A DNA stretch of 53,699 nucleotides, the filler included, from Jimgerdemannia flammicorona (Eukaryota), in NCBI GenBank assembly GCA_003990765.1. It is 3 parts of 3 records of this genome, joined end to end, with 100 filler letters (N's around TTAATTAATTAA, not from the genome) between each part and the next. Parts side by side here need not be neighbours in the genome. Positions count along the whole stretch, not along the records: positions 1 to 17,834 come from RBNJ01002389.1; 2 more parts are not named here. One strand, written 5' to 3'. The notes below the pieces were generated by a model. That model was not told the origin of the DNA, made no database searches, and worked only from the letters and a program-made list of their open reading frames with translations. Of the stretch, positions 1-53,699 are shown piece after piece. Position 1 is the stretch's first letter, and every line of letters starts with the position of its first letter. The position numbers and the translations under genes were made by a program.

Positions 1-76
<76 letters not shown>

Positions 77-1259
77 TTATAAGTAACTTATAGAGCCAGC
101 TTCTAAGTTTTAGACTAAGTATAATATTTAAAAAAAGTAAAAAAGAATTATTATAGAAGAAGATAATATTGATGTAATTTATGAATAATATCAACTTAAT
201 AACCTAAATATAATATCTATCTCATCATCTACTTTTAATTCTCTCCTCTTTTTAATTTACCAATATTTTTTATTATCTACAGGTTTAGAAATCTTAAGTT
301 AATTGTCATAATCTTCACTACATACTACAATAGTATCTCCCACTACTACTGTTTTCTATCATAGCTAAGAAATAGATACTGGGCACTATTCTGGAGAGAA
401 TTCAAATAATTGGAATTATGATGATGAGTCTGAGAGTTCAGATTCAATATATATAAGTAGTTATATATATATATATGAAATATATAAATTAAAATTAAAT
501 AAATATATATTTAGTAGCTAAAAATTATTATCAAAATATTTTCAGAGTTCTCAAATAACTTGGAGTAAGAAAGGAAAGAAGAATCATATATCAGAACAAT
601 TCTCAATTTCACTAGTATATGCAGATATAATAAAGATCCAATAGATGTCTTTGATCAATTATAAAGATTAAAAAATATTTAAATAATAAATATATTTTAT
701 CCCAAAACCAAGCAGATTAGAAAGCCAAAGAAGATTATATCAATATATAAGATTTTGAAAAGACATAATATATTAATAGAAGACTAGAACAGAGTAGTCA
801 AAAAAATCTATAACTTTATATTTCTTGAGAATGCATTCCTAAGTATTTCCAATCAGTATAAATTTACTGAACTATTTCTAGCCAATATACCACATTTTGA
901 TAATACTCAAGATTTATATTCTAAGATAAATATTCAAACTATATATATATGAAATATTTATTATAAATATAAAACTAATCCAAAAATATAAATATAAATT
1001 TATTTATTTATTTTTTTAAGTATGATTGAGAAATTTCTCAGACTCATAGAAAATTAAAAGAAAAGCTTCAGAACTGTCTCTCATTCAGCTTCTCAGATAT
1101 CAAAAACCTCTTATCAGGATACTTAAAAGATCAAACCAGAATGAAGAAGATCTGAATAGATCTTTTGAAGTCACTGTCAGAGGACATATTACTAAGTTTA
1201 TTTATCAAGTACCAGAGTATATACTTGATAATAATGAAGAGATTCAGCATAATGAAGAT

Positions 1260-1308
<49 letters not shown>

Positions 1309-2829
1309 ATTCAACCTCTTCATAATCTATACTACTCTGAATATATTATAAATGTTTTCAAGTATCTCTAGTATAATATATATTAAGTACAGTAGAAGAA
1401 TGTATCTGTTCAGGAGATAATGATTCTACAGCTTACATTTATTCTAACTTTGGTAAATATATCTCAAACTTTAATCTATAAAATGATATCTCTAGATATT
1501 CAAGCTCATCAGATCTTTATCTCTCCTTTTGTCAGTTAGAAAATCTTATATCACAGATTGACTCAAAGTTGAATGAAAAGACAGATGGAAAGAATTACAG
1601 AATATGAATTAAAAGGTTGGAAAAATATAGTCAGGTTAAATTGAAACTAGATTAACTTAAAAAAGAAGTATATACTGTATATACCACTGGAGATATGAAT
1701 GGTAAGAGATCTGATTCTGAATTAGTAAGTGATATTGAAGATATACTAAATACTTAGATGTGAAAAAGATATATAACTTTTGTATTTTTTAGTCAAAACA
1801 TTGGCAGCTTCTTTAATTTAATATTAGTATACTACTTCTTCTTTTATTATTATACAGTTTTGACTTTAATTCAATTATGACTTTGCTTTCAATAAGTATG
1901 CAGATTGAATTGTAGTATATGAATTGTATGATATAGATTGTGAGATGTAAATTATAGTATACATATTTTTCTCTTTGAAATATAGCATAGTATTAATTTC
2001 ATAGTATGAATATATATTCTGGTTCAAATTTATATATTACTTATACTGAATAAGATATAGATTTCTAGTGAACAGTATAGATAAGATGTAATTAGATTTC
2101 TAGTAAATAGTAATACAGATGATATTAAGCAAAATAGTATATTTTCAAATAATAGTCTTGGGTAAAGTCACTATCACTGAGCTCTCTGAAGATAATGACA
2201 AACTCAAGTAATCTTCTCCTCCCCTGCCTTCTCCCCCCCTCTCTCTCTCAGAACTGCCACTGCACTTTATAGTAACTTTGTAATAATGAATTGCCAGAAT
2301 TACTCTGTGAATATCTCTTAGAATTTTGGTTAGTGTCTTCATATCTTGGGAAATATTTTTGCAGTAGCTAGAAGCTACTTATATTATTGCTATTCTGTAC
2401 TTAATTATTATCATCAGACTCAATTCTCAATGACATAACTATATTTCTTTAGTAGATCTACTGATACTTGAAGGAGAATATTGTTATAATTCTGAGCAGT
2501 CAGTAGATGAAGTCTTTTTTTCTTTTTTAAGAAAGGAGAGCAAAGCACAAGTATAGAATGAGATAAAAAGATAAAAGAAAGGGAGAAGGAACTGAGTGGA
2601 CAGAATTAAATAGAGTTGTCAGACATCTTTTATGACCATGCTACTCTTATGCTCTTGCCTCTATATATACTCATATATTTATATATACTGTACTTAATTT
2701 CACTATCTCCCTCCCACTCTCCCTCTCTACTTATCTTATATACACAAGTAGATTCTCTCTCTAAATCCACATTAACAAGCCCCCATCTATACTACTGACC
2801 AAGCTTTTGACATAACTATCTTTAGTTAG

Positions 2830-3584
2830 TATTTTGATATTAGAGGTGATATATATAACCCACATATACTATAAAGATATTAGAGCAGTATACCTTACCA
2901 TTACTGCTTTCCTTGCCCTACCAGAGAACCTGCAGGAGAGTCCAATTATGAAGATACTATATATCTTTTTCATATTATTTATCAAGAATCCAGTATAGAT
3001 CTTTTGCAAAAATTGAGTAACAGATAGATAGGCCAACCCTTTCCCATTCAGAAATCTGCTAAGTTGTTTGTCACTGAGCAGTATGATATTCTGGTCAGGA
3101 TCTAGAGTTACTTCACTATTACTACAGAGTTTTGGCATGACACTGCCAGTGTAGTAAGTATTTAGAAGTAGCAAAATCTAATCTTTAATTACCTGTAGCT
3201 TATTATACAGCAAATCCTCATCAATGATGCAGGTAGTCAGTGGATCATCAGTCCTGCAATTGGAAGGGATCAGATATGTCTTAGAACTATAGTATATTTC
3301 ATATCTAGAAAAAAACACCACAATACTATACTACTCATTAAAGTTGAAGACCTAAGTCTTGAGAATATCTAGCTTCTCAACAATATGTTCACATCTTTAC
3401 CTACAAGAACCTTGACCTAATGTTCTGAGTAAGCACATAAAGATAGCTGTTTGGAGACCATGGCAAGTCAGTTAGTATCATTAATTATGCTTTTGTAATT
3501 CTTGGTAGATTGACCATTAATATCTGTGCCATATCATAAAACAAGTATCACATATATTTCAAAATCATACCCATTCATTACCAT
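2830..3584 (-). pseudogene. Decayed caspase/metacaspase-like (peptidase C14) gene
   Basis: Manual translation across stops and frameshifts: ..IINDTN*LAMVSKQLSLCAYSEH*VKVLVGKD / EHIVEKLDILK..IVVFFSRYE..TYLIPSN..*ILLLLNTYYTG..GLAYLS..YSIFIIGL. Transitions alone restore the catalytic motifs FSGHG (AGA TAT GAA from GGA CAY GGA) and LLDACHAG (AAT ACT TAC TAC ACT from GAT GCT TGC CAC GCT), with correct order and spacing. Confidence 0.75.
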
Positions 3585-3639
3585 ATTATCTACATCAATC
3601 AGACAGAAGATAAATGTGCTCAGAAACCAAAGTGAGAAT

Positions 3640-4362
3640 ATTTCTATTTATTATCTAGTCAGTAAATATCTCTGTAACTGAAGCCTTATGATCATTCTAT
3701 TTATTTTATTTATTATCTAGTTGGTAAATATCTCTGTGACTGAAACCTTATTTATTTCATTCTATTATCTAGTTAGTGAATGTCTCTATAACTAAAGTCT
3801 TATAAGCATTCTATTTATTTTATTTTATTTTATTATCTGGTTGGTAAATATCTCTATAACTGAAGTCTTATGACTATTCTATTTATTATATTATATTATA
3901 TTATCTAGTCAGCAAATGACTCTATGACTGAAGCCTTATAACTATTCTATTTATTTTATTTTATTATCTGGTTAATGAATGTCTCTGTAACTAAAGCCTT
4001 ATGATTATTCTATTTATTTTATTATATTATATTATCTGGTTGGCAAATGTCTCTATAATTAAAGCCTTATGACTATTCTATTTATTTCATTTATTATTTG
4101 ATCAGTAAACATCTCTGTGACTGAAGTCTTATTTATTTCATTTTATTATCTGATTGATGAATCTCTCTATAACTGAAGCCTTATAACCATTATATTTATT
4201 TTATTTTATTTTATTATCTGGTCAGTGAATATCTCTATGATATAAATATTCTATTTATTTTATTTTATTTTATTATCTATTCAATAAATATCTCTATAAT
4301 TGAGATCTTATGATTATTCTATTTATTTATTTTATTATCTGGTTAGTGAATATCTTTGTAAC
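3640..4362. repeat. Tandem minisatellite, about 12 units of 50-67 bp
   Basis: Recurrent unit like TTATTATCTGGTTGGTAAATATCTCTGTGACTGAAGCCTTATGACTATTCTATTT with a variable (TTTTA)n tract. Confidence 0.9.
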
Positions 4363-4399
4363 TCACTGAATAATGCTATCTCTCTCTCTAACACTGCTA

Positions 4400-5160
4400 T
4401 TATACTCTATATTAATAGGCTCCTATACTACTGACTGAAGACTTACTATTTTCTAACAATCTACTATATTCTGAAGATCTACTATATTAAAAACCTACTG
4501 TATTCTAATAACTCACTATATCTACCATATTCTGGCTTCCCAAAAATTACTATATTTCAGCTACTTAACTATCTCAGATGACTTACTGCATTCTGACTTT
4601 GTAACTCATCATATTTCTATTCTACTATATTTTAATGATCTACTACATTCCAATGACCTACCATATTCCAGCTTCTCATCTTCTGATGATCCACTATATT
4701 CCAACTTCTTCTTTCAATAACTTATCATATTCCAACTTCTCATCTTCTAATGACTTATTGTATTTCTGTCCTCCAATAACCCACTGTATTCTGACTTCCT
4801 ATCTTCCAATGATCTACTATATTCTGATAACTTACTATATTCTGATGACCCACTATATTCCAGCTTCCTGTCTTCTGATAACTTATGGTATTCTAACTTC
4901 TCATCTTTAGACAACTTACTACATATATTCTAGCTTCCTGTCATAACTCACTATATTCCAGTATCTAATAAGATATATTTATTAGTTTTATACTCTTTAA
5001 TCATCTTGCTATCTATCATCTTACTATCTATCATCTCACTATCTATCATTTTGCCATCTGTCATCTTGCTGTCTATAATCTTGCCATTTGTCATCTTACT
5101 GTCCATCATCTCACCATCTGTTATCTTACTATCTATTATCTTACTATCTGTCATCTTATA
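4400..5160. repeat. Degenerate tandem repeats (CTACTATATTCTGA-like), then a 15-bp array at about 5000-5160
   Basis: 15-bp period (TCTATCATCTTGCTA-like) produces the repetitive ORFs 4951..5154 and 5006..5347. Confidence 0.8.
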
Positions 5161-5399
5161 CTCTATTCTCTTACAATATCTTTGTCTTGCAGTCTATTAT
5201 TATTTTTTAGTTCATTATTATCATTTTGCAGTTTATTATTATCTTATAGGTGAAGTCATCATTGTTAATATCTTGTATTCTGCAGTCTTTATCCTACAGT
5301 CTATCATTAGCTACATTCTTGATAGCAATTATTTCATACAATTGTAATATCTAAAATTGTAAAATATACATTATAAAGCATCTGCATTTCATCTTAATA

Positions 5400-7433
5400 G
5401 AATTGTACAGAAACTAGAAGTATATCTGAGTATAATTTTGAAAACTTTAAGATAGTTCAAAAACCATAATAAAATATTTTTATACAGATCCAGATATTGA
5501 CTAGAATATATCAAAATATTTCTACTATATATTCAGATATTGGTCATAATGTGGTTAATTTATTTCTGATATTGATCTAGATATTTTAACAATAATTTAG
5601 ATATTTTTTCATCTATTCTAGAATAATATCTCCTAATAACTAAAATAGTATATCTATACTACTAAATTTGTTCTGGAATATCTCAGAACTGTAATTCTAG
5701 TTTTGTAATAATTCTATCTAAACTATGGACAATACCTATAAACTCTTATAGTCATCACTTAAACCATAATACCAGCTATATAAGAAATTATAGATATTAT
5801 ATAAGATAATATCTAATAAGTATAAGATATTCTCACAGAAGTACAAAGAATATAAATAGTATATATATATTGACAAAAATGAAAGGGAAGTTCCTTTTAA
5901 AATAGAAGAATAAGTATTACTCAGTACTCAGTACTCAGTATCTGACCCTAAGTAATATAGGTCCCAAAAAGAAGCTTAAATCTTACTATATCAGACTATT
6001 TAAGATTCTTAAAAAATATAGATCTATCATATATAAGTTGGATCTTCTGGTAATATTAAGAAGAATTTACCCAGTGTTTTATATATTTCAACTTCAGCTA
6101 TATATTTTAAATACTTTTAAAGAAAGAACTATATTATCTCTAGACTTAGTAATTATTGATTAGTAATCAGAATATGAAGTAGATCATATCTTGAATTATC
6201 AGAATTATCAATTTAGATGAGCTGCTAAGCTCATCTGATATTATCTTGTAAAATAGAAAGAATATTCTAAGTATAATACTATCTGGGAAAAAGAAGACAA
6301 TCTGTTACCAAATATAGAAGAAGTAGTAATCTGATACAGATATCTAGTATAATGGAAATTATGATAGAATTTCTGAAAGATAGTTATATCTCTAAATAAC
6401 TCTAGTAAAAAGAAGTATAAATATCCTGAAATAATTCTATATAGATAATCTACCTTCTCTTCTAATATAAGTATTCAGCAATAATACTAAGAATAAGTCA
6501 AGAATAAGATTATTATTATTATCTTTAGAGCAATTGAATGTCAATAGAATTTTGCTAAACCACTATCTATCAATATATAAATCTCTAGAGACTCTGATTC
6601 AAATAAAGCCTAATAATATCTTAAAAAGATCCAATACTTCCAGGCTTTTCACTACTAATAAAAACTTAAGGAGTACTATGAGATAGAATGCCTTATCTGT
6701 CAATAAGCTACTCTCAGTACTGCTAAACAACAAGTCTGCTAAAAGACTCTATGTTCTTTTCTGTATCTGACTCTAAGTTCTCAATTACCTCTATAGAGTA
6801 TTTTCTAAAAATATTGTCAATTTGAGTAATGAACAATAGAGTAAATTTTTTTTTTTCAAGTAGTTTAGTATACTATCTTTCAATTTGACAAATATCTAGA
6901 GTTTAGTACTGAGTCTAATAAGTAAGCTCAAGTAAAGAAGAGAAGAATATAATGAATTATTACATATACATATTTATAAGTCACCAAAAATTTCAATAAA
7001 AATTTCTATGAAAATTTCTATAGAATTTTCAACTAGTAGTTATAGTTACTCAAAGAAGTATAACTATATATAGACATATTCAGTACACTATATTTAGTTA
7101 TAGCCTTCAAATATATATAAATATCCTCTATATTGAGTGTATTGTAATCTTAGCTCTACTTTCTCTAAATATAAAAATAAAGTGGTATTCTTATTACAAG
7201 AACTCTCAAATCTGACTTATTAATAATTCTGAGTCTGATTAACTTAAAATATAAATGTGATATTGTCACCAGTATCAGAACTTGAAAGCAATACTTGAAC
7301 TCTACTGTAACATACATTTAGAACTCAGTACTTTCTCAAGAGTACAGAATTTAGAATCAATAATCACTATTGATTATCTACAATATATTAATTCTATTAG
7401 TATATAGTTTTATTATATTTAATATTCTTGACA
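5400..7433 (+). mobile_element. Gypsy element C, 3' remnant of a chromovirus: integrase C-terminus, chromodomain, accessory ORF, PPT and LTR
   Basis: GPY/F-like KLKSYYIRLFKIL..YKLDL..IYPVF at about 5970-6090; chromodomain EYEVDHILN..YLVK*KEY..TIWEKEDNL at about 6170-6305; purine tract at 6934-6947 followed by an LTR-like stretch (6948-7433) with TATA and AATAAA, ending TGACA. Confidence 0.75.
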
Positions 7434-8803
7434 GTGGGTCTATAGTAATACTGAAGCCACTGGGATTGAGTTTAGATATTTCTTCAACTATTCTTCTGGG
7501 TTAAGATAATATAGTAAAGACTTTGCTAGATCTGACAGTTTGTAATTCTTATTGTTGGATTATCTTTACTTATATATAGAGAATATAGTAGTAGAGATAG
7601 GATTTCTTTTAGTTGGTATAATATCTCTTATAGTTCAGAAAAACCTTGGCTTTATAGTAATAATTATTAGAGAGAAGATTCAGAAAATATTCACTTGTGG
7701 CTTTGATGATTTCTCTTGTATATTTCTTATAAAAGTGGCTTCTAATTAATCTTTCAAATTCTTTTCTAATTTCTTTAATATAGATAACTTCTTTATTAAG
7801 TATAATAAATATATCAAATACTTCTTAGATAATTTTGTTATTGAGTCTGTCAAATTTCTCTTAGCTGGTTGGGTCTCAGTCCACTTAGTGATAATTCTAT
7901 TGGCTTCTTTAACTTAGTTCTAGAGAGTAGCTAGAGTGAAGATATTCTTTAATTATTATTAATAATATTAGTAATATTGACTGAGTTGTCTATATTTATA
8001 GTAGATTTCTTAAGAAAAGCTTGCTTATGGGTGGAAGTAACTTCTATTGCTATCAAATTGTAATAAAATATATATTGATAGAATTAATATATTATAGATA
8101 ATCAAGATAACTATTAGTCCTAAGTTCTGAGTCATAAAGTATATTGACATTACTTGCCGAGTGGTGGAAATTAGATGCGCGAAGAAATTTTTCCCAGTAC
8201 TTAAAGATTGTTCGGGCAAAAATATTAGGTCTCTGAGAATATCGATCTGTTTGTTAGCGTTCCTTATAAGTGACGAGGCAATGCATTTACATACTCATTG
8301 AATGGTCAGCGAACGGTACTATGGGTCATGCAAAAGGAAATGGCATAAAAAACTTGTACGTATATTTTTATTTCACTTTTTTTTTTTTTTTTTTTTTTAT
8401 AATAATTTTATTTTTCTTTGGTCTTTTTTTTTTATGATAATAATCTTATTTTCCTTTGGGCATTTATTTAACTTATGAAGATATTGACAAAATTGGAAAT
8501 AATATAATTAAGTCAGTAAAAAAGCAGTGAAATGTTAACCAATAATATAAAACATAGATCATACATTAACAATAACATCTCACTCAACAATGTCGATGCA
8601 GCCCACCCACTTCTCCAAATAGCGTCTCAACAATCAATTAAACTCTTCCTATCCAATGCCATTTGCTTCCAAAACCCTCGCTGCTCCGACCCCTCGCGCC
8701 GATGCCCATCTCGCCTCAGTAATATCAAGCAAACCTACACAATTTCTACTCTAGTATTCCGACCCTCTGACTTCCCTAGTGAAGGTTGATGTAGTCCAGC
8801 CAG

Positions 8804-9658
8804 TCATCCGCCGAGGGAGTGGCCATATTCGAAGTTCACGATGTGCGGGCACGATTTTCTCAGCTCAACGGCGATCTCCGTGACGCCACAAGGTGTTCCA
8901 ATGTAGCTGTACCGGAAACTCCTTAGCTCCGACCAGGAGGAGATAAGGGAGAAAAATTCACTTCCCTCGATGTACGCGAGGTCCAGCACGCGTAGCTGAG
9001 TACAGAGGCGCAGCGCGGAGGTCATGGGCCCGTCGAGACACATGTAGCGGAGGAAAAGCCTCCTTAGGGTGGCGGAGTGAGAGGAAACGAAGCTGGCGAC
9101 CGAGTGGAGGTTTTCGGAGCCAGAAATTTGTAGGGTGGTGATCGTCGGGAGTGTGAGCTTTTTGATGTGGTCGAAGAAGGCATCGATGTCCTTGTTGGAG
9201 GAACCCGACTTGCTACCCAGATGGATGATGAGTGTGGAGAGGCTAGGTGGGCATAGAGCCAGGATGGCCGCATAGTCTTCGAGTGCTCGATGGAATTGGG
9301 GTTTTGGTAACCAAGGGGCGGGGAGGTAAATCACCATGTTCTTTATCAAGGTGTGGTAGCGGAGTCCATATTTGTGAGCTTCCTTGAGCAGCTCAGCCAT
9401 TCGGCCGATGGTGCTCGCCGTCGCACCATTGTAGAACAGATGGGAGAAGTTGAATTTGTTGAGCCACTGGTGGGCCTCGTCATTCCAAGTTGTGCAGACC
9501 AAGGAGATAGCAAACAGGTCGAGGAATAAATCGTATTTTTTGAGGGTGGTTTTCACCGCGACATAGCAGATCACCTCGCGTACTAATTCCGGCGGCAAAC
9601 GGGAATATTTGCGGGTGAGAGGGAGAGGTTGTTTGGTTTCGCAGGGGGTGGAAGACAT
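8804..9658 (-). CDS. F-box / RNI-like LRR protein, apparently intronless, about 284 aa
   Basis: N-terminal F-box-like RLPPELVREVICYV..ISLVCTTW; LRR-like LRRLFLRY, CTQLRVLDL, SELRSF, SCPHI; GC- and CpG-rich. ATG at 9658 (the ORF track starts at an upstream TTG). The 3' end could continue via a frameshift or intron. Confidence 0.85.
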   Translation of the reverse strand: MSSTPCETKQPLPLTRKYSRLPPELVREVICYVAVKTTLKKYDLFLDLFAISLVCTTWNDEAHQWLNKFNFSHLFYNGATASTIGRMAELLKEAHKYGLRYHTLIKNMVIYLPAPWLPKPQFHRALEDYAAILALCPPSLSTLIIHLGSKSGSSNKDIDAFFDHIKKLTLPTITTLQISGSENLHSVASFVSSHSATLRRLFLRYMCLDGPMTSALRLCTQLRVLDLAYIEGSEFFSLISSWSELRSFRYSYIGTPCGVTEIAVELRKSCPHIVNFEYGHSLGG

Positions 9659-10329
9659 TATCAAAAGACGAGAAGAGAGAAATTATTGTTGCCGTCATTT
9701 TGACATTTTGGGCCGTGACTGCGCCGCACTGGAGTCGCATTTTGATTTCTATGTGGCTGCATCCCGCCACAGGAATATAAGCTGTTTTACTTCGATTATT
9801 TGAATCGCATGAGCTCGTACTTAGAGCCTCTTTATGTTAAACACCACATCCCGACTGAGCCTCCGTTGTTACACAGACTTTTCCAAGGCGCAAGATAGAC
9901 TTCTCTCAATCTCAACTAAATAATTCGTATTGTCAATTTTCATCCCTTTCCACATAATAATATACTGTGGAAAGTAGTTGTAAGCTCATTAATAAAAGTC
10001 AAGCATCAACTGGCAGCGGCCGATCGACACTGGCATTGCTTGTTTTGGATTTTGTGTCATCAACGCAGTAACGCGCAATCTGTGAAGTTCCGCCAGAAAT
10101 TTGTCACTAATTAATAAAGGGTCAAGTAATTACTTAGTAAATTAAGTAAAGCGTCGCAAGGTAACTTGTCAAACTCCCAAAGTGAGAGCCTGCTTCTTTA
10201 TCTGAATGTACGGAATGTCGAAATCTGGTGCTTTGTATTCTCCAGTCTTCGAATCTGCCAGTCTGCCTTTATTAAGCATCTTTGACAAACATCTCTATTT
10301 ATTTTTATTTTTGATGACCTGACGTGCGA

Positions 10330-10780
10330 GTGAGACATCTGGCTACTTCCTAAATGCGCCGTCCGATCTGTCTTCATCATCGCAATAATGCGCCTGCAGG
10401 GGTCTAACCACAACTTGAGTCGAATTCCCGTCGCGTCGGCTGCTTGGCCTCCGAGATCCGAAGCTCTACAAGCCAACTTGGCACCAAGATCTATATCAAA
10501 CGGGCACCCGACCTTCTATCCGTCAGCTCAGTCACGCACGACCACAATATCTGGGAGAAGCAGACTCACCTGTTCCTCTGGTCAGCCACATATACAAACC
10601 AACAGCCGTTCACAATACACATCCGATATGGCTTCCTCGTGTATTCCATCCTGCATGGAGGCCTGCCTGCAGTTCGTCTACGGGAGCCCGCTGTGCCTCA
10701 CAACGCTGGACTACATCCTCAAGGCTGGGTAGTGACGCCATGGAGCAGACCACATCGAGGCGAGCAAGCTGAAAGCTAGC
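10330..10780 (+). other. GC-rich coding-like segment, possibly a frameshifted gene fragment, unidentified
   Basis: Lies in a CpG-retaining island; protein-like stretches in different frames (LGTKIYIKRAPDLL..HDHNIWEKQ; ACLQFVYGSPLCLTTLDYILKAG). No family recognised. Confidence 0.3.
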
Positions 10781-11512
10781 GAGAGCCGTTGCGTCTTTCT
10801 TCTGACAGATATTGATCTTGACACTTAATGCAATTGATTTTTTTTTAGTCATTATAAATTTTTTGAATTAGTTCGATTAGCTTCTAGCACATAAAATGAG
10901 TTTATCAAATCAATTACTTCGATGCCATCCAATAGTTTAACATTAATAACATTTGCAATAAGCAACAGAATCACGTCGTGAACTCGGAGTTAATTTTAAA
11001 ATTGTCGATCCTGCGATTAGGTGTATTTTCGATATGCATCACAATGTACAAATTTCTGGCTATGCCAATTTAATCCGTGTGCTTGTCAAGCTTCTCCGGG
11101 TTTGTGAAATGTAAAAATCGAGGTCACCGCACATTCGAACTTAATCCTAGGCTACATGTCATTTCTCAGAAAAATGTGGGGAGGCACTCTTAATACATCT
11201 GATACTCTGGGGACATGGTCGATGTCGATGTTGGTATAAGACATGTGTTTTTATCACAATCAAGATTGTGGAATGATGGCACAAGGGTCCCTAGAAATCG
11301 CTCGTAATCCGAACGGTTCTATGCGTATCCTTGAGAACCTTCCATAGGCTAACGTGGCACCCTATGTGGGCTATGGTGTTAGTCAGACAAAAGTTGTACA
11401 ATTAGGAACTATAAATTCTGGTGCATTTAGGCAACAGGCGTGCTATCGGGTCATTTTTCAGGGTTGAAGTGTTTCACTGTGACGCTTCACTTAAGAGCGA
11501 AGCATTTAAGCC

Positions 11513-12060
11513 TAGTGTTCCGCAAACCCGACCCGAGCAACCCGGGTACGACCCTAACCTGACCCATGTCCAAGAAAAATATGACCGGATCCATCTCCAA
11601 ACCTCCCATCCGATTCTCAAGTTCTAAAAAAATATTTGATTTGTTTGGTTGTACATACCAAAGATATGGTTTAATATATGTATTCAATACTATCAATCCA
11701 AAACTATACATCAGTATGTGTTGTACACCTTGGGTATGTGATCTTGTATTTATGATAGTTTACATATGTATCAAATTTCAGTACCAGGTATCATAGGTAC
11801 AGTTTTGTATATTCAAATACTATCAATCTAAAATTATAGTATTTAACTAAGCTCAATTATATCAATATTAGATATATTTTCATTGAGTTATTGAATTTTG
11901 AAAACTCAGGTTAGTGGTAGATTTATTCTCTTAGCTTAAAAATCCAATTTCAATTTGACTTTAATTATCAAAATTGTGACTATAATATATTCATATTTAA
12001 CTCAAGAGTTAAAAATACAATAATATAATAAAAATATATTTACTTGTAACAATATTAGAT
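11513..12060 (+). mobile_element. hAT-like DNA transposon end or non-autonomous element
   Basis: Begins TAGTGTTCCGCAAACCCGACCCGAGCAACCCGGGT with subterminal ACCCG repeats; terminus resembles the TAGTGCTCCCAAC TIR of the MITE ending at 40831. Right end not confidently found. Confidence 0.5.
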
Positions 12061-12179
12061 TTGTTTGAAAGTTTACAACTAATATTATAACAAGTATAAT
12101 ATTATTAATATTAAATATATTTCTATCAAACTATTATATTTTAAGACTTTAGTTCAAATAATAGGTATAATAAACTATA

Positions 12180-12505
12180 TATATACTAATAGAATTAATA
12201 TATTATAGATAATCAAGATGACTATCAGTCCTAAGTACTGAGTTCTTATAAGGAAGTACTAAGTTCCAATTGCCTATTATAATAGTATAGTCTAAGTATT
12301 ACTTTTGAGTTCTTGTACTGACAGAGATACCATACTTATATCTTAAGTTAATTAAGCTCAGAATCATTAACAAGTCAAATCTGAGAGTTCTTAATAAGAA
12401 TATTACTTTATTCTTATATTGGAAGAAGCAGAGCTGAGATTATAATATACTCAGTATAGATAGATTCAAAGCTATAACTAAATATAGTATATTGGATATA
12501 TCTAT
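12180..12505 (-). mobile_element. Inverted LTR fragment of the element C family (another short copy at about 8070-8145)
   Basis: Reverse complement aligns by eye to about 7070-7405; 8075-8132 is a direct match to about 12186-12243. Confidence 0.75.
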
Positions 12506-12509
12506 ATAT

Positions 12510-15500
12510 TATAATATAGTAGATGCTTAACCTTGAAAGTATGTTGAATTTTTGTATCTTAAAAACTTGATCTTCTTTGACTCTGCAGAGTTCTCAGATA
12601 TAGGAGTGGGTGAGTTTGAAGTATATCTGCCCACAGGCTTACTAGTTCCTTTGCTTTCTCTTTGCTTTGAACTATTTCAATCTGAGATTTATTCACTCTA
12701 AGATACTGGGTTATTTATATAAGTTTGCTAGCTATAAGGTAGCTAAGTTATACTATGAGTCACTTTTTGTAAGTACTGAATCTTTCAACATCTGCAAAGT
12801 GTTCAACATTCACAAAAACTTTAACAGTTGCAAAATAACAATGACTACTATTTATACGGCTATACTATATTGAGAATTGAATTCAGATACCATAATCAAA
12901 TGTCTAATTTCTCTAATTTATATTTCTAATTCAGATCAACCATCACAACTTCCTCCTGAATAGATAATTCATCTCTGAAATATCCTATTCAAACTCCCAA
13001 GCTTCTATGATTTGTATCTCCTTATACTGTTCAATCTGCATCATTACATACTCTCAGTATTATCTCTTAATATATCCAAAGTCTCCTGAAACTACTCTGT
13101 AAAGATGGGTTAAAGCTGGCTCATCATTCTTAAATATCTTATTGACTCATTTAACAGTTGTAATCTGAGTATAAGAGAGCTGACACTCTCTAATCCAGTC
13201 TTCTTTTTCCATGTCTGGCTGAAAGTTCAGTAGCTGTCCCAACTTGAAGTATTCTTGAAACTCAGTTTGGTTCTAGTAGGCCTTGAAGTGTGAGATTCAT
13301 GACAGATGTGTCTGGACTATACTCTGTATACTGTCAAAGGATTCTTTCATAATCAGTGGCTCAGTAGTACACCATTGTCTTTCTATGGCTCACTATATAG
13401 TACTGATGATCTTGAGAGCTATAACAGTACTCTGTTGATTAGTTATGATACTTCTTGAGTCAGTTTCTGTAGATGGTAGTGAGGATAATTGTGCCTGAGA
13501 GTTTTTATAGCCAAAAGGTAGTCTCTTTTATATCTTGTACAAGGTAAGATCCTTCCCACTTAGCTTCCAGTTTTTGTGACCATGAAGCTTCTACTATATT
13601 CTGATATACTAGAACTTTGTCTCCTATCTTAATAATCTCCAGAGACTTGTGAACCTTTTCTACATTATTCTATTGTAGTGTCTGTACTTTGGTTATATAA
13701 TCTTCAGCCTTCTTCCTGATTTGGTATAGTCTCTATATCTCTCTATCTATATATTTCCATATAGTATCTCTATTGGATGATAGAGTTTCTTGAGAACCTT
13801 CTTTCCCAAACAGTATTTCCCAAGGGGTGAAATGAGTGCTTTGTGATTGAATATCCTGGAGAGTAGATAATGCTAATGGCAGATAGTGGTCCCAGTTTTT
13901 GTAGTTATCACAGATCTTGGTAATAACATTTTTGAGGGTCTTGTTGGTTCTTTCTGCTTATTCATTTCCTTGGAGATGGTATACTGTGATCTGAATGTGC
14001 TGGATCTTGTACTTCTTGTAGAGAACCTCAAAGAACTGGTTCATGAATTCTGTTCCTCTATCTGTAGTTACTTGTATTGGGGTCTTGAACTAGCAGATGA
14101 TTTCTTTGTAAAAGAAATTAGTAATTGACTATACATTGACTTCCTTGAGAGGTCCTGCCTCTATCCATTTTGTGAAAAAGTCTATGATGACAATGATATA
14201 TCAGTTACTAGTCAAAGTCAAAGGTAGAGAACTGATCACATCTATTGCAATATGTGCAAATAGTACTAGTTCTATATATACTAATCTTAGGGCTTGATTT
14301 TATTGATTTCATTGATCTTGTTTCTATTTCTGACATTTATCACAGGTCTTGACAAATTGTCTGATATCTTCCTTCATTCCTGGTTACCATATTGTTCTTC
14401 TTGCTTTATCATATATATTTGTTTCTTCTAGATAGCCAAGTTCATATACTGATTTCATTGCCTACTCCTTCTTGTATTCTGATATGACTAGTAGCTTTTC
14501 TTTTTTCAATGTTTTTCCATTGGTTTCAAATTGTTTCCATGTTCTGTTGATAATCATTTATATCTATTCTTCCAGATATTGGAGCATCCTTTCACTGTCT
14601 CAGATAGGTGATTATTCTATAGTAGAGCTCCTTATTTATGATTGATTTACTGGTTGGAGGTCCTTCAGAGTATCTGTGAGAGAGCATCTGTATTGGCATT
14701 GGTTCTTTCTGGGCAGTATACAATAGTTATATCATATGCTTGCAACTTTATGATCTATTTAGCATAGATTTCTTTAGATTGCCCAGTGATCAGTAGTCAA
14801 GTGAGGGCTGAGTAGTCTGTCTAGATGGTGAAGTATTATCTAGCAAGATAGTATTGGAACTTTTCCACAGCCCAGATGACTGCAAGGCATTCCAACTTAT
14901 AGAATTCATATTCTTTTTCAGCTCCTTGAGTTCCTCAGCTTAGGTATGTGATAATATATTCTACTTTGTCTTTCTTTTGAGCTAGGACTGCTCCTAGTCT
15001 CTGGACACTTATATCTGTCTACAGGATGAATTCTTGAGTCCAATTGGGTCTTCTAAAGATAGGTGCCTGGGTCAGTCTGATCTTGAGCTCATTAAATGCT
15101 TTTTATTGCCTGCCAGTCCATTGAAACTTAGTATTCTTCTTGTTGAGTTCATAGATTGGGTCTGCAATATTGAAGAATTCTCTAATAAATTATCAGTAAT
15201 ATGAGGCCAGCCCCATGAAGGCTTAGGCTTTAGTAATAGTAGTAGACCTCAGATATAATACTACTGCTTATATCTTGAGAGGGTCTGTGTATATTCTATC
15301 TTAATTGATGACATAGCCAAGATAGATGATCTCAATTTCTGCAAACTTACACTTCTTGGGCTTGATGTAAAGACCATACTATTTTAGCTTCTCCATCATC
15401 TATTGGATATGCTGTAGATATTCTTCAGCTGTCCTGCTATAGATAATAATATCATCTATATAAACCATCATCCATCTTTCTATATCATAGTGGAAGATTT

Positions 15501-17320
15501 TATTTATCATTTACTAGAAGCTTGCAGGGGCATTGCATATTCCAAATAGTATTCACAAGTAGATATAAGTTCTATCTGGGGTGATGAAGGCTGATTTCTC
15601 ACTTACTGTTTCTGTGAGTCTGATTTGGTGGAATTCTGAATATAGATCCAAGATATTATAGTACTGTGCTTTATCTCCCAGAGTTATAAGAATGTCATTG
15701 ATGAGGGGCAGTGGTTGGCAATCCTTCTTGGGGACTATATTGAGCTTTCTGTAATCAATGCAGAGTCTTGGAGTAAATTCTCTAAGCTTGCTTCCTTTCT
15801 TCAGAGCTAGTACAACTAGTGAAAACCAGGGGCTACTAGTCTTCTTGATAATATTAGCTTCTTCCATCTGCTTGATTTCTTCTCTGAGCCACTCTCAGTA
15901 GACTGGTAGGACAGATCTTACCTTCTGGTAAATTGGTTCAGTATCACCAGTATCTACATTATGATAGTAATATAGAGTCTTTCTCTTGATATCCTTGAAG
16001 TCTATGGTAAGAATATCCTCAAATTCATACAGTATTTTCTTGAGCTCTGTCTTGAGTAGAAATTCATTTCCAATAGTATAGTTATGCTTGTTCATAGTTT
16101 CCTTCTTCTTATACTCCAACTCAGTAATCTTAGTACTGGTGAATACTCCTCTTTCTGTTGATCCCAATTCTTTCCTTCCTCTTTCCATTTTCTCCAACTT
16201 CTTGACTTCTATGATTCTTAGCTGAAGAACTGGAAAGATCAATATTTGTGCTATTCAGTCTTTCTTCTTAATTAGAAATGGAATCATAGAGTTGTGGTTT
16301 CTGATAATAAGTAGTATTTCTCCAATATAATCTAAATCGATGACTTCTCCTTCAATTGTGATTTTGCTCCTAGCCAGACTGCTTCTTGTCTTGAGGATTC
16401 TGACATGGTCTTTTGGAATAGTTATCTCTAGACTAGTTGTAAGTAGGGTGGTTGTCTGGAGTTCTAGTATGGTTTTTTCCACTATGGTGATACATATCTA
16501 TTCTAGCTGCATTTTCTGACTTATATTCTGATAAGACTGTATCAGAGTGAATCTTCTGAATCTTGATCTTGATTTTCTCTTCATCATTACTGTCTTCAAG
16601 GAGAGCTAGTAGTTCATCATTCTCTTCCTCCTCTTCTTCTATTTTTTTTTCTTCTCTTGCCTGTTTCTCAAGTATCTTCTCTCTTCTTTAGTGGTAGATC
16701 TTCTTGATTTTGCTGATACACTGGTAACACTCATTGACATGCTCTATATAGTACATTTAGATCCCATGGGGGCAGACTTCTTGTGGTATATATTCTCCTA
16801 TAATCTTCTTATATCAGTCTTCTTCACTCATCTATCTGATTTTCTTCTTCTTTTTCTGGATTGTCACCATATAGGCTTCCTCCCATTCACTCTCTTCTTC
16901 CTCTATCTCAGGCAGGACTTCTTTGTTGACATTGATGGGAATTCATATCTTCTGTCCATAGTAAATGATCTATATCTTTTAGACATTTAGATCAATTATT
17001 ATCTTGGCTTTATGAAGCTACTAGTTGCTGATGAAGATGTCATAGTTGGTTGTATTAGTCATGATTACATCTACTGGGATGGTTGCTCCTCCAAACTTGA
17101 TGGGAACATCTTGGATCTTTCTCAGAGATATGGCTCTTGTACTATCTGCTGTAACAAATACTAATTTGGTTGCTTCTTCAACTTTCCAATCTAGGTAATC
17201 AGCTGCTTTCTTGCTGAGAAGGCATCCTCCTGCTTCTGTATCAATGATAGCCTCAAAGACTCTATCTTCAATTTGATAAGTTGCATAGGCAGTATTTGGT
17301 GGTGTTGAGAGTGTATATAT
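12510..17320 (-). mobile_element. Gypsy element A, 5'-truncated: PR, Zn-like linker, dUTPase, RT, RNase H, IN, accessory ORF, PPT, 3' LTR (12510-12947)
   Basis: Protease AIIDTEAGGCLLS at about 17250; RT PRLCIDYRKLN, LDLYSEFHQI and VYIDDI (about 15450-15870); RNase H and integrase motifs at 13500-15050; PPT AGGAGGAAG at 12949-12957, then LTR starting TGTGATGG, homologous to the solo LTR at 38502. Confidence 0.9.
16150..16575 (-). pseudogene. dUTPase domain of Gypsy A, between protease and RT
   Basis: All five trimeric dUTPase motifs in decayed form: AARIDMY, TRSSLA, GEVIDLDYIGEI, D*IAQ, ERGRKELGST. Confidence 0.9.
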
Positions 17321-17596
17321 ATATTAGATAATTATGTAGAACAATTCTATCAATTTTGCAACTTGGAATCATGTGTCATTTTGTAATGGGTGAGGTAATT
17401 ATGAAAATAGATCCAAGCACATTATTTTATAAATCGGATACTTCTGATTACCAGAAGGAAAGACGACTGCACTCGGAAAGTGTCAAATGAATGGAAAACA
17501 TTGAGACGTGTGGGTTTTAAACCCAAACTCGTCAATCAAACTATGTGTGACTGTCAAAATTATATGACCACATTCAGCGCACATTAAATAAAATAT

Positions 17597-17671
17597 GCTC
17601 CCGTAGCTTAATGGTAAAGCGATTGCAAGCAATTTCGCAGTTGAATCGGGGTTCAAATCCTCGCAGGAGTG
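17597..17671 (+). tRNA. tRNA-like element with an aberrant anticodon arm (pseudo-tRNA, SINE head or atypical Pol III RNA)
   Basis: Acceptor stem GCTCCCG/CAGGAGT, D-arm GCTT-AATGGTA-AAGC, T-arm CGGGG-TTCAAAT-CCTCG, A and B boxes, and a T5 run at 17675-17679. No canonical 7-nt anticodon loop. Confidence 0.7.
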
Positions 17672-17834
17672 ATGTTTTTGCTCACTTACGGTCACAATCC
17701 TTAATCTCATATTGGTGCGATGCCTACTTTAACAATCCTGCCACATATTCGTCTCGTTAGACATACCAAAAACGAGCAGTTTCACAAAACTACCATGAGG
17801 CGTTAAAACGACAACGCGAACACTTTTCCTTATT

Positions 17835-17934
17835 NNNNNNNNNNNNNNNNNNNNNNNNNNNNNNNNNNNNNNNNNNNNTTAATTAATTAANNNNNNNNNN
17901 NNNNNNNNNNNNNNNNNNNNNNNNNNNNNNNNNN
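17835..17934. other. Assembly gap with TTAATTAATTAA spacer
   Basis: N-runs flank a 12-bp spacer; the same structure occurs at 35769-35868. Confidence 0.95.
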
Positions 17935-18242
17935 ACCGGCCTCGCAAGAGTATCCCAACTGACCTGGGACCTCCTCCCCGCCCAAATCCAATCCCTAGCC
18001 ACCTTTACGAGCTTCTTCACCACCCATGCTGGGAAGTCCAGATGATACGCCACATACCACAGCTTAGGGAACCAATATACATTCAGGATCGACACCCGCC
18101 CCGCTAAAGAGATATGTCGGCCTCCCCAACCTCGAAGGGCCTCCCCCCAGCTATGTATCTTGTTCTCCCACCACACCCTTGGCAAGACAGAACCATAGAC
18201 AGAGAGGAATATGCCCAGATATCACACCACCTCACCAGTAGG
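17935..18242 (-). mobile_element. L1/Tx1-like LINE ORF2 fragment, CpG-intact copy
   Basis: WGEALRGWGGRHISLAGRVSILNVYWFPKLWY is homologous to WGEALQSWGGHYLSLVGHISILNVYWLPKL at about 52345-52436. Confidence 0.9.
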
Positions 18243-19938
18243 GACAATTTTAGACACTATCTCTTAGGAAAGAGATTTGCTCTTATTACTGATTACTAAG
18301 CTTTATAATAGTTGTTCAATAAACTGAAATCCTCAGAAATCTTTACCAGATAGATTATGTCTCTGCAAGAATACTAGTTCACTATTATCTATAAGAAAGC
18401 TATCAAGAATTATAATATTGATACTCTGTCAAGAATCTCATAAACTTAATAAAAAGAGAAAGAGCACTCATAAGAGAAGACTGCTTCCTACTTACCCAAA
18501 TGAATCAAGAACTACACCTCACCCTCATCTGGAGTCTGCACTACAGAAGCTTTAAAAAGGGAATTCAGTTAGCTCACAAGCTATTTATTTAAAGAAATTT
18601 TAAGAATTTTCAAGAAGGCAATAGTGAACTTTGGAGACTAATATACCTGAGTCCTACAAGAAGATAAAATATAGAAAATACTTACAAATAATCATAATCA
18701 GAATATATATCAAGAAATTGGAGCTACTATTATAAGAATCAAGAAGAGATACTAGTGGCCAAAAATGAGAAAAAAAATTTCAATATATATTTAACAATGT
18801 GATATCTACTAAAGTTACCAATAAAAACCAACTAATAAAGTACTATTAATATCAATTACAGTGCCAGCTGGAGCCTTTCAAAGACTAGGAATAGATATTA
18901 TTAGTTCTCTATCAATAACTAGCCAAAGAAGATACTATATCCTCACCATTGAAGATCATCTGATGAAATGGCTAAAAGACTTTGCTATTGAGACTACTAA
19001 TGCTCAGACAATCATTAGGATCTTATATGATGAAATTTTCAGCCACCATAGTATTTCCAAGAAAATCATCACAGACTAAGGCCAAGAATTTGTCAACAAA
19101 GCCATAAAGACCTTTGTAGCCAACTTTAAGATCAAACTATATCCAACAACAGCCTATTACCTACAGGCAAATGGACTTACTGAATAAATGAACCAGACCA
19201 TCAAGTGAGGTCTCAGCAAGACCAGAGATCAATTTAATTGAGATATATATCTACCTACCAGTAATCCTATTCAGTATCTGCACTTCAAAAGCAACTACTA
19301 CTCAATAGACCCCTTTCTATTTGATATATGGCTAAGAAACACAATATCCCACTGAACCAATCCAGCTAGATTTGGTAAAATGAATCACTGAAGAGATTAT
19401 CTAGTTATATGTAATATATGTACTAATAAGTATAAGGTTTTATTACTAAAGTATAAGAGTAACAAAAGAAGTACTATAACTATAAAGCAGACCTTAAACC
19501 CCTGCTTATTAAATAATAAATCTAGATATTTCACACTATTATAGAGGAGAACTAGAGTGCCAAACTCAAACTGAAATAGAAAGACCCTATCTCATCTATC
19601 AAAAGTTTATAAACCATACTTATCAACTTAAGACCCTGAATGAAGTTATACTCAAGACTAAGATATACTGTAACTATATAAGATCTTATTACACAGTAGA
19701 AGCAAAACATATTTGAATAACTCTGTTCACTTTATCTGTATTATCTTTATTAAAGAATGATGGATACTTCATATAGAACTCAAGAAAGTCAATAATGCTA
19801 AAACTAATCTCAAGGCTAAATATTACTACTAGAAATTATCTTAGATTATAAAAAAAATCCATTCTGAGAGATTCTAACCCCTAGCTATGACAATGAGAGC
19901 CCTTACTCTAGATAAGGATTGTTAGTATATCAACAATT

Positions 19939-19983
<45 letters not shown>

Positions 19984-21223
19984 AAGACCTATTATTCTCA
20001 TATACATAATTACCATAACTAAGAACAACTCTAATTTTATAAGAAGCAGATGTGATAACACCTCTAAAACTAGTGATATCAGAATTCAGAAGACTGTCTT
20101 GACTTTACAAGCTACTAATTATAAATTGTAACTCAACTTTAACTTATCTTGATCATAAGATGATTTGTAACTAAACTCATAATGACTCATAATGAGCCTA
20201 GTAATACTACTACTAGTCAGATGACTCTACTCTCTAGACTAAAGAAGATAACCTTCAAGCTATAAAAGAAGTATCAAGAGAAGAAGTACAAAGCATCAAT
20301 CATAAATAGAAGACTTATTACAAAATAAAATACCTACTATTTGCTAATCTACTAGAACAAGGAGCCACTCAGATCTATTAATTCAAGAACAGATGTTCAC
20401 TGATATCAAGAGGGCAATGAGACTATATATAAGAAAGACCCCTAGTCTGAACCTCTATATAAGAAACTTCTACTACTAAACTCTCAACTACTGAGAAATG
20501 GAGACAAGAATTACCACTGCTGCTGAATATCTTTGAATGTGGTAAGAATATAAGCTGAGACATCACCTCTACCAAGAGTTCATATAAGCTAGCTCTTAAG
20601 AAATTATAGATACTATATATATAGACAGATATGAATAGAAATAGACCAAAAGAGTCTACCAGATCTTCAGGCATGTACTCTGGGCCATTCTCAATCTAGA
20701 ATATATCAAAGTCTCTGATATCTAAGAATTGAAAAGCTACTGTACAGATCACGCTAAGGAAATGATTGCAGAAGAAGTCCAGTCTACTATCATAGTTAAG
20801 AGTGATGAGGTTTAAGATCTTTGAAACTCTATCCTAGAGGACAATCTAAACCAATTCATTTATGATCTGATTGTGCTATTTCAAGACACTCCCTTGAGAG
20901 TCAGATATCTTCAGAATTCTACAGATATTTCTTACTTTATAGATGACCTCACTATTGACTGGAGATCTTAAGAGCAGAATGACCTTATACTCTTTGATAA
21001 TATCACCCCCTCAGACAACTTGGAGAATGATGGCAACCCATTTATTTTATTGGAAGATGACATCAATATCTTCCTTTCTTTATTCCCAGACTCTCTTACT
21101 GACTTCAGCATAACTATAGAAGATGTAAAAAATGATTTGACCAGACTCTCTAAAGAAAATAAAGAGAAGGATGAGGATGATATAATCTCAGTCATATTAA
21201 ATTTTAAGATGTATGAGGATGGC
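18243..21223 (+). mobile_element. Gypsy element D: RNase H end, integrase and long 3' accessory region
   Basis: FRHYLLGKRFALITDY at about 18250; integrase FQRLGIDIIS..EDHLMKW..IITD*GQEF..QANGLTE at about 18875-19190; interrupted at 21224 by element B. Confidence 0.85.
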
Positions 21224-22752
21224 TGTAACAATTTCACAGTCATATTTAGTCTTAGTACATTTTCACATCTTTTAGTTAGTCTTTTCTTGTCATTTCTTAA
21301 ACATTCTACTATGTTCTGCTATCTTCTACTTGCTTAGAAACCTTGTCTCAGTACTTAGACACTACTAGAACATTCCTGTCTTTCCTTGGTACCAAGTATC
21401 TTGTCTTAGCTAGTTATGGAACCTTTTGGAACATTGTAGAATAGTATTAGTCAGCTTTTCCAAGAACCTATTTCTTGGCATTTCTCTTTCTTTCTAAGAT
21501 TCTTCTAGATCTTTCTTTCAGATTATAAATATTCTTGTTCTCTGTCTGAATAAAGCTCAGAATATTTTTCTACTAGAAATCCTTAGAGAATACTTGAATC
21601 TTTAAATATCTCTTTGAGCTACTTTAGACCAACTAGAATTTCTAGATTTAGCTGCTTTTCCTTAAAGAAACTAGAACTATTATACTTGATAACAGTGGTA
21701 TTATTACACCTTACCTTATTAAGAAACCTCACACAAATTTGGAAACCAGTCACAAATAGTCATATGAACCTGAAATGAGCTATGAAGAGTCAGTCTATTA
21801 GTCAGACCTCTCTGCTATAGAAGAAGTAGAAGAATTGCAGCTCAATATAGAGGATATGATCAATACTATGGTCCACCAAATCCAAGAACTTCAAGAACAA
21901 CTAGAATAGCAGAAAACAAAAACTGTGAGTATATCACATTCTACCATAGTACTAGTCAGTTTTAAGTCACTCAAACCAGATACCTTCAATAGCCATTGAG
22001 GAGAACTATCTACAGATGTATAGACCTTCTAGTTAGACTAATACTTTGAGCTTACAAGAATGGAAGAAGACATGTAAGTCTAATTTACTGCCACACTTCT
22101 CTGAGGAAATACAGCTATCAGGTATTACAATCATATTATAGTTATATCTATATACTTATATGTACAAATCAGAGACTGAGAAGCTTTCAAGAGAGTACTT
22201 CATAAGTAGTTCAAGCCTGCTAATGCAACCAAGCTAGCTAGAGATAAGCTAGTGAACATCAAGCAACTCAAGTCTGTGCAAAGCTATAATATAAAATTCT
22301 TATCAATTCTACTCAAGCTACCAGTGATATCTGAGGATGAAAAGATAGACTGCTATATCTGAGGTCTGAAGGGAAACACATGAGCCAAGATCAAGCTAGA
22401 AGAGCCCAAAAACCTTAATGAAGTCATGAGAATTACCAATAGATGATTTGATGTCATCACCTTTGATAACTGCTTCAAACTAGAATACCACAAGAAGAAC
22501 TACTTTGAGAACCACCATAAGAACCAACCAAGGATAGTTGGCCTGGCACTAATGGACTTAGATACTATAAATAAAAAGAACACCAAGCTCACCCCTGAAG
22601 AAAAGAACTGCCTGAAAAAATCTAGAGTCTGTTTCTTCTGTCACCAAATAGGACACATTGCAACCAAATGTCCTAAGAAAACTAGCAAACCCTTAATATC
22701 AGTCACCATGTTGTCCAAGGACACATCTGTTAACCCCACTACCAGTCAATCC

Positions 22753-23163
22753 AAGCTCAAGATTAAGAAGCTTCATTCAAAGGCCCAGGTCTCTCAATAT
22801 TAAACAGAAGGAGTCATTGGTCTTTATCTACACTCAGTCAAACAAGTCACTATTCCAGTCAAGGGCTATACTCTGGTACCTACTGGAATTGCAGTTCAAT
22901 GTCCTGAAGGACATTATGTCAGAATTGCACCATGATCAGAACTTAGTATCAAACATTATTTAGATGTAGGTACTGATATCATTGACCCAGACTTTCGAGG
23001 ACAAGTTCAAGTTCTGCTTATCAACCAGAAGGATCAAGACTATACAGTTAAGAAAGGAGACTGAGTCGCACAAATGATCATAGAAAAAGCCAGCCAACTC
23101 AAGATTACAGAAGTCCAAGAACTCTCTGAAACTAAATGAGATCAAAAAGGTTTTGGCAGTACC
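22753..23163 (+). pseudogene. dUTPase domain of Gypsy B, between gag Zn knuckle and protease
   Basis: In frame with gag: KLKIKKLH..LVPTGIAVQCPEGHYVRIAP*SEL..IIDPDFRGQVQVLLIN..KKGD*VAQMII..K*DQKGFGST; most stops are CGA>TGA. Confidence 0.95.
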
Positions 23164-26100
23164 AATCAAGCAGCAAGTCTTAGTGAAAATTAAGCTCAAG
23201 CTATGCTCATTTTCAAAGATCTAGTCAAAGGAAGTACTTATAGACAGTGGAGCTATAGAGAATTTCATCAATCAGAATCTCATTGAAAGCCTCAAGATCC
23301 TTACTAAGCTTGCACCTAAGAATAATAGTATAGTCACTGCAGATGGTACTCTGTACCCCATTGAGTCAATTGCCACCAAACTACCCATCAAGATCCAGAA
23401 ATATTGGGAATAAGTAGACTTTGAGGTTACACCACTAGAAGATTATGACCTGATCTTAGAAAAACCCTGACTTATGAAATACAATCCAAATATTGATTGG
23501 TGCAAGAATGAAGTCACCCTACTTCAAGATAGAGCCAACATCACTATCAAGACAGATAAGACTATAAGCAAGACCCAGATTGCAATACTGTCAACTATAC
23601 AGTACAAGAGAGTCCTCAAGAAGGCAATGCATATCTTTATTATAATGGTCTGTCCCAAGAAACAAGTCAAGAGACTATCAGTCAATAAAAGTGTCAAGTT
23701 ACTGCTAGAAGAATTCAAAGACATCTTTCCAGACAAGCTATCTGGTCTACCACCTATATAAGAAGTTGATAATGAAATTGAACTAATCCCAGGAGCTATA
23801 CCACTCAAGAAATATATATACTACATATTGCCACTTGAAATTGAAGCAGTCAAGAAGAAACTAGAAGAACTACTTGTATGAGAAGCCATCCAGCCAAGTA
23901 AATTTCCTTATGGCTCACCAGGCTTATTTATCAAGAAGAAGGATAGTACTCTATAAATGTGAATAGATTATTGTATACTCAATAAACTCACTATCAAGAA
24001 CTGCTATCCACTATTCTTAATTAATCAAATCTTTGATGCTCTCAAGAATACCAAGTACTTCACCAAGTTAGACCTCATGTTAGGATACCACCAGATTCAA
24101 ATCAAGCCAGAAGATATTCCCAAGACTGCATTTATAATCTCCTTTAGACTTTACATATTCCTGGTCTTAGTATTTGGTCTCACCAATGTACCTGCTACAT
24201 TCTAGACCCTGATGAACAAGATATTCAGGGACTAACTATTTATTTTTCTATTGGTATATCTTAAGAATATTCTGATCTTTAGTGCAACTAAAGAAGAACA
24301 CCTCAAATACATTCAAATAGTCCTGGAGATCCTGCAAAAATTCAAGCTTTATGCTAAGCTCAAGAAGTGTAAATTCTTCAAGAAACAAGTTGAATATCTT
24401 GGTCACATTATCTCTGTATAAGGAATTCAAGTAAACTTATATAAGATAGAAGTAATCAAAGAATGGCTCATTCTGTCAAACCTCACAGAACTCTGATTAT
24501 TTCTTGGTCTAGCTGGCTACTACTGCTGCTTTGTCAGAAACTTCTCTGATATTGCTGAGCCACTGACTAACCTCATGAGGAAGGCCTCACACTCAGACCA
24601 CTCTGTACCCTATATCTGGGATCTCTTTCCTTTCAAGAACTCAAGAACTATCTGATCTATGCTCTAGATCTGCATAATGCAGATTAAGGCCTAAAATTTA
24701 CAGTTACTACTCATGTGCTGAATTTTGCTATTGAAGTAGTCTTGTTATAAGATGATAGCAAAGGATATCATCTTATTGCTTTTGAGTCCTGCAAGTTGGC
24801 TTCAGCTGAACAAAAGCTAGCCACTTATGAGATGGAACTACTGGCAATAATATATGCACTAGACTACTAGTGATGCTATCTAGAAGGTATTGAGTTTGAT
24901 ATCATTACTGATCATCAATCCCTCAAGTATATTAATACTCAATCTACTCTATTACATCTACAAGTCAAGTGGAGCCTCAAGCTTCAAACCTTCAATCTGA
25001 TGATCATCTACAAGCCTGGTAAGACACTTGTAGTACCAGATGCCTTATTAAGATACCCAGACCTCACTATAATTATGCAAGTCACCTTGGCATTGGAATT
25101 CCTAGACCAAATCAGGCAAGCTTATAAAGAAGATATAGTTGCTACCAAATGAGCTCAAGGATATATATACTGTTAAGAACAATCTGATCTATCATTAAGA
25201 TCAAGTTTATCTATCTGAAAACATGAATCTATACTATAAGGTTTTGCAAGAACACCAGACTTCTCTCTTGCCAGTCATCTGGAAATTGAGAAGACTATCA
25301 AGAACATCTAATGCTACTACTATTGGCCAAGTATGGTCAAGGAAATCAAGAACTATATTGCCAGCTATGATCTATACCAGTGCAATAAGTCTACCAACTA
25401 AGCACTAACTGGTTTGCTACAACTACTGCAAATTTTTATCAAGAAATTTGAGTAAGTTACTATGGACTTTGTAACTCAACTACCATGAACTCAATCTGGT
25501 ACTGATGTCATCATCATATTCATTGACTGCCTGACCAAGACTATGCTTACTGAACTAACCACCACCAATGCTACTGTACTCAAGATTACAAGAATCTTCT
25601 TCAAGTCCATCTTCTGTCACTATGACCTACTATGAGTAATTGTTAGCAATTGTGATCCAAAGTTCACCAGTCACTTCTAGCAAACTCTCTTCAAGACCCT
25701 GAGAACTCAATTGGCTATGTCTACTGCCTTTCATCTACAAACTGATAGACAAACTGAGTGCATGAATAGAACTCTAGAACAAATTCTTAGAAACTATATT
25801 TCTTATAAGTAAGATAATTGGGACCACTACTTGACTTATGTGGAGTTTATATACAACAATAACATTCAATCATCTACTGGTCTTTCTCCTTTCTAGTTAC
25901 TCCATGGTCAAGATTCTGAGACCCCTGTAAGTCTATTTCCTTTCAAGAAAATCAGTCAAATACAAGTCTCAACTGCCAAGAACCTTACAGACAAAATGGA
26001 CAAACTACTCAAGATTGCTACTGTGAATCTTCAGAAGGCTCAATAGTATCAAGTTAAGTATGCTGACAAGAAATACTATAATGTTACTTATACTATTGGA

Positions 26101-26862
26101 GATCAAGTCTTACTATCTACTGAGAACCTCAAGATATGTACAATCTTAAGTTAACTGCCCTTCAAACAAGTTCCAACCCAAGTATATTGGACCTTTCAAG
26201 ATAACTGAACAGGTCTCTGCATCCTCCTACTACCTCAAGCTACCTGAAACTATGAGAGTATACTCAGTCTTTCATATATCACATCTCAAGACATAAAACC
26301 AGTCACTGCTCTATCCTGGTCAAATTTCTAAGCCTTCCATCTATGATTATTGAAGACCATATTAAGTATGAAGCTGAGAAAATTCTTGATAAATGAATCC
26401 ACTACTACTATCCTGAATACCTAGCCAAGTGGATGAGTTACCCTAAATATGATGCTACCTAGAAACCACTGGTCAATCTCAAGAACTCTTAAGATCTAGT
26501 TCAAGACTTTGAGGTAAAATATATTGTCCAATTCCTGTAGTGACTTCCTTAGATTATTGATAACTTACAGCAATGATCAGTACCTTATATATTGAAAGTT
26601 TACTTTGAGACCCTGGAATCAGCAGAATATTTAATAAACAAGAAGTCCACTGAAATGAAGCTACTAGCTGGGTTCAAACCCCTCCCAGTTAGTTAGTCTG
26701 GTAATAGACCCTCTGCCCTATATGAGGATAGTTAATACCTGCTAATATACTGATATAAGTTTGAGAAATTTTGGTTAAGTATATCTAGTTTTGTATTACC
26801 TAAGAACTCAATAAGGATGTTGGTTCTAAAGGAGAGAGGGATGTAATAATTTTACAGTTACA

Positions 26863-28031
26863 GTTGCCTCTTTCTCCACTATCTTACTGATCACAATGGT
26901 TTGATAGGCAATCTTCCAAGTCCACTTTCAATAATTATTACCCCCCCTACCTCAGGTTGGTTTGCTGTACCTATTACAGAGCAGTGAGAGAGAGGCAATA
27001 GTGATAAGTTGCCTCTTTATCAGTATCTAATCAGTATCTTCTCTACTTTTTCATAGTTTCTGGTGCCTTTAGCTGCATCTGGAGTGCATCTGTTTTGGTG
27101 TAGCACTTTCTTCCTTTTGTTATCACCAACAAGATGCTATCTCAATGTATTATAGGTTATGTTAGGAGTTGACTGACCTTGGGTATCAAGTGCCCAGTAT
27201 AGGTTACCTACAGGTCCTTGGTGACTGTGGTTGGGCCCTCTGGCTTTGGCAAGCTTCTTGGTGAGCATGGTTCTGGCATAAGTGACTGTTTTTCAGGTAA
27301 TGTTAGGATGGGAGGGGAGATAGCCATTACAGATAGGAGAAAGGACAATTATGGTGAACCAGTAGAGTGTCAAGCTGGGGGAGGTCATCAGGGCTGAGGT
27401 AGGTGCTGCTTTGGTGGGGCCTTTTGATTAGTACAGAGTAGTTAGAGGGTAGATATCACTCTTGGCTTCTTTTGGTAATTTGGTGGATTGGGCTCCAGTT
27501 GTTGAGTGAGGTTGCAGGGCCTGAGGCTATCTATTTCAGGCATCTTGGCTACACTCAACTGGAACCAGGAGCTGATATAGCAATGTGATTGAGGCCTACA
27601 GACTTAAGTGGTGGTATATTGGGGTCTCCTCCTACCTCATATATAAGTTCTTTACTTATCTTAACTGAGAGAACTAGGCCCTATCTACAGTGATATACTT
27701 TGATGATGGTTTTTCTTTATCTATCATTCTCTTTAGAGTGGTAGGGGCTATTCTATTCAGCTTGGGCATAGTCTTGTACATATATTGGAGTCTCAGATAT
27801 ACACTTTTGGTCATTGGTATATAGCTGGGTTCTCCCTGGTAATAGGAAGAGCATGGTATATAGAATGAGGTATAGGCCACCATAGGCCCTGCTATGTCTA
27901 GTATGGTCAAGCTGCTAGACAATAGCTAGTCTAGGTTAATGGGGGAGCAGTGCTTGATGAGTGGTGAGAGAGAGTTTTGGCCTATATAGTCTAGGTTCTT
28001 TTCTAATAAAAATCTATAGAACTTTGAGTCC

Positions 28032-28062
<31 letters not shown>
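26863..28062 (+). mobile_element. 5'-truncated poly(A)-tailed retroelement (second LINE-like family) inserted in the 3' LTR of B
   Basis: A-tail at 28035-28064; about 18-bp TSD AATAATTTTACAGTTACA / AACAATTTTACAGTCATA; second copy at about 32780-33623. Confidence 0.8.
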
Positions 28063-28065
<3 letters not shown>

Positions 28066-30652
28066 AATTTTACAGTCATATTTAGTCTTAGTACATTTTT
28101 GCATCTTTTAATTAGTCCTTTCTTATTATTTCTTGAACATTCTACTATATTCCACTATCTTCTACTTGCTTAGAAACCTTCTCTTAGTACCCAGACATCA
28201 CTAGAATATTCTTGTCTTAGCTAGTTATGAAACCTTTTAGAACATTGTAGAATAGTATTAGTCAGCTTTGCCAAGAACCTATTTCTTGGTATTTCTCTTT
28301 CTTTCTAAGATTTTTTCAGATCTTTCTTTCAGATTATAGATAAATATCCTTATTCTCTGCCTGAATAAAGCTCAGAATATTTTTCTCTCAGAAATTCTTT
28401 GAGAATACTTGAACCTTTAAGTATCTCTTTGAGCTACTTTAGACCAACTAGAACTTCTAGATTTAGCTGCTTTCCCTTAAAGAAACTAGAACTATTACAA
28501 TAGCTCTAATAGCCAAATTGAGTATGTCAGTTAGTTATACAAACAGTAACTATATATTAACTAGCCAAATTTATCACAAATATAAAGTTAGCCTTATCCA
28601 GTTAGTTAGTCAGTCACCTAAATTCCAAAAGTATACTAAATAGTATCTTCTAGTAATTGTGAGTTACAATCAATTATATAGCCTTATTCTTAATCTGAAA
28701 ACTATATAAATATCTTCTGATTATAGTAAATTAATCTCAGTCAGCTTAAGTTTGAAGTAAAAAGAAGTTTTATAAAGAAACACACTGCCTCTAAGAGAAT
28801 GAATAATTCTTGAGATCAAAATATATATCTACCTAGAGTATAAAGTTCAGATATTGAGAAGATAAATCACTCTTACTATTACTGCCACAAAATCACAATA
28901 TACTACAACAGTTAGATAAGAAAATAACCACTACTTAGGATATCAAGAACTACTACAAATCTTGGAAATTAGATACAAGACTCATAGAAAACTCAAGAAC
29001 ACTATACAAATGAGTCAATTGATTAGAAAACCCTACTACAGTCAGTAATACTACTATTACAAAAATTGAATACAAGACCATAGACTATACAAAATTCAAG
29101 ATATAAGTTAGCTTAAGTTTAAGTAAAAGAATTAACTACTTTAAAGAGACAGAATAATTCTAAAAAACAAGATGACTAGAGCAATGATCACTTGAGATTT
29201 AAGTTGAAGAATTTCTCTTATTATGAAAAATTGCAACAGAATTTAAGACCAATAGTAGAAATGACCATCATTAGGATATAAGACTCAGGAAATATCAAAA
29301 TACTACCAGGAAATTATAGAGAACTCAGAAAAATAATTATCTGAAAACTTAAGAATAATGTACAAATAAGTTACTTAATATAAGTCTGATAAGGAAACAC
29401 TACTACAAAAATTAGATATAAGATTCCTAGAACTCAAGATATAAGTTAGTTAGTTAATAACTACCACAAACTTCAAAAATTGGATATAAGACCCAAGAAT
29501 ATACCAGACTACTAAGAAGCATAAAGAACATGAAATCAATTGCCAGAAACCACACATACATTCTTTGACCTTTCACTATTCTGAATAACCAGTCATGTGA
29601 CCAATAGCTTGAGATATATAAACTCTAATATAATATAAATCTCATTATGATATAAACTTTAGCAAATAAATCAAATAGCAATTAAAGTGAACATTGAGCC
29701 AGAATATTGTTAGTAGAGAGATAAATAGCATACAAATAACCAGTAGTATATTGAGTCATATATATCAGCAAAACAATATATATAAATTGCATATCACAAT
29801 ATATTCTGAAGACCTTTTATAAAGTTTATATGATAATTCTTATATAGATTATAATTAAAAAAAAAAGATAGACCTCTAGATTTCAAGTTGTTAAATTATA
29901 TAAAAAATAGTGAATATATTCTCTATAATAATATACAAAAGTAAAATTAAGGTACTCTTGGAGAAATTACTTTTGACAAAATATTTATTTAGTGAAATAA
30001 GCTTTATAATTTATAAAGAAATACTAAATATATATTCTTAAGTAGAAACTATTATAGATTATAGCTAAAAATAAAGTAAAACAGATAATATAATAAAAAG
30101 ATTAAATAATAAGAAATAAGATAGAAAAATAACTAATGGTGAAATAAAGTAGTCTAAATAAATATTTACATCTGTGATGGGCGGGGCTGCACCTGATGGG
30201 CAGAATGTATATACCTGATGGGCGTGGCTGATGGGTGGGCTGAATCTTGTCATCACCGCGAAGTGTACCAACGGTTGAAGGCGCCTAGATTGTGAGAGAC
30301 TTGTGTGGATTTTTCCAAGGCAGAAGCGACACAATGAATGATTAACCGTCTTTGCTGGCATGTAAATTATGACGTAACGATTGCACCCAGCGCCGCGCGA
30401 AGTAATAGTAAAGAGCAACAGCTTGCTCAACTATCTCTCCCGCATTCACCACCTTCCCCTCCTACCGATGACCGCGACGAAGTACAGGTGGCGACCAGTC
30501 TTTGCTGCTCATTTCTCTCACGTGTATTTGCTGCCTTCTGCTCTCACCAACCTTCCCTCAAATTTTCTCTCTTTACCGCTTATTTCTCTCATCCACATTG
30601 ATTACTTTCAGCTTCTGCCAGCTTTCCCTCAGATACTCACAAAGCATAAATA

Positions 30653-31398
30653 ATGCGCAAGTTCACAAAAGCGTTGAAGAAAAGGCTAGCCATTGGTAAA
30701 GGCATTCTTTCCGCAATCTAACTCACTATAAAATAGCTCTACTTTAGCCAACTGTCTTTTACAGCTTTAGGTCATGGGTCTAAACAACAACAATTGTTGC
30801 GGCTTTGTGAGCAACGTAGGTAACCGTTTCATGGCTGATATTCCTCTCTATGAAGTTGTAAATATTATTGTTATTTACTTGGTATAGGTTTTTTATATTA
30901 GCACATGGCCAACTTCCTCCTGTGCTCCAAGACGAAACGGTCGCGGGTCTCGCCTTAGACGCCGTCAAGAACAATGGCTTCCCAGACGATCCCGCCATCG
31001 CTATCGCGTGGAATCCAGCTGGATTTAACGATGTCCCAGCCACTCCTGGTTGCCGAAACGGTGTTCCAGGCCAAACCCTTGCAGCTCTTGTCGCCTATTT
31101 TGTGGCTTCCGGTGGTGTCGACGCGCATAACCTCAATATCCTATTCATGTTTCGTACACCGGAAATGCTTTCGATTTGCGAACAGGGCATCCCGAACTGG
31201 TTGGTACTAAAATTTATATTTTATTTCGGTTGTGTTAAAGCAATACAATTACTATTGATTTTTCTTTCCTGCTAAAGGGCTCGCCATCAAGCCGGCGTCC
31301 CGGATGTCTGCTTCTCTGCAATCCGTATCAATCACATGACATATGCAGGGCAGCTCGGGTTTGAAGTTTTTGGGTACGCCTTCAATGAGAATCGTTGA
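30653..31398 (+). CDS. Hypothetical protein, 4 exons (30653-30695, 30765-30819, 30888-31199, 31278-31398), 176 aa
   Basis: Three short GT-AG introns give one continuous ORF: MRKFTKALKKRLAIALGHGSKQQQLLRLCEQRRFFILAHG..AIAWNPAGFNDVPATPGCRNG..GIPNWARHQAGVPDVCFSAIRINHMTYAGQLGFEVFGYAFNENR*; lies in a CpG-retaining island. Confidence 0.8.
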
Positions 31399-32779
31399 GG
31401 TTGCAGGCGTTTGCTCTTCCCTTTTGTCAGAACGACTCTTCAATTACACTAGATGATTATTCCTCGCAATGTTCGCTTATGCATTTGTTTTTTTTTGTTT
31501 CAGTAATGTTTGCTTTTTCCACCAATCCGTCATAATACTCTTTCCTGTTTTTGTTTCTTTGCATTTTGATTATGATTGAAAAATATAACATGCTTCATTG
31601 TATACACGGAGGGATATTAGGAGTGTGCAGTGTAAGGCTCGATATGTTTGTGGTGGAGCAATCATGCCTTATGTATTCACTTTTTTTGGGATAGAAATGA
31701 AACCTCGACTTAATGCATCGCATCGAGGTGTCGAATCGTTTAGTGATTATTAACTGACTGTAGATCCTGGAGGTGGATATGAAATTCTAGAGTGAATCGC
31801 AATCTCAATAAGCTATGTCGTATTGTTACATGCAACATCCCCTCATTAAAAGAACAACCAAAGAATAGGAATGGCGAAACTATTCCTTTCTACAATCACT
31901 CTCTTCCATCTGCGAGCGGCCAACAAACATGCATAGTATCATGCCATTGTACTGAGAGTTTAAATAAAGCATTCTAGGTCTGCTGACATAGAATATGTAC
32001 AGAATCTGGTGAAGCACAGTCCTATGCCCAGCACTATCATCTTATCTCACAAGCCATCATATCATTGGCCATTGGGGAAGAATGATGATATATTTGAAAA
32101 CCATTATGTATATATATATTAAATTAAATGGATATCTATAATTGTGTGCATTCATCAACTATCACATATTCTACATTTTGATATCAGTCATTTGTAATAA
32201 TGAGAAAGTACTGTAGTGAGTGCACAAGATTGTAATATAGAGGTCTGGATGGCACTGTAATCTTACTTTTTAAACAGCACTCTATAGATATATGATAGTA
32301 GAATGAAGTGTGAGAATACTTATTAAAGCAGAAATAATATAATAATTAACTGATATCTTAAATTTATTTATATTTAAAATTGTAACATCAGGTGATATCA
32401 AATTAAGATAAGGTACTAATATATTAGTTAATGAATATAAAGATATAATTCTAAAAAAAAAAAATTTAAAAAAAAACTATATTATATATCAGATACTGAT
32501 ATATATTTTATATATAAATATTATAATACTTCTACTATCAATAGTTGAGATATTGATATAAGTATAATAATAATTACTAATAAATAATAATTATTTTAAT
32601 TAATATTTTAAAATAAACTATTTAGATATTTTAATAAAATATATATAGTAACTTAGATAGTCATAGTAATTCTATAGATAATAAATACTAAAACAAAATT
32701 TCTACTTCTGAAAGAGATATATTTATTCAATTAAAAATTAATAGAGATAACTACTTCTCTAATAATTAATAATTTGATC

Positions 32780-33623
32780 AGCTTCTTTCTTTACTACCTT
32801 ATTAGTTATAAGATTTGGTAGGTAATCTTTCAAGTTTCCTTTCTCCTATTATTACTCTCTCTATCTCAGATTGGTTTGCTGTATCTATAAGGGCATAGTG
32901 GGAGAGAGACAATGATGGTAAGTTATCTCTTTATTAGTGTCTGATTGGTGTCTTTTATACTTTTTTGTAGTTTCTGGTATCTTCAGTTATATCTGAAGTA
33001 TATTTGTTTTGGTGTAGTACTTTCATTCTTTTACCATCATTAATAAGATATCATCTGATATATCATAAACTATATATAGAGTTGGCTAACTTTAGATATC
33101 AAGTGTCAGTATAGATTATCTGCAGGTCTTCAGTATCTGTGATAGAACTCTCTGAGCTTTGGTAAGCTTTCCAGCAAGTGCAGTTCTAATATAGGTGACT
33201 ACTTTTTTGATAGAGTTGAGATAGAAGAGGAGATGGCTATTACAGATAAAAGAAAGGATGATTATGGTGAACTAGTAGGGTGCTAGACTAGAAGTGGTCA
33301 TCGGAGCTTAGGTGGATGCTATATTGGTGGGGCCTTCTGATTGGTGTAGAGTATTAGATAATAGATATTACTCTTAGCTACTTTTGGCAATTTATAGAGT
33401 TGGGCCATAGTTATTGTGGATAGTTAGGGGGGCCTAAGACTATCTGGATCAGCATTTTGACTATACTTAACTAGAACTAGAAGCTGATATAGCAATATGA
33501 TCAAGACCTATAGGCTTAAGTAGTAAGATATTATGGGTTTTCTTCCATCTTATATATAAGTTCTCTACTTATCTCATTAGGGAGAACCAGGTTCTACCCA
33601 CTGTTCTATACTTTGAGAAGGGT
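32780..33623 (+). mobile_element. Second, more decayed copy of the 26863-28062 retroelement
   Basis: Colinear match to about 26870-27722; cut at 33624 by the poly(T) of an antisense LINE. Confidence 0.85.
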
Positions 33624-33624
33624 T

Positions 33625-33633
33625 TTTTCTTTA

Positions 33634-33689
<56 letters not shown>

Positions 33690-35768
33690 GTCACTCAGAC
33701 TTCCCTTTATTATCTCAATCTATAAATAATAATACAATTTCACCCCCACCCTCACCCAATACCTCTCAGATCTCCTTCACTATTCTCCATTCCTCTTTGT
33801 TGAAGAATAACTCAGCCACCTATCACCTGAACCCTCTCTCCACTTTTTCAATAAATATAATTCACCAAACTCTATTAGGCCCCCCCATCTGGTCCCTACC
33901 CTCTCCACTAGCTATTCAAAATGTCAAGTATTAACCATTCTCATCATACCACCTTAGCCCCAACCTCAACCTGCTGGCCCTCCTTAAATACATACAACCA
34001 ATGCTTAACCAGCCCTACCCAAATTGCTAGAATATAGCTCAAGATTAACTATTTATCTCCAACCCCACCCACTAGCCTTTGGCAGAGATTCCCCCATCTC
34101 TTCCCTTCCCCCCCCACCAGGGCCCACAGTCCTAACAAGTTCACAATATAGTGCCAAAACTCCCTCAGGATTTCACACTTGCCAAGTCAATATTTAGATA
34201 TTTGTACCACTCTCCCCTCCTGGCCAACATATATACATTCCTTATACTCAAATGTGCTATCCACTACCAAGTATACAGACCAATAGTTCAGCATTATATT
34301 TCACCTCAGAAACCTCCACCATACTACTCATAACTTGGGAGGAAGTCACCACATCACCTGTTTGCCCAAGGCCAAAGACCATTCCAGTCTCACTCCTTAC
34401 CAATCCCCACTCTCTATTATGCTACAGACCATAGGTCTCCCCCTAGGCCCCATATGCACTCTATTCTATCACTAAGCTGAAAATCCTCTACAAATACATC
34501 TCTCAGCAATAACCTGTCTCACCTCTATATCTGTAGGCCCCAGTCCTCCTTCTCCTCATCACTCTGCCACCAAAGTCTAATTTACCTTGTACCATCCATC
34601 ACTCCCCACCAAAAGCCTTTATACCTCATCCTTCTGCTCCCATCCAGGACCACTATTGCAAGCAGGTCACCAGTCACTCCATGAGGGGAATATCAGACTT
34701 CCCACACCCTCTGTATAAGTGGTATCCACTCTTGGCCCCTCAACTTACTTGCCCTCTTCAGCCACCATGCTCTCAAGCAGTGAAGGCATTTGGTAAAGTC
34801 CACCAAGTCTAGCCCAACTCTGTCAACAGACAGGGTCAGGACCTTCTATCTAATCTGACTCTGCTGCTCAGCCCAGATCTACAATCTTGCCATCTTTAGG
34901 AGCTGTCTGACCACTTATACTGGGAAGTTCAGATGATACCCTATATACCACAACCTTGATAGCCAGTACACATTCAGCACCATCGCCCTTTCTGCCAAAG
35001 ATATATGCTGACCACCTCACTACAAGAGCACATTTCTCCATACTAGAAGCTGCTGCTCCTACTATATATGGGGCAGGAGAGATCCATATACCAAAAAGTA
35101 AATCTCCAGATATGTACCAGACCAGTTCTCCCAATAGCACCACTGTTCCAATCATACTACCACCAACTATTCTGCTGCCTAGCACCAGCATCTCACATTT
35201 GTGCTAGTTGAGTTTGGTACCTAAGTCTCTCTCATAACTCTACAGACCTTCTTAGTTCCTCTATATCCTCCAATGAACCCAGTTTCATCACCATATCATC
35301 TGCAAAAGCCCCCACTTTCCAGTTAATTCCCAAAATGTCCAAACCCCCAATTTGATACCTAATCCTATCTAATAGGGGCTCCAAGGAAAGGGCATATAAG
35401 ATGGGTAATAAAGGATCACCTTACAGCACCCCCTCACTGGTTCCCCCAGTGACCCCAGGCCCAGAGCTGAGTCTAGATACCAATCCTCCAACTGCTGTTC
35501 AATGTTTAGGGCATTCTCCCCCCCTTATTCCTCACTCCATAAATTCCCCCAGTATATCCTCAGCACCCTCAGAATCTTAGGAGTCTCTGCCACTATCACC
35601 CCATCCTCATCCAGAATCCCCTTCTACTGCTGTCTGGTTCTTTGAGCCTGAAGCAACCATGAAAGAAATCTGGTGGGCCTCTCCCCCTCCTCCAACTCCT
35701 GCCACCACAACCTTGCCACCATCTCCTTCAACTGAACCTCTTTCTCCATTCATAGTACTTTTTTTTTT
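33625..35768 (-). mobile_element. L1/Tx1-like LINE, 3' part with poly(A) and an internal deletion
   Basis: T-run at 33625-33686; 3' end GTCTGAGTGACTAT(A)n matches the end of the full copy at about 53674; VL*GDPLLPIL and VGAFADDM at about 35290-35430; junction at about 35435 removes roughly 600 bp of RT relative to the full copy. Confidence 0.9.
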
Positions 35769-35868
35769 NNNNNNNNNNNNNNNNNNNNNNNNNNNNNNNN
35801 NNNNNNNNNNNNTTAATTAATTAANNNNNNNNNNNNNNNNNNNNNNNNNNNNNNNNNNNNNNNNNNNN
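35769..35868. other. Assembly gap with TTAATTAATTAA spacer
   Basis: N-runs plus spacer. Confidence 0.95.
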
Positions 35869-36049
35869 AAAAAATACTAATAAATATAAAGTTAAAAAAA
35901 AAATTTAAATTTATACTTTTATTAATAAATATAAGATCAAAAAATAAAATAAATAAATATATAGTTAAAAATTTAAAAAAATTTGCAGGCAAATTTATCT
36001 ACAAAAATATATAATCTATTAGTTAATAATATAATATTTTCTCTTTAAT

Positions 36050-37220
36050 AGTAGTATATTAATAGATAGTAAAGAGAAGATAGTGAAATTGATTGAAGAT
36101 AACAATAGATATAAAAATAGAAAGATAGTAAAAAAAATCTCAGTAAAGATAGTAAATAAGTTAAAGATAGTGAAAGAAAGATAGCAAAGAGGTTAAGATA
36201 GTAAAGAGTGTAAAAATAGCAAAGAGAAAAGAGTGAAGAGAAGATGATAAATAGGTTAAAGATAGTAAATAGTAAAAAGAAGACAGTAAAGAAGATCTTA
36301 GTAAAGATAGCAAATAAATTAAAGATAGCAAATAAGTTAAAGATAGTGAAGAGAAAATAGTAAATAAGATAAAGATGATAAATGGCAATAAGAAGAGATC
36401 TTAGTGAAGATGACAAATAAGTTAAAGATAATATATAAGTTAAAGATAGTAAAGAGAAGATAAAGTAGTTAAAATAATAAAGAGTAAAGAAAGACAGTAA
36501 AGGAGATTTTGGTAAAAACAGTAAAGAGAAGATAAAAAATGGATCAAAGATAGTAAATGACAAAGGAAAGATAGCAAAGAAGATCTCAGTAAAGGTAGTA
36601 AATGAGTTAAAGATAGTAAATAAGTTAAAGATAGTGAAGAGAAGATGACAAATGAGACAAAGATAGCAAATGGTAATGAGAGGAGATCTTAGTGAAGATA
36701 GCAAATAAGTTAAATATGATAAATAAGTTAAAGATAGTGAAGAGAAAATAGCAAATGAGTCAAAGATAGCAAATGGTAAAGAGAAGATAATAAAAGAGAT
36801 CTTGGTAAAGAATGAGTTAAAGATAGTAAAGGATATAAAGATAGCAAAGAGAAGATAGTGAAGAAGATCTCAATAAAGATGGTAAATAAGTTAAAGATAG
36901 TAAAGGAAAGACAGTAAAGAGAGATCTTGGTTAAAATAGTAAAGATAGTAAAGATGTGATCTTAGTGAAGATAGTAAAGGATAATCTCAATAAAGATATT
37001 AAAAGAAAAGAAGAAAAACTTAATGAAAATGATAGTGAGAAGATAGAAAAGGAGTAAAGATAGTGAAGGTGATAAAAATAACAAAGAAAAGACAGTAAAA
37101 GATAAAAAAAAAAAATGAATAAGGTAAAGATAAATCGAAAATATATAGTAAAGAAAATCTCAGTAAAGATAAAGATATTGATAGAGAATTTTAATAAAAA
37201 TATAATATAGGCAAATATCA
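36050..37220. repeat. Purine-rich degenerate tandem array (AAGATAGTAAA / GAGTTAAAGATAG units)
   Basis: Dozens of AAGATAG cores; source of the spurious hydrophobic ORFs. Confidence 0.85.
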
Positions 37221-37632
37221 ATAAAGAGGATTAGATATTAATAATGAGGTTATTGGTAATAAATGATAAAATCTTGACAGAGCTAAGGGAATATTATCAG
37301 TAGTTATTAAAAAAATCACTATATGGCTGCTTTTTTTTGAAATTGAGAAAATTTAAGATTTATATCAGGACTAGATATCTGATATTATAGCTGTACTTTT
37401 TGTTTTCTATTATCCTAGTTATATATATAGATTTCAGATCTGGTATACTATTATAATCATTATTTCTTTTAGGTCAATTTGGGGTTCTGAATCTATATCT
37501 TCTACTGCAAAGAGGTCTGGATAGCTGACTGGTTTTCTGGTATTTATTTTGGATTTATATGACTAATTATAACTAATTTTTAAATTTATATAAGATTTCT
37601 TAATAAGATAAGATATATATATAACTTTACCA

Positions 37633-38068
37633 TATAATAGTTCTAGGTTCTTTAAGAGAAAGTAGCTAAATATGAAAAGATCTACCAGGTCTAAAGTAGC
37701 TTAAAGAGTTATTTATATATTTAAATAGTCTTAAAGAAAATATTTGAGTAAAGAAAGAGGATATTATAGATCTAAAAGAAAGATCTGGAATAATCTTAGA
37801 AATAAAAAGAGAAGTCAAGAAAGTAGTTTTTAGTAAAGATAACTAATATAATTCTATAATATTCCAAAGATTCTATACCTAGCTAAGATAAGATACTTAG
37901 TACTGAGAAAAGACAAAAATATTGTAATAGAGTCTTAGTATTAAGAGAGGATTTCCAAGCATTTAGAAAATAGTAGAATATTGTAGAATATTTAAGAAAA
38001 GATAGAAAAAGACTAGAGAAAAGATATAAAAATATATTATAACTAAGATATAACTAATAAATTATTAT
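37633..38068 (-). mobile_element. Strongly decayed inverted LTR of the Gypsy B family
   Basis: Reverse complement aligns by eye along 21224-21684. Confidence 0.75.
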
Positions 38069-38074
38069 AGTACT

Positions 38075-38400
38075 ATATTATCTCTTAAGATATATAAAAA
38101 TAGTCATAAAGAAATTAAAAGAACTACTTATGTACCTAAAAAGTTATTCAATCTAATAAGTAATCTTAGCTCATCAGTTCTATTTATTAAGAAAAAGAAT
38201 AAACTCTATAAATATATATAGACTACTATATATTCAACAAACTTATAGTCAAGAACTGATATCTAGCATTTTTTATTAATCAAATCTTTGATACTCTCAA
38301 GAATATCAAATACTTTACTAAACTAGATCTTATGTCTGAATATTACTAAATTCAAATTAAGCTAGAAGATATCTCTAAAACTTTTATAACTTCTTTAGAC
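38075..38400 (+). mobile_element. Decayed Gypsy RT fragment, B-like
   Basis: Colinear with about 23820-24150 (INQIFDTLKNIKYFTKLDL..IQIKLEDI). Confidence 0.8.
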
Positions 38401-38501
38401 TATTAATCCAATTAAAAGGTTTAAATATTAATAAATAATTCTTCTCAGTAGTTATTAAAGATATCTGACTTAAGTCATTTAAAACTAATAAATATACATA
38501 A

Positions 38502-38976
38502 TGTGATGGTACAGCCAGATTTGGAAGAAGGAAATAGAGAATAGACACTTGATCACACCCATTCCCAAAGTAGTATAGCATTATAAGTTAGCAGTCCTCG
38601 ATTTCGACGTTGTCTAAATTCTTAGACATTGTCTAAATTTTAGACATTATCCAAATCGAATACCCGATTTAGTATAGCATTTAGACATTGTCCAAATGTT
38701 TCGACAAAGTCCAAATGACTTATTTATTACTTAGCCACCCTCTCATAGCTAGCAAACTTGTATAAATAACCCAGTATCTTTGAGTGAATAAACCTCAGAT
38801 CAAAATAGTTCAAAGCAAAGAGATAGCAAAGGAACTAGTAAGCCTGCGGGCAGATATACTTCGAACTCACCCACCTCCCCTGCTACTTCAAGAGACTCTG
38901 CGAGAGTCAGAACAGTCAAGTTTTCAAGATACAGAAATCTGACATACTTTCAAGAGTAAGCATCTGCTACATTATA
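38502..38976 (+). mobile_element. Solo LTR of the Gypsy A family
   Basis: Starts TGTGATGG; 3' half closely matches the reverse complement of about 12510-12750; TATAAATA and AATAAA present; retains several CpG. No clear TSD. Confidence 0.85.
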
Positions 38977-40355
38977 ATATTTAGCTATAGATCCAAGCTT
39001 AGAACTAAGTCTGAGTATATACTTAGAGAGAGTATATACTTAGAGAATATATTTAGGAAGGGTAAACTATATAAAGTTAAAATAAATATTTGGCCTATAA
39101 TTTAAGACCAATATAGTAACTAGTCTCTGATTTAAGACTACTATCTAATTTTATAGATCTTGGACTCAATATTTCAATAAATAAAAATCTGTAAAATAAT
39201 CAAATAATATAATAAACTATATATTTAAAATAAATAAAGATATAATTATAAAAATAAAACAAAAATAAAAAAAATTAATTCTCTCTAAGATTTGAATCAG
39301 ACTTTAAATCTAGGATAGTTAGAGTCTCATAACCCTTACTCAATAGTCTAACAAATAGACCAGAGAACTATTTTAATTATTTTTAGTATAATTTTAATGA
39401 TAACTATTAGAAATAATTATTAAAAATGATATTAATTATCAATATAAAGTAGTCGTTATAGAAAAGCAACACTCACTATCCATATTACTAACTCTTATTC
39501 ACATTCTCTTATATTCAACTTCCTTTAGTATCATTAGAGTAAGTAAAGAGAGCTTTAGTTTTTAGAGTAGTCTGAAGAAGAGAGGTTGATATAGTTATTA
39601 GTTTTTGTTACTAGAGAAAGAGAGGTTAGCATAGTTATTAATTTTTGTCACTAGGGAAAAAAGATTAATATAATATTATTAGAGAAGATTTTTAGTATAG
39701 TTATATATTAATTTTTATTACTAGATTGACTCTCACTTGTATTCTCTTATATTTACAGTCCTTTAGACTTCATTTAGCATCATTAGAGTAAGTACAGAGA
39801 GCTTCAGTTTTTGATGTAGTCTGGAGAAAAAAAGTTTGATTTTTATCACTAGAGAAGAGAGATTGATATAGTTATCAATTTTTGTCACTAGAGAAGAAAG
39901 GTTGGTACAGTTATAGATTTTTGTCACTAGAGAAGAAAGATTGATACAGTTATCAATTCTTATCACTGAATAAACTCTTATATATATTCTCATATTTCTT
40001 AGACTTCCTCTAATATTACCAGAGTAAGTAGAGAGAGCTTCAGTTTTTGAAATAGTCTAGAGAAGAGATGGTTATTGATTTTTATCACTAAAGAGTAAAT
40101 ATTGGTATAGTTATCAATTTTTATCACTAGAGAAGAGATGTTGGTACAGTTATTGATTCACTAGAGAAGAGAGGTTGGCATGGTTATCAATTTTTGTTAC
40201 TAGAGAAGAGAGGTTGGTATAGTTATCAATTTTTATTACTAGAGAAGAGAGGTTGGTATAGTTATCAATTTTTATCACTAGAGAAAAGAAATTAGTATGG
40301 TTATTATATTTTTGTCACTAAAGAAGAGAGGTTGGCATAGTTATCAATTTTTGTT

Positions 40356-41898
40356 CTTCTTTTTGATCTCCACTCTAAGGGTTTATATCTACAGATTTTA
40401 GTCTATCAAATGGCTGACTCAGAATCAGCCAATAGTTATGATAGAGCTTCTAAATAAATCAAATCAATTCAAATCAAATCAAATTGAGAGTAATTTGAAT
40501 TGAATCAAATTGGGGATTTTTCAATTCAAATTGAGTTCCAATTCAAATTGTTCAAATTGAATTGAGGTCTGATTTGATTTGAAATTGAAAGTCAAACTTT
40601 GAAATGCAATAACTTAATGAAAATATATCCAAATTTGATGAATTTTAGTTTTTTAGATTTGCCTTGATAAGGTGAATCTAATATAATAAAGATTATTAAA
40701 TCTGGACATTCTTCTATCAAGTTATTGAATTTTAAATATATGGGTTTGAATTAAAATTTGAATTAAATTAGACCTTGATTTAATTTGAATTAAATTGAAT
40801 TGGGCCTCAATTTAATTTGTTGGGAGCACTAAGTTATATTGGATATAGTGGTTTTGGATGTAGTCATAGTGATGATAGAGGATGTAAATATAGTGGCAAA
40901 AGAAGTCATGGTTATAGCTATGATGATTATTATAGCTATAGTGATAATATAGATAAGGAGTGAATCTCTGTTACTAAACCCAGTCACCTTGTCAAGGATA
41001 GTAAGATCAAGACTATTGAAGAGATCTATCTATTTTCTCTCCCCATCAATAAGTATCAAATTATCAATTTCTTTCTCTCTAAGTTAAAGGATGAGGTCAT
41101 GAAGATCATACCTATATAGAAGCAGACTTATACTGGTCAGTGCACCTGCTTCAAGGCCTTTATTGTCATTGGTAACTTCAATGGGTATATTAGTCTTGGT
41201 GTTAAGTACTCTAAGAAAGTCACCACTACTATCTATAATATCATTATTTTTACTAAGTTATCAATTATTTCTATCTATCATAGCTACTAAAGTTCAGCTC
41301 TTAATAAGCCTCATACTGTTTCCTTCAAGATTACCAGCAAGTACAGTTCTTTGATCTGTCATCTCATCTCTGTCTCTTATAGTATCAGTATTATTGTCAC
41401 TCTAAACCCTAAGAAGCTCTTGTAGCTCATTGATATCACTAACTACTATATTACTTCTTATGGCTCCACCCATACTTTGGGCAACTTCATTAAGACTATA
41501 TTTGCTGCTATTGGTAACATCTATGTCTTCCTGACTCCTGACTTATAGGCTCTGAGTACATATATTATGAGTCTCTTCCAAAAGTATATTAACCTTTTAG
41601 CCCAAAAGCAAAGAAAGTATAGAGTCCTAAGATATGAAATTCTGATAAAATAAACATATGAGATTCATCTAACTAATAGATATTTTATCCTAATAATAAT
41701 GAAAAAAATAAAAAAGATCTAAAGTTGTGCCTTCTTTTTATTGTAAAAATCCTTTCAGTTTTTATTGTTCAGATTCAGAGTTTCTTTTAATTAGATATAT
41801 TGCCTCTTTTTATCTTTCTCTCATCTTTTCTTACTTTTAGACTATAGTATATAGATAGTGTTTTTATTGAATATTATTCTCTAAATAATATAAAGCTG

Positions 41899-41938
<40 letters not shown>

Positions 41939-41988
41939 TGAATAAACAATTCTCCATTAGTATAGTAAGACATAAACAGTAAAAAAAA
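40356..41988 (+). pseudogene. RPS2: Processed pseudogene of 40S ribosomal protein S2 (uS5)
   Basis: ATG at 40410 (MADSESAN..); decayed RG-rich region; [62 protein letters not shown] to about 41630. No introns; AATAAA at 41941, A8 at 41981-41988, flanking duplication TTATCAATTTTTGTT (40341-40355 and 41989-42003). Confidence 0.95.
40442..40831. mobile_element. hAT-like MITE inserted in the RPS2 retrocopy
   Basis: Imperfect TIRs TAGAGCTTCTAAATAAAT / ATTTGTTGGGAGCACTA; AATCA/AATTG pentamer subterminal repeats; 8-bp TSD-like AGTTATGA/AGTTATAT; splits the RPS2 coding sequence. Confidence 0.8.
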
Positions 41989-42559
41989 TTATCAATTTTT
42001 GTTACTAAAGAAGAGAGATTGATATATATAATTATTAATTTTTATCACTAGAGAAGAAAGATTAGTATGGTTATTAATTTTTATTATTAGAGAAGAGAGG
42101 TTGATATGGTTTTTAATTTTTGTCACTAGATTGACTCTTATTTGTATTCTTATATTCCTTTAGACTTCCTCTAGTATTGCTAGAGTAAGTAGAGAGAGCT
42201 TCAGTTTTTGGAGTAGTTTGGAGAAGGGAGAAAATTGGCACAGTTATTAATTTTTATTACTAAAGAAGAAATATTTATATAGTTATTAATTTTATTACTA
42301 GAGAAGAGAGATTGGCACAGTTATTAATTTTTGTTACTAAAGAAGAGAGGTTGACATAGTTATCAATTTTTGTTACTAAATTAACTCTTACTTATATTCT
42401 TATATTTATTTGAACTTCCTCTAGCATTACTAGAGTAAGTAGAGAGAGCTTCAGTTTTTAGAGTAGTCTGGAGAAGAGAGATTAGCACAGTTATCAATTT
42501 TTATTACTAGATTGACTCTTACTTGTATTTTTATATTTCTTAAGACTTCTTCTAGTGTT

Positions 42560-45500
42560 TGTTAGAAAGAGGGACATTTTTATTAGTTTGCATAGGATGT
42601 ATATTTCATGCATTACTGATGGATGATATAAGACTGATAAAATTACCAATTATATGTTGATATATTAAGTTGCCATTCCAACACTCCTATCCAATGAGAT
42701 ATGTATACAAAAAAAATACAAAATATATTCAAAAAGGAAGAATAGAATGTAAACTAGAGAAAGAAAAAAAAAGAGGAGCTAGAACTACATGTAATCTAAA
42801 TATTAAAATATAAAATTCTATATTTAAGAAATTTTTGCAAATTGAAAAGTATTCCAAAATATCTAAAATATTTGCAGAAATGTACTATAATGTTATTTAC
42901 TTATAGGTGAGGAATGCAATCAATGTATATGTGGTATAAGACTTTTAATAGCCTGAAAAGTATCCTATGATCAATCAAGTACTAGTATGAGATCTATTCC
43001 TTTAGTGCATTGTTTGAACTTTGGCTTTAGAAGAGCTTTAGTAAGTAAATCTGCAATCATATACTCTATAGAGATATATTCCAAGTATATAGTGCTGTTT
43101 TCTATATATTAGTAAATAAAATGGTGCTATATATCAATGTACTTTATTCTGCTATAATATATTGAGTTCTTAGCAAGCAATATCATTAATTAGTTATCTT
43201 ATTTGATCAGTATAGAGTTCTCCTGAGTAAAGCTGAGCTTCTTTAAAAGTTTGTAGAGTCAAATGACTTTCTTTGTTATCAATGACAATATCTGGTACTC
43301 TGCCTATATTGAGGATATTACTATGGAACTCTGCTTATATATTTGCTATGAAATGATAGATCTTTAGTTACTAATGTAGAAGAGGTATCCAGTTATAGAC
43401 TGGCAGTCATCTAAGTCTCTAGCCCAATCAGTATTATATATATCAGATAGCCAGATGCCATTGCTCTTGCTATTGCTCTTGTCATTGCTTCTGCTTAATC
43501 TAATGTTGCCACCTAGCATAAATATATAGTATGCTGATTCTTTTAAATATCTAAGTATCTTCTTAATTGTCATCCAATATAAATTATCATAGTATGAGAA
43601 ATACTATATCACCTTATTCATAGCATATGATATATATATGTCAGACCTCATTCTTAGTATAAGATATATAATAGAACTGATTGCTTGTTGGTAGGGAATA
43701 TTGTTGGCAGTATTCTTGGTAAGTATATTATCATTATCTGTCTTAAGCATATTGTTAGGCTTCCTTAATTTTACAGAAGTAGCCATTGAAGTACCAATAG
43801 ACTTGCAATCACTCATATTGAAGTATTTGAGAATGACTTTGGTATAAGTTTCTTAAAAGAGGTATATAGTACATATATTCCTATTACAGATGATAGATAT
43901 CCCCAAAAGAAAGGATGTATCACCCATGTCAGTTATCTTGAATTCTTGGTATAGAGTTTCCTTTACTCCATTAAGCCTATTCTTACTAGCTATAATGATG
44001 ATATCATCAACCCATATATCAATGAATACTACACCATTATTATAATACTAGATATATATGCAATTGTCTGCTTCACAATACTTGAATTCATTGTTGAGGA
44101 GATGTTTATCAATTCTTTTATTTCATAGATGTACCACTTGTTTAATACTATATAATCTTTTATATAATCTGTATATGAGATCACTATTCTGATTGTTGTA
44201 TAGTTCATATTCTTGTGGTTAACAAATATATAGTTCAGTATCTATATCACTGTTCAGAAAGGCTGTCTTAATATCTATCAGATAGATTTCTAGATTGTAT
44301 AGTATACTGATCACAAGGAGTATTCTAAGTAAAGTAAGCTTGAATACTGGCAAAAATATTTCATCATAATCTATATCATAATCGTATAAGTAACTCTTAG
44401 CAATGAAGTGAGCTTTATACTGCTCTACATTATTATTAATATTGTACTTTATTCTATATATCCATCTTGATCCAATTGCTTGATGGTTTGGCAGAAGAGA
44501 TACCAGATCCTACATACTATTCTTAATGAGTGAATCACATTCCTCATCTATACCTTGTTTCTATTTCTTGCTATCAGGATTGGTTATAGCTTCATCATAT
44601 GTGCTTGGCTTACTGGAAGATATTACAATATATGTACATTCATATACTTCAGTATAGCTCATATGGTCCTTATATTGCTATTGAGAGCTTAATAGTATAT
44701 CCTAATAATTTCCCAATTCTGAATGAGTTTCTTGCCAAATATTTGAGCACTTTTTACTCTTTGTAGAGGTAGAGAATCCCTCATTATTGGAGAATTCACC
44801 ACTATCTTCATCTTTGATCTCTATTATCCTTGGCTCAGACTTTGATATATGTATATAGTGATTGAAAATAATTTGATTGACTGCTAGAGAGGTAGATGCT
44901 GGGTATTATATTTGCACTAGCTGGAATATAGATGTAGAGGTTTTAACCAGTACTTCTACATAGAGTTTCAAGCTATTTTCTTTTTCTCTGAACTATATGT
45001 TATACAAAATAACTATATACTGCTTACATGGACCCTATAGTCAGTACACTTTACCAGAATACCCAAGAAATTTGTGTTTGCTCACTTTGGATTTGAATTT
45101 ATCCTAGATAGTATTGCTTTTAATAAGGATATATGCCTCACAACACAATATTCATAGATGGGATACATTGTGTTTAGATCTGCTTCATAATTCTTCAGAG
45201 GTAAGATCATTATCCCTGAAATACTTGTTATTGTTGCTAGCATCCTTACTTAGTGATTGAGATATATACTGATTGCATATATACACTATGGTGCTTATTG
45301 CTTTAGCCCAATAAGAATATGATAGTCTGGTAGCATTGATTATCATATATACTATTTCTATGGCTATATAGTTAAATTACTCAGCTATACCATTTGGTTA
45401 AGATATATAGAGAGCTGTTGTTTAATAACTTATATCATGTTTTATCAGGAACTACTTGAATATATTGTTGATATATTCATATGTATCTATTGTCTGATCA

Positions 45501-47797
45501 TATAGTATATATTCTATATCTAGTTTTATTTTTGGTGATCACTTTGAATTCTATAAATTTATCTAAGGCTTCACTCTTTATTAATAGGAGATATACATAT
45601 ACCTTATACATATGATTATTAATGAATGTGAGAAAGTATTTCTTGCCAGAATATGACAGAGTATACATATATCAGCCTACATATATCTATATATACAAGG
45701 ACAAGAATCCTAGATATATACTCTAATCATTCTTTAAATAGTTGTTGAGATACTTTGTTTACTATACAATCTTTGCAGAAACTATTATACAGATATACTG
45801 CTAGTAATTCTCTAACGGATCCACTCCTTATCATTCATTTGAGACTTGTCTTGCTAATATATCCTAAGTATTGATACTATATATTAGATATATCAGATAT
45901 AGTTATCACATATGCAGAGGCTTTTGTACTACTCAGTGTGCTGTTGATTGTATAAAGATTGTTATATTTCAAGGCTTTTATTAATCTCTTATTATTATAT
46001 AAATCATATACTCTTATACTTTTTGAATATATATGTATATATCTCTTTATTGCTATGGATCATCATTTTGCCTATGAAGAAGAGGTTCTTTTCCATCTTT
46101 AGAGTATATAGTATATCCATAAGAGTAGTATAGGCTCAATAATATTTCTATAGAGATGTATGTCAACATTTCTCTTTCCTTGAGTATAGATGCCATTATT
46201 ATCTCCCAACTTGATAGATATAGGGTATTCAAACAATTGATATATAGAGAACCATTCTCTGTGTAGTATTATATATTGTATGACTCCAGAATCCATTAAC
46301 TAGATATTATTATCATTAGCTACATTTGCTGTATATTTGATAGATGTATAGTTGGCAGTTTTTCTATCTATGCTGCTGACAGTATTAATGTTATTACTAC
46401 TTTTCATTAGCCTAAAAGTATTTCACTAACTGGTATTTGTAGATGATGAGTTGGTGAATTTGACAGTTGAAATACTTATAGATATTAATCTTGTACTGGC
46501 AGAGCTAGTGAAACTAGTGCTGGCAGTAAATTTGGTTGGATTTTTTGAACCAAAATTATCATCTTTGTCAGACATCATAGATATAGAGGGACTGGCAGCT
46601 TGTATAAAAAATAGATTACTACTTTTATCAGTTTTAGTGGTATTTGTATATATTACCACATTTCTCTCAATAGTTTCTGCTACTTCCACATTGCTAACAC
46701 TGGCTTTTTCTGTACTTATTTTCATTTTTCCAGCAATAGCATTGATGTTTTCTATATTCATACTTACTACAGTATTCACAGTAACTATTATACTTAGTTG
46801 ATTAGCTGAATTAGTTATCATATGGATTTTGGGTTTAAGGTCATTGGCCTTATTGTTGACTATGCTTTTGACCTTATTTGGTACTATATATATGGAACCC
46901 ATAGAATGCCCTTTCATCATCATTGTCTTTGGTATCATTTCCTTTGCACATTTCCTCATTTATAAGGCTTATTATTATGTATATATAGTCTGTAAGAGTA
47001 CTACTCTCATGTATGGCTATGATGACAACATTATATGCATCTGAAAGTCCTCTTGTAAGTACTATAACCTTATCTTTATTGCTAATATAATCTGCAGATA
47101 TTCTGAGAGAATTCACTTAATTCACCAGATTGTCAATATGACTGGTATATTTACAAATACTCTTCTTAGACTTTATTTAGAAATTGAATAGCTGAGATTT
47201 TAGGTGGAATCTATTTGATGCAGATGCTTATATATAATGATTATATAGAGCTTTCCATACCTCATTGACTATTATAGCATATATTATGAGCTTTATTTAC
47301 AAGTTTGATAATATATATATAATCTTGCATAATGCTTGATAATTATTTGTAGGATCATAGTCTTGAATCTGCACTTATGGCTTTATATACTCTACCAAGC
47401 TACATTCATTAAGGAAATTTGTTATATAGAATGCTCAGATGGCATAATCTTTCCTGTTGAAGATCAGGATAGACCTTTTGGCTATTTTTATACTTATAAT
47501 AGAGACTGCTTTCATTGCCAAAATACTTGCAATTGGTATTTCTGTATTGCTAGGTTATTTATTACTTAACATTTCTAGTATATATTGTATAGTTTATATT
47601 TATAAGATGTATGTATTTTATTATTATTTTTTTTTACTATATCTACTTAGTACTAGCAGAGCTCATAACCTTTGTTGGAAAGAGGGGTGTTTTTATTGAG
47701 TTTGCATAGGACATATATTTCACACATTACTGATAGATGATATAAGACTGATGAAATCACTAATTATATATTAATATATTGAGTTACTATCTCAATA
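42560..47797 (-). mobile_element. Full-length decayed Ty1/Copia retrotransposon
   Basis: LTRs at 42560-42683 and 47673-47797; TSD GTGTT/GTATT; PBS GGTTATGAGCTC; RT DIKTAFLN and IWVDDI; RNase H DWARDLDDCQSITGY, KYIDI and MIADLLTKAL. Confidence 0.95.
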
Positions 47798-47929
47798 GTA
47801 TTAGTAGAGTAAGTAGAGAGAGCTTTAGTTTTTAGAGTAGTCTGAAGAAGAAAGATTGATATCAATATCATCTTTCTCCAGTATCATTCGGGTTACACAA
47901 TCTTTGAAAAGCACTTACAACATTATTTT

Positions 47930-50900
47930 TAAAGAAAAGAGACTAACAACATAGTGACCAATAGGTAATCTGAGATATGTACTGGATAGGGTGGCCCTAG
48001 CATATTCAACTGGCAGTATGTGGAGTGAGGCCCTGGTCTGGGGGGAGGTATGAGGGGGCTGCTGGTGGGAGGATACAGAAGGAGAGGAGGCAGTGGTAGA
48101 GGATAGGAGTCTGGGAGGATGAGCTTTGTGGAGACAGTGAAGGGGAGATAGCAGGCATCTGGGTTGGAGGAATGGCTGAGGAAAGGCAAGGAGATAGAGA
48201 AGGCAGCAGTTCATGGGGGAGTAGTCCTTGGCAGTGGGGGCAGTGGAGCTGGGAGTGTAGTGGCTGGAGTGAGCATGACAGCTGATGGTGATGGGACTGC
48301 TAATCTGGAAAAAAATCCAGATATGTCTACTGATGGCATAGCTGAGTAGCAGGGGCTTGAAGGGTAGGGGGATTTGGCAGATGGTGTGATGGGCCTGGTG
48401 GTGGCCCTGTTACTCAAAAAATTGATCTTGATATTCATAGTTACACTGTGCTTCTGAGGTCTAGCAGTGATGGTAAAAATAGTACTAAGACTTATCACTA
48501 AGCAGGTGGCTGGAGCAGTATTGGTAAAGTTTCTGAAGGGATTAGAGGGAGTGAAGGTGGGCTTTGAGGAGGCTGAGTCTTTGGAGGAGGCACTGAAGAT
48601 TGATTTGACTGTTGGAGAGGTGTGTGTCTCTATAGCATGTTGCCTAAGATGGGATCCCAGGGTAGTACAACTGCTGGTGAAAGGAGTACCCATGGTAATG
48701 GTAGAGTATGAAGAGGTGGTAGATATTGGATTCAGGATCTGGGAAGGGACTTCACTTAGGACTGGGGATGTTGACATACAGATTCAGCTGACAGAGAAGG
48801 AAGCTACTGGGAAGGTGAGAGACTGACCTTTGGTGATGGTCTGGGGGGCAATCTTGTTCAAGGTGATGAGGGTGAAGGAGAGTGAGGAGGAGGAAGAGGA
48901 CTTGTTAGAAGTACTGGAAGAGCTGAGTGGTGTGGTGGAGTGGTGGGTGAAGACTTGGAAGGCTTTTGTAGAGTTGACACACTTAGAGGTAGTAGATGGG
49001 AAGCAGATTCAAGTAGACAAGGAGCAGTGGGAAAGAGCTCAGGGATATAAGCATCAGAAGGAGCTGTTGGCTAAGCTGAAAGGTAGATCACAGAAGGATA
49101 CAGGTGGAATGGTGGAGACAGGGGGGGCCAAAGTGAGTGTCTGGGCTGGCAAGGATGGCAGGAGTACAGGGAAGGAGACAGGAGAGGACCAGGAAGTGAC
49201 TAGCAATAACCTGTATGCTGATGGTATGTTTGAGGTCTGAGAGGAGGTCTGAGAGGGATTGCCTACCCCTACTCCTCTTATCAGGTAAGGTCCAGCTTCC
49301 CAAAGCAGAGTGGTAGAGGATGTACCAATACAGGGGGCCCAGTGAGTGCAATTTGGAGTTCCCAAGGTAGCAAATGGGGGACAAGTAGTGGTGGTTGGAG
49401 AGGAGGAACTAGTGGATATCTCGGAGGTATGAGATGAGTCTGTAAGTACCAGGGCTGACACCATATATTGGATGGAGGGAGACCAGCAACTCCTGGGGGG
49501 AAGGAGGTGGGGAATCTACTTTGGATGTACAGGATGATAAATAATCTGATAGCTGAAGAGTTGGGGGAAGTGGATCTGAGAGTAATGAGTAATGAGCATT
49601 GGGCACAGATCCTACAGGAGGATGGAGTGGAGTTGGCATTGAAGGTGGAAATCCTTGCAGTATATCTGGAGGAGGAAGGGTATGAGATAGATAAGGAGTG
49701 GGAGGTAGAGCTGGCAGGGGTTGCTGGTGAGAGAGCTAAATACTACTAGATCAAGCATCATGGATTGTAGCTCTGACAGAAGGCCTGCCTGGAGTATTAA
49801 GAGGAGTTTGAGGAGAAGGCAGATGGGGAGATAAATGAGCTATTGGCTGAATTGGAGGCTCAGAGGGCTGAAGAGGAAGAGGTGACTGTGGAATATAATT
49901 TAGACATAGTGCAGGAAGAGATGAGCATGGAGCAGTAGGGATGAACTAGATAATACACTATATTTCATTATTAATAGTACAACCAACATTCTCTCTTTGA
50001 ATGTGAATGGGTTACAGGGTGCTTCTTGACATAGGAACATTTTTACTTGGCTGAAGGGATTGGAGGCCAATCTCTTCTTCTTACAGGATATCAGGTGTGA
50101 GGATAACTTGGATAGGCTGAAATGATTGAAGGAATGGAGAGGTGAGGCAGTTTGGAAGGACAAGGTTGGGATTCTGGTCTGAAAAGACAGAGGGGAGATA
50201 TGAGATATAAGGAGCTAGAGGGATAGATTGGTCTGGGGAAAGTGGATATATACAGATTGGGAGCCAGTCACAGTGGGTTCCTGTTACTGCTCTTCTGTAC
50301 AGAGTGAGTATGTAGATTGGGTGAAGGGTCTCTAGGAGAGTGGGATCCTTGTAGAGGCTGGGGTGGATATACTTGGTAGAGACTTCAATATGGTCCAGGA
50401 TATGTATACTGATAGATAGAACAGATGGCAGATGGAGAGCTGAGAGTAAGAGTGGAGGGCTGATGGCATGGGAGAATGTGGAAAGGCTAGGTGCTCTGGT
50501 AGATGCTGGTAGAGAGTATTGGGGGGATAGGGGAGTATACATGCACTGGGCAGGGGGTCTGGAGATGAGGATTGACTAGATGTTGATGGCCAGCTGCTGG
50601 GGCTTGGATGTTTAGAAGTCACTAGAGGTGGAATGGTGTCCTTGGTCAGATCATTGAGAGCTGTTAGAGCAGGGGCATTTTGGGGGGAGTGGGGATGGGC
50701 CTGGACATTGGCATCTCAATTCCTCTTTATTAGATAATAGGATCTGGTGAGATGAGTAGACTGAAGACATTCAACTGAAGGTGGAGAGCTGGAGGCAGAA
50801 AGGTGCCCCAGTTGGTGTTCAGTAGATGAGAATGAAAGAGATGGCCAGGGTCTACTGGAGTGAGGCTGGCAGGGAGGCTGGGAAGCAGAGGAGGTGATGG

Positions 50901-53699
50901 GTGAGGTGGACTTCTGCTAGACTGACTAGACTCTTGGAAGATTGGGCAGAGCTAGCAACAGTGGAGGGGGGAGAGGATTGGAGATTAATGAGGGTGAAAA
51001 TGAAGGTTGGTGAATTACAACAGGTGCTGTAGGATGAGGAGGAGGCAAGGGTGCAGAGCTTGGCAGTGTGGCTTCATTGGCAGAGTTTGGAGGAAGGGGA
51101 GAGGCCCTCCAAGTAGCTCACAAGAGCCCTTCAGATGAGAAGAGTACAGCAAAAATGGGAGGGGGTACTTGACTCTGATGGTATACTAGTGTATAGTATA
51201 CAAGACATTCTTGGTTTGTTAAAGGAGCAATGAAGTGGATTATGGAGTAAGGGAGAGGGTGGAGCAGATACTACTGCCATTGACTAGGCATTGGAGGATT
51301 GGCACTCTTTATGAGTAGATAGGCTGAGTGACTTGGTATTACCAGTACAAGAGAAAGAGATCTACCAGGTTTTTGCCATGACAACTCTGGGTATGGTATC
51401 TGGGGAGGATGGTCTGCCCTGAGACTTCTGGAAGAAGATGGTGGGAGTCTCAGAAGTACTGGGTGAGATGATGGCATTGTATGACTTTATATTATAGAGA
51501 GAGAGGTAGGTGGGGGAGCAGGATCTGGGGCTGGTGACATTACTATATAAGGATAAAGGAAGGTGAGAGAACTGGAAGAACTGGCAGCCAATTATGCTGC
51601 TGGATATAGACAGAAAGTTGGTAACTAAGATGGTGGTTGCAAGACTACAGAAGGTGGTCCAGTAGGTCTTGGGTGTTGAGCAGAGGGGCTTTGTAGGAGG
51701 CTGGCTCATTAGAGATAGCATAGCCTGGGTATATAGAGTTATTAAAGGGGCACAAGCTTGTGAACTGGATGGGTGACTGGTCTTCTTGGACCAGGAGAAG
51801 GCTTATAACTGGGTGTGGTGAGTCTGGCTGGTGAAAGTATTGAATAGGACTGGGATACCACACCAGTTCTGGTCAGCAATGATCAGCCTACTGGAAGAGA
51901 GTAGGGCTGCACTCATATGTAATAGACATAGAGGGGTATCATTTCCTCTAGGTGGGAGTGTGCTCCAGGGAGACCCACTGTCCACCATTCTATATGCTCT
52001 TTCTCTGGAGCCCCTAATAGACAGAATTAGGTAGAAGATAGTGGGGCTCTCCATCTTTGGAATTGGGTGAAAAGTTGGGGTCTTTGCAGATGATATGGTG
52101 GTCAGCCTGGGGTCCATTGTAGATGTTGAGGAGCTCAAGAGGACAGTGGAGTGGTATGAGGAGAACTCTAGGGCTAAACTCAATTGGTATAAGTGTGAGA
52201 CAATGGTATTGGGAAATAGTCTGGTGGGTGAGGATGTTATCAGAACAATTATCCCTACTGGTGAGATAGTACAGTACTTGGGTATTTATTTGTCAGTATA
52301 TGAGTCAGTACTATCTAGACTTTGGTGGGAGCAGAGGGTTAGAATCTGGGGGGAGGCCCTGCAGAGTTGGGGGGGTCACTACTTGTCTCTAGTGGGGCAT
52401 ATCTCAATTTTGAATGTCTATTGGCTGCCAAAGTTGTGATATCTGGCTTATTATTTGGACTTCCCCGCCTAGGTAGTAAAGTAATTAATGAAGCTAGCCA
52501 AGGGGTGGATCTGGGCTGGAAGAAGTCAGATCAGTTGAGAGGTCTTATCCTTACTAGTGGTAAGAGAAGGGCTTGGGCTGGTCAACTTTCTGAAGAGACT
52601 ATACTACTTGAGAGCATAGTGATTAAATAGAGCAGTGGAATTGAGAGGAAGTGGTTAGGTCCCCCTATTGCAGAAGGTCTGAGAGATGAGGTCCTCATTA
52701 AGAGGCTTGACAGGTGATCTCTTATTATTGGTTGGACTTCATAATACTGTATAATTGTGATACAAAGGCTTCTGGTGGAGAGTAGCAGAGGGGGCACACT
52801 ATATTGGAATTTATTGGTAGAGTAATAAAGGAGAGGTGGCTTGGGATCCAGTGATATAGAGATGGGACCAAGTGTTGCTGAGAGGCATTCTCTTAATTGA
52901 GTTTGACATTAGTGAGGAGATAGATTGCCAAAGGAGACAAGGCCAGAATCTGTAGCCTAGTGGATAGCAGGGAGTAAGTATCAGAGAAGAGTGAAACTGG
53001 TATGGTGTGTGGGCCTGGAGTACTGAGGTGAGGAGATGGATACCACTAAAGTACTGGGTGGTCTGGTGGCATATGCTAAGGAGAAATGTAATGCTCAACT
53101 TCTGCTCAGGTCACCTTATCAAGGGGAGTTGCTTTGACTGTGAGGAGTGCCACAATGTAGAGCAGGAAGGGGGATATATGCAGATACCTGAACATTGGCT
53201 AGGAGAGTGTGAGGTACTTAGTGACTTTTGGCAGACTGTTGGAGATTGTTTAGGGGTAGTGTGTAGGGGAGATAGCATACAGGGTCAGTGAGAGAATTTG
53301 AGAGATAGATTGGTGGGGGGGGTAGAAAAGGAGTGACTTACCTTAGGCTGGGTTTTGGTAATTTAGATGGGGTTAGTCAGTCACTAGCTATTTATTTTTG
53401 AAGATGGGAGGAGACTTGGCTTGGAGGACTGGTTGGTATGTTGGCATAGCCTTATGGAAGACACCTTGACAGGCTGGTGGCTTGGTTGGGGGTTGCAGAG
53501 TGGTTGAAGGTATTGCTTAGTAAAGATCTATAGGCAGAGTGGGAGGAGGGTAGGAGTAGTGAGTGAGAAGGTGGTCTTTATAAGTAATAATGCAGGGAGA
53601 GGCTCTCCTATAGGGATCAGATAGTGGGAGGAGATACTGTAAACTTATTAATAGACTAGTAATAAATAGCAGAGTCTAAGTGACTATAAAAAAAAAAAA
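47930..53699 (+). mobile_element. Full-length decayed L1/Tx1-like LINE (ORF1 about 48.0-49.9 kb; ORF2 APE-RT-Zn about 49.95-53.6 kb)
   Basis: APE ILSLNVNGL..FFLQD at about 49990-50090; RT FLDQEKAYN, VLQGDPLSTILYAL, FADD, YLGI; C-terminal CEEC..EHWLGEC; poly(A) at the window end. Confidence 0.95.

Follow-up and report, generated by a model that had tools for sequence, protein, structure and literature searches.

In complex retroviruses, the region from env or pol to the 3′ LTR holds regulatory genes, such as Tas/Bel1 in foamy viruses and Tax/Rex in deltaretroviruses. These genes sit at the 3′ end, immediately ahead of the polypurine tract and LTR, and are expressed from subgenomic RNA as small, soluble regulators. 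LTR retrotransposons can also carry extra genes, which mark a route from simple elements to complex retroviruses, and most of those described are env-like or recognizable enzymes. In bdelloid rotifers, a third ORF (ORF3) lies 3′ of pol in unrelated LTR-retrotransposon lineages of one genome, together with a dUTPase, an arrangement that resembles the one reported here (PMC5408684, in its passages on these elements). For fungal LTR elements, we found no description of the protein considered here in the literature on additional ORFs; in the pertinent passages of PMC3248453, extra domains are mentioned only in complex nested elements.

We analyzed a stretch of 53,699 nucleotides of Jimgerdemannia flammicorona (assembly GCA_003990765.1; "the window"), composed of parts of three records joined with filler. 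An earlier sequence-only reading of the window had claimed that an accessory ORF between integrase and 3′ LTR is shared by three different Gypsy elements, A, C and D. We put the probability at about three in four that the stretch in A is a decayed but genuine Ty3/Gypsy accessory gene, here called ORF X, that C carries a decayed homologue of it, and that the copy claimed in D is unsupported. The scope of this finding is modest, as the class of additional ORFs is already known.

ORF X in element A and its relatives

Element A is non-chromoviral and encodes a dUTPase. Its preserved features, all on the minus strand, are as follows.

12600 to 12947 (−): 3′ LTR of element A; starts with TGTGATGG at 12947, and the end near 12600 is approximate
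12949 to 12957 (−): polypurine tract AGGAGGAAG of element A; L001, a near-intact relative, has the identical tract in this place at its two junctions
12989 to 13446 (−): ORF X of element A, a decayed 153-codon accessory gene, supported by its relatives and by codon comparison with L001
13406 to 17293 (−): gag-pol remnant of element A with dUTPase, RT, RNase H and integrase (Pfam on X-masked frames)

Read in the sense of pol, ORF X (13446 to 12989) is followed on the same strand by the polypurine tract (12957 to 12949), while the 5′ part of the gag-pol remnant and the 5′ LTR are absent. A further copy of the LTR lies at 38713 to 38996 (83% identity). The minus-strand translation quoted in the sequence-only reading, said to run up to the polypurine tract, is present in one frame and ends about 30 nt short of the tract. 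In A the start codon of ORF X reads ATA, there are seven in-frame stops, and the terminal TGA is retained. Over this stretch (151 codons), the ORF X frame has 7 stops compared to 12 and 13 in the other two frames.

The layout of the gene is apparent from L001, a metagenome element that encodes, in order, a CCHC gag, protease, dUTPase, RT, RNase H and integrase and then ORF X, with no chromodomain by Pfam. ORF X of L001 runs from an ATG at 5795 to a TGA ending at 6256; about 40 nt of spacer separate it from the polypurine tract AGGAGGAAG, which is followed by the LTR. The start of the contig repeats this junction of ORF X end, polypurine tract and LTR, so that two junctions are available. L001 aligns with A at 71.5% identity over 4.4 kb (blastn), and the pol remnant of A is 54 to 74% identical to pol pieces of L001 (tblastn). 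Pieces of the LTR also correspond (blastn; 12894 to 13017 of A with 8 to 128 of L001, and 12656 to 12740 with 307 to 388), and a codon-by-codon comparison of ORF X gave 101 identical positions out of 154. The ORF X ATG (context ACCATGG) falls within the last pol codons, in the +1 frame. Because the pol stop of L001 (5836 to 5838) aligns with a CAG in A, the true end of pol is uncertain, and the overlap between pol and ORF X is either 44 or about 110 nt. Together with the relatives described below, this layout bears out, in element A, the claim of an uncharacterized accessory gene between integrase and 3′ LTR.

Selection was measured on one sequence pair, L001 and A, with dS near saturation (∼1.5) and stop codons skipped (8 of 116). 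On this basis, ORF X (108 codons) had a dN/dS of 0.11, compared to 0.15 in integrase and 0.13 in pol, and wrong-frame controls on the same DNA gave 0.68 and 2.12. Transversions by codon position numbered 11, 4 and 23 in ORF X (chi-square P = 7e-4) and 7, 4 and 22 in the integrase part of pol. On this pair, ORF X evolved as a coding sequence, with purifying selection that matches the strength seen in pol. A dN/dS comparison across families had been suggested in the sequence-only reading; the purifying signal found covers the single pair. All seven stops in A sit at L001 codons for Q, R or W (CAA, CGG, AGA or TGG), and among pol changes between L001 and A, C>T plus G>A amount to 507 versus 164 for T>C plus A>G. 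C-to-T and G-to-A changes destroyed ORF X of A at a later stage by turning glutamine, arginine and tryptophan codons into stops.

A HMMER search of 1.84 billion protein representatives returned three matches, all in the same frame (P0003, E = 1.5e-44; P0004, 1.4e-41; P0005, 1.3e-10). A wider profile and word-index search extended these to 13 relatives of 49 to 153 amino acids, all from ENA or JGI metagenome contigs; two carry the JGI label "hypothetical protein" and the others no name. The contigs are short, their genes were called by a prokaryotic-style gene finder, and the 13 proteins may be copies of few elements. They fall into three sequence subgroups, 66 to 85% identical to one another, and the three relatives that reach the C terminus share the ending ...EAWEFE. 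A metagenome scan with a six-row ORF X alignment yielded one locus from 596 pattern matches, and a scan of viral contigs yielded 48 pattern matches and no relatives. The integrase of A, searched against longer proteins only, gave two distant plant matches and nothing useful for the tail. A likeness to expanded families of Glomeromycotina, raised in the sequence-only reading, was not supported, as the relatives are metagenome proteins only (three by HMMER, 13 in the wider search). The library of representatives carries no names, so that some of its entries may be fungal without being labeled as such.

The predicted product is an all-helical protein of 153 amino acids (∼18 kDa). No membrane segment was detected (maximum 19-residue Kyte-Doolittle mean of 0.19) and no env family was matched in Pfam, in agreement with the view that it is not env-like. 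It also matches no described domain, as had been proposed. No Pfam family exceeded its threshold, the best lead being HTH_Tnp_Mu_2 (14.8 bits against a cutoff of 20.5, in 2 of the 13 members and away from residues 81 to 113), and a search of the PDB by sequence gave a single chance-level row (an asparaginase, E = 0.1). None of the 13 proteins matched Chromo in Pfam at E values up to 10. Structure prediction and a Foldseek search, both suggested in the sequence-only reading, were run: AlphaFold2 on 13 sequences gave a poor model (pLDDT = 52.6), for which Foldseek against the PDB returned no match at E values up to 0.001 (best E = 0.78). With the same low-confidence model, a wide VIA-align search placed 0 of 48,161 chains at Z ≥ 5; the best chain reached Z = 4.4, and MarR-type rows lay at Z = 3.5 to 3.9 and rmsd of 5 to 8 Å. 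Residues 81 to 113 are modeled, at this confidence, as a helix, a short turn and a long helix, which makes any helix-turn-helix assignment weak. The ESM Atlas returned unnamed clusters and scattered named ones at 0.92 to 0.93.

The tails of elements C and D

Elements C and D are both on the plus strand, and their relevant features are as follows.

5960 to 6322 (+): end of pol of element C, with an integrase SH3-like domain at 5960 to 6103 and a chromodomain at 6173 to 6322 (Pfam)
6506 to 6718 (+): ORF X-like block 1 of C, profile positions 12 to 80 (hmmsearch)
6726 to 6821 (+): ORF X-like block 2 of C, profile positions 94 to 125, AKRLYVLF...LNYLYRV (transition-aware score)
7040 to 7430 (+): LTR-type repeat 3′ of element C, 75% identical to 12157 to 12509 on the opposite strand
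18243 to 19675 (+): RNase H and integrase remnant of element D (Pfam RT_RNaseH, Integrase_H2C2 and rve; tblastn; end near 19675 placed by eye)
20627 to 20731 (+): stretch of D claimed as ORF X-like, unsupported as a homologue (profile and shuffles)

The likeness among the three tails was noticed through a motif. A six-frame translation of the window contains three sites that fit [AVT]K[R/*][VL]xx[IL]F, at 13155 (−), 6738 (+) and 20645 (+), each followed after 14 residues by [LI]xxLxx[VI]; the pattern was fitted post hoc to these three sites, and the count carries no weight. Comparing the tails directly gave no significant result. The tail of A searched against the window with blastn and tblastx had no match at C or D, and Smith-Waterman alignment of 120-residue translations against 500 shuffles gave z scores of 2.1 for A-C (25 of 500 shuffles reaching the score), −0.06 for A-D (248 of 500) and 0.84 for C-D (111 of 500). 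Significance emerges only with the profile built from the intact relatives found elsewhere, against which A scores 204 bits. The claim of an ORF shared by three Gypsy elements is therefore best divided: the motif matches exist, the copy in A is real, that in C is real but weak, and that in D is indistinguishable from chance.

Pol of element C ends with an SH3-like domain (SH3_Tf2-1, E = 1.7e-5) and a chromodomain that scores under threshold (Chromo, E = 0.068), with the pattern Y-x-V-[DE]-x-I-L ... Y-L-V-K-W visible. Among A, C and D, the chromodomain is confined to C, as had been stated (in D, Pfam found none at E values up to 1), but the neighboring element B also has one at E = 4.7e-5. The C-terminal part of the L001 integrase matches D and B, and not C, at E values below 0.1 (tblastn). 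As stated in the sequence-only reading, A and C have different LTRs; the C-side LTR gave no match to the LTR of A at 12600 to 12947. Downstream of SH3_Tf2-1 and Chromo, two ORF X-like blocks follow in the expected order. Block 1 lies about 60 codons downstream of the chromodomain and in its frame, with an i-E of 2.6e-4 when hmmsearch was run on the six-frame translation of the whole window. Against short tail sequences it scores 17.3 bits, a value reached by 0 of 1000 dinucleotide shuffles (best shuffle, 8.6). Block 2, in a different frame from block 1, has a transition-aware ungapped score of 19/32, tied second among 107,206 window positions and reached by 10 of 1000 composition-matched shuffles (P ≈ 0.01). 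Within the motif RAIERQW, element C has cysteine for R and a stop for W, as expected from transitions. Only one copy of the C stretch is available; it is very decayed (24.7% G+C) and shows no start codon; an ATG-to-ATA start, considered as a candidate, was rejected as the codon is ATT.

C is a chromovirus and carries, at 6506 to 6821, a weakly supported ORF X homologue that is much more decayed than the copy in A. Because C has an LTR unrelated to that of A and a homologue between chromodomain and LTR, ORF X occurs in at least two Gypsy lineages, one non-chromoviral with a dUTPase (A) and one with SH3_Tf2-1 and a chromodomain (C), in keeping with the claim that it is carried by several. Alternatively, the C stretch may be a piece of some other element that came to lie behind the chromodomain.

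The stretch in D is, on the evidence of its sequence, not a demonstrable copy of ORF X. Its i-E over the window is 5.3 (hmmsearch). Against short tail sequences its score is 2.3 bits, which 25 of 1000 shuffles attain, and its transition-aware score of 14/32 is reached by 1000 of 1000 shuffles. Among 387 candidates, no relatives of 20300 to 21226 were found, nor does this region have a Pfam match. The sequence-only reading had placed it at the same position as in A and C, but a 42-nt poly(A) run (19940 to 19981) separates the motif from the D integrase. The LTR at 21227, in turn, belongs to the following element, B, as its 5′ LTR, given that leader sequence continues past the LTR in two copies.

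How far these likenesses reach beyond A can be judged from both ends. It is unlikely that the gene is confined to A and that C, like D, resembles it by mere coincidence in decayed, AT-rich spacer, with nothing shared between Gypsy lineages. The nonsignificant pairwise tests would fit this view, as would the P value of block 2 on its own and the lack of a visible start codon in C, and transition-aware scoring is permissive at the G+C content of C: an unrelated site at 32366 (−), dismissed as AT-rich low-complexity sequence, also scores 19/32. However, chance does not readily account for block 1, whose score no shuffle approached, or for a second block in the right order at the expected place, with several mismatches that are expected transition products. 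At the other extreme, D too could carry a diverged ORF X homologue at 20525 to 20735. A weak profile match stands at the flagged site (profile region 81 to 127), and beyond it (20730 to 21226) the frame resembles coding sequence, having 1 stop in about 165 codons. Yet the site was picked for its likeness, so that its P value of 0.025 is not independent, and the score of 14/32 lies below the mean shuffle maximum of 15.9. The open frame also extends about 140 codons beyond the expected end of ORF X, which, alongside the missing relatives and the intervening poly(A) run, makes homology in D improbable.

Expression, origin and possible role

The position of ORF X raises the question of whether it is a gene in its own right. 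Ty1 and Ty3 use +1 frameshifting, and ORF X lies in the +1 frame and overlaps the end of pol, so that it could extend Pol at the C terminus, through a +1 frameshift or a fusion, and stand in for the chromodomain of chromoviruses. The frame shared by block 1 of C and the chromodomain about 60 codons upstream would agree with this. We consider it doubtful, given that all nine relatives (of 13) that cover the N terminus, and L001 as well, begin at the same methionine in a strong initiation context, that the ORF X frame of L001 is closed 13 codons 5′ of the ATG, and that HMMER, run at all lengths on the 1.84 billion representatives, found no long polyprotein carrying the ORF X domain. Moreover, C has both a chromodomain and an ORF X-like stretch, so one does not replace the other. 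Even less probable is that ORF X is a passenger, a transduced piece of a host gene with no role in the life cycle of the element. Gene capture by LTR retrotransposons is known, but transduced ORFs occur in one or few copies only, according to the relevant passages of PMC7264820. ORF X, on the other hand, is open in 13 proteins of three subgroups and in L001 (a count from short metagenome contigs), is kept in all three subgroups at 66 to 85% identity and is under purifying selection equal to that of pol, and no host-gene relative was found among the 1.84 billion representatives.

Under our preferred reading, in which ORF X is a genuine accessory gene of A with a decayed homologue in C, the protein is probably made separately from Pol, either through re-initiation or from a subgenomic RNA that is spliced or started internally. 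That two lineages have ORF X could reflect exchange of a module between coresident elements rather than common descent, a choice on which we are evenly divided. As for function, where the sequence-only reading had raised a possible regulator or anti-silencing factor, we tentatively suggest that ORF X might act in trans as a regulator that binds nucleic acids or chromatin and affects, for instance, transcription from the LTR, the handling of RNA or the targeting of integration. This suggestion draws only on its position, where complex retroviruses keep regulatory genes, and on the modeled helices of residues 81 to 113. We further speculate, as a long shot, that ORF X arose inside retrotransposons, perhaps where the end of pol and the 3′ untranslated spacer were overprinted, and moved as a module between unrelated Ty3/Gypsy lineages, one chromoviral and the other not. 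It would encode a new helical nucleic-acid-binding factor that transactivates the LTR or blunts a repeat-directed host defense. That defense would then be the process that later destroyed the copies in the window.

Comparison with known systems

Compared to the regulators of foamy viruses and deltaretroviruses, ORF X offers a positional analogy only, and no similarity of sequence or fold was found. Fungal Gypsy elements have been reported with an extra ORF, to which no function was assigned, and with a dUTPase that is placed as in A and L001. The text of that report gives neither sequence nor position for the extra ORF, which may be ORF X or a different gene. The rotifer ORF3s are a GDSL lipase, a DEDDy exonuclease and a fusion glycoprotein, i.e., enzymes or env-like proteins (PMC5408684, in its passages on these ORFs), whereas ORF X matches no family. 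In our case, the sharing between lineages is seen in a single intact family plus one decayed copy. Like the described sense aORFs of LTR retrotransposons, ORF X occupies the same place in the same orientation and is found in most copies of its family. Unlike those aORFs, for the most part env-like, ORF X is short, soluble and without a membrane segment, and no sequence relation to them was found. The family is missing from Pfam and from named proteomes, so that copies go unnamed or are annotated only as "hypothetical protein." As a small orphan for which we found no cellular relative, ORF X would be a compact case in which to ask what a third gene gives a retrotransposon and how such modules spread. 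It adds one more member, with a previously undescribed protein, to the additional ORFs already known from LTR retrotransposons.

Gypsy remnants and their surroundings

The window is full of decayed repeats, with a G+C content per kilobase of 20 to 50%, and holds four Ty3/Gypsy remnants (A to D) with mappable 3' parts.

Ty3/Gypsy remnants with mappable 3' parts
Element A, pol remnant: 17293 down to 13406, minus strand; dUTPase, RT, RNase H, integrase
Element C, only the end preserved: plus strand; integrase SH3-like domain 5960-6103, chromodomain 6173-6322
Element D: 18243 to about 19675, plus strand; RNase H and integrase, no chromodomain
Element B: plus strand; LTRs 21227-21682 and 28063-28497; chromodomain

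Satellite-like tandem arrays lie at 3619-4363 (periods of about 68 and 114 bp), 4971-5192 (15 bp), 36040-37230 (about 290 bp) and 39491-42560 (about 250 bp), the first two taking the place of C's upstream portion. Long poly(A)/poly(T) runs occur at 1-75, 1262-1309, 19940-19981, 28035-28067, 33634-33686 and 41910-41937; that at 28035-28067 adjoins the LTR start at 28063, the place expected of a polypurine tract. A relatively G+C-rich direct repeat of 860 bp (26866-27722 and 32781-33636; 73% identity), interleaved with the LTR pair of B, represents either the paired LTRs of another nested element or a tail region common to two elements. Four masked runs of 44 N each form two pairs (17835-17934 and 35769-35868), both bordered by the same sequence at 97% identity (repeat family D5). 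Below the first pair, a minus-strand translation resembles by eye the C-terminal part of a non-LTR reverse transcriptase, for which Pfam gave no report. Unlike the remaining window, 48001-53000 combines 44-50% G+C with a strongly positive GC skew (0.39-0.54), and pieces of it are similar to 17953-18249 and 35191-35404. Amid the dead elements, an intact ORF of 292 codons (8804-9682, minus strand; 38-49% G+C) has unnamed or F-box-like clusters as its closest Atlas clusters, F-box-like proteins making up 76% of the members of one of them.

An accessory gene in element A

A sequence-only reading had proposed that A, C and D share an accessory ORF between integrase and 3' LTR, here called ORF X. 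Our analysis finds this gene to be real for A (decayed copy at 12989-13446, minus strand); C probably has it too, and the claim for D lacks support. The translation quoted for A was recovered in one minus-strand frame between the integrase end and the polypurine tract at 12957-12949. When the translated tail of A (the stretch between integrase end and LTR), with X at stops, was scored against 1.84 billion representative proteins, three matches in the same frame were obtained (1.5e-44, 1.4e-41 and 1.3e-10), and a profile search yielded 13 proteins of 49-153 aa, every one from ENA or JGI metagenome contigs. Two bear the JGI name 'hypothetical protein' and the others none. All nine relatives that cover the N-terminus share the same starting Met, and the three reaching the C-terminus share an identical acidic end (...EAWEFE), giving a full length of 153 residues.

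The gene's setting is preserved in L001, a metagenome contig of 6479 bp that is a near-intact relative of element A (71.5% identity over 4.4 kb). L001 codes for CCHC gag, protease, dUTPase, RT, RNase H and integrase, lacks a chromodomain, and then carries ORF X from an ATG at 5795 (ACCATGG context) to a TGA ending at 6256. About 40 nt beyond its end lies AGGAGGAAG, followed by the LTR, and this junction of ORF X end, polypurine tract and LTR occurs a second time, in the contig's initial 80 bases. At the contig's other end, 6400-6479 is an 18-bp tandem repeat within the LTR, and 1-80 holds the tail end of a further ORF X copy with its polypurine tract; the arrangement reflects either tandem elements with a common LTR or assembly wrap-around. 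The dUTPase lies between protease and RT in both A (16155-16476, minus strand; Pfam E 1.9e-15) and L001 (residues 648-775 of the 774-4616 frame; Pfam E 2.7e-28), a placement also reported for some basidiomycete Gypsy elements (PMC2864245).

Transversions between L001 and A in the pol-free part of ORF X number 11, 4 and 23 at the first, second and third codon position (chi-square p 7e-4), a pattern like that of the integrase part of pol (7, 4 and 22). The dN/dS ratio likewise sets the ORF X frame apart from the wrong frames in this single pair.

dN/dS between L001 and A (one sequence pair, dS near saturation, stop-bearing codons skipped)
ORF X (108 codons): 0.11
Integrase part of pol: 0.15
Rest of pol: 0.13
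ORF X DNA, wrong frame 1: 0.68
ORF X DNA, wrong frame 2: 2.12

In A, the start codon has been lost (it reads ATA) and the frame holds seven in-frame stops, each at a site where the L001 codon specifies Q, R or W. This is consistent with the strongly one-way transition bias of A: in pol, C>T and G>A changes number 507, and those in the opposite direction 164. Together, the transversion pattern, dN/dS and stops at Q/R/W sites indicate that ORF X was a working gene, later mutated to death with the rest of element A. The proportion of cytosines changed in A shows a mild context preference (CpG 0.46, CpA 0.32, CpC 0.26, CpT 0.22), unlike classical RIP, in which CpA dominates. L001 has a G+C content of 45.9%; the values are lower in A (35.8%), D (30.7%) and C (24.7%).

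Candidate copies in elements C and D

Across all six frames of the window, the central motif from which the shared ORF had been deduced does occur three times and no more, at the named sites and with equal spacing to the next motif, but this count is without weight because the pattern had been fitted to those very sites. Direct comparison of the A tail (blastn, tblastx) gave no match at C or D, and local alignments of the tail translations fell within the range of shuffles, whose scores reached the observed one in 25 of 500 (A-C), 248 of 500 (A-D) and 111 of 500 cases (C-D).

With the profile of intact proteins, a search of the six-frame window gave a single additional hit, 6506-6718 (i-E 2.6e-4), in the frame of the C chromodomain and about 60 codons downstream of it. 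The score of the C tail, 17.3 bits, was reached by none of 1000 composition-matched dinucleotide shuffles (best shuffle 8.6), and mismatches in the block include expected transition products. The motif block of the sequence-only reading lies directly downstream in a different frame. Under an ungapped, transition-aware score, which asks for each codon whether reversing T-from-C or A-from-G changes could yield a family residue, this block scores 19 of 32, tied second of 107,206 window positions behind A (28), and 10 of 1000 shuffles reach that value. The other site scoring 19, at 32366 (minus strand), was dismissed as AT-rich low-complexity sequence; the measure is thus permissive in such DNA. 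Element C very probably carries a decayed ORF X homologue, as judged from these sequence scores. C and A belong to different lineages: in C there are an SH3_Tf2-1 domain and a chromodomain, the latter absent from L001; the C-terminal part of the L001 integrase matches D and B, not C; and the LTR-type repeat after C (7040-7430), a copy of which lies beside A at 12157-12509, is unrelated to the A LTR.

The stretch in D (20627-20731) has a profile i-E of 5.3 over the window. Its tail score was reached by 25 of 1000 shuffles, at a site that had been chosen for its likeness, and its transition-aware score (14 of 32) is below the mean shuffle maximum of 15.9. The assumed location fails as well: a 42-nt poly(A) run (19940-19981) separates it from the D integrase, and the LTR that begins at 21227 belongs to B, as its 5' LTR, because the leader continues after it in two copies. 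The frame is also nearly open for about 140 codons past the expected ORF X end, and 20300-21226 has no relatives and no Pfam families. Given these observations, the D stretch is unproven as a copy and is probably a chance match. A coding-like plus-strand frame, with a single stop in about 165 codons, runs through 20730-21226 up to the insertion point of the B 5' LTR.

The protein, its possible role and known systems

The ORF X protein (153 aa, 18 kDa, pI 6.8, ten histidines) has no hydrophobic segment and is therefore not env-like, in agreement with the sequence-only reading. Nothing was above threshold in Pfam across the 13 members, and nothing was recognised among PDB sequences, in the ESM Atlas, by Foldseek (best E 0.78) or by VIA-align wide (best Z 4.4 among 48,161 chains). 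The sole Pfam lead, HTH_Tnp_Mu_2, came from two of the 13 members and stayed below threshold (best E 0.031). AlphaFold2 gave a poor model (pLDDT 52.6) made up entirely of helices. Its best-scoring region, residues 61-100 (pLDDT 65-75), takes in a short helix linked by a turn of three residues to a long one (81-113), an arrangement that would suit a helix-turn-helix, as a lead and not a finding.

In L001, ORF X is read in the +1 frame with respect to pol, and the two frames overlap, that of pol stopping at 5836-5838 in this copy. A fusion to Pol is nonetheless unlikely: the conserved Met in a strong initiation context and a same-frame stop 13 codons upstream argue for a product separate from Pol, whose source might be an RNA that is spliced or started internally, or else re-initiation of translation after pol. 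Complex retroviruses have regulatory genes in this position. We tentatively propose, with a probability of roughly 0.3, that the ORF X product could serve the element as a regulator that binds nucleic acid or chromatin.

No description of this protein was found in the literature searched; the structure table of PMC2864245 may bear on an earlier sighting. Extra ORFs placed between pol and the 3' LTR form a recognised class in plants (PMC7264820), and fungal Gypsy elements have been drawn with an 'add. ORF with unknown function' and a dUTPase between PR and RT (PMC2864245, Figure 3 legend and nearby text). ORF X thus adds a new protein family to a kind of feature already known. That it occurs in a non-chromovirus and, very probably, in a chromovirus, with different frame relations to pol, suggests that it may have moved as a module between Gypsy lineages, an exchange comparable to that reported for the ORF3s of bdelloid rotifers (PMC5408684).
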